Assembly: GCA_964016885.1 (NCBI GenBank) | Contig: OZ024743.1 | Coordinates: 185,814,001-185,878,000 of the forward strand | Direction of reading: 5' to 3' | DNA from: Eledone cirrhosa | Lineage: Eukaryota | Length of the DNA: 64,000 nucleotides | Notes under the pieces: model-generated | Database searches by the model: none | What the model saw: the letters and a program-made list of their open reading frames with translations, nothing else | What the model was told of the DNA's origin: nothing | Shown here: one piece after another, positions 1 to 64,000 of the stretch | How the letters are laid out: each line of letters opens with the position of its first letter | How positions within the stretch are numbered: the stretch's first letter is position 1 | Position numbers and translations under genes: made by a program

Positions 1-319
1 TTACTCTTTCTCTGCCCAAACTGTCCACAAAATATTTCATATCACAAGAAAGTAGGTTACCATCATCATCTTCATTTAACGTCTGCTTTTCCTACTAGCA
101 AGAGTTGGACTCGGTCTTTTTATATGCAATGAGAAATAACTTTTTACATTTCCAGAGGTCAAAAATCTATATCCCCATCACCATCATTTAGTGTCCGTTT
201 TCTCTGCTAGTAAAGGTTGAATGCTTTATACAAAGAATAAAATAAATAAATAATGAAATAACATTTTCCCCCATAAAGTTAATGTGCAGCTAGAGATCTA
301 TGTTAAATGTCAAATAAAA

Positions 320-1010
320 TAAAGCTGTGGACAAGTGTACCACCATGCATTTTGGGAGTAAAAATCCAGCGTCCACATACTCCCTCCACAACACTAATAT
401 CAAGAAGTCTTGTGAACGAGACCTGGGCATTACGGTCAGCAATGATTTGCGTTGGATGAAGCACATCTCTAAAATTGTCAAGAAGGCCGAGGGTGTCTTA
501 GCATCACTCAGCAAGACCTTTGTCAGCCACTCTCCGGCTATCTATTTAAAGCTGTATATAGCTATGGTGTGGCCACACTTAGAATTTGCATCACCAGTCT
601 GGAACCCCTATCTTGCTCAGAACATTGACCGCCTGGAAACTGTTCAGAGACGTGCAGCCAAGCGAATACCCTCCATCAGGCATCTACCATACTCTGAACA
701 CCTTGCTTCCCTGGGCATGGATACATTGAAGCTCTGATGTCTGGCAACTGACTTGGTAAACACCCACAAAATTACTAACCATCTTGCCAACAACAACCCT
801 GAGTACCTTTTTGATTTCCATGTGTCTAACACACATGGGCATGCCAACAAAGTCAGAAAACAGCACAGCTCCCATGACTTTCGGAAACATTTTTTCACAC
901 TCAGAGTTGCTGAAGCATGGAACAAACTACCTGCATCAGTTATTAGCTGTTGAAACACTGCATCCTTTAAAACCTCCATGCTTCCTGAGATTCACCAACA
1001 CTACACCTAA
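320..1010 (+). mobile_element. CR1/L2-type LINE 3' fragment (RT C-terminus, with stops)
   Basis: KCTTMHFG, ERDLGITV, PHLEFASPVWNPY, LETVQRRAAK, FFTLRVAEAWNKLP. Confidence 0.88.
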
Positions 1011-1818
1011 TATTCCTCCTCCATACACACGCACACATGTATATCATGACTCATACACTATTCACTTCTGACATTTGTATATTATTCTATCTGTCCTTGA
1101 GCACGGAGGAAACAATAATAAATTCTATCTTTCACCCAATGTCAAATATTTTAGGAACAGTGGGGTAGACAATTTCTATCTTTGACCCAAGGTAAAATAT
1201 TTTAGAGAAAATGAGTGTAGATGATTTAATCAACTTTAAAATTTAATTGATATTTATTTTATCCACCCTAGAAAGATGAAAGGTAAAGTCAACTCTAATA
1301 GGATTTTGACTTACTAACAAATACTTTTAACATTTTTGCCACTCTTAATAATTGTTTCTACTTTTGGCACAAGGTCAGCAATTTGAAGGGAAGGAGAAAG
1401 TCGATTCAATCAATCTCAGTGCATTACTGGTACTTTATTTTATCGAACACAAGGATGAAAGGCAAAGATAAACTCAGTGGGACTTGAACTCAGAATGTAA
1501 AAGGCTTTAATTATATGTCACAAAGCATTTTGTCTGGCACTCTAGCAATTCTGCCAAAGAAACATTTCTAATATTGGGATAAGGGCAAAAATTTAATGGT
1601 GGGCTTAGTTGATTAAATTGGTCCCCGAACTTGACAGGTACTATCTTTTATCAACCCTGAAAATATGAAATGCAAAGTTGACTTTGGTGGGATTTGAAAT
1701 GAAAATGAAGGTGCCAGAACATATACTGCAAACATTTTGCCTGATGCTGTAATGATTCCACCACACAGCAAGACAAAAGACAATGTAATGTAATAAAAAA
1801 TAAACTAGGACACTTTAC

Positions 1819-1908
1819 CTTTGGCATTGACAAACTTTGGTCTAAACCAATATCTACACGCATCATCATGGCACCAGAAATGCAAAACCAGAGGGAAAAC
1901 ACAACAAC
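1819..1908 (-). CDS. NPC1: NPC1 exon 13 (VVVFSLWFCISGAMMMRVDIGLDQSLSMPK); gene continues beyond the window start
   Basis: VDIGLDQSLSMP motif; CTGCAG acceptor, AAG|GTAAAG donor; 90 nt. Confidence 0.95.
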
Positions 1909-2269
1909 CTGCAGTAAGATATACAAGAAGCTTATTGCAGACTATATTTTATAACTAACTTAATATAATTATAATATTTTTATATAAAAACATTAAGTTT
2001 AAGGTAACAAAACATTCTACTGAACCATTATGATTTAATAATTATAATTATAAACACACTTGTTTTTAAGAACAACCTTATTTATTTAATCAATTTAAAC
2101 GTCCGTATAGAGTTAGTAAGCTATGACAGACTAGGGGAAATATCTAGTACTTCTTACAGTTGAGAAACAAAAAACAAGATATACAGAAATAAGTGAATAT
2201 AAACCCAACTTCTCCTTCAACTCATCCAAGCTTTGCCTTTCTCTCACATTTACATTGCACATCCAACGG

Positions 2270-2925
2270 AGCATGGTTGCTTCATTTCTCTCCAGTCACA
2301 GCCCATGTTTCACTATTATGCAGCATCGCACTTCACACACAGGCATCATATAGTTGTCCTTTTGTACGTAGGGAGAAACCTTTTGTGGTCAACAGTGGAA
2401 GTAGCTCTTTGAACTTTTTCCATCCTATCCTTATTCTAGTTATTATGCTCTCAGAGCACCCTTCTCCGTTGCTAATTATGTTGTTCAGATAGCAGAATCT
2501 ATCAACTACTTCTATGGGTCCTTCTTCTGACTGGAATAGGCTTACATTACTGGTTATCTTCCCCTCAGTTACCCCTGTGTGTCTTCTACAAACAGTCTTC
2601 CCTTCCTGTTAGCCTACTCATTATCCCCCTACATCTCTTGTGTACCCAAAATTTACATTGTGTACATCATATGGAGTTTATGTCTACTCCCTTTCTACAT
2701 ATTAAGCAGGGCCACTTTTCTGGCGGAATCAGGGTCCTATCTTCTCTCCTACTCACTAGCACTTTAGCTTTGGATAAGTTTACTCTCAAACCTTTTGATT
2801 CAAAATTCTGTTTCCAGAGTTGGAACTTATTTTATAGATCTTTAATGGATTCGGCTATAAGGACCAGATCATAGAGAAGTTCCTATGGGCAGCCAGTCTT
2901 AAACTCCTGTTATAGTCTGGAGGAC
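2270..2925 (-). mobile_element. Degraded RTE LINE fragment
   Basis: Antisense ORFs parallel those over the 37.4-38.1 kb RTE (REKPFVVNSGSSSLNFFHP). Confidence 0.8.
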
Positions 2926-3348
2926 TAGTAAGTGTATAAATAGTTGTAGACAGGAAATTCCATACTGCTGTCCATGGCATTAAATACATGAAAACACATG
3001 ATGCAGTCTCATTGTCAAGGCCTGATCCAGGGTGGGGAAACTGATCTGTTTGAACCCCACAAGTGGATGTCCATCAACATAGTGTTAGTAAATTAATAAA
3101 TTCTGACTGATGATTACAAGGTACATGTGTCTATGGATTACACATACTCTCATTCAATGAGTAAGTAGTTCCATCATATATATATATATGAACATTTATT
3201 TTATGGTTTAATTAGAGGAAGAATGGCAGCAGCCCTGACCTTTTTGTAGAGGCTCTATGACTGGTGGAGGAAAAGGAAGATCATGTTAGCCTCAGACAGG
3301 TGGCCTGGTCTGAATGCATGAAACAGACTGAATTCCACTAAAGATATC

Positions 3349-3986
3349 TAAGGATCAAGTGGTGGTATTAAATACCACTATGTGTACCCAAGGGCCAGGT
3401 AGTGGTATTAAACTGGGTAATGTGTACCCAAAGGTCAGGTAGTGGTATTAAACTGAGCAATGTATACCCAAAGGCCAGGTAGTGGTATTAAACTGGGCAA
3501 TGTGTACCCAAGGCTCAAGTGGTGGTATTAAACTGGGCAATGTGTACCCAAGGGTCAAGTGATGGTATTAAACTGGGCAATGTATACCCAAGAATCAAGT
3601 GGTGGTATTAAACTGGGCAATGTGTACCCAAAGGTCAGGTAGTTGTATTAAACTGAGCAATATATACCCAAAGGCCAGGTAGTGGTATTAAACTGGGCAA
3701 TGTGTACCCAAAGGCCAAGTAGTGGTATTAAACTGAGCAATGTATACCCAAGGATCAAGTGGTGGTATTAAACTGGGCAATGTATACCCAAAGGCCAGGT
3801 AGTGGTATTAAACTGGGCAAGGTGTACCCAAGGGTGAAGTGGTGGTATTAAACTGGGCAATGTGTACCCAAAGGCCAGGTAGTGGTATTAAACTGGGCAA
3901 TGTATACCCAAAGGCCAGGTAGTGATATTAAACTGGGCAATGTGTACCCAAGGGCCAGGTGGTGGTATTAAACTGGGCAATGTGTA
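3349..3986. repeat. 40-bp minisatellite (GGTAGTGGTATTAAACTGGGCAATGTGTACCCAAAGGCCA), about 16 copies
   Basis: Visible 40-bp periodicity with point variants and no unique spacers. Confidence 0.97.
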
Positions 3987-4087
3987 GACAAACATGTTCT
4001 CTATTAGAATCTAATTCAAAACACTTTCTTCCTACTGAATTTGTTTATATTTTATATAAGTTTTCATAAAATATCTTATTAAAAAAA

Positions 4088-4278
4088 AAAGACTGAATAC
4101 AGATTTTTACAAACAATTAAGGTACCCAACAACTTAAAAACTGAATACAGACTTTAACAAACATATAAGGTACCTAACAACTTAAAAACTGAATACAGAC
4201 TTTAACAAACATATAAGGTACCCAACAACTTAAAACTGAATATAGACCTTAAACATTTAAGACCCACAACAACTTCAA
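4088..4278. repeat. About 48-bp tandem repeat, about 4 copies, next to the exon 12 donor
   Basis: CTGAATACAGACTTTAACAAACATATAAGGTACCCAACAACTTAAAAA repeated. Confidence 0.9.
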
Positions 4279-4290
4279 ATGAATACTCAC

Positions 4291-4425
4291 AATGATTGGT
4301 CGAACATAGTTTTTCATTATAAATCTAGCATAGTAGTTCTTTATTAAAGAGTATAAACATTCTTCATGGCTGATAATAGTCTTCATCTTCAGCTTTATAC
4401 AACACAATATATCAAATCTGTTACT
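4291..4425 (-). CDS. NPC1: NPC1 exon 12 (SNRFDILCCIK...KNYYARFIMKNYVRPII)
   Basis: R-x-D-x-x-CC and Y-A-x-F...VRP motifs; TTTCAG acceptor, ATT|GTGAGT donor; 135 nt. Confidence 0.93.
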
Positions 4426-6844
4426 CTGAAAAGAAAATTAAGGTTAAGTTCCTGTTATCATTTTATTTGTCTTTTGTTCATCTTTTCACGTCCACACTTC
4501 CATGCTTGCATGGGTTGGACATATACATAATCACTGTGAATGTTATTTGATATATGAATATTGTGCTTTCCTTAATTTTTGACAGTCTTCCTGGCCGGAT
4601 CCTCTTCCTATCCCCAACCACTTTACAGTACAAACTGTATATTTTTAGATATCAAAAAATTTTTTTGTTAGATGCATCTTTAGCAATGTCAACATTTTAG
4701 TAAATATTTCCCAATATAATGTGCTGTAATCAATAGATTTGTTACAACACCAGTGGCAGTTTTGTCTTTATGTAGTGATGCAAAGAGAAATACACTTCTC
4801 CGAAACAGCTCTAGGCTTTCAATTGAAAACTGCAAGCTAATAAGATTCTTATCATCACTTATTATTTATCATCTATTTTCCCTGCTGGTAAGTGTTGACT
4901 TATTTTATGTTGATATACATATATATCATCATTATGATCATCACTTTTTAACCTAATTTTTCATGCTTGGATGGGTTGTTATGTAAGGGGCTAGACCAGT
5001 CAAATCAATAGGTCTTGCTCATAAAACATCCATTTTCCTACTAGCAAGCGATTTTATTTTTTTAATGTTTTTATATATATGTAAAATCATCATCATCATC
5101 ATCATCAGTTTAACATCTATTTTTCATGCTTGCATGGGTTAAACAAATTGTTATATACTGAGGCTAGATTAGTCAGATGACCAAGCCATGCTTGTATGCT
5201 CTGTCTTTGGCTTAGTTTTCTATGGCTGAATGCTGTTCCTAAGGCCTACCACTTTACAGTGAAAAATGGGTGCTTTTATAGTGACACCAGCACTGTAGAG
5301 GCATTGATGGGGGAGACTTATTTATATGTTGAAATAAGGTTGATATATTTTTGACTATGAGGACTCTACTGTGAAGAGTTAAATGCTTTTGATTGGTTAT
5401 AACATGGCCCTAATAGCAATATGATGATGATATATATATAGGCCAGCTCTGTACTGTTTTAACCAATCATGACCCTAAAACATCACAAATAACCTTCATA
5501 TAATCAAGAAAAGCATGTTTTTTTCATTACTTGGTGATATAATAGTTCTAGGAAAAGTAAAATCGTTATATTCTAAAATGGCTAAAAGGAACTTAACAGC
5601 AAAAGGTGAATGCAATGGAATTGGAATAAGCTGGGAGTAGTCCCTTGGGTGTACCATAACTTATGAGAAAGAGTAAGTGTGAATGAATTAAGATGGTAGA
5701 TGGCCAGAAAATGGTATATATGTACATGGAAAGCAAAAGAATGATACATGCTCGGTGACTAAGTTGTTGGGTCACAACCGTCCCTTAGCAAGCAACATGC
5801 ATCTTGTCCCTCCCCCACCACATTCTCATCTTTTCCATTCCTATCAGTCTTCCCAGCTTGGTTGAGAATGACAAGCATTCTTGTGTCTATAAGTGGTAGT
5901 GCTAATGTCATGGTAAAATGCACCCAACCCTCTCTGTAAAGTGTTGCAATAAAAATCACCCAGTCCACCCAATTAGGTGGTAATGGTGGTGTCATGATAA
6001 AACACACCAGGTACATGCTGTAAAATGGTTGGTGTTAGGAAGGGCACCCAGCCATAGAAACTATATTAGAATGGAACATATGAGCAAGACACAGTCATCT
6101 GAAATGTCTGACCTCAGTATGTGAATCTGTCTAACCAATGTAAACATGTAAAATAAATGTTGAACAATGATGATGATAAATGCCAGTCTTCACATTTCAG
6201 ATGACACAAGAATGTATCTTAGTTTTTAGAATAGGTACACTGTATTCCTGTGTACCATATGAGAGTTTGTGTCAGAAAGAGCATATGGCTGTAAAACATT
6301 GTCTTAAAACATTCCATCCAGCCCCTGCCAACATAGAAAAGTAGACATGATGATGATGACGACAGATGCTGCATTGCAAAATGATCTAGTACATATTAAA
6401 ATTGTAATTATGATAATGATAATGTTTGTAACAAAACACAAAAAAATTACACCACCCAACTTGTAATTTTCTTTTTCTTAATGTTATATTTAGTTTAGAT
6501 AGTGTGGATTTGTAAATTTAGATATCTGTAAAACATCTGAGTTCATGTCCTACCATTTCTGAAACAGACAGACTGGGACAGTGAAACTGGCTCAGGGCAC
6601 CTTGATCCAGAACACTATAATACCTGCACCTAAGCACAAACACTGCATCACAAACACACACACACAAAATCTAACTCGCATTTGTTATAACCGTCTTCAT
6701 TAAAATTAGTTTTTAATATTTTTCATAAATATCCTACAGAATTCTAATTTACATTTGCTAAACACTAATTTAGGTTTGTATCTACTTCTTAAGTATATAG
6801 TTGTTTCATTGTATTATTGATTGCTTTGTTTTTGTAAAACTTAC

Positions 6845-6972
6845 CTTTTGTCGTCGTGCATCCAATGCCATTAAACTTATAAAGCAGGTAATTTGTAGAA
6901 GAAAATCACAGAAAACAGCCATTCCAGCATAAAGGGAAAACATTCGGACAGCTGGCATTGTAGTCAAAGCAC
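6845..6972 (-). CDS. NPC1: NPC1 exon 11 ([43 protein letters not shown])
   Basis: End of SSD; TTTAG acceptor, AAG|GTAAGT donor; 128 nt. Confidence 0.97.
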
Positions 6973-7007
6973 CTAAATTAAACAAACAAAAATATATGAT
7001 GAAACTA

Positions 7008-7140
7008 CATTCCATAAATCATTTTAGAAAAATACCTCCACACACACACTGTACATTCCATATATCATTTTAAAAAAATACCTCCACACAAACACTGTAC
7101 ATTCCATATATCATTTTAGAAAAATACCTACACACAAACA
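7008..7140. repeat. About 48-bp tandem repeat, about 3 copies, near the exon 11 acceptor
   Basis: CATTCCATATATCATTTTAGAAAAATACCTCCACACA... repeated. Confidence 0.85.
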
Positions 7141-8719
7141 CACACACTAAAACATACATGCAGATTTTTCTCATATTTTAGAAAGATGCCCATAACATTT
7201 GCAAGCCATATAAGATTAATGAGATTGACTTGGTTGATTATTGATATTCAGCTTAAAGTATTTTGAGGTTAATGACAGTAAGGAAATCTATCTAAATATC
7301 AATGCCGACTGCCAGGCTACCTGCCTGTCTTTATATGTCCCTTCCAAAGCACTCTATCCACCATTAGTATTTTGAGTTCTCCTACACTATCTTTCAGAAA
7401 GTTATCAGTGTAATTTTTTTCCTTCCATCCCTGTTTGTGTGTCTATTAGATGGTTACCACAGAACAAAATCACTTGCTATCTCCTCATGGTGATGAACAC
7501 AGTGATCTGCAAGTTTCATTCTCCTCTGCCTTATTTTTTCTGTTACAGGTAGAAACTGCTGATACCTATGAAAAGTTTGGTGATGAAAAGCATTTAAATG
7601 AGTGGCAATTTCTAGACAGTTTGGAAAAAGTGTTTAGTGGAGTAGGATATGAAGGCTGAGATATAGTAGGGACAACAAAAGAAGAAGCTGGTCATTTATG
7701 TTTGGGGCAAGATAATGCATATGACAGAGAAGCAGAAATAGAGAAAAAGAGGGGACATCACAACAATGGGCTAGAGGATATAATGAAGGCTTAATTGTAT
7801 TTGGATGTAATCTAGGATATTTCTCCATGTGTTTAGCAACTGTTCTAAATATCTTATAAGTACACTAGTCAGAGCTGAAGCATTTTTGGAGGGACTTGAA
7901 AAAAATATAGGAGTTTAGACACCATTTTGACTCTTATAGACATGAAGTCATCATGGGAGTTGGAGTTTAAAGTTTTAGTTGTGTGTTTTTCATGAATAAT
8001 GAGAGGGCTTTGCTCAATGACACTAAGCAGTCATATTTCTATTGAAAGTATCAAGGAGATGATTCCAAATAATAGATGTTTATACAGTTAATCATCTCAA
8101 ATTGATCAAATGAAAAATAAAGGTGTATGAATGGTTGTGTTGTAGGGAAAAACCCTGAACACCCCCGCATAACTAAAACTGGACTAGACAAAATGTCTAT
8201 AAATAATAACTGAAATGAACTGTCAGAAGACTGTGTATACGGAGTCTCATTGTAGTGATCTCATTGGTAGTTCAAAATTACGCCTGATGAATACTTTGGT
8301 TTTACCTTCGTTTGTACAGATATACTAACAAGTGTAACAACCCATTAAAACAGAACGATTTGTATTAGCAACAAGTGAATATTCTAGAAAGATGTAATAA
8401 CATTTATCTAGAGAAATTAGCTTAGCATAGTCAATTGATCACTCTAAGCTCTACCTAAGAGACCATTTTAACTTATTATTGCAAGTTAATGGCACACTCA
8501 TCAATGTTTCAGTATGCTCACTGATTAAATGAAGATTTAAACCACATATTGACAATTAAATTGACTGGGTTATTTGAGAGTTAAATTAGCTGCCCAACAA
8601 CCTGAAAACTTAGTCACCTAAGGGATTCAAATATTTGACAAAAAAAAAAATCTTTTTTTGTGATCATTTTTAATTATACCTTTAAGTTACAACAATTAAC
8701 ATTACTTAATTACACTTAC

Positions 8720-8834
8720 CTAATAAGAAAGCTACTGATTCAGAAAGGCTTGTAAGTAGCATGCTAGGTCCAATTTTGCCAACAATTCTTCCAATTTTGG
8801 ATTCCAATTCTTCTTCTGGTTCACCCACATCACG
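8720..8834 (-). CDS. NPC1: NPC1 exon 10 (RD...IGRIVGKIGPSMLLTSLSESVAFLL)
   Basis: GPSMLLTS-x-SE motif; TTTTAG acceptor, G|GTAAGT donor; 115 nt. Confidence 0.95.
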
Positions 8835-10331
8835 CTAAAAAGATAAACAAACATAGTTAGTTACACAGAGTGACTTATGACAAGATCCCTGATCGTGATA
8901 GGCTCCGGTGTTGTGGAGAACCTTGTTGATAAGAGCACAACAGGAAGTCAGCAATGGAGGAAGTGCTGGCAATGCAATGAAACTGGAGTGAAGACCAAGG
9001 CCACATTATCTGACAGGTAAAGTGGATTTCTACCATCCAATGGTAGGGAAGGGACTACTGAGTGGAGAATGTGACAAATAATCTCTACAGACTTGCCCAT
9101 AGTTGCATCATCCAGGTATCATGCATTGAATGGTGCCATGTACCGAATGATGTAAGCAAGGGAGTTTCAATTAATTGAAACTTCCCTCAGAGAAACTATA
9201 TTCTTCAGATAATTGCTAACAATTACCACCAGGCTTTTATTTTCTTTCTCCAACCAAAAGGACAGTTTCAATTAATTGAGATTTTTCCTCCATGCATAAT
9301 TATGTACATCAGCTCATAATATACATATATATATAGATTCGACATATATTTATTATCCATATTTCATCTTTGAACTTGAGCTTGAGATCATGTGAGGGAT
9401 ATCAAAATTCACTTTGTACAAAATATCTTTGTCCACTCATTCCAAAAAGCATCATGGAGGCAAAGTCCTCAGACACGCCTTTTAGAGAGTCCTATCAGAA
9501 AAAAAAACCATCTCCAATTTATCTGGCTAGATTCTGAAGCAGCTCAATTGGGCTTATGGATATTATCCAAACCATTGTGCTTGTGGTTTACCTCTGGGTC
9601 TCCAGCAAGTGGCTTTGCCAGTAAAATCTGTTATTTCATTATTTCCTTAGACACTCTGACATGTCTATAATATTGGAGCCATGATCTCTCAATGTGGAGT
9701 AATAGTAGCTTTATCTGGAGTGACTCTCTGAGCTATACACTGTATTGAAACCCTTTGGAGAAACCCTCATTTCGGCCACTTGTTTTCATGATCATTATTC
9801 AAAACTCATGACTGTAAGTAAGTGTGGCCATAAATACCGAATTGAAGATAACAAGTTTGGTTTTTACATCTACCTCCCTTCTCTTGATTGAGTGTTGATG
9901 CATTATTTGCACCAGCTCCAGCAATTCTTGCATTTAATTAAGCCTCTAACCTGTCATCACTTGTGATCTAACCTGAAAGTTCCTCTTTAGTTAAAGAAAG
10001 TATAATCTCCAGCTTTTCTTTGTTAATTGCTAACTATTACCTCTAGGTTTTTATTTTCTTTCTCAAGTTATGAGGAAATTCTGACCTCAGTATTTTAGAT
10101 TGTACAAATAATAAGACATCTATAGATAGGCCTTTGGGGGAAATTTTATCATTCCCAGATTAGAAAAGTGGACATTAAGTTGATAATAGTCTTAGTTAAA
10201 AATCACAATGAAGTATTGTACTTCGTTTAGATGTCTTTTATTTAGCCAAGAGGTGTGTTACATTTAACCTGCCAGAGATACAGTGGCAATATTCAAAAGA
10301 CACGATGATTAAGATATAACGAGTGACTTAC

Positions 10332-10514
10332 CTGCAATGCTTGTACAAGAATGAAGATATTATCAACTCCAACAGCCAGTACTAAAAATGGTACAACTTC
10401 GATAATGATAAGTGTAGCTGGCTGTCCAATGTAGCTGAAGATTCCAAGTGACATCATCACAGACATAACTACAATGATAACTCCACCCAGACCTAGGGTA
10501 ATTTTAGAATCAAT
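10332..10514 (-). CDS. NPC1: NPC1 exon 9 (SSD: [15 protein letters not shown]...[25 protein letters not shown])
   Basis: Canonical SSD motif [13 protein letters not shown]; TTCAG acceptor, CAG|GTAAGT donor; 183 nt. Confidence 0.97.
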
Positions 10515-11097
10515 CTGAAAATATAGGAAAAAAAAAAATCATCATCAGCTGCAACAACAATACCACCACCATCACCAATATTTAATTTCTCTTTCCGATG
10601 CTTGCATGGGTTAGATATGTTTTGGGCTCGATTTCAATGGTTGGATGCCTTTTCTAATGCCAACTACTTTACAGCATATACTGGGACCATTTTATCATGA
10701 CTCTGGTACTAACACTGTACAAGTCTGGGTGCTTTTTGTTGTAGCACACAGTACAACAATCTTACAGAGCGGACTGGGTGCCTTTTATCATGGCACCAGT
10801 ATGACTACCTTATAGTGTGGACTGGGTACTTTTTATTGTAGCACCAGCACTACCACCTTACAGGGTGGATTGAGTACTTTTTGTTATGGCACCAGCACTA
10901 CCACTTTACAGGGTGGACTGGGTACTTTTTATAATGGTGGCAACACTACCATTTTACAGAGTAGGTTGGATGCATTGATTATAGAAAAAATAAGAAAACT
11001 TTATCAGTAAACAAGTACCGCTGAGCTATCTTCTCTCAGACACACCAAAATGAGCTATTGATATGAAAATAAAATATATAAATAATAAACAACTCAC

Positions 11098-11226
11098 CAT
11101 GATGGTCGAAAAGCTGCGGAACTGTCCAAGAGCCAAGGAGATGTATACAAACATGATCAGGTAACTGATCACAATTGTGCTAACATCAGATTTACTTTCA
11201 CGTTCCAGTTCATCTTGAATGGAACG
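11098..11226 (-). CDS. NPC1: NPC1 exon 8 ([34 protein letters not shown]; start of sterol-sensing domain)
   Basis: Hand translation; TTCCAG acceptor, ATG|GTGAG donor; 129 nt, phase 0. Confidence 0.95.
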
Positions 11227-11570
11227 CTGGAAAAAAATAAATGGAGAAATAGCAAGATATTAGTTTCAGTTATAAAACAACTTTATTAAATATTTTATAT
11301 AGCATTTTGTGAACAATATTAGCTTCCAACAGCTCAATTACCAATTCACTGCATTTAAGATGGCACCTAACAAAGGACAATCTCTTGAACCCTATCAGAA
11401 TAGATGCTACATAGTATTGTGGTTGGGATGCACCATTTTAGTGCTTCTTTTTTGCTGATATTTACGTTTTTCATCAATATACAAAAGATATATATAAATA
11501 GCAAAAAATATATATAAATACACACATACAACGATCTTTCATGCAAATTTTGTCAACCAAATTCCTTTCT

Positions 11571-14500
11571 ACTATTGAGCTATCTTTTCCTCTCAGACAC
11601 ACCAAAACATACTGCTGAGCTATCTTCTCCTCTCAGACATACCAACACATACTGCTGAGCTATATTCTCCTCTCCGACACACCAAAACATACGGCTGAGC
11701 TATCTTCTCCTCTCAGACATACCAACACATATTGCTGAGCTATCTTCTCCTCTCAGACATACCAACACATATTGCTGAGCTATCTTCTCCTCTCAGACAC
11801 ACCAAAACATACTGCTGAGCTATCTTCTCCTCTCAGACATACCAACACATACTGCTGAGCTATCTTCTCCTCTCAGACACACCAACACATACTGCTGAGC
11901 TATCTTCTCCTCTCAGACACACCAACACATACTGCTGAGCTATCTTCTCTCAGACACACCAACACATACTGCTGAGCTATCTCCTTTCAGACACACCAAC
12001 ACATAGTGCTGAGCAATCTTCTCCTCTCAGACACACCAACACATACTGCTGAGCTATCTTCTCCTCTCAGACACACCAACACATACTGCTGAGCTATCGT
12101 CTCCTCTCAGACATACCAACACATACTGCTGAGCTATCTTCTCCTCTCAGACATACCAAAACATACTGCTGAGCTATCTTCTCTCAGACATACCAACACA
12201 TACTGCTGAGCTATCTTCTCCTCTCAGACACACCAACACATACTGCTGAGCTATCTTCTCCTCTCAGACTCGCCAAAACATACTGCTGAGCTATCTTCTC
12301 TCAGACACACCAACACATACTGCTGAGCTATCTTCTCCTCTCAGACATACCAACACATACTGCTGAGCTATCTTCTCCTCTCAGACACACCAACACATAC
12401 TGCTGAGCTATCTTCTCTCAGACACACCAACACATACTGCTGAGCTATCTTCTCTCAGACACACCAACACATACTGCTGAGCTATCTTCTCTCAGACACA
12501 CCAACACATACTGCTGAGCTATCTTCTCTCAGACACACCAACACATACTGCTGAGCTATCTTCTCTCAGACACACCAACACATACTGCTGAGCTATCTTC
12601 TCTCAGACACACCAACACATACTGCTGAGCTATCTTCTCCTCTCAAACACACCAAAACATACTGCTGAGCTATCTTCTCTCAGACACACCAACACACACT
12701 GCTGAGCTATCTTCTCTCAGACACACCAACACATACTGCTGAGCTATCTTCTCCTCTCAGACACACCAACACATACTGCTGAGCTATCTTCTCCTCTCAG
12801 ACACACCAATACATACTGCTGAGCTATCTTCTCCTCTCAGACACACCAATACATACTGCTGAGCTATCTTCTCCTCTCAGACACACCAAAACATACTGCT
12901 GAGCTATCTTCTCTCAGACACACCAACACATACTGCTGAGCTATCTTTTCCTCTCAGACACACCAACACATAATGCTGAGCTATCTTTTCCTCTCAGACA
13001 CACCAACACATACTGCTGAGCTATCTTTTCCTCTCAGACACACCAACACATACTGCTGAGCTATCTTTTCCTCTCAGACACACCAACACATACTGCTAAG
13101 CTATCTTTTCCTCTCAGACACACCAACACATACTGCTGAGCTATCTTCTCCTCTCAGACACACCAACACACACTGCTGAGCTATCTTCTCCTCTCAGACA
13201 CACCAACACATACTGCTGAGCTATCTTTTCCTCTCAGACATACCAACACATACTGCTGAGCTATCTTCTCCTCTCAGACACACCAAAACATACTGCTGAG
13301 CTATCTTCTCTCAGACACACCAACACATACTGCTGAGTTATCTTTTCCTCTCAGACATACCAACACATACTGCTGAGCTATCTTCTCCTCTCAGACACAC
13401 CAACACATACTGCTGAGCTATCTTTTCCTCTCAGACACACCAACACATACTGCTGAGCTATCTTCTCCTCTCAAACACACCAAAACATACTGCTGAGCTA
13501 TCTTCTCTCAGACACACCAACACACACTGCTGAGCTATCTTCTCTCAGACACACCAACACATACTGCTGAGCTATCTTTTCCTCTCAGACACACCAACAC
13601 ACACTGCTGAGCTATCTTCTCCTCTCAGACACACCAACACACACTGCTGAGCTATCTTCTCCTCTCAGACACACCAAAACATACTGCTGAGCTATCTTCT
13701 CTCAGACACACCAACACATACTGCTGAGCTATCTTCTCCTCTCAGACACACCAACACATACTGCTGAGCTATCTTTTCCTCTCAGACACACCAACACACA
13801 CTGCTGAGCTATCTTCTCCTCTCAGACACACCAACACACACTGCTGAGCTATCTTCTCCTCTCAGACACACCAAAACATACTGCTGAGCTATCTCTCAGA
13901 CACACCAACACATACTACTGAGCTATCTTCGCCTCTCAGACACACCAACACACACTGCTGAGCTATCTTCTCCTCTCAGACACACCAACACATACTGCTG
14001 AGCTATCTTCTCTCAGACACACCAACACATACTGCTGAGCTATTTTCTCCTTTCAGACACACCAACACATACTGCTGAGCTATCTTCTCCTCTCAGACAC
14101 ACCAACACACACTGCTGAGCTATCTTCTCCTCTCAGACACACCAACACATACTGCTGAGCTATCTTCTCTCAGACACACCAACACATACTGCTGAGCTAT
14201 CTTCTCCTTTCAGACACACCAACACATACTGCTGAGCTATCTTCTCTCAGACACACCAACACATACTGCTGAGCTATCTTCTCTTAGACACACCAACACA
14301 TACTGCTGAGCTATCTTCTCTCAGACACACCAACAAACACTGCTGAGCTATCTTCTCCTCTCAGACACACCAACACATACTGCTGAGCTATCTTCTCCTC
14401 TCAGACACATCAACACATACTGCTGAGCTATCTTCTCTCAGACACACCAACACACACTGCTGAGCTATCTTCTCCTCTCAGACATACCAAAACATACTGC

Positions 14501-17500
14501 TGAGCTATCTTCTCCTCTCAGACACACCAACACATACTGCTGAGCTATCTTTTCCTCTCAGACACACCAACACACACTGCTGAGCTATCTTCTCCTCTCA
14601 GACACACCAACACATACTGCTGAGCTATCTTCTCCTCTCAGACACACCAACACATACTGCTGAGCTATCTTCTCTCAGACATACCAAAACATACTGCTGA
14701 GCTATCTTCTCTCAGACACACCAACACATACCGCTGAGCTATCTTTTCCTCTCAGACACACCAACACACACTGCTGAGCTATCTTCTCCTCTCAGACACA
14801 CCAACACATACTGCTGAGCTATCTTCTCTCAGACACACCAACACATACTGCTGAGCTATCTTCTCTCAGACATACCAAAACATACTGCTGAGCTATCTTC
14901 TCCTTTCAGACATACCAACACATACTGCTGAGCTATCTTCTCCTCTCAGACACACCAACACATACTGCTGAGCTATCTTTTCCTCTCAGACACACCAACA
15001 CACACTGCTGAGCTATCTTCTCCTCTCAGACACACCAACACATACTGCTGAGCTATCTTCTCTCAGACACACCAACACATACTGCTGAGCTATCTTCTCC
15101 TCTCAGACACACCAACACATACTGCTGAGCTATCTTTTCCTCTCAGACACACCAACACATACTGCTGAGCTATCTTCTCTCAGACACACCAAAACATATT
15201 GCTGAGCTATCTTCTCCTCTCAGACACACCAACACATACTGCTGAGCTATCTTCTCTCAGACACACCAACACATACTGCTGAGCTATCTTCTCCTTTCAG
15301 ACACACCAACACATACTGCTGAGCTATCTTCTCTCAGACACACCAACACATACTGCTGAGCTATCTTCTCTCAGACACACCAACACATACTGCTGAGCTA
15401 TGTTCTCTCAGACACACCAACACACACTGCTGAGCTATCTTCTCTCAGACATACCAAAACATACTGCTGAGCTATCTTTTCCTCTCAGACACACCAACAC
15501 ATACTGCTGAGCTATCTTTTCCTCTCAGACACACCAACACATACTGCTGAGCTATCTTCTCTCAGACACACCAAAACATATTGCTGAGCTATCTTCTCCT
15601 CTCAGACACACCAACACATACTGCTGAGCTATCTTTTCCTCTCAGACACACCAACACATACTGCTGAGCTATCTTCTCCTCTCAGACATACCAAAACATA
15701 CTGCTGAGCTATCTTCTCTCAGACACACCAACACATACTGCTGAGCTATCTTCTCTCAGACACACCAACACATACTGCTGAGCTATCTCCTTTCAGACAC
15801 ACCAACACATAGTGCTGAGCTATCTTCTCCTCTCAGACACACCAACACATACTGCTGAGCTATCTTCTCCTCTCAGACACACCAACACATACTACTGAGC
15901 TATCTTCTCCTCTCAGACATCAACACATACTGCTGAGCTATCTTCTCTCAGACACACCAACACACACTGCTGAGCTATCTTCTCCTCTCAGACATACCAA
16001 AACATACTGCTGACCTATCTTCTCCTCTCAGACACACCAACACATACTGCTGAGCTATCTTTTCCTCTCAGACACACCAACACACTGCTGAGCTATCTTC
16101 TCCTCTCAGACACACCAACACATACTGCTGAGCTATCTTCTCCTCTCAGACACACCAACACATACTGCTGAGCTATCTTCTCCTCTCAGACATACCAAAA
16201 CATACTGCTGAGCTATCTTCTCTCAGACACACCAACACATACCGCTGAGCTATCTTTTCCTCTCAGACACACCAACACACACTGCTGAGCTATCTTCTCC
16301 TCTCAGACACACCAACACATACTGCTGAGCTATCTTCTCTCAGACACACCAACACATACTGCTGAGCTATCTTCTCCTCTCAGACATACCAAAACATACT
16401 GCTGAGCTATCTTCTCCTTTCAGACATACCAACACATACTGCTGAGCTATCTTCTCCTCTCAGACACACCAACACATACTGCTGAGCTATCTTTTCCTCT
16501 CAGACACACCAGCACACACTGCTGAGCTATCTTCTCCTCTCAGACACACCAACACATACTGCTGAGCTATCTTCTCTCAGACACACCAACACATACTGCT
16601 GAGCTATCTTCTCCTCTCAGACACACCAACACATACTGCTGAGCTATCTTTTCCTCTCAGACACACCAACACATACTGCTGAGCTATCTTCTCTCAGACA
16701 CACCAAAACATATTGCTGAGCTATCTTCTCCTCTCAGACACACCAACACATACTGCTGAGCTATCTTTTCCTCTCAGTCACACCAACACACACTGCTGAG
16801 CTATCTTCTCCTCTCAGACACACCAACACATACTGCTGAGCTATCTTCTCTCAGACACACCAACACATACTGCTGAGCTATCTTCTCTCATACACACCAA
16901 CACATACTGCTGAGCTATCTTCTCTCAGACATACCAACACATACTGCTGAGCTATCTTCTCCTCTCAGACACACCAACACATACTGCTGAGCTATCTTCT
17001 CTCAGACACACCAACACACACTGCTGAGCTATCTTCTCCTCTCAGACATACCAACACATACTGCTGAGCTATCTTCTCCTCTCAGACACACCAACACATA
17101 CTGCTGAGCTATCTTCTCCTCTCAGACACACCAACACATACTGCTGAGCTATCTTCTCTCAGACACACCAACACATACTGCTGAGCTATCTTCTCCTCTC
17201 AGACACACCAACACACACTGCTGAGCTATCTTCTCCTCTCAGACACACCAACACATACTGCTGAGCTATCTTCTCCTCTCAGACACATCAACACATACTG
17301 CTGAGCTATCTTCTCTCAGACACACCAACACACACTGCTGAGCTATCTTCTCCTCTCAGACATACCAAAACATACTGCTGAGCTATCTTCTCCTCTCAGA
17401 CACACCAACACATACTGCTGAGCTATCTTCTCTCAGACACACCAACACATACTGCTGAGCTATCTTCTCTCAGACACACCAACACATACTGCTGAGCTAT

Positions 17501-20108
17501 CTTCTCCTCTCAGACACACCAACACATACTGCTGAGCTAACTTCTCTCAGACACACCAACACACACTGCTGAGCTATCTTCTCCTCTCAGACACACCAAC
17601 ACATACTGCTGAGCTATCTTCTCCTCTCAGACATACCAAAACATACTGCTGAGCTATCTTCTCTCAGACACACCAACACATACCGCTGAGCTATCTTTTC
17701 CTCTCAGACACACCAACACACACTGCTGAGCTATCTTCTCCTCTCAGACACAACCAACACATACTGCTGAGCTATCTTCTCTCAGACACACCAACACATA
17801 CTGCTGAGCTATCTTTTCCTCTCAGACATACCAAAACATACTGCTGAGCTATCTTCTCCTTTCAGACATACCAACACATACTGCTGAGCTATCTTCTCCT
17901 CTCAGACACACCAACACATACTGCTGAGCTATCTTTTCCTCTCAGACACACCAACACACACTGCTGAGCTATCTTCTCCTCTCAGACACACCAACACATA
18001 CTGCTGAGCTATCTTCTCTCAGACACACCAACACATACTGCTGAGCTATCTTCTCTCAGACACACCAACACATACTGCTGAGCTATCTTCTCTCAGACAC
18101 ACCAACACATACTGCTGAGCTATCTTTTCCTCTCAGACACACCAACACATACTGCTGAGCTATCTTCTCTCAGACACACCAAAACATATTGCTGAGCTAT
18201 CTTCTCCTCTCAGACACACCAACACATACTGCTGAGCTATCTTTTCCTCTCAGACACACCAACACACACTGCTGAGCTATCTTCTCCTCTCAGACACACC
18301 AACACATACTGCTGAGCTATCTTCTCTCAGACACACCAACACATACTGCTGAGCTATCTTCTCTCATACACACCAACACATACTGCTGAGCTATCTTCTC
18401 CTCTCAGACATACCAACACATACTGCTGAGCTATCTTCTCCTCTCAGACACACCAACACATACTGCTGAGCTATCTTCTCCTCTCAGACACACCAACACA
18501 CACTGCTGAGCTATCTTCTCCTCTCAGACACACCAACACATACTGCTGAGCTATCTTCTCCTCTCAGACACACCAACACATACTGCTGAGCTATCTTCTC
18601 TCAGACACCAACACACACTGCTGAGCTATCTTCTCCTCTCAGACATACCAACACATACTGCTGAGCTATCTTCTCCTCTCAGACACACCAACACATACTG
18701 CTGAGCTATCTTCTCCTCTCAGACACACCAACACATACTGCTGAGCTATCTTCTCTCAGACACACCAACACATACTGCTGAGCTATCTTCTCCTCTCAGA
18801 CACACCAACACATACTGCTGAGCTATCTTTTCCTCTCAGACACACCAAAACATACTGCTGAGCTATCTTCTCTCAGACACACCAAAACATACTGCTGAGC
18901 TATCTTCTCTCAGACACACCAACACATACTGCTGAGCTATCTTTTCCTCTCAGACACACCAACACACACTGCTGAGCTATCTTTTCCTCTCAGACACACC
19001 AACACATACTGCTGAGCTATCTTTTCCTCTCAGACCTACCAACACACACTGCTGAGCTATCTTCTCCTCTCAGACACACCAACACATACTGCTGAGCTAT
19101 CTTTTCCTCTCAGACACACCAAAACATACTGCTGAGCTATCTTCCCTCAGACACACCAAAACATACTGCTGAGCTATCTTTTCCTCTCAGACACACCAAA
19201 ACATACTGCTGAGCTATCTTCTCTCAGACACACCAAAACATACTGCTGAGCTATCTTCTCTCAGACACACCAAAACATACTGCTGAGCTATCTTCTCCTC
19301 TCAGACATACCAACACACACTGCTGAGCTATCTTTTCCTCTCAGACACACCAACACATACTGCTGAGCTATCTTTTCCTCTCAGACACACCAACACACAC
19401 TGCTGAGCTATCTTTTCCTCTCAGACACACCAACACATACTGCTGAGCTATCTTTTCCTCTCAGACACACCAACACATACTGCTGAGCTATCTTCTCCTC
19501 TCAGACACACCAACACATACTGCTGAGCTATCTTTTCCTCTCAGACATACCAACACACACTGCTGAGCTATCTTTTCCTCCCAGACACACCAACACATAC
19601 TGCTGAGCTATCTTTTCCTCTCAGACATACCAACACACACTGCTGAGCTATCTTTTCCTCTCAGACACACCAACACATACTGCTGAGCTATCTTTTCCTC
19701 TCAAACATACCAACACACACTGCTGAGCTATCTTCTCCTCTCAGACACACCAACACATACTGCTGAGCTATCTTTTCCTCTCAGACATACCAACACATAC
19801 TGCTGAGCTATCTTTTCCTCTCAGACATACCAACACATACTGCTGAGCTATCTTCTCCTCTCAGACACACCAACACATACTGCTGAGCTATCTTCTCCTC
19901 TCAGACACACCAACACATACTGCTGAGCTATCTTTTCCTCTCAGACATACCAACACATACTGCTGAGCTATCTTCTCTCAGACACACCAACACATACTGC
20001 TGAGGTATCTTTTCCTCTCAGACACACCAAAACATACTGCTGAGCTATCTTTTCTTCTCAGACACACCAAAACATACTGCTGAGCTATCTCTCCTCAGAC
20101 ACCAAAAC
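11571..20108. repeat. Intronic satellite, 40/37-bp monomer ACTGCTGAGCTATCTTCTC(CTC)TCAGACACACCAACACAT, roughly 220 copies
   Basis: Directly visible tandem array filling about 94% of the NPC1 intron between exons 7 and 8. Confidence 0.99.
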
Positions 20109-20280
20109 CAACTACAAATAACTTGTCCATACTGCTATGATGAAGTTGCATATATTTTAAAGACAATATCATGATTTAATTTTTTATCTGGAGGTAAACA
20201 GCTGTCTCTTAAATTAGAAATATTTTTGAAAATTCTCTACAAAAATGTTATAAACAAGATTAAAGTTTTAAAGATACTAC

Positions 20281-20438
20281 CTCTGCAGAGAATGAGATTG
20301 TCATATTTGGATTGGAATAATTCTTTAGAAATTCAATGAATTTGGCTTCCCATGCAGCTGCTTTGTCATTTTTATTGTTAAGATGATTGTTTACAATATA
20401 AGTGATGACAAAAGCAGATGCATTTTTCAAATTATTAT
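20281..20438 (-). CDS. NPC1: NPC1 exon 7 ([12 protein letters not shown]...[15 protein letters not shown]...ISFSAE)
   Basis: A-x-AWE-x-x-F and ISFSAE motifs; TACAG acceptor, GAG|GTAGTA donor. Confidence 0.95.
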
Positions 20439-22480
20439 CTGTATACAAAAATAGATAAAGGAAGTGTTAAAAGTTAAGAGAGAAAATCATTAACATATAT
20501 ACACAAAGTTAGAAGGAAGAAGAAATATAATGTTGAGGTCTTCCCCAAGTTGTTTCCAGGAATCAAAATCAGCTGATTCAATAAGCATCCAGCCTACCCT
20601 CTAAGGTGGTAGTGCCAGAGTTATTATAAAGTGCTCCCAGTACACACTATATAGTGGTTGGTATTAAGAAAGGCATCCATCCCCAAAAAACAGACTGTAC
20701 GAGCAAAACATGGTCACCTGACCAGTCAAACCTAAGAATGTAGCAACCCATTTAACCCCTGTGGTCTAATCTATGCAAAGATGGAGAATAGATATTAAAC
20801 AGTAAGGGGCATCAATCAGCAACAAATGAAATAAAAATTAAAATATCATAGGATAAGTGTCAATCTCTGTAGAGTACTGGGGATAGATACACCTAGTGAG
20901 GTGAAACTGGAACATTTTTTCATTTTTAATGAAACTATTCTACTTAATTTTAATTGCTAATGCCATGTTATGCATGAAATGTCTAATCATCATAATCATC
21001 ACCTTTTTAGATCTATTTTTCATGCTGGCATGGGTTAGACAGGTTGTCATTTTGTTGTGGCACCAGGACTCGCTTTACAGTGTGTTGGGTGCATTTTATT
21101 GTGGCACCAGTACTACCACTTCACTCTGTGTGTGTGTGTGGTGTGTGTGTGGTGTGTGTGGTGTGTGTGGTGTGTGTGGTGTGTGGTGTGTGTATATATT
21201 TAACACTGCAAATCTACCAAATTTTAATAATATACCTTCTTACATATATTTAACGCTAATTCATGCAAATTAACCAAATTTTATTCCAAGAATAAGTTTC
21301 AAAGGTGTCTTACAAATCATTACAATAAATTTAGATGCTGATGGATATTCTTTCTATGGGTACAGTTGTGGTGATGATGATGAGCCTAATTAGATCATTG
21401 AGGTACTATTGAAGACTGTGTCCATGAATTAGTGTATATAGTTCAAATCAGGTATACTCATGGCAAGATTTTGACTCACCATAGAAAATATAATTTCTCA
21501 TTACCTTCTCCAAGCTCATAGAAGAATTTTAATTTACTACTAATAAGTCATGACACATTTATTGGGTATTTACAGTTTTGGCTACACAAGGTCTATACAC
21601 AGCTTAGTAGACTGAGCCATTACTAAGGGTACAATGCAATACTGAGTAATGTAATATAAATGGTCATTCCCTCAGCCAGTAGTTCAACATACTATTGCTC
21701 CAATGATATACAACCTTCCAGAACACAAAACCTTCAATGTATTATTACTTTTAACTCTTGAACTTATAGTAAACTGGTTTTATGTACTTAGAATTTTACA
21801 TAAATCATTTTCATACTCTTTAGAAGGATGTTGTGCTAAAAAGGACCCATCCAACTCACATGTAAAACAATGATGATGAGAAGGCTGGGTCTAAAATTGT
21901 AGATATCATTTATATCTGAAGTGCAACAACATTTTTAACAGCCAATTGCTTTACTACCTATTGAACAGTCATCTATGAAGATAATTGACAACAAAGCAAG
22001 ACACATTTCTAAGTTTCACCTCTACAACGTTTCAGCTCAATAGATTCAGTTTCAACAAAAGCACTCAGTCCACACTGTAAAGTGGTTATGCTGGTGACAC
22101 AGCCAAAAGTGCTCAGTCCACATTGTAAAGTGGTCATTTTGGAGCAACGATAAAAAGCATCCAGTACACACTGTAAATATGGTTGGCATTAGGAAGGGCA
22201 ACCAGCTGTAGAAACCAAGCCAAAATCAGTTCTGTACGAGCAAGACACAATCATCTGATCTGGCTTGTCTAACAACGGGACAACTCATCTAACCCATGAT
22301 AGTGAGGAAAAATGGAGGTTAAATGGTGATGATGATGAATGTATTTTGCCTAGGAGTTACAGGTCATCACAATCATTATATCTAGAGACAAACATATAAA
22401 CCTATACTTTAGGAAACCTCTATCTTAAATCCACCACTACTGTATAACATAGTGAAATAAAGGGAACAGAATATATATAC

Positions 22481-22578
22481 CTTTCAATCCACCAAGTGCC
22501 ATACTTATTTCAACTGGTCCTCCAAAATTTCCCATACAAGCTAAATTAATAACTGTGTCATTCATTGATGTAGGGTTC
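22481..22578 (-). CDS. NPC1: NPC1 exon 6 (NPTSMNDT...CMGNFGGPV...ALGGLK)
   Basis: C-x-G-x-FGGP motif; TTTTAG acceptor, G|GTATAT donor; phase continuous. Confidence 0.93.
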
Positions 22579-22947
22579 CTAAAATAGTCAAGAAATATAA
22601 AAATAATGTACAACTTCAGAAGAGAGATTTGAAAATAAACAAAATAGACTTACAGAGTTTATATTCTGGTTTAAAACAATGTATATTAACAAGTAAATAA
22701 ACTAAATTGACAAACTGGTGCTTAGTATCCAGAACAAATGAAAAGAGATATATTTCACTCAATTCTTTAAACCCACATATCACTATAGTTAGAAGAATTT
22801 AGGCTAACAACTGTTTGAACAAATTTGAAATACTAGATCTGTATCTAGAACAAATGTATATGAAGGGCAACACTGAAACAGATATTAAATGAACAAGAAT
22901 GTAATAAGTTAATTAAACATAAAAAAAAGTATTCAATATCAACATAC

Positions 22948-23174
22948 ATGGCACAGGTTTCTATGTGGTCAAGATAGTTAGCATATTGAAAAAATATAGA
23001 TTTGTTCAATTTATCAAGGTTTGCAGGGCTATTCTGGAAATACTGGAATATACTCTGAATTGTACAATTATTATTGGAAGGAGATAAAGGTGTAAAGCAG
23101 ATGTCATTTAGACCAATTGTCTTGTTGTTGTATTCTACAGTTAGTTCAGAAACAGAGTTTTGCAACTCAAGAAC
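22948..23174 (-). CDS. NPC1: NPC1 exon 5 (middle luminal domain, VLELQ...LNDICFTPL...CTIQSIFQYFQN...YLDHIETCA)
   Basis: Family motifs; TTTCAG acceptor, AT|GTATGT donor; 227 nt. Confidence 0.95.
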
Positions 23175-23344
23175 CTGAAAAGACAAAAGAAAAACTTTAT
23201 AGATTGAAACATCCTATTCTATTGAAATTACTAATACATGTTTATTATGTGTTGGAGAGCTGTGTTTTAAATACAGATAGTCTTCTGGATTAATCAAATA
23301 ATTTGGAAGATGTGATTTCTCACATCCTTTCATTGAACTGGTTT

Positions 23345-24365
23345 TATCTTATGGAATAAGTAAGAAGAGTAGAAATTCCATCCTATGTCCCAAATGCAAA
23401 CTATGGGTACACAAAAGATGTAGTAGGATTTCAAGTAGGCTAGCAAAGAAAGCAGGTTTTATATGTAGTCGTTGAACAGGTGCAGTATGTAGGAGCCCAG
23501 AGGACACTAGCTCCTCTAAATGCCCAGAGGGCTTGGTAGAAGTAATTGATAGATTCTGTTACCTGGGCATCCAAATTACCAATAGAGGTGGGTGTTACGA
23601 AAGTACTGTAGCTAGAGTGAGAACAAGATAAAGAAAGTTCAGGAAGCTACTATAGCTGCTCACTATAAAAAAAATTTTCCTCCAAAATGAAGGGCAGATT
23701 GTATGATGCAAGGGCAGATTATATGTTGCGTGGTAGTGAGACCTGGGTATTGTGTGCAGAGGACCTGCGAAGGTTGGAAAGAAATGAAGCTGGCATGCTT
23801 TGAATAGCAAAGCATAAATGAACTGAGAGAGAAACTAGGCATAAGAGGAATCAGATGCAATGTGCAGGAGAGGAGATTGCGCTGGTATGGACATGTAATG
23901 CGTATGAAAAATGACAGTTGTATAAAAAGGTGCAGGGTGCTCAAAGTTGATGGAAGCTATAATGTAGGAAGACTTGGGATGAGGTGATAAAAGCTGACCT
24001 TAGACAATTGCACTTCTTCAAGGTGATGACACAGGAATGAAATCTCTGGTGTTATGCAGTAATATAGAAGAGCTGCCTTCCCAAGTGCAACGGTTGTAGC
24101 ATACATCATGTTTGCACTAACCCCTGTCTCCAGATAAGTACCCCACTCCACACTGTAAAGTGGTTGTTTTGGTGGCATGAGAAACATTGCCCAGTCCACA
24201 CTGTAAATGTGGTTGGTGTTAGGAAGGGCATCCAGCTGTAGAAACAAAGCTAGAAACACTTCTGTATAAACAAGACAGTCATCTGATCTGACTTGTCTAA
24301 CAGGGAGACAACTCGTCTAACCCATGCTAGTGTGGAAAATGGACGTTAAACAGTAATGATGATGA
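23345..24365 (+). mobile_element. Degraded RTE LINE 3' end with GAT tail
   Basis: Similar to the RTE C-terminus (GAGATTGCGCTGGTATGGACATGTAATGCG) and the shared 3' tail. Confidence 0.82.
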
Positions 24366-25210
24366 GTCCTTTCTTGTACTGCTATCAGATCTAACATAGC
24401 TGCTTAATCTACCTCTCATTAATTTGCACTTATATCTAAATTAATTTTATTATGATGTCAAAAATTGATAAAATTCCAAAAGATTATATGGAAATAATTT
24501 TATTATGATGTCAAAAATTGATAAAATTCCAAAAGATTATATGAAAATATAAAATAAAAATGCCTAGTATAATTGGATCATCACTATCGATAATTTCAAG
24601 AGCAAGTTAGACTGGTGGAGCTCATCCTTCTCTAGACTATCAACTATGACCAGAAATTACAGTAAACGTTACATGAAATAATTCACTGGAAACGAGCTGC
24701 ATTACAAATTTGGTATCATGAGAGCTTACTAGCATTGCATGGCTCTTATACATGGTAGGTATATGCTGTATATACACAACACTTGGTATCATGAGAGCTG
24801 ACTAATACTACATGGCTCACATGTATGGCAGATGAATGCTGTATATATAAACTTATGCTGGATAAGGATTCAAAATTTACTTAAGTGTGAAGATTATTAA
24901 GTATTGATGAAAAGCTAATATCCCTAGAATCATCATTAATGTTTAGCATCTGTTTTCCCTGCTAGCAAAGGCTGGACATTTTGTCATAGACTGGTCAGTA
25001 GTCAAGCAAAGTCACTGACCTCCAGGGGGCACTAAGAGCTCTACTGAGTGCATTTTATCATGCCACCAACACTAGGGAAGTTATATTCTTGACACAGCTG
25101 AAGAGTGAACTTGGCCCTTTGTTTGGCAGAATTAATCATGGAAAATATACAGGTTTCTAGCCAATTGTGTTTATAAGAAAACAATGAATAAAAGAACCAA
25201 ACTCTCTAAC

Positions 25211-25343
25211 CTGGTGCATGAAATCTTTATCAAAAATTGGACTGTAATAAACATGGTCAGCTGATGGTGGTGGCAGGGGATGTTTGACGAGAGAGTTGTT
25301 GCCATTCCTTGTAATAATTATCATTTCACTACGATAAAAAGGT
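25211..25343 (-). CDS. NPC1: NPC1 exon 4 (PFYRSEMIIIT...FDKDFMHQ)
   Basis: Completes the FGPFYR motif across the junction; AAG acceptor, CAG|GTTAGA donor; 133 nt. Confidence 0.93.
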
Positions 25344-25954
25344 CTTTAAAAGAAAAAAAACAAAACAAATTAAGATGCTCTGATACAATTCTAAATCATA
25401 ATGATAATTATTAAAAATCCTTGTATTACCATTCTGAGACTAGTGTGAATGCTTTTTAATGCTACTGTGCTGTCAGATTGAATAGCACTGCAGTACACCA
25501 ACTTTTCTTGCATCTCCATATATTGTTTGTGACAGGAAAGAACTCCATATATTTAGATTATTTTAAATGTGAATCTAAAGTTATAGTTAGATATAGTGTA
25601 AACATAAAATGAAGTATAACAAACAGAAATTGTAGAATCTACAGAGATGTAGTTATATAAGTATCACACACACATACACACGATATATGATGGTTAGATT
25701 GCAGTAAATATTGGCATATACTGTATTCAGCACTCAATGTAATGTTGTGATTCAAAGGTGTAGTAGTGCCAGCTGAAGAGATGGATAATAGCATATACTT
25801 GGTATCAATAGAAATTGCTCAATATATGTATAAACATTTTGAGTTGAGCTCTCTCTCCATTTATGCAAATCTGAAGATGCCATAATCTCAGAGCCGAACC
25901 CAATCATTACATTATAATTTATGTCATTATGAATAATTTTGAGGTAATTATGTG

Positions 25955-26075
25955 AAGGCGTGTGGCTGTGGTTAGAGAGTTGAATTCACAATCACAAGGT
26001 TGAGAGTTCAATTCCCAGACAGGGTGAAGCATTATGTCCTGAAACAAGACACTTTATTTCATGGTGCTCTTTCTG
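25955..26075 (+). mobile_element. Second tRNA-headed SINE family (inverted copy at about 31140-31275)
   Basis: TGGCTGTGGTTAG A-box-like, GAGTTCAATTCC B-box, CAAGACACTTTATTTCA body. Confidence 0.68.
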
Positions 26076-26451
26076 CCAAGAGTTGCAACCAGTTGATAGT
26101 ATCAACAATTGAAAAAAACCAATAAGAACATTGTTTCCTTGGTCCAATTTGACAAGTTTCACCCCACTCAGTAAGAAAATGAAGTCTGGGCTATTGTCGA
26201 TCGTAAAAAAAAATGTGAGTGAAACATGTAATAAGAATAAACATTTCATAAATTGACATTTTCTTCTCCATTATATATATATGAGATAGAAAGATGGGGA
26301 CTGACAGATAGACAATGATATTGGCAGAGAAGAGTTAAAAACATTTTACCCCCACCCCTTGTCTTACATTTGTGTTCCATGGATTCTAAATAAAAATAAA
26401 AAAAATATGTTTTTAACAGTCTAGTATTTGTGTGTGACAGATAAAGAAACT

Positions 26452-26625
26452 TCATTGGCAGTATCGGTAGAGGGTCGGACACCATGCTTTGATGCATAGT
26501 TACAGCCCTTGCCATTCTGAGTTCAAATCCCGCCGAGGTTAACTTTACCTTTCATCCTTAGGGGGTCGATAAAATAAAGTACCAGTAATGTACTGGGTAT
26601 TGCTGGCCTTGTGCCAAAAGTAGAA
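26452..26625 (+). mobile_element. tRNA-derived SINE (related copies at about 1366-1560, 1575-1760, 28090-28270, 36380-36550, 38975-39110, 39910-40055, 60835-61025)
   Basis: A-box-like TGGCAGTATCGG, B-box GAGTTCAAATCC, shared body CTTTCATCCT...GTCGATAAAATAAAGTACCAGT...GGCCTTGTGCC. Confidence 0.8.
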
Positions 26626-26704
26626 ACAATTATCTTTATTATCCTTAACTTTGATGAGAATTGTGGAGGTGTTAATAGCAAGGACAGATAAAGTGATAAC
26701 TTAC

Positions 26705-27704
26705 CCAAAGTTTGTATCAAAGTAATTTTTTTCTAGTCGAGCTTCGCTGTCTGGAGCTGACCACAGCAACACAGGATCAGTAATAACCTTGAATCTTATA
26801 ATCCCACATGAAAGGATGGTAGAAACAACCAAACTAATTAGAATAACCCTCAGTGGGAATTTAGCACATAAATAGCCCCATTTATAAAACTTTTCATCTA
26901 AAAAATGTATAAATTTATCACCTAAAGCAGATATTTTATTGTTAGATACTTGAATTGTTTCTCCTAAGACTGGATAATTAGATAACTGAGAAGATTCTTT
27001 CCCATCTGCTACTCCCAAACTATTTTGCCACACAATATTTTCCCAAATAACATAAGACATGAATAAAATAAAGAACCCTAGAAATATAGAGCCCCATATA
27101 AAGTCATAAGCATTAATATAGAGAATCTCCCAAGTTTTGGAGCCCTTGGGTATTGGTGGAAAGGGGGGACATGAACCGCTGCAGTCCTGACAGCTACAAG
27201 CCGGTGTATCATTATTTGTAGGTGAACTACAAGGAATTAATGTGTAATTCATGGGAATTAGAGTTTTATTAGGAGATACTTTCCAAGGAGATTTTGTGAT
27301 GTTGAAGTCAATAGATATAGGAGTGTATCCATTGTTAGTGCCACCCATAAATTCCAACCACTTTTTAATGGTGCAATGTTTACCAGCATTCCCACACATC
27401 ACTGTAAGGGCTTTCATATTAGCGCTCGGCATTTGAACATTTTTGCAGGAATCAATTAGGCCATTGGCAAATACGGGATCAACAGCATACTTAATGCCAA
27501 AAACCGCAGGTCTGCCAGAGGTATTGCGTTTATCAGAAACAAAGACGTATTTACTTTGTTCAATATCACAAGTGAAAGCACAATAAAGGTTACGGAAGTT
27601 GTAATAACATGACGGGCAGCGTGCTAACATATCCTGTGCTTGGCCCAGACTTATTGCAAAATTGTGAATTGTCTTATTATTACAGCAAGTCTTTGTCTTA
27701 GGAC
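26705..27704 (-). CDS. NPC1: NPC1 exon 3 (1000 nt; rest of NTD, proline linker, TM1, TM2)
   Basis: RCPSCYYNF, CSCQDCSGSCPP, TDPVLLWSAPDSEARLEKNYFD; TTTCAG acceptor and GG|GTAAG donor; phase 1 to phase 2. Confidence 0.97.
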
Positions 27705-28779
27705 CTGAAAGAATAAAAAAAAATTGAAAACAAATAACATTAGGCATGGAAAATTTGTAAAAATGTCCCAATTGAAAATGTTCTAAATAGACATTGCTTA
27801 TCCTAATTATGCATAATATTAAATGAACAACATAAACAAGTGTTAGATGAGCTTAAATAAGTGAAAGGGTAATGCAATATCATCAATCAGACAGACTTTT
27901 TTGTTTTTATTTAGTTGGATGCTCTTCAAATGTATATTTGTAACAAAGATCTTGGTGTCATAAATTATTTCAACTGAAGGTTTTTCCATCTCATCCCAAA
28001 CTGACTAACTTCAGTTCCTTCAGATGTTTTTTTTCATCATTCTTTCAAACCAATTCAGACAATCCAAGCTATGTAAGATGTAATTCAATGTTTGGCAGAA
28101 TTGTTAGAGCATTAAACAAAATGCTTTGTGGTATTTAGTTTTGGCTTTTACACTCTGAGTTCAAGTCCTGCCAAGGTCAACTTTACCTTCATCCTACAAG
28201 AGTTGATAAAATGAAGTACCAGTTAAGTAATGGTGTTGATATAATTGCTGGCCTTGTGCCAATGTTAGAAATTATTATAATATTGTATAAAAAAAAGAAC
28301 CCATAAACATCTCTTGTAGAGAGCTCAGCTTATACAGTTGCTAAGACACACAAGCTATACTCTTACACCATCTACAGTCCTCTATACAGTTAGCTGATGT
28401 TTAATTCAAGTTTGTCAAAGCATAAAATGTATTAAGGATACAATCTCAGTCCAGTCTGTTTACTAGCTAAATATACAGAACTTATGATTATTAAGAGTAC
28501 TGTATCTTATCTGCAGTATGACATTAACTCACAACACTTAAGCCAATTGTCTAATAATTTAATCATTTCATTTTGATGGCAAGTGGAGAGACACTGTGCC
28601 GCTTTAGAATAAGTACACTATGTCACAAGAAGCAACTAAAAGAGTTAGTGTAAGGAGGGGCATCTGGCAGTAAAACATTGCCTCAAAAAGTTGTCTAGCC
28701 CATGCTAACATGGAAAAGTTGACAGGATGATGATGCTGATGATGATTCAGTTAATTGAGACTTTTTCCTCTTTTAAGCT

Positions 28780-29820
28780 CCTTTAAATGCCCAGAGGGCA
28801 CTGTATAAATAGTTGATAGTTTGTTACATGGGTGACCAAATTAGCAGTGGGGAAGGATGTCCCAAAAGCACAGTAGCCTGAGTGAGAACAGATTGGAGAA
28901 AGTTCAGGGAGTTACTACCACCACTAACTACAAAAGGTTTTTCTCTCAAAATGAAGGGCAGATTGTATGATGCATGTATATGAACAGCAATTTGCATGGT
29001 TGTAAGATCTGGGCACTGTGTGCAGAGGACCTGCAAAGTTTGGAAAGTAACGAAGCTTGCATGCTTTGATGGATATGTAATAGTAATATACATGAATGGC
29101 AAAGCATAAATGAAATGAGAGAGAAATTGTGCATAAGAGGGATTAGCTGAAGTGTGCATTGCTGTGAGACGTGATATGTATGAAGGATGACAGCTGTATA
29201 AAAAGGTGCAGAGTGCTCAAAGTTGATGGTTGCTATGGAGTAGGAAGACCTAGGAAGACTTAGATGAGGTGATAAAAGCTGACTTTGCAAATTGCACCTC
29301 ACAAAGGTGATGACACATGACCATGGTCTCTGGAATTATGCAGTAATAGAGAAGACCTGCCTTCTCATATGCATAGTCTGAGGCATACATCTAGTATGCG
29401 CTGCCTACCCCTCCATAATTCCTACCATACACCTCCTATGGCATAACAGCCCACCCATGACCTAACACACAATTTTTTACCCATGGCCCTAGATCTACCT
29501 CTCCAATCCCCATGCACCTCCCCAACCCAAGTTCGCAGTCCACACTATAAAAAGGTCATTTTGGTGCCACAACTATGAGCACCCAGTCTACACTGTAAAG
29601 TGATCATGTAGGTGTCACGACAAAAAGCACCCAGTACACACTGTAAATGTGGTTGGCATTAGGGAGGGCATCCAGCCATAGAAGCCAAGCAAAATCAGTT
29701 CTGTATGAGCAAAACACGGTCATCTGACCTGGCTTGTCTCAATGGGACAGCTTGTCTAACCCATGCAAACATGGAAAATGGACATTAAACAGTGATGATG
29801 ATGATGATGATGATGATGAT
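28780..29820 (+). mobile_element. Degraded RTE LINE 3' end with (GAT)n tail
   Basis: Same family motifs and tail. Confidence 0.82.
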
Positions 29821-30372
29821 ATACCTCAACATCTATCATAGCACAGTTTTCAGCCTTAGCAATTAATTTGTTTGCAAACTAATAGATGTTGAATCATATA
29901 TCAGTTGTAGTTTTTCTTCAGAAGATGTTTTGTTTTTGATGTCTAACAATAGAGACATTATTTGGTTTTTAATAATATTTTAAAAAAAAACAATAAAAAA
30001 TGATAACTAACATTTGTACTTATGAAAGAAGACAACAAGCAGATTTGATAAATATAAAATTTATAATAAAAATGTAATTAAACCCGTTAATGCAGTGGGT
30101 ATTGCTGGTTTTTCTCTGCAGCAACACCTTTGCTCTTTTGTCCATTGGGGGTAGCTGAGATTTACTAACTAGACTGGGGTGTAGGGTTTGCTGCTCCTTT
30201 CCCCTTTCTTTTCGTTATTACATTTTTTTTCTTTTTCTTTTATTGCAAACAATATATAATTTAACTGAAATTTGTTGAATAAAATATCTAGTGACCAACT
30301 GCATAATTATGTGAAAATTGCTGAAACAATTATGGTATTTTTCTAACAAACAAGAAATAATATGATATTTAC

Positions 30373-30529
30373 CTTTGTAAAGTGAGGGACAGTATAACTT
30401 TAAGAGTTTCAAGCCACTTGGAGCAGTGAGTGGCTTTGGTGGTCCATTATAGACACAATTAGTTGGCATGCCATTATATCCTGTACCACATACATCATAC
30501 CATATACAATGGCCTTCTTCACAGGACAC
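30373..30529 (-). CDS. NPC1: NPC1 exon 2 (start of N-terminal sterol-binding domain, VSCEEGHCIWYDVCG...LYCPSLYK)
   Basis: CIWY-x-x-C and NCxYxGPP motifs of the NPC1 NTD; AG acceptor, G|GTAAAT donor; 157 nt, ends in phase 1. Confidence 0.95.
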
Positions 30530-31999
30530 CTTTAATAAGAAAGAGTTAGTAAAAATGTAACAAAAACAAAAAGGATAACTAAAAACACTGCAATATATTT
30601 TTAACAGTTTGAAGTTAAGTTAAGTCATTTCAAACATTTCATCTTTATGAGCTGAAAAGAAAGTTATAGGATAGATAGTGTTGAGTGTGAAAGCTGGTGT
30701 GAATGACAAAGCTTTTCAATGTGTACTGAAGAGATTGTTGTATCACGCAGTAATAAATTAAAGGGCACAGCTGATTAGTGGAATGTCATGAGCTTAGAAG
30801 GTAAACTACAGTGAATTTATATATATAGTAATAATAATAAATTTGAAGACTTTAATCTGTTATTTTAATAAATATATATATATAATCATCATCATTGATT
30901 AACGTCTATCTTCCATGCTAGCATGGGTATATCATCATTATCATCATCATTTTATGTCCGCTTTTCCCTGCTTGCAAGGGTGAGACGGGAACTGATTCTG
31001 GCTTGATTTCTACAGCTGGATTCCCTTCCTAACACCAACCTCATTTACAGTGAGTGCTGGGTGCTTTTTTTTTTTTTCCATGGCGCCTACACGTCCACTT
31101 TACAGTGGAATGATAGGGACCCCAGTCCTATCATCTCATTTCTACAGCTGAGTAAACTGGAGCAATGTGAAATAAAGTGTCTTGCTCAAGAAAACAACAT
31201 CACCCCGTCTGAGAATTGAACTCACAACCTTTCGATTGCAAGGCCAATGCTCTAACCACTAAGCCATGTGCCTCCATATATATATAAGATTGGAGACCAT
31301 ATTCAGTTGAACCAGGTTTATTTAAAGCTCTGTTGTACATATTTCACTGACAACTATCAGTTAAGATAGCCTGAGGTCTTCAGACGGCTGTATATATATG
31401 ATGTGCGTGTGTATCCTGTTCAGAATAGGAACAGTATATCTTTATGTATAATAAGTGACTAAAAGGGTTAGTGCATCCGGATGTCAAACATTGTCTCAAA
31501 AAGTCCACTCCAACCAATGCCAGCATGGAAAAGTTGACGTAATTGTGTGTAGGTGCATGTGCAATATAAAATCTGATTTAAATAAGTTAAATTGCAGGAG
31601 GCTGTAGTAAAACAGGAAACTGATTACAACAATGTTAATATTTTCTAATTAAAAACAAAATTTCTTTTAATTATTTGAAGCCAGCTATACCAAATCAATG
31701 AGAAATATCTGGCTCTTATTCATAAGAGCAGAATCATAACCTTTTTAGAGAGTCGATGTGGTTACTTGACTTGCTAGAAATAGCAGCGTAATCACCTAAA
31801 AAAGGACAAATTGGATAATGTAGTGTGGTATATATAGTAAACCTTAAAGAGAATAGGATGTTCATGACTGAGTAAACTTGTTTATGCCTGAGCTATCAGT
31901 ACTGACCTAGGGCTAAATAACTACTTTTGATCCACTTGAATTGAGAGCCATAAATAACAGAACAAAGTTGATATGGCTATGGTTTAGTTTGAATTCTTA

Positions 32000-32177
32000 T
32001 ACCATATGTACTCGAATATAAGCTGATGTAAGCCTATGTTATGTCTGAAAAATGGGAAAAAGTCCAGACCCTGTTTATAAACTGAAGCAGCTAATTATGT
32101 TTAGATGGTGAATATAAGCTGATGCTCCACCCAATTTTACCATAGATTCCTCGGCTTATATTTGAGTATATACAGTA
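32000..32177. mobile_element. Tc1/mariner-pogo-type MITE
   Basis: TA-flanked TIRs CCATATGTACTCGAATATAAGCTGA/TCGGCTTATATTTGAGTATATACAG. Confidence 0.7.
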
Positions 32178-32394
32178 AGTTGTTGGTAGAAAAATATGAG
32201 AAAGACATGACATCTTCCCTAGCGATGATGTCATGATAAATTTCACTCGGTAGACCACAAAATCACATATCGGGCCCCCCAGTCAGTGGCTCAGCTTGAG
32301 AGTTGATTGGTCTGCTAGCAAGGAAAACAGACATTATATGATGATGATAATGTTTCCATTTATAAAGAGTGTAATACTTTTATTTATTACGGCA

Positions 32395-34610
32395 AAGTGT
32401 GTTGGGAGCTGGAAGTTAGGGGAAAAGTAATGTTGGGGGAGTCGGAAGAGGAGGGGTCTAGCCACTTTTTTATGGAACCTTTTGACCAGATAGGTGGTAT
32501 ACAAATGAGCCTGCAATGGGCAAACAATGAAGAACAGAAGGCAAGAAGGTGCAGAGGCAGACATTTAAAGGTGGAGATAACAGTATAGGGAGCATGAATG
32601 AGGGTTCTGGCATTCGTGATTGACTATGTTGTAGATGATGATGATGTAGTGATGGGGATGGATGTGATCAGAAGGTTAAGAGGTGTTGTAGTCAGTGAGA
32701 ATGGGAGAGATTTTGATGGGGGACAGTGAGCCATAAGTATGCAACAAAAGAGCTGGGGGAGAACTGTGAATTGATCAATGATGCTCCAAAGAAAGGAGTC
32801 TTCCATGCAAAATCTAGGACAAAGATTTCTGGTCTGAGTATGATGGCAAGTGAAGGAAAGTTGAATGGTTCAGGAGGGAAGAGCCCCTAACACTGAGGCA
32901 TAAGATGACAATTGAGTTGAGGAAAGAGCTGAAAGGGTGGATCAAAGAGGGTATTCTAATAACCTGGAAGGAGGTGGAAAGTGGAGTGTTGCCACTGATG
33001 GCAGTAGTTCAGCCAACAAAAAATATAGTCTGGCCAGTGATAGACGTTTGTGGGCTGAATAACCATGTATCATGTCACATGGGTTGTGAGGTCAGAGATG
33101 TCTGAGAGACCTTGTAAGAGTGGAGACAAATTATGAGAATTACTCTGTTCATCAATCTAAAATCAGCATATCTGCAATACTATGTGGTTAAAAAATTATG
33201 GATGTATCAGCTGGTGAGATACAAGGGCAAGACGTCCTGTCCGACTAGGCTAAGATTCGAGTTAAACTCTGCACCAAAATTGTAGGGACAGTCCTAGGAA
33301 AGGAGAAAAAATATCTTTGTGGATGAAATGGAGATGTTGGCAGCAGAGGTTGTAGGTCATCTAGGGTTGACTAACACCATTGGGATCAATGGAAGGGGGA
33401 AACTGCATTGGGGCTGAAGCTGAGGAAAGACAAGACAGGCAAGCTGATGGTGTAAGCTAGGGAGATAAGGCAGACGTTTTCCCCAGTGCAAAGAAAATCT
33501 AGTTGGGGAAGCCAGAGGATCTAGAAAGTGGGATGGCCCACAATGCATTGGTTGGAAGACCTGAAGTTAAGGAAACTACATAATATGCACCATATGAAAA
33601 TGGTTAGGACTATTTTTAGACAAGAAAGCTGATTTTGATATGACTAAGGACAATGTTCAGAAGAGTGAGTGTAAAGTTTCATGTAAAAGATAACTGGAAA
33701 GGTTGCCAGTTAATATGATTTGCTATCAGCAGAGATGATCGACTGGGGCAGGGGCCAATATGGAAGGAAATTATGACTGAGAATGCAGTTGAAATTGCAG
33801 GAGTGCTGGAGGGAACCAATAGATGTTATTGAAGGACAACAGTAATACTTTTGTTCAGAATCACTGAAAGTGATGCTTGACAGATAAAATGCTAGTTTCA
33901 TCAGAGTTGCATATAGTGGAAATGGGATTATGGAAAACTAAAATCAGACAATCAAAGCCATGACTATGAGGAGGCATATATCTTTGTTTGAGGCCATGTT
34001 CTGGTACACATCATGCAGGTCAGAATAAGTTGAAGGGTCAGTGCCACGAAGAGCAGTGTTCAGGTATAAGTGTAGACATCTCAACTATGTGCCTTGGAGA
34101 AGGAACCACATCTGTCCAGATCAATGATGAGGTTTGAGTGAAACCACAAAATGGGTGCTGCACATCTGAATGAGAGAGGAAGTGCAACAAAAGAGGAATA
34201 TCAGAATAATGTTTCAGTAAATAGGATGCCACATCACATTCTGGATGTCTATAGTGTTGTCAGCTTGTCAGACAATGATGGACAAGAAAATAAAATCAGT
34301 ACTGAAGCCATGTGAAGGTTGCAGAGGGAATGACAAGGTAGACAGACAACTTCGAAATAGTATAAGTAATGAGGCTAGTTTCTTTCTTTTTTCAACTGTA
34401 GATAGATAGCATATACGTGTGTGTGTCTTTTCTTGTCTTTTTGTTTGATTACTGTTGAATAAATTGATCTTTAGATTGGGGAGGGGGGATATCGCGTGTT
34501 GGGGACCGGAAGTTTATGTCAGATCAGCAGGAGGAGGAGAGGGCTAACCTCTTTTTCATAAAACCTTTGGACTAAATAGGTTATGTGTGAATGAGCTCAC
34601 AGTCAATGTC
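32395..34610 (+). mobile_element. Decayed LTR retrotransposon (Gypsy-like)
   Basis: Diverged direct repeats at about 32398-32520 and 34496-34605 (GTGTTGGG...GGAAGTT); polypurine tract GGGGAGGGGGG at about 34477; RT-like peptide WIKEGIL...PLMAVVQPTKNIVWPVID; integrase-like NGIME near 33920. Confidence 0.65.
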
Positions 34611-35353
34611 CTCACCATTTCTAGAGAGTGTGGTGTCTTTGAATTTCATCACATGATAGAACTGATAATCAAAATTCCTTGAGAGCACTTTCTAGAAGTG
34701 AAGTAAGCATTAATATTTGTACTATAAGTTATTTCAACAAATTTAACATGTGAAATGCCTATAAAAATAAGAACCAACAGCAAAGATGAATTAGGTTAGA
34801 GAACAGATGGTTGCCTGAGTAAACAAGATCCATCTCTTCTAATCCAACACTCATCATCATTACTGTTTTACATTCATTCTTTCATGCTAGCATGGGTTAG
34901 ACAGGTAGTCTTGTTGTGGGCAATGTCAGGTCAGAACTGATTTTACTCATACAGAACTGATTTTGGCTTGATTTCTACAGCTGGGTGACCTTCCTAACGC
35001 TAACTTTATTCACAGTGAGTACTGGGTGCTTTTTACCATGGTGCCTACACGACCACTTTACAATGCGAGCTGGGTGCTTTTTTGTCGTAACACCTACATT
35101 GTTAGTTCTATACTACTATAGTTCTCTATGATGACAGATAAAAATCCAGTGATATTCTCACTGGTTACTGAGATAGATGTGACATGATCACAGCTTTAAA
35201 AAAATTCACGAGTCTCTCGTATGTTTATTATACATAAATATATTGTATATGCTATCATATACACCCCTATTATGAACTATGCTCTGTTAGTGCTGCTGTT
35301 AATAAACACTAGTATCAGTGCAATTTCCATCTATCATTACCCTATTTCTAAAA

Positions 35354-35622
35354 CAGCTGTTGCCGACCTCACAGACCACTAAATTCATAATTTTAAATTC
35401 CGTGGACCACTAATATGAGTTTAAAAAAAAAGATAAATACATGATCAGAGAACTTCCATTTTATTAAAATGAAATGCACCTATTAAATATAACAAAATTA
35501 TAAATGCTTATTTAGTTATAACAAAATTATAAATGCTTATGTAATCATAACAAAATCTTTAAAGTCAAAATTTTTCTGCGGACCACCAAATTTTCTCTTA
35601 GACCACCAGTTGGCAACCGCTG
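35354..35622. mobile_element. hAT-type MITE
   Basis: TIRs CAGCTGTTGCCGAC/GTTGGCAACCGCTG; 8-bp TSD TTCTAAAA/CTCTAAAA. Confidence 0.75.
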
Positions 35623-36617
35623 CTCTAAAAAGCATCATCCACTATTATTTAACTCTTAACATCATATAACATGAAACCATATTAGCAAGATATTCGTAAA
35701 AAGTAAAAAAACAGTACTGCCTCACATTAAAAATTTAAGTTTTTATTTTAGTTTGCTACAACTTTTCACAACAATCTATCATTCAGTAAAATTACTATAA
35801 AGATCTGAATTAAGATACCTGTTTTTAGATATGTTCTGCTAAATCATTAGAGTTAGAAAAAAATAATTTCAAAATATTAAAAAGCAATATAAAGCTGCTA
35901 TAATTAGGAACTTGCAGATAAGATTAAAAGAAGGGGAAATAAAATTTAAAAAGATTATCCTCACCACAATGAAAATATGAAATGTTAATCTCTTAAAACA
36001 ATTAAATATAAACACTAATCCTGAGAAGTTTTAACAATTAAGAAGTAATTTTTAAAAATAAAAATAATTATCAAATTAAACTACCTTTGGTAGGAGTAAC
36101 AGATTTATCACTTTCATGGCAAACTACTTAAGCTGAACAAAAAAATTATACTAATCTTAAGCCAAACAATTTTATGGTCTTTTGTTAAATTAATGCAAAG
36201 AGCTTGTGATTAGTAAATGAAGTGAAGATAATTCAGGAAGTTGGACAAAATAAACAAAGGAAGGATTAAGATGTGGTAGCTAAAGATGATTTGGGTTAAT
36301 GGAGAAAAAGGATCAAAGAGAGATGGTCACAGAAACAAATGAGTGTGTCTATGAAAACTTTATAACATAAAATAATTGTTTCTACTTTAGGCACAAGGCC
36401 AGCAATTACCCAGTGCATTACTGGTACTTTATCGACCCCGTAAGGATGAAAGGCAAAGTTAACCTCGGCGGGATTTGAACTCAGATCATAAAGGGACATA
36501 ACTCTATGCTTCAAAGCATGGTGTCCGACTCTCTACCGATACTGCCAATCCCCCGCCTTCTAACATAAAATAATATTGCTGATGATGACAATGATAATAA
36601 TTCTATTAGTGTTCACA

Positions 36618-38790
36618 ATCATCATCATCATCATCATCGTTTAACGTCCGTGTTCCATGCTTGCATGGGTTTGGACGGGAGTTTTCCCACTTGAGGCAAG
36701 AGTGGTTGTCTTGCTCGCATAGGACTGTCTGGCGGGTTTTCTACAGTTGGATGCCCTTCCTAACACCAACCACATTTACAGTGTGGGGCTGGGAGGTTTT
36801 TACCGTGTTGCCTACACGGCCACATTACAGCGTGGACTGTCTGGCAGGTTTTCTACAGCTGGATGCCCTTCCTAACACCAACTACATTTACAGTGTGGGA
36901 CTGGGACGTTTTTACCGTGTTGCCTATACGGTCACATTACAGCGTGGACTGTGTTTTTTTGTCGTGACACCTACACGATCTCATTTGTTTCGGCCTGGAT
37001 TTTGTGGCACCAACATAACTTTACATTGAAAGGGGTGGTGTGGATGGGGTGGGGGTGTATTTTGTTAGAGATGCCTACTGACTGTAGTAGGTTTTACTTT
37101 GTATTTAGGTAACGCGGGTCTTCTCTATTACTGAGTACCGCCAAAGCTCTCGGTCCAGTGACATTGTCTTGGAGAGGTGTAAGTGTGTGAGGTCGGAATT
37201 TATCAGCTCGTCCCAGGTTTTTCTGGGTCTGCCTACTCCGTGGCTACCGTCTATCTTTATTGCCCTGCACTTTGTTATACAGCTGTCGTCTTTCATGCGC
37301 ATCACATGACCATACCAACGTAGCCTTCTCTCGAGTAAACAACATCTGATCCCTCTTATTTCTAATTTTTTCCTTAGTTCGTTTATGCTTTGCCGTTCGC
37401 GTATATTACTATTACACATCCAGCGGAGCATGCAAGCTTCGTTCCTCTCTAGTCTGCGTATATCCTCTGCACACAATGCCCAGGTCTCACTGCCATGCAA
37501 CATTGCTGTTCGTATGCAGGCATCATACAACCTGCCTTTCACTTTTAGGGAGAACCCTTTAGCGGCTAATAGTGGTATAAGCTCTCTGAACTTTTTCCAT
37601 CCAGTTCTGACTCTAGCTACTGTACTTTCGGAGCACCCTCCCCCACTGCTGATTTTGTCACCCAGGTAACGGAAGCTGTCCACTATTTCTATAGAACCCT
37701 CTGCGCAGTTGAAAGAGCTAGTATTTTGTGGGCACTTGCTGCTACTTATTGCACCAGAGCACCGGCCACATGTAAAATCTATGTTCTTAGTTAGCTTCCC
37801 TGTGATCCCACTACATCTTTTATGCACCCATACTTTGCATTTGGGACATAAAATGGAGTTTCTACCTACGCCTTTCCTGCACACTGAGCATGGCCATTTC
37901 CCGGAAGGGACCGGCGCCTTATTTTCTTTCCTACAAACTAGAACTTTAGTCTTAGCCATGTTAATTTTAAGGCCTTTTGATTCTAGGCCGTGCTTCCATG
38001 TTTGGAATTTCTTCTCTAGCTTGGCCATTGATTCAGCTATGAGCGTTAGGTCATCTGCGTATAGGAGTTCCCATGGGCAGCCGGTCTTGAACTCCTCTGT
38101 TATAGCCTGAAGAGCAATAATGAATAGTAGGGGCTAAGAACAGAGCCCTGATGGACACCAACTTTTACGCTAAAATCTTCACTATATTCGTTGTTAATTC
38201 TAACCTTGCTCACTGTTTCTTTATACATGGCTTGTATAGCTCTCACAAGCCATTCGTCAACACCTAGTTTTCTAAGAGCCCACCAGATAATGGAACAGGG
38301 GACTCTGTCGAAGGCTTTCTCCAAGTCGACAAAGGCTAAGTATAGGGGTTTACCTTTAGCTAGGTACTTCTCCTGGAGTTGTCGTACAATGAAAAGAGCG
38401 TCTGTGGTACTTTTGCCTGACACAAACCCAAACTGCATTTCATCTAGATCAATTCTCTCTCTGATTAGTTGCACTATTACTTTTTCCGTGACCTTCATGA
38501 CCTGGTCGATTAATTTAATCCCTCTATAAGTTACTCCTATCTAGGGCGTCTCCTTTACCCTTGTAACAGTTAATGATGATGCTGCTACGCCAGTCCTTCG
38601 GAACAACCCCATTCTGTATGACTTGGTTTACTATCCGGGTGACCATGGTGTGTCCAACCGTTCCAGAGGCCTTCAGCATCTCAGCGACTATTTCCGAAGG
38701 CCCAGCCGCCTTACCCGTCTTCATATCTTTGATTGCCTTATGGATGAATCTGTAACTCCTGGCGCAGTCAAAGGGGCGTTGTAGTAACAA
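36618..38790 (-). mobile_element. RTE-clade LINE, 5'-truncated, frameshifted RT with 3' UTR and (GAT)n tail
   Basis: ORFs 38524-38790, 38100-38498 (QFGF, FVDLEKAFDRVP, GVHQGSVLSP), YADDL near 38060, and 37105-38028 (FRYLG, RLRWYGHVMR, GRPRKTW). Confidence 0.95.
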
Positions 38791-40289
38791 TCTCGGGCAC
38801 TTGACATTTGGCAGAACTCACTTCCTCTCCAGTTCTAAACACAGCTGAGAAAGAGAGGGTGGGAGAGGGGAGAGTGATAGGAAGGAAATGAGAAACAGAA
38901 AAAGAATTTACTCCAATACTTTTATGAAAAAGAATTTACTCCAATACTTTTATGAAAAAGAATTTACTCCAATACTTGACTGGTACTTTATTGACCTCAA
39001 AAAGATGAAAGACAAAATTAACCTTGGTGGAATATGAATTCAGGGCAGCGATCTGGAACAAATACAGCAAAGCATTCTCTTCAATGTTCTAATGGCTCTA
39101 TTAATTTGCCATCCCCCCATTAAAATGTAAGTGGTTTAATATCAAAAACACTAAATAAGCATACAAAAACTTCCCAGAATGCTACCAGCAGATAAAATAC
39201 TTTTATCATCTTTTGTTTCAAATGAATTGGGGTAAGTTTTGAAATTTGTAATTTAGAGAGCAAGCATCCTTCATATTTAGTTTCAAAGGAATTTGAACAA
39301 ATAAAATAAACACCCAGACAGAAATGAAATCAGAATTTGATGAAACTTTTACAATATTCAACTACCTCAAAAACCAATCATATCTGACAGGGCCTCCTGA
39401 AGAAATGCAGTATATGCCATATCAATACCCTTTTGCTATTAATCTGCCTAAAACTGTCTTTAAAAAAAATCAAAAAAAAATCAATAAAAAAAAAAAAAAA
39501 AAAAAAAAAAATCAACTGGCACACTTGAGACTTTCTCTGAGGAGACTACTCTCCAAACCCTAACTCCCATACAATATATGCACACTTCCTAACTGTCCCA
39601 TCAACAAGACATATGAGAATGAGAATATACATGATTAACAGGATCACATGCAGAAGCTGTTGTTGCTCATACATTGGAAGCACTATCTAGATGTTACACA
39701 CAGAGATCAAGGAACACATGACTGAGTGATTCCTAGAGAAATACCACAACAGAAACATTGGGGTCACCATAAAGTCCACGGAGAGGAATTCCAACAGCCA
39801 GTCACACACACAATACAGGAACAGTTTGTGAGAACAGAATGTCTTGTTTTTCTGTGTTCATCACTGATCATTTGAAAAGAAGTGAGAAAGAGATATAGAA
39901 GAAGAATTGACTCCAGTACTTGACTGGTACTTTATTGACTTCGAAAAGATGAAAGGTAAAATTAACCTTGGTGGAATCTGAACTCAGAGTACAGAGATCT
40001 GGAACAAATACAGAAAAGCATTCTATTCAATGTTCTAATGGCTCTGCTAATTCACCATCCACCCATTGAAATATTGGGTAAAACATTATTTTGTTTTGTC
40101 ATCCTTTTACCCCAGACCATATTTATAACTATATCTGCATTGTACTGGCTTTCCAAACACCCTATTATTTATTACATAACTCACAATGCTTCATGTAAAC
40201 TATACTGTTTTATTTTAAGTTATATCTCAAACAACAGTTTTCAAGGTTAACTGAAACACAGACAGTGTTTCATCACACATTAAATCTTG

Positions 40290-40550
40290 CTTGCCAACTA
40301 ATCCAGGTTCTGCTGCACTTCGGACTGAGGAGGGTAAACTCTCCAAATAGCGGTTACTCTCCGACATGTTTGTGGTCAAGCCCATAGCAGTGGAGACTTC
40401 TGGTGTCCTTGGCCATGAGACCACCTGCCTACTCACCACCATCGGCATAGAGTTGGCTACCCACAGGTGTGAGCCTTGCAAGCTGGAATGGCTTTTCCAA
40501 TGTGTTTCCTTCACCATCCTCCGAGGAAACACCTCTATTCTGTATGCTGG
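40290..40550 (+). mobile_element. CRE-like non-LTR restriction-like endonuclease C-terminal fragment
   Basis: PGSAA...EEGK...PIAVETSGVLG...WLFQCVSFTILRGN. Confidence 0.65.
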
Positions 40551-41356
40551 GGTGGCCAGCACGTGGGCCCTCATTTGCTGATAATAGTGAGAGATGAAGA
40601 GAGTGAGAAAGACGGAGGTCGTGACTATACCAGCGTTGCTGAAATATTTTGTCAAGTTAATAGTAACAGAAGCCATCAACTACCTCTAACAACTTCAGTT
40701 ATTACTCTTTTTAGATATTTATTTTATTCTAAATGTCCCTCCTGCTTCCTACTGTCTTATAGTAAGATTTTAATAATTAGACCAGAGAGAGGTTGTCTGG
40801 CATTAAACATTGAAATTCAAAACAAATGAACTCTTGTTTTCCTTCAAAGTAGATTTTAACTCTTTAGAAAAAAACCTAATGTTGCTTCTAAGATAAAACA
40901 GATGTAATCATTTTAATGAGATACAAAATGAATAAGTGGGTTATTGTTTTAAATTGTGTAAAAAAATATAGGCATTTCAACAAACAAAGAAAAAGTATAT
41001 ATTCTTGAAAAGATCAACCGTTTTTGTTCTAGTACAAAAATATAGCAAGTAAATAGATTGAACCAGTTGTTTCATTATAAGGGTGAAAGGGAAAAACAAA
41101 CTCCATTGGTAAATTCCTTGTTTTGAAAATAGATTTCAGAGTTGGAATTGTTTGGTCATAGAAATTCTATGGAGGAGTCATTTTAGTTAAAAACACACAA
41201 AAACTGTTATATTCATTTTGTAGTAGTCTTATGAAGTATCAAAGAATGTTGTTGCACTTCTGTGATTTCGTCTCAGAAACAATTCTAATGTATTCAGAAA
41301 TAGACAAAAAGTAAATAACAGTTATTATACATTTTAAGTGGCTAAAAATGATTGAA

Positions 41357-41551
41357 TTAACCCTTTAGCATTACTCTATATTTACTATTATACTTTCACA
41401 GTAAAGGCTTTATCTCACATAATATTGAATCAATGAGATTTTGATAACAATACCTTAACATCAGTATAAGTGGCTGGTTACAGCTGGTTTGAACAGAAAG
41501 AGGTGAGAAAATTCTGGGCGGATATGGCTGGTTTAAATGCTAAAGAGTTAA
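41357..41551. mobile_element. piggyBac-like MITE, copy 1
   Basis: TTAA-CCCTTTAGCATT...AATGCTAAAGAG-TTAA. Confidence 0.72.
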
Positions 41552-41669
41552 GCTGGCCAACCCTTACCATGCTGATTAGTAGCATAGCTAACTCCCTTCT
41601 CTATACAGCTAAATTATATAGTGCTTGCAAAAACAAATTAATAATGTAAGCGGAAAAGTCTACACCCAA

Positions 41670-42150
41670 ATCTAGGCAGTGTGCCTCGGCTGCAACTCAC
41701 AGAGGAAATGGTGAAGGCATTGCTGCAGAGAACAGCCAATGACACTTGCTGCACCTGCCAGTCCACCTCACAGGGCTTTGGCCTCAGGTGGAATGCACTA
41801 TTTTGCAGAGGAAACAACTGTTTGGGAACTGAGAACACCAGTGGTTTTGACGGTGACTGGCACAAAAAGAAAGCAGTTGGTCAAGTCCTGGTAATTGGTT
41901 ATTTTCCCCTCCTCCACATTATGGGCAGCAGTGGCTGAATTTATGGCTGAAATGCAAGGTTGGAGACAGAACATGTCACAGCATGTAGTGTCCCAGATTA
42001 GAGATTTATCCTCCTCAAATGAGAAAAGGGTTATCCTGTCTGGGTGCTTGCCATCCCCATGATCAAAGCCAGCAAGTTCCAGTTGTGATGGGAAACTGGT
42101 CATGTAAAGACTCTGATGATAATGTTCAAAGTACCCATAGTATCAGAGCT
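41670..42150 (-). mobile_element. CRE-like non-LTR endonuclease fragment
   Basis: DGKHPD-x-IT...LIWDTTCCD...EEGK...Y...FVPVTVKTTGV. Confidence 0.7.
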
Positions 42151-43847
42151 GTGATTTCTTAATTGAGAAAAGTAGCAGCTCTACCTGGAGTGACTCTCCG
42201 ATCTCCGAGTTACGCACTTTATCGAGTAATGTTACAAAGAACCTTCAGAGGAATCCCATTTTGGCCGCTTGTATTCGTGATCATATTTTTAACAACCTGG
42301 AACCAGTTGATTGTCTTTCTGGAGTTTATAAAATTGTGAAAGCAAACACATTGGTGAATGAGGTTTTCTTTTAATAGTTCAATATTAAAAGATTTCTCAG
42401 GCATAGTTTTTCCATGTGAAGCTGATATATTTATCATCTTTTCAGCTGTTGAGGAAGACCTGCAGCATTACTTTACTGGGATGACTGATCAGACTACTGG
42501 ATTAATTGAGTCTCAGACGGGATAATATAGCCTGAAGAGGATATAACGCTGTAGTACTATTCAATAATGTAATTCATCATTTCCATAAATCTAGGACTAT
42601 CAGGTGTCACTCAATCATCAAAGGTCGAGGATATTTTTTAAGAATATTCCCACAGCAAATACCACACAGATTACTCTAAAACCACAAAAAACAACACACA
42701 CAGGCTTATATTACAATTTTCTTTCCCAAATCTTTTGACATGATTGCACAAGATGTAACAATATATAAATGGAGGAATGCATTTTTTCCAGTTTGAGAAT
42801 AGTTATAGATGAATTTGTGCTAACAGTCTGAGCAGTAATGATGTTACTGTTGTTTAGCCACATGTCAAATATAAATGAGCAAACCTATAGTCAAAGGCAT
42901 TCCTGAATCCTTTTATTTGTTATGACTTAGCAGAAAGGAGAAAGTTAACCTCAAATAAAGGACCTAATTTGAATACTGGCAACAAAGTAGTCTCCACTAA
43001 AATCACCCAAGGGCTAGGTGGTAGTTTTAAAAGATGAAAGGACATGAGGGATATTTAGCTCCCTTTTCTTTCACAATTCAAAGGGTCACATAACAGCTCT
43101 CATTGGATTGATGTCATGGAGGAATTCATTAAGGTATATATTAATGAAAGATGAATAAAAGGTGTTATTAATAAAAACGGAAGTGACCGAGAGGAAAATA
43201 TAGATAGATACCAGTGAAATGTCTCAGTTGATAGTATGGCGATAAGAACAGCTTCATCTATACAGTTTGCAATGAAGAAACTAACTCAAAGAAATCATAT
43301 CAAGGTATAAATAAAACATTAAAGTTTTTGCTATTGCAACTTCGCAACTCTTTTCAGATACATTTACCTTGCTACTGTGCTTCCACTGTAAAAAGAATGT
43401 AATAAACTGCTGTGAAGAATGATTTTTTTTCTTAAATTTATCCAAATTTATTACAAGCGATTTTTTTTGTTTTGTTTAAATAGTAAACAGTACATTTTCT
43501 GGGAACAATTTGAATAAGCTTTAAAAGAACAGCATATGACAGAGCCTTTATTTAGTATTGCCAATTTAGTTAATTATGAACTAGATGTAGATGTCACAAC
43601 AAAACAGCACCAAGTCCACACTGTAAAGTGGTTGTGTAGGCGCCACAGTAATTAGCACCCAATACTCACTGTAAATGAGGTTGGTGTTAGGAAGGGTATC
43701 CAGCTTTAGAAATCAAGCCAAAATCAGTTCTGTATGAGCAAGACATGGTCACCTGATCTGGCATTGCCCACAACAGGACAACTCGTCTAACCCATGCTAG
43801 TGTGGAGGAATGGATGTAAAGCAGTGATGATGATGATGTAGCTAATT

Positions 43848-44063
43848 TTAACCCTTTAGCATTTAAACCGGCCATATCCAGCCGGAATTCTCTCACCTCT
43901 CTCTGTTCAAACTGGCTGTGACCAGCCGCTCATACTGATGTTAAGGTATTGTTCTCAAAATAAATAATATCAAAATCTCATAGATTCAATATTATGTAAG
44001 GTAAAGCCTTTACTGCAAAAATACAATAGTAAATATAGAGTAATTTAAATGCTAAAGGATTCA
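43848..44063. mobile_element. piggyBac-like MITE, copy 2 (inverted relative to copy 1)
   Basis: TTAA-CCCTTTAGCATTT...AAATGCTAAAGGA-TTCA; the interior is the reverse complement of copy 1. Confidence 0.72.
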
Positions 44064-44261
44064 GACAACATAGTTAAAGAAAATAGCTGCAAATTTCATT
44101 AAATTTTTAAATAATCTAGTGAATTGTAGCTAGCTTTCGTTGTTAGTATTTTTATAATTTAAATCAGATGTTCTACTCCTACTCAGGTAAATTTAGCAAT
44201 TTAGGGTGTAATTATTACAGTTTTTGGTCTTATTTGTGCCAGTCACCAATCTGGTACTTTC

Positions 44262-45665
44262 TCAAGTGCACTCTACATGTGAAGAAGTTCAAATATCTCG
44301 AGGCCGTGTTCATGAGTGACGAGAGACAGGAGGCTGAATTAAGTGCAAGAATTGCAGGAGCTGGTGCAGTAATGCGCTAGCTTCAGCATTTGGTAATCAG
44401 AAGAGAAGTATGTGTAAAAACCAAACTCGCTATCTTCAATTTGGTATTTGTGCCAACTCTTACCTACGGTCATAAATCTTGGGTAATGATTGAAAGAATA
44501 TGATCATGAATACAAGCAACCAAAATGGCGGACCTCAACAAAAAATTGATCTAAAGAGATCAGAGAGCTGGAAGAAATAATGAAAAGCATTCCATCTGAT
44601 GTTTTAATAACTCTGCCAATTTACTGCTGGATTTTAGTAAAACAAAATAGACATTTCTATATGTATAGTGGTCAGTTAAAATTAGATAAATGTGGGTGCA
44701 CTCATCATCAGGAAGGGTACATGATGGGGAGGACACTAAATTTAGCCACACGCCACTGTTTGTGGGAGTATTGCCAAGAAGTATAATTTTGCTTTGCCGA
44801 CCTTGAAAAGGCATATGACCGCGTTCCTCAGGACCTGCTGAGGAAGGTTGTGGAGGAGCATGGGATTGATGGTCAGCTCTGATGTCTCTATACAAATGTC
44901 TGAGTAGTTGTGTCCAGATAAATGGTGCTAAATCGAAATCATTCAATATGGGAGTCAGAGAGAATATGATCTTCCACTTGATAGGTGTGATGTTGAGTGC
45001 TGCATGGTAGGAATGAAAATCAGTGCTGCGAAAATTGAGACAGTCGTCCTCGAAAGGAAGTCTGTGCAGTGCACTCTACATGTGAGTGGAGTTCCACTGA
45101 AGCAGATAGAGAAGTTCAAGTATCTCGAGGCCATGTTCACGACTGATAGAAGGCAGGAGCTGGTGCAGTAATGAGCCAGCTTCAACATTCAGTAATCAGA
45201 AGGGAAGAAAGCGTAAAAGCCAAACTCAGTATTCATGCCAACTATTGCCTATGGTCATGAATCTTGGGTAATGACTGAAAGAATACAATCATGAATACAA
45301 GCGGCCAACATGGGTTTCCTCTGAAGGGTCTTTGGAGTAATATTACTCAATAAAGTGCATAGCTCGGAGATCAGAGAGTCGCTACTTCTCTGAATTGAGA
45401 GATCACAGCAGCAATATTATGGGCATATGGTTAGAATGTCTCAGGAAAGAATTGCTGGACAGATTTTATGGGCAAAACCAACCGGCAGGAGACCCAGGGA
45501 TTGATCCTGAGCAAGATGGTTGGATAACATCCATAAGCTTGGCTGGTCTCACTTGGGGATCCAGCAAGATCAGTTGGAGACGGTTGCTTCTGACAGGACC
45601 CGCTGGAAGGAGTGTTTGAGGATTCTGCCACCACAGCCCTCCCAGGAATAAGTGGGTGAAGAAGA
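44262..45665 (+). mobile_element. Two overlapping fragments of a second RTE-like LINE family (a third, inverted fragment at about 9700-9965)
   Basis: KFKYLEAVFMSD/KFKYLEAMFTTD, CFADLEKAYDRVP and YGHESW motifs; 44262-44530 resembles 45065-45315. Confidence 0.75.
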
Positions 45666-47760
45666 AAAAGAAGTAGAGGTTTCTATGGATGGATGCCAAC
45701 CACTTTACAGCCTGTATTGGGAGTATTATATTGTGACTCCAGCATTACCACCTTACAGGGTCGACTGGATATTTAAAAAAAAAATTTTATTGTAGCTCGA
45801 CCTTACAAGGTGGACTGGGTTCATTTCAGAGACGGTTGCATCTGAAAGGACCCGCTGGAAAGGGTATTCCCTCTCAGAAATATGTGGGCGAAGAAGCCGC
45901 CGCTGTTCTGATATGAGACAGAACGGAAGCAAGCAAAATGGTGTTGGTGCAAAAAAGACTTGATCTGCATGCAGGTTGACCTGCATTTCATGTCGTCCCA
46001 GTTGCATTGGTATCCTGCATACAGTGAGGCCGTCCCCAACCCCGAATGTCAGAGGTGACTCGTCTCCTGTTATTCATACATTTAACATAATTTGATATTG
46101 TTCTTCGTTGAAGAGTTCAAGTCATTTTTTCTTTTTTCTTTTTGTGATGTAGCTTGGGCTAAATATCAATAACTTTTCTAACATTTATATCAAATATATA
46201 TTTTCATATTTATTTATATTTTCAAAACATCTATAATATAAAAAGTAGTTGTAAGCGTTAATTATATTTATGAATGAGTGTGCACTTTTAATAGCCATTC
46301 TAATTCTTATCTAAATATCACGTGTTGGATAACGGGTGGCAAATTTTCAACCAAATGTTATTTGTGGTAGGACAAAGTTCAAGAGCTTGAAACTATAGAT
46401 ATATACAATATATAAACTGATTGTAATCAAATAAAAAGGTAGGAGATATTGAGGATCGAAAATAATTTCGGAGTTTTGAATAGAGCTCAGTGCCCGAAGA
46501 ACATGTTTGACAAGGCTAGTTAATCAGAAACCATTAATACAAAATGAAAACAAAAACAGGTCTGCGGTTCCATAAAAGTGTAATGGGCGCTCTTCAGCTT
46601 TTGACAATGAAACATATCATTCGTTGTTGTTTAGACTCCACACAGTAGACCTACGATTAAGAGGCATTCAAACCATGACCATCTTGCCTTTTATTTTGCC
46701 TTTGTGTATCTAAGACTACATTATCTAATGGATTTTTTTTTTAAAGACAGCAATGTGCTATTTCTAGCAAGTCGAGTGACCACGTAGAAGCTACAAGTCG
46801 AGGTCGAGAGTATTTAAACACACAACGCCCTTTATTGTGTAACATTAAAATTTAGAGAAACGACTGCAGATAGTCTGTAGATATTTTGAAAAAAGAGGAC
46901 TCTATTATCTAGTCAAATTTGCAGACGAAAAACATGACTATAAAGTGTGTAGTTCATACTTTACCAAATATATGGGTATATGGGCTGACAACAGATTTTA
47001 AAATGTAATACATAAATATCAATATTTACAATAGTTTCGCCGATATGTAAATCATAAATTAACCCTTTTTGTGAACAAAATATTTCATGCAATATGTTAG
47101 AGATATTCAAAATAGCAATTAAATATTAGTAAGTTTATAAAAATTAAAATAAATAATTAAGATGTTTCGATAAAGTAAAATGTTACTCTTGTCAACACAC
47201 ACACACAAAAATAACATTATTTCACACATGCCAATGACTATACTTTCTTCGTTACTATTTGTAATTAACTTTATTCATAAACAAAATATTAACCCTATAG
47301 ACGTCAGGTCTTTGTATGTAATAATGACAGTAATGTTTATGATTTTTCTTCAGTGATAAACAAGTGAATAAATTTACATAAAATCAGGAATCGAAACAGT
47401 CGCTAACTCGGCTCGCTAGAACAGTAGTCAGAGTATTCAATAATGCACATAAAAGTTATTTATTTCGAAATAACTATAGTTTAGTGTCCCCCCACCTAGC
47501 TTTGTCCCCTTATAACCTTCTTAAAAGTACATATTTATAAAATGAAATGTCAGTAAATTGCAGTTAGGTCGTTCCCCCCTTTCATTTCCAAGCAATCGTT
47601 AGAAACTTTCCCTTTCAAAGGGGTACTTTTCAATAGATACGTTTTCGAAGGTATAGATTACGTTCCTCTAAAGAAAAAAATATCTATGACATTATCCCTA
47701 TTATATTGGAAGATAAAATTAAAACAAATTCCGAAATAACACATTGTAAATATTCAGAAA

Positions 47761-47934
47761 TACGAGGGTAGGCTGAAAAGTTCAGAGGCTAACTGTGAAA
47801 TGTAGCATGCATTAATTTAAACTGTATTAATAACTACATTGTTTCTTTCCAGGGACTATGTTGAAAAATTGAACCTCATTTGGCCATTATATGAGTATCT
47901 TAGTAAGCCTATGAACTTTTCAGCCGACCCTAAT
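47761..47934. mobile_element. Mariner-type MITE in NPC1 intron 1
   Basis: TIRs TACGAGGGTAGGCTGAAAAGTTCAGAGGCT/AGCCTATGAACTTTTCAGCCGACCCTAATA. Confidence 0.78.
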
Positions 47935-48180
47935 AAAAGTATTAAGGAACATTAACGACAATATTATACTCTTTCTTCATTCAATAAATTTTCATTATCT
48001 ATGTAAATTTCATCAACAAACATTGCATTTTAACGAAAGTTATGAAGAAACAACCAGTGCACTAAACTATAGTTATACCAATTCAATTATATAACAATCT
48101 AAGAAATAACCATTACAAAACAAAACAAAAAAGAAACTAGTTGCAACTGAACGATACGGATATATATATATAAACATTAC

Positions 48181-48243
48181 CTTTAAAACACACCAAGAAG
48201 ATAGTAACAGTAAAAAATAGAGGTGTGTATCCCGCATAAACAT
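48181..48243 (-). CDS. NPC1: NPC1 coding exon 1 (signal peptide MFMRDTHLYFLLLLSSWCVLK)
   Basis: ATG at 48243, hydrophobic signal-like peptide, donor AAG|GTAATG in phase 0, matching the phase-0 acceptor of the next exon (VSCEEGHCIWY). Not in the ORF track; assigned by phase and composition. Confidence 0.75.
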
Positions 48244-48492
48244 CGTAAATATGTATCTCTGATGTATTCCTTACGGGTTGGTATGTATATGGAACAACTA
48301 TAGTAGAGAAACTGTTCTAGTTTCCAGAGTCAGAACTGATTATTAACCCAGGAGAGAGGCGTGTATTCGAGTGTGGTTCTGTTGTTATCCTAACATAATG
48401 TGTATATAGAGGAAAGCGACACTTTGATAAGCTGTGAGAAATCACTAATGTACAGAATTAGTCAATTTCCTACTCAGTGACGGGAGAGCGAA

Positions 48493-48500
48493 TCACATGA
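48493..48500. promoter_or_regulatory. M-box/CLEAR-like element TCACATGA (TCATGTGA on the NPC1 strand), 250 bp upstream of the NPC1 ATG
   Basis: Matches the MiT/TFE (TFEB/MITF) E-box class in non-repetitive sequence upstream of a lysosomal gene; binding is inferred. Confidence 0.45.
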
Positions 48501-49474
48501 TTATTGTACGATCAGGCCACCCGAATGACTTAATACGATTGCACGATTATTATTTACCGACTTAATTTTTATCACTTATCACTACTGTTTACCTTAAAAT
48601 ATATTGCCGTGTCAATATCAAGATAACACTTATATTTTCAGTGATTTATTGTTTTTCTTTCTTTCTTAGTAAATGTTTTTTCTAACATTCTAACATAATG
48701 ATGCGCTCAACTGATATTTCACAATTTCTAAAACATGCGATTTAGTACATTCGTTACATTTAGCTGTTTATAAAGACTTTATTATCATATAACAAATATA
48801 TAAGATTAAATAGAAGTACATATATGTAATCAATTAATTGTTTACTATAAACCTTTTAAATATAATGCACAAAAATATATAATCAAAGCAAGAGAAAAGA
48901 AAAACTTCAAATCAACACCAAGTGCGTCAATCAGTCGTCGGATATTTTCGAGGACAGCCAACACACTCGCAGCATTACCGCAGGTAATAGCGATACCAAA
49001 ACGCTAGAATAGCCAAACGCGCGCGGGCATCACCTAATACGTTAGTAAAGTGAGCCGCTAACAATGGTAAGAACTTCGCTGTCAGCGGTTCAACTCAACA
49101 AAATGTCTCGAACGCCACAGGCTGGAAAAAATAGTTGCTAATTCCCGGTATTTTAGGATTTTATTCGGCTTTGAATGCAGTGGCCCTCACAGAATGTGGG
49201 AGGGGCAAAAGAGAACACAAGAATTATGAAGGGATTATATAATTCTTCATTTTGCCGAATTAAAGTAGAATTTTTTAAAAGTTGATAAAAATGGATTTAC
49301 AAACTGCTAAAGATTTCATGGTCTACCTCTACTTTTACAATGTCATTAAAATAGTTCATTATCGTCGTCGTCATCATCATTTTCAAATACATAGATTGTG
49401 GTTTCTGACATTTAACACACTTAGAAATTTCTGAATCCGTTTGGAATTCCACTCAGAATCTTGTGTCGCGTGAC

Positions 49475-49528
<54 letters not shown>

Positions 49529-50097
49529 GGAGTGTAACGCGGAGTTATTGTAGGTTCACCCGAGTGAGCACTATGTTTAGGTTCACGTCAGTATCGAGGT
49601 GTAGAGCTAGACAGAGGACGAATGGTTACTCCTTCATTATGTTTATTGGTTTGTCACGCGCGTTTCGCTACTGATCAGCTCAATGTTCGATCTGTATCAT
49701 ATACATATCATTTAACGTCCATTTTCCACGCTAGCATGGGTTAGACGGGTTTGTCCCATTAGAGACGATTTGGGTCGGGTGACCGTGTCTCGTTCATATA
49801 GGACTGCTTTTGGATGGTTTTCTAGGCTGGATGCCCTTGATAACGCGAACCACATTTGGGTGTTTTTTGCCGTGTCTCCTACACGACCACTTTACAGTGT
49901 GGGCTGGGTGTTTTGTGATACCAACATAACTTTACAGAGTAAGGATGGTGGTGTGGGGGTGTATGTGGTGGAAGTAGAGGGTGGTGTAGGTCAGCTTTTA
50001 TCACTTTGTCCCAGGACTTTCTGGGTCTTCCTACTCCATAGCTTCCATCAATTTTGATTGCCCTCCACCTTATATATATATATGTATATATATATAT

Positions 50098-50841
50098 CAT
50101 CATCATCATCATCATCATCGTTTAACGTCCGTGTTCCATGCTTGCATGGGTTTGGACGGGAGTTTTCCCACTTGAGGCAAGAGTGGTTGTCTTGCTCGCA
50201 TAGGACTGTCTGGCGGGTTTTCTACAGTTGGATGCCCTTCCTAACACCAACCACATTTACAGTGTGGGACTGGGAGGTTTTTACCGTGTTGCCTACACGG
50301 CCACATTACAGCGTGGACTGTGTGTTTTTTTGTCGTGACACCTACACGATCTCATTTGTTTCGGCCTGGATTTTGTGGCACCAACATAACTTTACATGGG
50401 GGTGGGGGGGTGTATTTAGTTAGAGATGCCTACTGACTGTAGTAGGTTTTACTTTGTATTTAGGTAACGCGGGTCTTCTCTGTTACTGAGTACCGCCAAA
50501 GGTCTCGGTCCAGTGACATTGTCTTGGAGAGGTGTAAGTGTGTGAGGTCGGAATTTATCAGCTCGTCCCAGGTTTTTCTGGGTCTGCCTACTCCGTGGCT
50601 ACCATCTATCTTTATTGCCCTGCACTTTGTTATACAGCTATCGACTTTCATGCGCATCACGTGACCATACCAACGTAGCCTTCTCTCGAGTAAACAACAT
50701 CTGATCCCTCTTATTTCTAATTTTTTCCTTAGTTCGTTTATGCTTTGCCGTTCGCGTATATTACTATTACACATCCAGCGGAGCATGCAAGCTTCGTTCC
50801 TCTCTAGTCTGCGTATATCCTCTGCACACAATGCCCAGGTC
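50098..50841 (-). mobile_element. Near-identical shorter copy of the RTE LINE at 36.6-37.5 kb
   Basis: Same C-terminal peptide (CAEDIRRLERNEA...EKTRVT) and the same 3' UTR/tail. Confidence 0.93.
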
Positions 50842-50859
50842 TATATATATATTATATAT

Positions 50860-50925
<66 letters not shown>

Positions 50926-51018
50926 ATAGAATACTATGAGCTTCTCGCTAGAACAATCTCTATACCTCTCATTTATATATATATATATAGTTATATTATA
51001 AACAACATAAGGCAATTA

Positions 51019-51078
51019 TTCCATTTACCAGTGGTTTCTTAAAAGCAAAAAATTTTGCTTTCAATCATCAGAATGAAA
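51019..51078 (-). ncRNA. Type I hammerhead ribozyme, family A copy 1 (GUA site)
   Basis: Minus strand: TTTCATT-CTGATGA-ttgaaagcaaaa..ttttgcttttaa-GAAA-CCACTGG-TA-AATGGAA; 7-bp stem I, about 11-bp stem II, short near-palindromic stem III. Confidence 0.8.
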
Positions 51079-51910
51079 AAATCCTGGTCTGTTTATTGAA
51101 TTTGGATTTTAAAAACAAAAATGCAATCTATATGAAAGTGATGCTGGAGAAAGAAGAAGGAAAGGAAAAATAAAATAAAAACACATGCAAACACACACCC
51201 ACACAAATGCATACATACACATATATATATATATATATACATACACTCATACATACACACACACATACACACATATATGTGTATATATATACACACACAC
51301 ATACACATACATATACACATACATACACACATAAATATCAACACATCCATACATACACATACATATATACAACCACACACACATATATACACACATATAT
51401 ACAGAAATATAAATATATATATATACATACACATACACATACATAGCCATACACACATACATATACATACATGCATACATACATACATACATACACACAA
51501 TCATACTTATATACACACGTACATACATACACATACATAAATGCATACATATGCATGTACAAAATTAGAAAAATATACACACACCTCTACATATACACAC
51601 GCGCAAATAAATATAAGAAAAAATATATATAAAAAATAAAATAATAAAGACTATTATACAGTTGACAGCGATACAGGCGACGAATAAATGAACAAACACG
51701 CGTGGTAAGCAATACACACAAATGCACGTACACATACATACGAAAAAGTAAATACATACACATACTCTCACACATAAATATACATATACAAATAGATAAA
51801 CACATACATACGCATACACAAACATATACATACATATACATATATATATATATATATATATAAATACAATATACATACATATACATATATATATATATAT
51901 ATATATAAAT

Positions 51911-51954
<44 letters not shown>

Positions 51955-52037
51955 ACACACACATACATACATAGCTATACAATTATACACATACAAAAAC
52001 GTACATATCACAAACACGCACAACCAAATACAAACAT

Positions 52038-52093
<56 letters not shown>

Positions 52094-52220
52094 AAAGTTA
52101 TATTTAAATTGTTGGGTTACAACTAGTAAATATTTATAACTGATATAAAAGCACTCGACAAGTATTTGGAATATATTTACGATATTAAATACATGGAAAC
52201 TATATTTATAAAACCATATC

Positions 52221-52286
52221 TATTTCATTATATATATTTCAGGGATATCATATTAACAATATGCTATGCCTTCCTCAGACAAAATA
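52221..52286 (-). ncRNA. Type I hammerhead ribozyme, family B (left arm of palindrome, mirror copy)
   Basis: Reverse complement of 52438-52503. Confidence 0.72.
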
Positions 52287-52437
52287 CAATATAAACAGTT
52301 TTATAGATAAATAGATTTGACATACCGTACAACATCGACTTGTATTTGAAAAGTTGAATTGGCAGTTCAACTTTTCAAATACAAGTCGATGTTGTACGGT
52401 ATGTCAAATCTATTTATCTATAAAACTGTTTATATTG

Positions 52438-52503
52438 TATTTTGTCTGAGGAAGGCATAGCATATTGTTAATATGATATCCCTGAAATATATATAATGAA
52501 ATA
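52438..52503 (+). ncRNA. Type I hammerhead ribozyme, family B (right arm of palindrome)
   Basis: TATTTTGT-CTGAGGA-aggcatagcatatt(gtt)aatatgatatccct-GAAA-TATATA-TA-ATGAAATA; 8-bp stem I with two G-U pairs, 12/14-paired stem II, palindromic stem III, AUA site. Confidence 0.72.
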
Positions 52504-52543
52504 GATATGGTTTTATAAATATAGTTTCCATTTATTTAATATC

Positions 52544-52629
<86 letters not shown>

Positions 52630-52725
52630 AAAACTCAATCTTAGATAATTCATATGAACCTTATATAACTCCAAAATATACATATACATATATATAGTAA
52701 TGTAATAAACAACATAAGGCAATTA

Positions 52726-52785
52726 TTCCATTCACCAGTGGTTTCTTAAAAGCAAAAAAATTTGCCTTCAATCATCAGAATGAAA
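52726..52785 (-). ncRNA. Type I hammerhead motif, family A copy 2 (GUG site, predicted inactive)
   Basis: Same fold as 51019-51078, but the cleavage triplet is GTG, which breaks the NUH rule. Confidence 0.7.
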
Positions 52786-52800
52786 AAAACCTGGTCTATC

Positions 52801-52858
<58 letters not shown>

Positions 52859-53054
52859 TATATATATATACACATACATACACATACATTTTGGTATGTG
52901 ACGGGTAAGGCAAAAAGAAAATATGGGGGGGGGGGGGGAAATACATAGGAAAAGGTGAAATATAAGGGGAGATAAGGGAGAAAAAGAATACAAGAGTACA
53001 GAACGTGGATTCAGCAGGTAAAAAAAACCGTAGTAGAAGTAAAGAGAAGGAGTT

Positions 53055-53254
53055 NNNNNNNNNNNNNNNNNNNNNNNNNNNNNNNNNNNNNNNNNNNNNN
53101 NNNNNNNNNNNNNNNNNNNNNNNNNNNNNNNNNNNNNNNNNNNNNNNNNNNNNNNNNNNNNNNNNNNNNNNNNNNNNNNNNNNNNNNNNNNNNNNNNNNN
53201 NNNNNNNNNNNNNNNNNNNNNNNNNNNNNNNNNNNNNNNNNNNNNNNNNNNNNN
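53055..53254. other. Assembly gap (200 N)
   Basis: Run of N. Confidence 1.
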
Positions 53255-55762
53255 CAGGGGTACAACCGCAAACCTGTCAGAGACCGACCGGCATTTGAGG
53301 AGTTTGGCCCCCTCAGCCCGACGTGCAGCAGAACCTGGGTATATATTGATATATTGAAGTTAGATACGGAAAGTAAAAGAGTGTTGTCATATAGAAAGTG
53401 AAGAGAGACAGAGAGTAAAGCAGTTAAATTATAGAGAGGGTGAAAGAGGGAGAGAGAGACGACGCTAAGCTTTATAATATTTGAGAGTGAAGAGCGACAG
53501 AGAGAGTAAAGCAGTTAAATTATAGAGAGCGGGAATGATCTATTATAGAGAGAGGGAAGAGCGATGGAGAGAGTAAAGTTAAGAAACTATAGGGAAGTGT
53601 GTAGGATACATATATAATACACACGACACTCAGCTTTATAATATTATAGATGTATATAAAGTGTCTGTTTGACTGGAAACAGACACCTTCCTTTTCTATT
53701 CAGCCAAGCCCTCATTGATCTCATCAAATTCTATTTGATGATGAAGGTGAAGATGACAAGGGATATGCTACCACCCCACCCCCAGTAAATTTGTTGTTTG
53801 AAGGCAAGTGGCAGACATTATCTGAATGGGCCAAATCTCAGCTTGCACTTGTAGGCCATGCCAAGGAATACATTTAGGAGAGGGCACTTACCTTTCCTTA
53901 TTAGTCAGGGCAGTTATGCATTTGTGGAATTCCTTAGATGGCCATCCTCCTCTTGCAAATTTCTCATGGGTGAGTAATTGTATTTGTGTGTTGGGTCTTG
54001 TTTGGTTTAGGTTTATTGAGCACATTTATTATTATTTTGTTGTTGAGTGGTGTTGTGAGAGGAAAATGTTTATATATATCTATAAACTATGAGTACACAA
54101 GCGCTGAAGTGGGATTTCAGGTAGGCTAGCAAAGAATGCAGGTTTTATATGTGGTCGTTGCACATGTGCAGTAAATAGCCTTTGTATGGATATGTGATGG
54201 ACAAGGATCGTTGGATGAAGAAGTGCCAGGAAATGCCAGTGGAAGGAAGCTGAAGTAGAGGTAGACCAAGAAAGACCTGGGCAGAGGTTGTGAGAGCTGA
54301 CTTCAAATCACTGAGACCCACAGAGGAGATGACAAAGGATTACAATGAGTGGAGAGATGTCATGCTGAGAAGGACCCATCCAACCCTTGCAAATGTGGAA
54401 AAACGGACATAAAAAACGATGATGATGATGAGGATGATATATATGTGGACTGGCCGCTTTTATATTTTTAACATCTCTTTGAATTTTCCAAACAGCTTTT
54501 AATTTTTTTTTTCTTTTTTGTTTAGTTTTCTCTTTTTCTAGAGGCACTCCATTTTGATTTTGATTTCTACTTTAAACATTTGTCTAAGTTTATTAAAAAA
54601 ACTATGCCTCAAGGTATAAACAATTACCTTCTTTGGTGATTACATATTTGCTATCATTACAGATCCTGATACTACCCCACTCTTTCTTCTTCCTTAATTC
54701 TAATTCTAGTGTCCCTAAGCAGTGAAATATCTATTATTTCACATGTTCTTAATGTTAAGTTCAATAAAACAATATCAAGTCTTAACATGTTCTGTGACAT
54801 GTCACATTGGATAGTGAAAGTATCAAGAATTTTTATGTCCTTAAACTTGATTGTATAGGAAGGTTGATATTCACACTATTTTGCTAACCTTTTTAATTGT
54901 TTCTCATATAAATCAGAGCTTTCTTTGAACCCTGCTCTATTAACTTTGGTGTCTCTAGGTTCTGTTATGAGCCTATACTCCTCCTCCTCCTCCTCAAAGT
55001 TAACTGAAGTTGAACGTCAATCTTTAAAGTCTTTGGAATTTAAGAGAGATTTTCATTTATTCTTATACACAACATCTCTAATCAAGTGCTACTATTTACT
55101 TATACATGGAGTAGAATTTTATCTAAAATATCCCCAGATATTAAATACAAAAGCTTTGATGAATTTGACATCCAATGAGAACATTTTGTCAAGTATTAAA
55201 GATAGAATAAATGTCTTAACAAGATGAATCTTAGGAGTCACTTTATAAAATAGAATACAAATACACAGTTGTGCCTGCATCCAAGCTGGAGATGATAGAT
55301 GTTTGGATGGCTTACTGTTGGAAGTAGGTTATGTTACTACATTAGAATGAAGGACAGTACATTTGGTTCAAGTTATATCATAAAAAGCATTCATAGACAA
55401 GTGAATTGAACAATTTGATATAAGAGCATGTGGTAACTAACTATTTCAGATAACTAAGTATTGTAGAAAAGTAACAGAATTGTTTGGTTGTCAGAGTAGA
55501 AGTGTTTAAATGCAATCTAAGAGTTATTACTTAACTCGAAGTCAGCCCTGACAAAGTATACTTATGATAAAAGTAATTCCAACTATCTTTTGTTTTCAGG
55601 CATATCTAATAAATTATTCCACATTTTAATTTTTTTAAGGTCATATGGTGTAATTTGAGAAGTTTTGGGCTGCTATTTTTGCAGATTGAGTGACTATGTA
55701 AAGGTTACTCATTGATTTAATTTATAATGGGTTGATGAAAAGATGTGTATTTCTCTGGATTA

Positions 55763-56010
55763 TCATCAGGTCAGGTTTCTGCTTTCTACTGGTACCATGT
55801 AACCCAGTATAATCTACTTCATGATCATTATCAGGTCAGGCTACTGCCTATTACTGGTACCATGTAACCCAGTATAATCTACTTCATGATCATTATCAGG
55901 TCAGGCTACTGCCTATTACTGGTACCATGTAACCCAGTATAATCTACTTCATGATCATTATCAGGTCAGGCTACTGCCTATTACTGGTACCATGTAACCC
56001 AGTACAACCT
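55763..56010. repeat. 65-bp tandem repeat, about 3.7 copies
   Basis: ATGATCATTA recurs at 55821, 55886 and 55951. Confidence 0.92.
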
Positions 56011-56029
56011 GCTTCACAGTCAGGTCAGG

Positions 56030-57040
56030 TCAAACTTCTGCCTTCATATATTTTACCTCCATACAATCCTTCCACCTATTCATCTTCACCATCAGTTCAT
56101 CCATACTCTCTGCTATTAACACCAGGTCATCTGCATACAGCAACTCCCTTGGTAAACTCTCCTTTACTCTGCAGGCCAGTACCTCCATGACAACTACAAA
56201 TAGTAGTTGGTTTAATATTGATCCCTGATGCACTCAACCTTCTCTTTAATCTCATCACTGTTCCTGTTCTTCATCTTCATGATTGTATGGGCTGTCTCAT
56301 ACATCATCATCACTACTCTGACCAATCATTCCTCCACTCCTAACTTTCTCAATTCCTGTGGCATGGCACAACTTCACGTGGAACCCTATTGAAAGTTTTC
56401 CCTTGTAATTGCCTCACACTAAAAATTGCATCTCATTTTTCCCCAGCACAAATCCAAACTGTATTTCATCAGTCTTTATATTTTCCTTATCCTCTTTACT
56501 AACACTCTTACCAATACCTTCAAGCCATGTTCCAATAGCTTAATTGCTCTATACGAACCACAGTCAAGAGCAGTATTTCTCAACCTTATTACCCTTGTGG
56601 AACCCTTGAAATAGTTTTCATGTCTCACAGCATCCCTGCATAAAAATTGTTATATACCATTAAAGGTAAAATTCCATTATAACAAATTTTTCAGTATAAC
56701 AACATTTTTTTCAATCCCTGAGTTAATAAGAAACAAATGCTTGATTTGTTTCAGTCAATCTCATTATAACGAATGTTTTTTTTTACCCTGTGAATTTTGT
56801 TATAACGGAATTTCCCTGTATTTATCCCTGTTTCTCATGGAACCCCTAGTGACTTCTTGTGGAACCCTAGGGTTCTGGGGAACACTAGCTGAGGAATGCT
56901 GGTCTAGAGAATTGCTTCTTCCCTTGTACAGAGAGTACTCAGTTCTCAATCCACTGGAATCTGGTCTTATTTCACCACCAACCTACTGATATCTGTCATC
57001 TTCTTCATAACCCAGCTTCCCACTGCCTTTAAGATATCTT
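56030..57040 (-). mobile_element. Degraded RTE-like RT fragment interrupted by a MITE
   Basis: HQGSILNQLLF...LLYADDLVLIAES in ORF 56030-56233; LINE-like sequence resumes after 56909. Confidence 0.75.
56571..56901. mobile_element. hAT-type MITE with a nested pogo/Tigger-like MITE (about 56660-56820)
   Basis: CAG...CTG termini, 8-bp TSD GTCAAGAG/GTCTAGAG; inner TIRs AAATTCCATTATAAC/GTTATAACGGAATTT. Confidence 0.72.
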
Positions 57041-57313
57041 CTATAACAACTTTAACATATCTTCTATGACAAGCCAAGAATTTGGTATTATTTTATCCTG
57101 TTGACATTATATTAACTGCACTAGTTTCTGTTATCAGACACAACACAATTGAAAAAAATAATAATAATAAAAGAACACATTAACATCAGAAGAATTTATA
57201 CAAAATAATTTAAAGCAGAAACATGAGGAAATGTCAACATCACTTTTATTCTTAAGTTCATGTAAGACTATTCAATGCATTGTTAATGATATTACATTTG
57301 TAGATTTGTGAAA

Positions 57314-57543
57314 TTAATATTCTGTTATTGTTTTTCTATAGAAACACTGCTTTCCAGTAGAAGTACAGTCAAGATTTAGGTATGGTCTTCCTACACTGTA
57401 AAGTTTACAAGTCCCATCACTCTGAAGAAGAATCAGCTGACAATCATGTGTTAGCAAACATCTAGATGCACATTCTACTTCTCCGCCATCTTGCTTTAAC
57501 AATAGCTTGTTTGCAACCATATGAGTTGTTTTAGTAAAAAGAT
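57314..57543 (-). CDS. Probable terminal coding exon of a small PAN/Apple-like cysteine protein (DLFTKTTHMVANKLL...ECASRCLLTHDCQLILLQSDGTCKLYS...DCTSTGKQCFYRKTITEY*)
   Basis: C-x3-C-x5-C...C-x-L-Y spacing typical of PAN/Apple modules; TTTCAG acceptor at 57544 (phase 1), TAA stop, AATAAA at 57250-57245. Upstream exon not found. Confidence 0.55.
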
Positions 57544-57552
57544 CTGAAATAT

Positions 57553-57613
<61 letters not shown>

Positions 57614-58705
57614 TACACACACATATATGTACATATATATAAGAGAGTGTTGAAGTTTGCTTGAAGGATTGGGGAATAATAAAAATGGTCGTTTTGGAAG
57701 AACGACCATTTGTACATATATATATATATATACCCACACATATATGCTCATATATATAATTCAAATTAAAAGATATATGTATATCTAGAGAGAGATTGAG
57801 CCATATATCATTAGAGAAACTATAGAATTTTGTGGATATATAAAGTATATAATATTTAGCAAAAGTACATACTTTAAGGGGGAAAAGTTCTTGTTTTCCT
57901 TACGGCTACCGTTCATAGTTCGTAAACTGAAGCAAAAATCGATCTAAGCAATCGATTCTTGATTACCAAGTATCAATTTTGGTAGAGCAAAACTAATCAT
58001 CAGAGGAACTCGTTTTTAGATAAGTTCCAATAAAGTACAAAAGTACCTTTATGTCTCTCATGTTCCAAGAAGTAGTCAAAACTATATATCATGGTGTGAA
58101 GAATGTTTTAACTGTGGCAGCAGATGTTGTATCTGTTAGAAATAGGTGTTAAGTACTAGTCACAGTATAAGTAGCTCAACAAATTAAGAATTTGGAGAAG
58201 ATATATACCAAGTTAAGGTATCATAATATATAATATGATGATAAATATGTTTCTCAGCAGAAAAGCTCAATGGACGTTTGTCCAGAGCATAAATAATTCA
58301 AATTAAAATTTCATTATATTTATTGATTGGTGAAGCGCGTTTCGCTATTGATCAGCTAAAGTTTCATCACCAATCAATAAATGTATTGAAGGCTTAACAA
58401 ATCATCCTTGTGTTATTATATTTACACTCTGTTTAGCTCTACACCTTGCTACAGACGTGTATCTAAACATAGAGTGCTCACCTGGGTGAACCTACAGTAA
58501 CTTCACGTTACAGTCCCTAGATATATTTATATAAATATATATATAAATGAGATGATAAGGACTCAGGTCCCTATCATTCCACTGTAAAGTGGTCGTGGAG
58601 GTGCCACGGCAAAAAAGCACCCAGCACTCACTGTAAAAATCAAGCCAGAATCAGTTCCTGTCCCACCCTTGCAAGCAGGGAAAAGCGGACGTAAAATGAT
58701 GATGA

Positions 58706-58751
<46 letters not shown>

Positions 58752-58983
58752 TCAGGTTATCAATAATGTAGTGATAATATATCGTCACGTTAGAGATGAA
58801 CAGCGTACGTATAGGTTTGCTCAACGAGTATAAATTATATTCCGGAGAAAATGTAGAAAAGATGAATATAAAATGAAAGTGCTTTTATAAAGGAATTTAT
58901 TAGGTATTGACATATGTTTCTGTAACAGATGGAATACCTATGTATCGCTGCTTGCGTAATCATATAATGTTAGCAAGTATTCG

Positions 58984-59016
<33 letters not shown>

Positions 59017-59095
59017 TATATAGTACATTATGAAGATAGAAGAAACATTAGATATAATTAGTAATAAGATATATCATACCTAGCTGGTTCTTCAG

Positions 59096-59189
59096 TCCCC
59101 GACTACGTAGTTTCGTGGCATATTATGCAAAAACACTAGATCATAGAGATATAGAGTTTTTGTGAGGTTCTGCCGACTTATCAAGGGGA
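59096..59189 (-). ncRNA. Type I hammerhead ribozyme, family C copy 1 (variant core UUGAUAA, long stem II, GUC site)
   Basis: Minus strand: TCCCC-TTGATAA-gt(c)ggca...caaaaac...gtttttg...tgccac-GAAA-CTACGTAG-TC-GGGGA. Confidence 0.75.
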
Positions 59190-59691
59190 TACCTCATTAA
59201 GGATTTCAAAACACGTCTGTGATGCGCGAGATAGAATCTTGAAAAGGCGGAGGGAGAGTCAATCACGTGATACAGCGGTCAAGAAACAGAGCTAAGCCCC
59301 TTATAACCCTGAAAAAAATACCACGGAGGCGGAGGGGGTATTCATATCAAAGCCGTAGAAGAGGTGGTTTGAGGAGGCGAGAAGTATGAGTAATGGTAGC
59401 TATCCAGCAGTCACTACACTTCAAAGGTTACTCGACCAAAGGGAGTTATAAACAATAAATAGAGAAACACACAGATACATGCGGACACATACATATACAT
59501 GAATATATCCACACATATCCCTGGGTTAGTGGTACCAACCTCAACCGATGTTGCTCTATGAATAACTGGGACAAAACAATCCGAATGGATTAGACTGATT
59601 CAGTATCAGAGCTATATAATACATTATGAAGAGAGAAGAAACATTAGATATAATTAGTAATAAGATATATCATACCTAGCTGGTTCTTCAG

Positions 59692-59785
59692 TCCCCGACT
59701 ACGTAGTTTCGTGGCATATTGTGCAAAAACACTACATCAAAGAGATATAGAGTTTTTGTGAGGTTCTGCCGACTTATCAAGGGGA
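59692..59785 (-). ncRNA. Type I hammerhead ribozyme, family C copy 2
   Basis: 596 bp from copy 1; identical core, stem I and stem III, with substitutions only in the distal stem II region. Confidence 0.75.
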
Positions 59786-61638
59786 TACCTCATTAAGGGT
59801 TTCAAAACACGTCTGTGATGCGTGAGATAGAATCTCGAAAAGGCGGAAGGAGAGTCAATCATGTGATACAGCGGTCAAGAAACAGAACTAAGCCCCTTAT
59901 AACTTTATAATGTACTTTATAGCTCTGATACTGAATCAATCTAATCCATTCGGGTAGTTCTGTCCCAGTTATTCATAGAGCAACATCGGTTGAGGTTGGT
60001 ACCACTAACACAGGGATATCTGTAGATATATTCATGTATATGTATGTGTCCGCATGTATCTGTGTGTTTCTCTATAAATATTGTTTATAACTCCCTTTGG
60101 TCGAGTAACCTTTGAAGTGTAGTGACTGCTGGATAGCTACCATTACTCATACTTCTCGCCTCCTCAAACCACCTCTTCTACGGCTTTGATATGAATACCC
60201 CCTCCGCCTCCGTGGTATTTTTTTCAGGGTTATAAGGGGCCTAGCTCTGTTTCTTGACCGATATTTCTACATATTGAGCAGGGCGGCCACTTCCCTGAGA
60301 GAATCAGAGTCCTATCTTCTTTCCTACTTACTAGCACTTTAGTTTTGGCTAAGTTTACTCTCAGACACTTTGATTCCAAATTCTTTTTCCATAATATATA
60401 AGCATGGAATATAGATGTTAAAAAGTAATGATGATGATAACGATGGTGGTGGTGGTGATGGTGGTGGTGGTGATGGTGGTGGTGATGGTGGTGGTGGTGA
60501 TGATGATAGTGGTGATAATGTGGTGAATAAATATATAATTGTTAAACAATTTATCAGTGAATGATTATTAAATAATTAAAACAGGAATAATGTTCTTAAG
60601 TTAATCACCATTAAGCAGAGGAAGAATAATATTGGAGAAATAGGGGATTTAGATTTTAATAGATAACAGTCAGATTAATAAATATATAAGAATATTCTTA
60701 TGTTAATAGTTATTGAACCATTAAATCAGGAAAAATTATTTCAAGTTTTAATGAATAGTTAAGAAATTATGAAACAATTAAATCAAAGATAACATTCTTA
60801 AGTTAATGCGTACTAAATAATGATTTCTGATTGAGGCACAAGGCCAACAATTTTGGTGGAGAGAGTTAATTATATTTACCCCAGTGTGTTACTGGTATTT
60901 TATTTTATCAACCTCATAAGGACGAAAGGCAAAGCTAACCTCAGCAGGATTTAAACTCAGAGTGTAAAGGACCCTAACTCTATGCCACAAAGCATAATGT
61001 CCAACGCTCTACTGATACTGGCAATCCATCGCACTCAAATGATTATTAAATAATAAAATCAGGTGGTTTGCCTAAAAAATTATTAGAGATAATCTCCAGT
61101 GCACTTTTTTATGGTGCGTGATTGAATGTGTAGGTCTTCTCTCCCCTCTTCTTTTCCTTCCTTATTATTACTCCCTTTTTTCTTCTTTTTTTTTAGTATT
61201 GCATAGGCTTGTTCATTATACAAATTGTACTGGCAATGTGATATTATATACATTTAATATCTCATTGTCAGTACAGTTTATAAAATGCACAAGTGTACAC
61301 TCTAATCGGTTGGGTTTGTATTTTAACAATACAGACATAATGAAATTATTGAGTGAATGAGAAAACGACTGAAGCTGTGTCCATTCTATTTGATATACTT
61401 TGTTTCATAATTATATATATATATCATTATCATCATCACCATTTTATGTCCATTTTTCCATGCTAGCCTGTGGGCTGGGTGCTTCTTGTCGTGAAACCTA
61501 CATGACCACTTTACAGTGTAGGCTGGGTGCTTTTTGTTGTGACACCTACACGACCACCTTACAGTGTAGGCTGGGGGCTTCTTGTTGTGACACCTACATG
61601 ACCACTTTACAATATGGTCTGAATATATTTTGTTTATA

Positions 61639-61704
<66 letters not shown>

Positions 61705-62354
61705 GTCCATATGATGAGTTAAATATAATTAGATACAACAGTGACATATACAAATACTTAAGTTTCATTGGGGTGTATAACCCAACAAAACTTAAGTACC
61801 TGTATATCTTACTGTTGTAACTAATTAAATGAAGCCATTAAAAAAAAAACCAACTGAAAACACTTTCTTGATTATATGAAATACAAAAAAGTTCCAAAGT
61901 TAATGAAGGAGGAAAAATTTTTACTTAGTATTTAAACATAGATTGTTTTATTTGAAAGTTAATGAATCAAAAGAATGTTTTAAAGTTTAGAAAAAACTAA
62001 AAGAGAAAGAAAAAGAGACCTGATTAGGGTCGATACATGAAAGGGATTAACTAATTTATTAGCACATATATGGAGATAAAGAGGAGCGGGGTCTTTTTGT
62101 GATAGATAGACACATTGATCTGTCAAGATGAATATTCTGTGAACTGGAGAAGCAATTTTGTTTTGTCACCATAATTGAATTAAAGATGAGTGTGATGCAA
62201 TGAATGGGTAAATTAGACAGATAGACAGGGAGATGAGTGCAGAGAGATAGGGATAATGGTTTGTCTATAGGGCAATAAATGAGAGGGACAGCACATTGGT
62301 TTAGGGAAAACTTGCATTAATTCTTCAAGAATCACTCTAGAAACCAGCTTCTCT

Positions 62355-62460
62355 TGCAAAAACTTTCTAGATGACACTCTGAACCCGAAAACCTTACATT
62401 CTCCATTTTCTAAACCTAATGAATCCTTAAACTACATTAATTCTCCTAACAACATCACTA
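62355..62460 (+). mobile_element. Penelope-like RT fragment
   Basis: Hand translation NFLDDTLNPKTLHSPFSKPNESLNYINSPNN resembles the PLE RT segment FLD-x-T...Y/F-x-KP...YI-x3-SNH. Confidence 0.55.
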
Positions 62461-63122
62461 GGAACCTAGTTAAAAACTAGGTTCTTGTGGTTTTCTACCA
62501 GTAAACAAATCTTTCAGGACTCCTCCCAACACTATAATGATACCCTGTCTAAAAGTAGATGGAAATAACTAATTGAAATTGCTGGAGGTTGTCGTCCCCG
62601 ATTTATGGAGGCAATTAAATAAGGGTAGTTAATGAAAGACCAACCATCTACTGTCAGTGTATACACTCCTAGTGGATTATGATTTATCTATTTGGTATCC
62701 TGTATGTCTGAGTATGTAAAAGTTAAAGCATGAGTTATAAGCCCTAATATTAGATCTAAATTTGACACCATTATCAATAGTTTAAAGTTAACAATTCTTA
62801 TGTATTTGGAATCTTTACACAGTTGTGAGGAAAGGATAGTGGAAATGTTTGTTGCTGGGATATCTCTAGTCTATGTTTGGTATATTTCCATTAAATAAAT
62901 GTTTTTTTAAATACTGCTGAATTGCACTCCACTGATTAATCAAATATGAATGAAACCAGCAGATAGGATATGCTTTTTAAGGCTAGTGGAATTCATTTAC
63001 ATTTACACCTTTAAACAAAGTATACTTTTTTGTCTGCTCAGCTGAGATGATTGTAAAATAATGGATTAATAACTACCTAACTTTGTCCTCTTATTCTTTC
63101 ATTGCTTAAAATTATTTCTCTA

Positions 63123-63233
<111 letters not shown>

Positions 63234-63334
63234 GTCTATCTATCTATCTATCTTCCTACCTATCTGCCTACCTACCTATCTGCCTACCAACCTATCTGCC
63301 TACACACCTACATACATACATACATTCACAAAAG

Positions 63335-63935
63335 AGATAGGGATGCACACAAAACACAGAGATGTGACAATAAATGCAGATTCTGCAGAATTAACATAGA
63401 AGATGCCACTCATGGCATAAGCAGCTGTCCAAAGATGACATCACGGTACTATCTACCTATGAGGCATGATGTAGTGGCCAAAGCACTATACAATATAGTC
63501 TGTAGAAAAGATAACCATGACAATAAACATGTTAAAAGTTACAGCAATGTAGAAGACATACACATACATAATATGAAAGAGTACTGGTGGAATGTTCCAA
63601 TAAAATGCAAGCATAACAAACCAGATATAATGATATGGGACAAGGAAAAGAAGGCATGCACAGTAGTGAAAGTCAGCTGCCCAGCAGATGTCAATATAAT
63701 ATTAAAGATTATCAAAAAGGAGAACATCTATACAGAACTAATAAGAAATCTCAGATACTCCACCCTGATTATGCCTTCAGATTATACCTGTGATCATTAG
63801 GGCTCTGGGATATGTTATTAACTGCTTCAGTCCAAATCTTGAGAAGCTGGGCTTCACAGAACCAGAAAGAACTCGACTAGTTACAAATACATTCTATTAA
63901 TGGAACAGTAAAAATATGTAAAACAATCCAAAATT
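63335..63935 (+). mobile_element. R4/Dong-like non-LTR retrotransposon 3' fragment (CCHC knuckle plus RLE), next to (TCTG)n/(TCTA)n
   Basis: CRFC-x8-H-x4-C, RHD, HNKPDI, K/E-VSCP. Confidence 0.8.
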
Positions 63936-64000
63936 TCTGCATGTAATACACATGTATAGATATAAAACATATGCACGCGTACATATATAACTCAAAGCAA

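Follow-up and report, generated by a model that had tools for sequence, protein, structure and literature searches.

Paired type I hammerhead motifs in a (TA)n-rich interval of the Eledone cirrhosa genome resemble the ends of Penelope-like elements

The closest described counterparts of the hammerhead ribozymes reported here belong to Penelope-like elements (PLEs). In metazoan PLE hammerheads, according to PMC4209133, a long helix II goes with a palindromic helix III; most are found as lone truncated motifs and some as neighbouring pairs on opposite strands, and a G10.1-C11.1 pair is conserved together with an extra unpaired base after A9. The elements that carry them leave inverted 5'-truncated copies and one-sided tails and prefer (TA)n, as recorded in the available portions of PMC8557442 and PMC3846280; the role of the ribozyme in PLE transposition is still open in the former.

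We analysed 64,000 nucleotides of contig OZ024743.1 from Eledone cirrhosa (the window; all coordinates count from its first base). Two segments, 50990-51090 (copy 1) and 52697-52797 (copy 2), are identical at 94 of 101 bases at an offset of 1707 bp, bearing out a preliminary description in which a segment of about 110 bp occurred twice with (TA)n beside each copy; the copy 1 unit extends past 110 bp. This pair, here called family A, has no third copy within the 64-kb window. Its seven differences fall in the tail (50992, 50995 and 50997), at H17 (51026), in loop II (51053), in stem II (51059) and at 51082. When both strands of the whole window were scanned with a hammerhead descriptor, four motifs were returned, two of them the family A copies and two in a palindrome; 100 block-wise dinucleotide shuffles gave a mean of 0.04 matches of any kind and none of comparable strength.

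On the minus strand, both family A copies have a stem I of 7 bp, a stem II of 11 bp and a 9-nt palindromic stem III, and in both the type I core is complete (C3-U4-G5-A6-N7-G8-A9, G12-A13-A14, A15.1-U16.1, three stems and an open stem I). In copy 1, defined by scan and fold, stem I pairs 51078-51072 with 51025-51019, core C3-A9 occupies 51071-51065 with N7 at 51067, stem II pairs 51064-51054 with 51049-51039, G12-A14 lie at 51038-51036 and palindromic stem III at 51035-51027, followed by a tail of about 35 nt to 50990. Copy 2 is a ribozyme-only stub of the same fold, with C3 at 52778, a G-U wobble at 52766 and its 5' end at 52797; the stem II change from A-U to G-U preserves pairing, just as first described. 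The reported contrast between the triplets is likewise real: copy 1 has GUA (51026-51028, H17 at 51026), with a predicted cut between 51026 and 51025, and copy 2 has GUG (52733-52735, G17 at 52733), predicted not to cleave. Thus position 17 is other than G in copy 1 and the family majority, and is G in copy 2. The initial reading of GUG as a non-cleaving triplet agrees with G17 mutants that do not cleave, in the part of PMC4191386 at hand, and with our modelled folds, in which G17 pairs with C3.

The term canonical, first applied to these hammerheads, was apt for the core and not for stem II, which closes with U10.1-A11.1 instead of G10.1-C11.1 in both copies, nor did any Rfam hammerhead model match, whether at the gathering threshold or with E relaxed to 10. 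The Rfam test is insensitive, as a textbook-looking control motif, L094, was likewise missed. The L094 motif, an unrelated one and the only true-looking hammerhead among the metagenome loci, is of type I and lies at 1053-1013 on the minus strand of a metagenome contig that resembles bacterial or phage sequence. It has family A's 9-nt stem III, a GUC triplet and a G10.1-C11.1 pair; it lies just before a small gene, and its 3' half recurs near 140-120. A U10.1-A11.1 pair slows cleavage, and we found no papers on hammerheads closed in this way in the open-licence literature. The best pairing of family A needs no unpaired base between A9 and 10.1. Stem III had been given as ACCA-C-TGGT; the 9-nt palindrome stands, but a 1-nt loop III cannot close, and the monomer has 3 bp and a 3-nt loop, compared with 4+4 bp around a C.C mismatch in the dimer. 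Monomer folding barely beats shuffles (z = -1.5 and -2.0).

Part of the copy 1 stretch is contained in eight public runs with at least five organism labels. Sequences from four of eleven runs (X1, X5, X7 and X9) were mapped to 50923-51205 (283 bp) at 80% likeness, skipping 50923-51001; X6 and X8, which held a small share, and X2-X4, X10 and X11 were left out of this family mapping. The copy 1 stretch drew 1,654 X1 contigs, 6,530 of 12.47 million X9 reads, 36 X5 contigs and 6 X7 contigs, and related copies are present in organisms B and D. A ribozyme depth of about 1,660 in the 1,839 million letters of X9 amounts to roughly 0.9 copies/Mb, a rough figure because the library is a reduced-representation one; summed X1 contig depth is not a copy number. 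Family A is a very high-copy family. X9 read ends piled at 51014, 51099 and 51102 were considered as element boundaries and rejected, since they coincide with AATT sites (51014, 51051 and 51099); they are taken as restriction cuts of the library, which also bias the X9 variants at 51100-51102.

Variation within the family spares the ribozyme core. Among the X1 variants listed, 13 positions between 51002 and 51091 vary at 4% or more, comprising none of the 19 core and stem III positions and 13 of the 71 others (one-sided Fisher p = 0.035), with one A>C variant outside those listed that could concern three of the 19. The free position N7, at 46% in X1, is the sole catalytic-core base seen to vary among the variants listed, and loop II with its adjoining pair varies at 8-53%. 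Thus a family consensus lacking the core, named beforehand as the outcome that would count against the motif, was not what we found. Variants at 51012, 51021 and 51041 keep stem pairing and one at 51064 (C at 10.1, about 10% of depth) breaks it; those remaining at 4% or more are 51013 and two positions outside the fold. Pairing is kept in three of five common stem variants, no better than expected from a transition-only null (52%), and pairing conservation was accordingly rejected as support.

The GUA triplet of copy 1 is the family majority, each alternative staying below 4% in X1, the best-covered run. The two T>C changes tallied in X1 fall at 51108 and 51109, which leaves GUG and copy 2's stem II substitution each below 4% in that run; neither shows in X5 or X7, and in X9 three T>C changes fall outside the variants listed. 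The rarity of GUG points to private decay and not to a designed dead partner, and a stem II change this rare is not evidence of selection. GUG in copy 2 is therefore probably a rare, private change, and the contrast between an active and a dead copy most probably reflects a mutation that one stub happened to acquire. The suggestion that this contrast is meaningful did not hold up, as GUG is below 4% in X1 and any two copies form the same dimer. Copy 2 also carries two segregating family alleles, at 51053 (15%) and 51091 (26%), and the 93% likeness of the copies is that of the commonest family class, with 4,563 of 6,530 X9 reads 90-95% like copy 1.

Family depth runs on from the ribozyme to 51205, the end of the mapped stretch and about 110 bp past the segment first described, and loose ends of X1 and X9 contigs and reads enter CA-rich sequence, in which one 12-nt motif recurs at 51368. 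The family A unit must thus exceed 110 bp, taking in at least the beginning of the microsatellite-like interior. By read and contig depth, further family A sequence 5' of the ribozyme occupies 51091-51200 (minus strand) in copy 1 only. Beyond it lies a CA/TA-rich low-complexity tract (51201-52090), whose start is probably family A because other copies also enter CA-rich sequence. Just 5' of the copy 1 ribozyme, the minus strand reads AATAAA at 51097-51092, and a polypyrimidine tract ends in CAG at 51146-51144, three bases on which X1 has no variant. This site (AG at 51145-51144) resembles a splice acceptor and is a predicted one. PLEs are known for introns, and the intron of the Drosophila virilis PLE ends at the ribozyme, according to the accessible text of PMC4209133. 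On the ribozyme the summed depth of X1 is 290-720 thousand, dropping to 105-160 thousand over 51093-51152, and one contig from X7 ends at 51111 beside (TA)/(TG) repeats, both as 5' truncation predicts. An X5 contig from organism B has, at 51081, a junction resembling the 5' junction of copy 2. Together these observations indicate, from sequence, that short solo stubs are common.

The junctions lie in a concentration of (TA)n. Of the 25 (TA)6+ tracts in the window, twelve fall between 50800 and 52900, its most (TA)n-rich stretch of about 2 kb. Copy 1 meets (TA)8 at its 3' junction (50974-50989), a probable insertion target; copy 2 has (TA)31, (GT)12, about 55 nt and degenerate (TA)n at its 3' junction (52545-52696) and, at its 5' junction (52798-52844), 7 nt followed by (TA)20, the arrangement approached by the organism B contig. 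Both copy 2 and the palindrome thus have (TA)n on both sides. No non-microsatellite target duplication of 6-15 nt was found bracketing the pair, an absence that says little because such duplications are invisible inside (TA)n.

The palindrome (52092-52553) is built of two 191-nt arms, 52171-52361 and 52363-52553, placed head to head, with three mismatched positions (1.6% divergence) and a tail of about 80 nt on the left arm only. Each arm bears a type I hammerhead found by the descriptor scan, on the minus strand at 52222-52286 in the left arm (C3 at 52278, H17 at 52229) and as a mirror copy on the plus strand at 52438-52503 in the right arm (C3 at 52446, H17 at 52495). Stem I has 8 bp, stem II 12 bp with two mismatches and an A10.1-U11.1 closing pair, stem III is an 8-nt palindrome of A and U only, and the triplet is AUA. 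PMC1636495 has data on AUA and GUA triplets, with none on GUG, and reports AUA in natural hammerheads. These hammerheads, which the preliminary description had not noticed, are unrelated to family A, and we refer to them as family B. In the modelled fold of the whole span on the minus strand, the family B hairpin would sequester its left-arm ribozyme in read-through RNA. With hammerheads of its own and (TA)n on both sides, family B is its own hammerhead-bearing insertion; that the palindrome was cargo of a family A composite was not borne out. Rfam microRNA matches on the palindrome and the microsatellites all scored below the gathering threshold and were set aside. Neither family A nor family B sequence was found in metagenome and prokaryote genome collections, and scans of a second metagenome set and of prokaryote genomes for core plus stem III words gave 0 loci each.

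Other repeats were observed in the window. At 59024-60260, a (TA)n-flanked partial tandem of 596-bp period is accompanied by an inverted copy; on the minus strand each tandem unit has a stem II closed by G-C, followed up by GAAA, a 10-nt palindrome free of mismatches and GUC, but the 5' half of its core is degenerate, and the structure is probably a third PLE hammerhead family, decayed or variant. An imperfect 108-nt palindrome (81%) at 61723-61830, just right of (TA)29, has no hammerhead by descriptor. On the minus strand, 37105-38540 and 50203-50841 hold a frameshifted non-LTR retrotransposon whose reverse transcriptase is accompanied by a PHD-like finger (Pfam RVT_1 and PHD), and the element's 3' end recurs at 95-99% beside the family A pair, ending at (TA)n at 50842. 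A plus-strand reading frame at 63081-63800 with a CCHC motif and a PD-like motif, without a Pfam match, presumably recalls the restriction-like endonuclease of a non-LTR element. Satellite sequence is represented by an array of about 218 copies of a 40-bp unit at 11576-20096 and by shorter arrays with units of 40 and 65 bp at 3380-3986 and 55758-56016.

The window also carries an intron-split NPC1-like gene on the minus strand, with exons in 22845-30619 and Pfam NPC1_N matches at 26.7-27.9 and 30.2-30.6 kb. A candidate first exon encoding a signal peptide, at 48243-48181 (minus strand), is in phase with the next exon of this gene. If it is the first exon, the family A cluster would lie between genes, 2.8-4.6 kb upstream and on the same strand. 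The candidate sits in a CpG-richer stretch at 46-50 kb (o/e 0.84-1.09). A cysteine-rich terminal exon at 57314-57545 (minus strand), with (TA)n directly before its acceptor and no Pfam match, is one that we take to recall a PAN/apple domain.

The preliminary description had also proposed that the dead copy could still supply a catalytic half, and folding supports this on paper, with one live site predicted at copy 1. A swapped dimer of the two copies is modelled at -31.2 kcal/mol, as against -22.2 kcal/mol for two monomers, and is the cofold minimum. The minimum-energy fold of the 1,815-nt minus strand likewise joins the copy 2 catalytic strand to the copy 1 GUA strand, and it is more stable by 8.5 kcal/mol than a fold on which both monomer stems are imposed. 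In this whole-span dimer, A17 and C3 are free at copy 1, giving one open site, and the other site is locked by G17-C3; pair probabilities are 0.6-0.98, and 0.90-0.98 for the inter-copy stem III. Read-through RNA could thus, in principle, be cut once at copy 1. As G17 mutants do not cleave, the locus would yield at most one cut and no circle. Any two family A copies give the same dimer fold. Copy 2 would be transcribed first, and the initial 120 nt of the transcript, modelled by themselves, settle into a stable structure in which G17 pairs with C3 (-24 kcal/mol). In vitro, cleavage by PLE hammerhead dimers is poor (PMC4209133), and eight of nine frog dimer elements tested stayed uncleaved in the part of bioRxiv 10.64898/2026.07.22.740005 that is accessible.

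What the sequence shows is a family present in many copies, its core and GUA triplet conserved, whose members extend unequally far 5' and have (TA)n where they join their surroundings. Judged by anatomy only, the PLE traits of 5' truncation, partial tandems, an inverted copy, a one-sided tail and microsatellite targets are all represented. Both family A segments are very probably 3'-end pieces of one abundant retroposon with a PLE-type end, as far as their sequence tells. No PLE reverse transcriptase or GIY-YIG frame lies within the window, and neither copy is linked to one, so that PLE membership, which is likely, rests on anatomy. Given a PLE-type end, a layout of separate insertions is reasonably probable, and we lean, if by little, towards several independent insertions, each the stub of a Penelope-like element's end, that accumulated in a (TA)n hotspot. 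Palindromic stem III would let tandem or adjacent copies within the source element pair and cut the precursor after GUA; a PLE reverse transcriptase/endonuclease would copy the 3' end into (TA)n, in most cases terminating before the copy was complete. Copy 1 (the longer), copy 2 (the ribozyme-only stub) and the family B hairpin would have arrived separately, and copy 2 would later have acquired a neutral A17-to-G change. We propose that the pair has no evolved function.

A single insertion could instead have placed both copies, with copy 2 as the short upstream and copy 1 as the downstream pseudo-LTR of a non-coding PLE derivative, or with captured host DNA between them. Such a unit would measure about 1.25 kb without the later family B, and most of the sequence between the copies would be an intron of (TG)n/(TATG)n that stops at the acceptor-like site at 51145. 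We consider this possible but rather unlikely. Its layout, a short upstream and a long downstream copy on the same strand, is the partial tandem described for PLEs, and rotifer Penelope offers examples both of captured spacers of 0.9-1.5 kb and of sequences caught between solo pseudo-LTRs (PMC3846280). Moreover, at least part of the interior is element, since family A continues into CA-rich sequence; (TA)n brackets the whole unit; both copies share the copy-1 alleles at 51012, 51013, 51021, 51041, 51051/2, 51067 and 51089; and two same-strand copies within 1.7 kb are rarely expected at about 0.9 copies/Mb. The copies, however, diverge by 7%, as against 1.6% between the family B arms, two of copy 2's differences are alleles segregating in the family, each copy meets (TA)n at its 3' end with divergence beyond it, and the interior islands 51555-51780 and 52628-52685 have no second copy in the window. 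A more elaborate version appears quite improbable to us: family A would be a non-coding PLE of about 1.25 kb with a microsatellite-filled intron for a body, and its U10.1-A11.1 hammerhead would be a working variant. In that version an internal (TA)n would prime the element's insertion, the upstream GUG repeat would serve as an enzyme-only partner cutting the downstream repeat once, and the intervening hairpins would unite this natural asymmetric double hammerhead upstream of the NPC1-like gene. Separate stubs in a hotspot remain the reading we prefer.

That family A might be a non-LTR retrozyme or a SINE-like satellite propagated through small circular RNAs, with dispersed monomers here, is improbable. 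Type I hammerheads in a non-coding, high-copy family would suit such an element, and the accessible parts of bioRxiv 10.64898/2026.07.22.740005 and PMC7229834 describe family monomers as common and propose a derivation from PLE pseudo-LTRs. Yet the locus has no tandem array, the four runs contain no joint that would "go back" within the 283 bp and only two small opposite-strand joints, both in X9, helix II has 11 bp and not the canonical 4 bp, and with GUG only one end could be cut, precluding a circle from this locus. The 1,707-bp spacing, too, exceeds the consensus range of 51-972 bp given in the available text of that preprint. Very improbable is a selected one-cut device, in which the GUG copy would serve as enzyme only and cut the GUA copy in read-through RNA upstream of the NPC1-like gene: the modelled whole-span fold yields exactly this dimer, on the strand of the gene and 2.8-4.6 kb upstream of its candidate first exon, but any two family A copies would fold likewise, copy 2, made first, would lock itself as G17-C3, and the published PLE and frog dimers mentioned above were mostly poor cleavers or uncleaved. 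That the motifs match a short catalytic consensus by accident, in repeat DNA rich in A and T, is scarcely credible. The missing Rfam match and the weak monomer z-scores would speak for chance, and core plus stem III words alone do occur by chance, at 77 viral and 29 metagenome loci; stems of at least 5 bp on both arms, however, accompany them at only one of the 29 metagenome and none of the 77 viral loci, the shuffles gave no comparable match in 100, the core is invariant with N7 free across family A among the variants listed, and Rfam misses the textbook-looking L094 motif as well. As far as sequence allows, a chance match is refuted.

Whichever history of events applies to the pair, its kind is already known, the layout having been described for PLEs. 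The two copies had been offered as possible LTR-like ends of one composite; such ends are to be read as Penelope pseudo-LTRs in a described layout. No earlier description of family A was found in open-licence papers, a search that included no repeat library. What the locus adds to the PLE-linked list is two hammerhead families, perhaps with a decayed third, and in family A an unusual stem II closing pair that is maintained across a large family. Because only the swapped dimer joins the copy 2 catalytic strand to the copy 1 GUA, the locus is a handy natural reagent: if cleavage depended on the copy 2 core, long-range dimer catalysis would be directly demonstrated.

Set beside plant LTR retrozymes, the locus is alike in having two direct repeats with hammerheads around a non-coding interior. 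The accessible literature gives those elements type III hammerheads, long LTRs, PBS and PPT, and 4-bp target duplications, whereas the repeats here measure 100 bp and are of type I topology, which sets the pair apart from LTR retrozymes; a search for target duplications of 6-15 nt found none. Animal non-LTR retrozymes (PMC7229834; bioRxiv 10.64898/2026.07.22.740005, both in part) are closer, being non-coding, type I, high-copy and present as dispersed monomers, and a proposed pseudo-LTR origin is common to both; they differ from our locus, where no tandem array or circle junction is seen, the helices are non-canonical, the spacing is 1.7 kb and one site is uncleavable. PLE pseudo-LTR hammerheads (PMC4209133; dimers in PMC6765202, available portions) share with ours the type I topology, an intact core, an extended helix II, a helix III whose palindrome lends itself to dimers, and many dispersed truncated copies, and family B forms a close pair on opposite strands, as in PLEs. 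Family A departs from them in its U10.1-A11.1 pair in place of G-C, in having no unpaired base after A9, in a helix II of 11 bp against 6-8 and a helix I of 7 bp against 2-5, and in a helix III able to pair over 3 bp in the monomer. Compared with PLE insertions as described in the accessible parts of PMC3846280 and PMC8557442, our locus has no coding body and a longer tail, of about 80 bp in family B where 30-40 bp is described, but the head-to-head inverted copy of family B with its one-sided tail, and the direct copies of family A with their unequal 5' extent and (TA)n junctions, are alike.

What the first reader, a model, noticed from the sequence alone, without database searches (positions are those of the whole stretch)
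59024..60260. Retrozyme-like 596-bp unit carrying a hammerhead with a compensated variant core (UUGAUAA)
Seen: two minus-strand motifs exactly 596 bp apart (59096-59189, 59692-59785). Each reads TCCCC-TTGATAA-[about 60-nt stem II]-GAAA-CTACGTAG-TC-GGGGA, with a perfect stem I, self-complementary stem III (ACTACGTAGT) and a GUC site. The unit has no ORF and is followed by an inverted partial copy. Established: hammerhead positions 3 and 8 form a Watson-Crick pair, so C3U plus G8A keeps the pair, and a CUGANGA motif search would miss it. Type I HHRs with short palindromic stem III, tandem repeats and inverted truncated ends are hallmarks of Penelope-like pseudo-LTRs and of non-autonomous retrozymes that yield circular RNA. 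Inference: a cephalopod non-coding retroelement whose transcript self-cleaves twice to release a 596-nt monomer, probably via a dimeric hammerhead, that could circularise and be copied by a Penelope RT in trans.
Basis: partly seen in the sequence, partly recalled or inferred. Interest (0 to 1): 0.9.

Follow-up and report, generated by a model that had tools for sequence, protein, structure and literature searches.

The report
Ribozyme retroelement copied from edited circles
This is one of thousands of copies of a 600-base non-coding mobile element that carries a predicted self-cutting RNA; letter changes shared by all repeats of an insertion suggest that each was likely copied round and round from one circular, probably enzyme-edited, RNA molecule, which would be rare genomic evidence for how Penelope-type elements move.

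Summary
Confirmed: two type I hammerheads (UUGAUAA core, palindromic stem III) lie 596 bp apart in an ORF-less unit. The U3-A8 core is already published for Schistosoma Penelope-like elements.

The unit is a dispersed family (6,344 exact core 15-mers; four subfamilies; arms up to about 12 units). Its 3' ends sit at two fixed TA-rich sites running into (TA)n, not at the cleavage site. Head-to-head insertions use one site per arm (99 of 102 pairs with two such ends). An autonomous Neptune-like element in the genome has the same core variant, target and paired ends.

In the young sister subfamilies, all units of an insertion share one haplotype (0.2% discordance vs 17.5% between insertions). Template-level variants are biased to sense-strand A>G (23 vs 10 T>C). 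They recur at ADAR-like sites and are uniform within arrays (110 vs 5 mosaic).

Best reading: a non-autonomous Penelope-type retrozyme, reverse-transcribed repeatedly from one monomeric, likely circular and A-to-I-edited RNA. Cleavage, circles and editing are inferred; no RNA data were available. The partner is unproven, and the window copy is older, partly mosaic and truncated. The scan noted a similar hammerhead-less repeat in another genome.

The parts
58984..59022 (.). (TA)n microsatellite into which the main arm's 3' end runs (target tract; 6-nt TATATA microhomology with the unit)
   Evidence: 296 of 306 S1/S2 ends in the family are followed by (TA)4 within 30 nt
59017..59023 (-). 3' end site S1, +78 to +84 nt after the cleavage site (inferred reverse-transcription start)
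   Evidence: the autonomous Neptune-like family has an end at +82
59024..59619 (-). full 596-bp unit of the main arm (subfamily A)
59096..59189 (-). downstream type I hammerhead, U3-A8 core; predicted cleavage 59101/59100
59101..59696 (-). predicted 596-nt monomer between the two cleavage sites (40% GC); folds better than shuffles
   Evidence: z -3.09 linear; z -5.55 as circle, 25 shuffles
59447..59461 (-). second TA-rich end site S2 (unit position about 160-174), internal in this copy
59620..59903 (-). 5'-truncated upstream partial unit (unit positions 314-597)
59692..59785 (-). upstream type I hammerhead, U3-A8 core; predicted cleavage 59697/59696
59904..59906 (.). head-to-head junction of the two arms (3-nt T filler)
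59907..60260 (+). inverted second arm (unit positions about 590-597 then 1-345). It lacks the usual S2 end and (TA)n flank, so its 3' part was probably deleted after insertion

Best explanation
The window holds a 1.5-unit copy, plus an inverted arm, of a high-copy non-coding repeat that is likely a non-autonomous Penelope-type retroelement (retrozyme), whose transcript is predicted to self-cleave at two hammerheads into a ~596-nt monomer that would be closed into a circle, probably A-to-I edited, and copied into (TA)n tracts by a Penelope-like RT/endonuclease supplied in trans.

Shown: the family, the conserved ribozyme fold, two fixed 3' ends in (TA)n, random 5' ends, one-of-each end use in two-armed insertions, one haplotype per insertion, and a sense-strand A>G excess among template-level variants.

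Inferred: the endonuclease cuts both strands of (TA)n. Each DNA end primes on the same RNA molecule, one at S1 and one at S2. Each RT runs around the monomer for a variable distance (up to about 12 laps). The two cDNAs are joined 5'-to-5' by microhomology. Edits present on that one RNA therefore appear in every unit of both arms.

Untested: cleavage (probably helped by a dimeric stem III), ligation, editing, and the identity of the partner.
For: Family and ribozyme: 6,344 exact core 15-mers vs 3 for the reversed control. The 43 hammerhead columns differ at 2 positions between subfamilies D and B vs 133 of 539 elsewhere (p=0.0012). One stem I pair occurs as C-G, U.G and U-A (10/4/22 of 36 distinct rows).

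Penelope pattern: 306 of 327 arms end at S1 (164) or S2 (142). Of 119 head-to-head pairs, 99 are S1+S2, 3 are S1+S1, 0 are S2+S2 and 17 have another end. An autonomous RT+GIY-YIG element (L162) has a U3-A8 hammerhead in both repeats (11,539 exact 30-mers), ends at +82/+150 in (TA)n, and pairs them one-of-each in 8 of 12 two-hammerhead loci.

Single template: diagnostic-site discordance in B is 4/2644 (tandem) and 3/1586 (inverted) vs 46,647/266,220 between insertions. Private variants are shared by 7-14 units (L201, L271). The longest arm is 6,975 nt. There are 3 indel letters at the cleavage junction in 454 spanning segments, and 5 of 99 S1-arm 5' ends lie near S2, so this is not L1-type twin priming.

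Editing: rare all-unit variants are A>G 23 vs T>C 10 unique sites (p=5e-4). Single-unit variants are 13 vs 44 (Fisher 2e-5). The 5' neighbour is U-rich and G-poor (one-sided p 0.046 and 0.03), and upstream G depletion is the ADAR signature (PMC5625713 passages). The six most homoplastic of 46 sites are all A/G (5-11 changes). They form 19 combinations in 64 insertions of one background and are all-G in 110 vs mixed in 5 site-by-insertion cases.
Against: No RNA-level observation was possible. In vitro, the Anolis Penelope element inserts without needing its hammerhead, and no RNA-seq reads ended at its cleavage site (PMC11167929). 8 of 9 Xenopus retrozyme dimers did not cleave (bioRxiv 10.64898/2026.07.22.740005). 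Metazoan minimal hammerheads cleave poorly.

The strongest statistics come from sister subfamilies B/C, not the window's subfamily A. There, within-insertion discordance is 8% (44/523, 40/496) vs 33% between, the A>G excess is not significant (6 vs 4), and the window copy is itself discordant at 4 of 12 and 2 of 20 sites.

A-vs-B conservation of the ribozyme alone is not significant (2/43 vs 83/531, p=0.07). Long-term lineage substitutions show no clear A>G excess (B 13 vs 11, A 4 vs 5). With strictly private variants the A>G:T>C binomial is not significant (9 vs 7, p=0.2). A>G sites are not enriched in predicted pairs (20/33 vs 80/132). Their 3' neighbour does not show the A preference reported for invertebrate hyper-editing.

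5' ends at the cleavage site are only one of several small bumps (5 of 245 vs 1.2 expected; top window 8). No significant sequence similarity links the unit to any sampled autonomous element.
Confidence: 0.65

Rival explanations
1. The template is a single cleaved monomer whose ends are held together by stem I without ligation, and the RT jumps the nick on each lap.
For: It explains one haplotype per insertion as well as a covalent circle does. Stem I pairs the 5' and 3' ends of the monomer. There is a small bump of 5' ends at 512-514 (5 of 245 vs 1.2 expected).
Against: There are almost no scars at the junction (3 indel letters in 454 crossings). Arms of up to about 12 laps exist, and 5' ends do not pile up at the nick. 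Other animal retrozymes are found as covalent circles (PMC7229834 passages).
Confidence: 0.15
2. Uncleaved linear read-through transcripts of genomic arrays are the templates, with internal RT starts as shown for the Anolis element; the hammerhead is a passenger.
For: Internal initiation and hammerhead-independence were shown in vitro (PMC11167929). A homogeneous source array gives homogeneous daughters. A few variants are shared by a subset of units (20 vs 287 single-unit and 78 all-unit events).
Against: It cannot lengthen arrays or spread a new variant to all units without a monomer step. Independently edited units would give mosaics, yet 2 of 184 hot-site cases with four or more units are mixed. 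Arms overlap freely in unit coordinates. The ribozyme is conserved across subfamilies.
Confidence: 0.12
3. The recurrent A>G changes are not ADAR edits. They are site-specific polymerase/RT errors, or old polymorphisms shuffled among many master copies by recombination or gene conversion.
For: No RNA data. There is no pairing enrichment and no long-term lineage excess. Mosaic copies such as the window's show that conversion occurs.
Against: Single-unit changes, which include RT errors and later DNA mutation, are biased the other way (13 A>G vs 44 T>C). Shuffling would inflate homoplasy at all site types, but the six top sites are all A/G and other sites have at most 4 changes. Upstream G is depleted. 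This rival concerns only the editing step.
Confidence: 0.3
4. The arrays are satellite-like DNA amplified by unequal exchange, or by a DNA rolling circle (Helitron-like), after ordinary insertion.
For: Two variants are shared by adjacent units in L105, and there are a few similar cases.
Against: The 3' ends are fixed and the 5' ends random, both inverted arms are multimeric with one haplotype, and the variants are strand-asymmetric. Subset-shared variants are rare (20 vs 287).
Confidence: 0.05

Closest known systems
Animal non-LTR retrozymes (Cervera & de la Pena 2020, PMC7229834; Li, Clavereau & Pollet 2026, 10.64898/2026.07.22.740005)
   Same: Non-coding, GC<50%, tandem units each with one type I hammerhead; monomers to multimers dispersed in a genome rich in Penelope-like elements; proposed circular intermediate.
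   Different: The unit is about 591-596 nt (170-400 nt typical; 51-972 in the 2026 survey). The hammerhead is of the Penelope type, with a U3-A8 core and a long stem II extension. Insertions are strictly (TA)n-targeted and two-armed, with paired ends. In the parts I read, no single-template or editing analysis is reported.
Hammerheads in the pseudo-LTRs of Penelope-like elements (Cervera & de la Pena 2014, PMC4209133)
   Same: Short helix I, long bulged helix II, G10.1-C11.1, small palindromic helix III, and U3-A8 covariation (about 1,300 hits in Schistosoma). The authors propose circular templates for more-than-unit reverse transcription.
   Different: Here the repeat has no ORF between hammerheads, helix III is a 10-nt palindrome, and loop II is extended to about 50 nt.
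Poseidon element PAc of Anolis (Frangieh et al. 2024, PMC11167929) and Neptune/Naiad insertion anatomy (Craig et al. 2021, PMC8557442)
   Same: Two internal RT start sites downstream of the hammerhead, AT-rich target, both strands extended, inverted 5'-truncated arm, tail at one end only.
   Different: The tail here is about 170 nt (30-40 nt described). In vivo the two arms use different start sites almost without exception, whereas in vitro no strand difference was seen. The element is non-autonomous.
Autonomous Neptune-like element in the same genome (L162; 'Neptune' by its CxxxxCxxC linker, as described in PMC8557442)
   Same: U3-A8 type I hammerhead, 3' end about 82 nt after the cleavage site, (TA)n target, one-of-each paired ends.
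   Different: No significant sequence similarity (best E 0.49); second end at +150 rather than about +250; sampled copies look older than subfamily B. It is a candidate partner only.

Membership tests
Type I hammerhead ribozyme | Three helices around the conserved core with a 3-8 Watson-Crick pair, GAAA and a UH site | tested here: met
   U3-A8 in 36 of 36 distinct rows (rows were picked with a fuzzy motif that includes the core)
Type I hammerhead ribozyme | Structure maintained by covariation or selection | tested here: met
   stem I C-G/U.G/U-A; 2/43 vs 133/539 columns differ between D and B. Only 2 pairs show two-sided change, and A vs B gives p=0.07
Type I hammerhead ribozyme | Match to an Rfam hammerhead model | tested here: not met
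   no hammerhead among 31 matches at E<=10; probably due to the long stem II insert and variant core (inference)
Type I hammerhead ribozyme | Site-specific self-cleavage | not testable with these tools
   the active monomer fold is 1.1 kcal/mol above the MFE and the palindrome duplex is -12.9 kcal/mol; predictions only
Non-LTR retrozyme | Tandem non-coding units, each with a type I hammerhead, at least two in a row | tested here: met
   (most frequent spacings 591, 593, 595 and 590)
Non-LTR retrozyme | Dispersed, high copy, no LTR/PBS/PPT, low GC | tested here: met
   PBS/PPT not searched for specifically
Non-LTR retrozyme | Expressed as linear and circular monomer RNA | not testable with these tools
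   no RNA run was available; the genetic evidence for a monomer template is indirect
Non-autonomous Penelope-like element | Partial tandems, 5' truncation, inverted 5' arm, tail at one end, microsatellite target | tested here: met
Non-autonomous Penelope-like element | Sequence similarity to the pseudo-LTR of an autonomous partner | tested here: inconclusive
   none found in 46 GIY-YIG loci (of 150 scored from 10,597 candidates) or against L162; sampling was small and 3' UTRs were only partly covered
Autonomous Penelope-like element | ORF with RT and GIY-YIG between pseudo-LTRs | tested here: not met
   no ORF or coding remnant in the unit; the one nearby same-strand ORF that I inspected is separated by (TA)n

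The most novel reading that the evidence does not exclude
Each young insertion is a DNA record of one ribozyme-made circular RNA, read by two Penelope RTs from two fixed start sites for up to a dozen laps, with that molecule's own A-to-I edits written into every repeat. This would be in vivo genetic evidence that hammerhead-generated circles are Penelope/retrozyme transposition templates, and a standing route by which RNA edits enter heritable DNA.
Probability: 0.45. Interest if true: 0.82.

Novelty: new variant of a known kind. Interest (0 to 1): 0.62.

Why it matters
The role of the hammerhead in Penelope-like elements is described as unclear (PMC8557442 passages), and the circular-template idea is a proposal (PMC4209133) that in vitro work did not need (PMC11167929). 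This family is young, has thousands of copies and forms long arrays, so the RNA template can be read from the genome. One haplotype per insertion, paired start sites and all-unit A>G changes point to one monomer copied repeatedly. That gives concrete, cheap tests: cleavage, RNase R northern, and editing at six named sites. If the editing holds, retrozyme circles carry ADAR edits back into the germ line. The ribozyme variant itself is not new.

Tried and rejected
Rfam scan: no hammerhead.

Expression: no RNA holder listed. Laying two of the three runs gave only short contigs with no informative joints. Neither counts for or against.

Partner search: a Pfam accession recalled from memory was not in the library. 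GIY-YIG loci (30 plus 16 fetched) showed no similarity to the unit. tblastn of six Penelope-like proteins against the units gave nothing significant. A pattern for the same stem III in a different stem II context gave 52 hits; of the 30 fetched, 29 matched this family. A Penelope ORF just downstream of an array (L217) is separated from it by (TA)n.

My first guess that inverted arms come from a second RNA (prompted by the window copy) was rejected: inverted arms are as concordant as tandem units. L1-type twin priming was rejected. I first took the 82%-identical relative for an older subfamily; it is the youngest. An apparent 5'-end hot spot near unit position 550 was not borne out: junctions there are scattered.

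Literature: 'C3U/G8A' found no paper, but the variant is printed as U3-A8. Lunse et al. 2016 was not held. The organism group was not tested.

Full report
OBSERVATION. The minus strand carries two 94-nt motifs at 59785-59692 and 59189-59096 that fit a type I hammerhead. They have a 5-bp stem I, a UUGAUAA core (U3-A8), a stem II closed by G10.1-C11.1 with a bulge and a long inner hairpin, GAAA, a 10-nt palindromic stem III and a GUC site. A strict descriptor of my own finds exactly these two in the window and none in 12.76 Mb of shuffled window. Rfam does not report them. The main arm is a full unit (59024-59619) preceded by a 5'-truncated partial unit (59620-59903), and its 3' end runs into (TA)n at 58984-59022. 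A second arm (59907-60260, + strand) is joined head-to-head. No frame over 61 aa lies inside. The predicted monomer folds better than shuffles: z -3.09 linear, and -5.55 and -7.24 as circles for subfamilies A and B with 25 shuffles each.

FAMILY. The own genome (3.0 Gb) gave 2,598 first-look candidates, 40 of them scored. It holds 6,344 exact copies of a 15-mer spanning the core and stem II, against 3 for the reversed control. I found four subfamilies. A is the window's, with copies 93-97% identical to it. B has a 591-bp period, is 82% identical to A, and its copies are 99-100% alike, so it is very young. C is close to B, and D is 71-80% identical to B. The ribozyme is conserved: 2 of 43 functional columns differ between D and B vs 133 of 539 elsewhere (p=0.0012); between A and B it is 2 of 43 vs 83 of 531 (p=0.07). 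One stem I pair is found as C-G, U.G and U-A. In 36 distinct aligned ribozymes 95.2% of pair cells pair, against 30-53% for slid controls, but only two pairs change on both sides, and the rows were picked with a fuzzy core motif.

INSERTION ANATOMY. I examined 197 merged loci: 53 from the first pattern hits along one contig, chosen only by the 15-mer, and the rest chosen by similarity to particular queries. They hold 327 arms. Of these, 164 end at site S1 (about +80 nt after the cleavage site), 142 at S2 (about +250) and 21 elsewhere. 296 of 306 S1/S2 ends are followed by (TA)4. 5' ends are scattered around the unit. Of 119 head-to-head pairs, 99 are S1+S2, 3 are S1+S1, none is S2+S2, and 17 have one other end. 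Junctions mostly overlap by 0-5 nt. The window copy is one of the 17: its inverted arm stops at unit position 345 against a LINE fragment, with no (TA)n, which I read as a later deletion (inference). The longest arm is 6,975 nt, about 11.8 units. This is the anatomy described for Penelope-like elements: partial tandems, inverted 5' copy, tail at one end, (TA)n bias (PMC8557442, passages), and two internal RT starts (PMC11167929, parts 1-2 of 4).

PARTNER. GIY-YIG retroelements are abundant (10,597 candidates). One family, L162, has a 938-aa frame with RT and GIY-YIG matches and a CxxxxCxxC linker. It carries a minimal U3-A8 hammerhead in both repeats and has 11,539 exact 30-mer copies. It ends in (TA)n at +82 or +150 after its cleavage site; in 12 two-hammerhead loci among the 30 fetched, 8 pair +82 with +150, 3 pair +150 with another end, and 1 has +150 twice. 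The S1 distance matches ours. There is no significant sequence similarity, so it is a candidate and a mechanistic model, not an established partner.

ONE TEMPLATE PER INSERTION. In the first B/C set (242 segments, 79 insertions), at 28 sites whose minor letter occurs in four or more insertions, units of one insertion disagree at 4 of 2,644 comparisons in tandem and 3 of 1,586 across inverted arms. Between insertions the figure is 46,647 of 266,220 (pairs are not independent). Variants private to an insertion are carried by all its units, for example six in 7-8 units of L201, and two rare ones in 14 units of L271. Subfamily A is noisier (8% vs 33%), and the window copy disagrees at 4 of 12 and 2 of 20 sites, so it is partly mosaic. 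In the unselected set 29 of 78 arms cross the cleavage junction twice or more; single crossings are built into the sampling. There are 3 indel letters at the junction in 454 spanning segments. S1-arm 5' ends do not cluster at S2 (5 of 99), which excludes L1-style twin priming on a linear multimer. A monomer read more than once is the simplest account. Whether it is covalently closed cannot be told from DNA.

A>G SIGNATURE. The enlarged set has 595 segments in 161 insertions. I dropped segments under 92% identity to the B reference or under 40 nt, four edge columns per segment, three duplicated loci and two duplicated copies. Rare variants shared by all units of an insertion are A>G at 23 unique sites and T>C at 10 on the RNA strand (expected share 0.39, p=5e-4). 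Single-unit variants are 13 and 44 (Fisher p=2e-5). The excess holds in the unselected loci (14 vs 4 events) and the long arrays (13 vs 2), and across both orientations (12 vs 5). Upstream neighbours are U 13, C 5, A 4, G 1, and upstream G depletion is the shared ADAR preference (PMC5625713, passages). On a tree of 127 natural units the six most homoplastic of 46 segregating sites are all A/G, with 11, 11, 7, 6, 6 and 5 changes. Five of these six are polymorphic in both main backgrounds, and seven A/G sites form 19 combinations in 64 insertions of one background. At the six sites, insertions with two or more units are all-A in 487, all-G in 110 and mixed in 5 cases. New G letters thus enter all units at once, as expected if one edited monomer is re-read.

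Against the editing reading: strictly private variants alone are 9 vs 7 (p=0.2); subfamily A shows 6 vs 4; fixed lineage changes show no clear excess; the sites are not enriched in predicted helices; the 3' neighbour does not show the invertebrate A preference; and parsimony counts depend on a poorly resolved tree. Editing is therefore an inference (about 0.65-0.7).

MECHANISM. Shown: ribozyme-like fold and its conservation, two fixed ends in (TA)n, paired end use, one haplotype per insertion, and strand-biased recurrent A>G. Inferred: transcription of a copy with two hammerheads; cleavage, probably through the dimeric palindrome (duplex -12.9 kcal/mol, while the monomer active fold lies 1.1 kcal/mol above the MFE); ligation; editing; double-strand cutting of (TA)n; priming at S1 and S2 on the same RNA; rolling reverse transcription; and a 5'-5' microhomology join. 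The rivals are a nicked circle with RT jumping, a linear multimer, a non-ADAR source of A>G, and DNA-level amplification.

WHAT IS KNOWN. U3-A8 hammerheads occur in Schistosoma Penelope-like elements, and the circular more-than-unit model was proposed there (PMC4209133, parts 1-2 of 4). Animal non-LTR retrozymes are expressed as circles (PMC7229834, passages) and are argued to derive from pseudo-LTRs, with 1 of 9 tested dimers cleaving (10.64898/2026.07.22.740005, parts 1-3 of 5). I also saw passages of a review (PMC6765202). Searches for hammerhead+octopus+Penelope, retrozyme+ADAR+editing, cephalopod+editing+Penelope, edited genomic retro-copies, Penelope+rolling circle and cephalopod+ribozyme+retrotransposon listed no paper whose title or abstract describes this family or edits fixed through a retrozyme. 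The library lacks most subscription papers, and I read no supplements or repeat databases, which may already hold the family. From recall only, ADAR-type A>G hypermutation is known in retroviral proviruses. The earlier scan note e1-7810660 describes a similar (TA)-targeted non-coding tandem repeat without a hammerhead in another genome (not checked).

VERDICT. The element is a new variant of a known kind. Its value is the genomic evidence on the template, and the possible editing record, both untested at RNA level. Interest 0.62.

Noticed in passing
window 59018-59079 and 59614-59675, minus strand (unit positions about 541-605): Just 3' of the cleavage site the unit reads like a short spliceosomal intron: AG|GTAT donor, TACTAAT branch-like motif, pyrimidine tract. 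The donor is kept in subfamilies A, B and D, but the nearest AG is not kept in B. Penelope elements retain 5' introns. No spliced copy was noticed.
   Followed up: no
L162 (G000:C1:145870300-145876600) and family: Autonomous Neptune-like element with a U3-A8 minimal hammerhead, 11,539 exact 30-mer copies, and ends at +82/+150 in (TA)n. A related family (L168) also seems to have a UUGAAAA core, while L169 has a CUGAAGA core.
   Followed up: partly
multi-unit arrays of subfamilies B/C: Single-unit variants are biased to T>C on the RNA strand (44 vs 13 A>G; 14 vs 1 in the youngest set). This could be a per-lap RT error signature.
   Followed up: partly
hammerhead stem II extension, alignment A3: Five A-U pairs of the inner hairpin vary only to G.U across subfamilies, as accumulated A>G changes would.
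   Followed up: no
window 60261-60400, minus strand: LINE fragment abutting the truncated arm; its translation resembles the LINE frame at 37105-38133 ('RTE-like' is my recalled label).
   Followed up: no
window 57317-57532, minus strand: Exon-like frame with a weak PAN-like match (E 0.0014, below cut-off); the element may lie in an intron of this gene.
   Followed up: partly
window 22845-30619, minus strand: Exons that look like a Niemann-Pick C1-type gene (recalled resemblance).
   Followed up: no
window 11576-20096 and 3380-3986: An 8.5-kb array of a 39-40-bp unit (218 copies) and a second 40-bp array; a 48-bp repeat family recurs at 10725, 22053, 29536 and 61469.
   Followed up: no
L010 (G000:C4:19143070-19146666) and L147: Young B-type copies sit next to or inside older family members at shared (TA)n tracts.
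   Followed up: no
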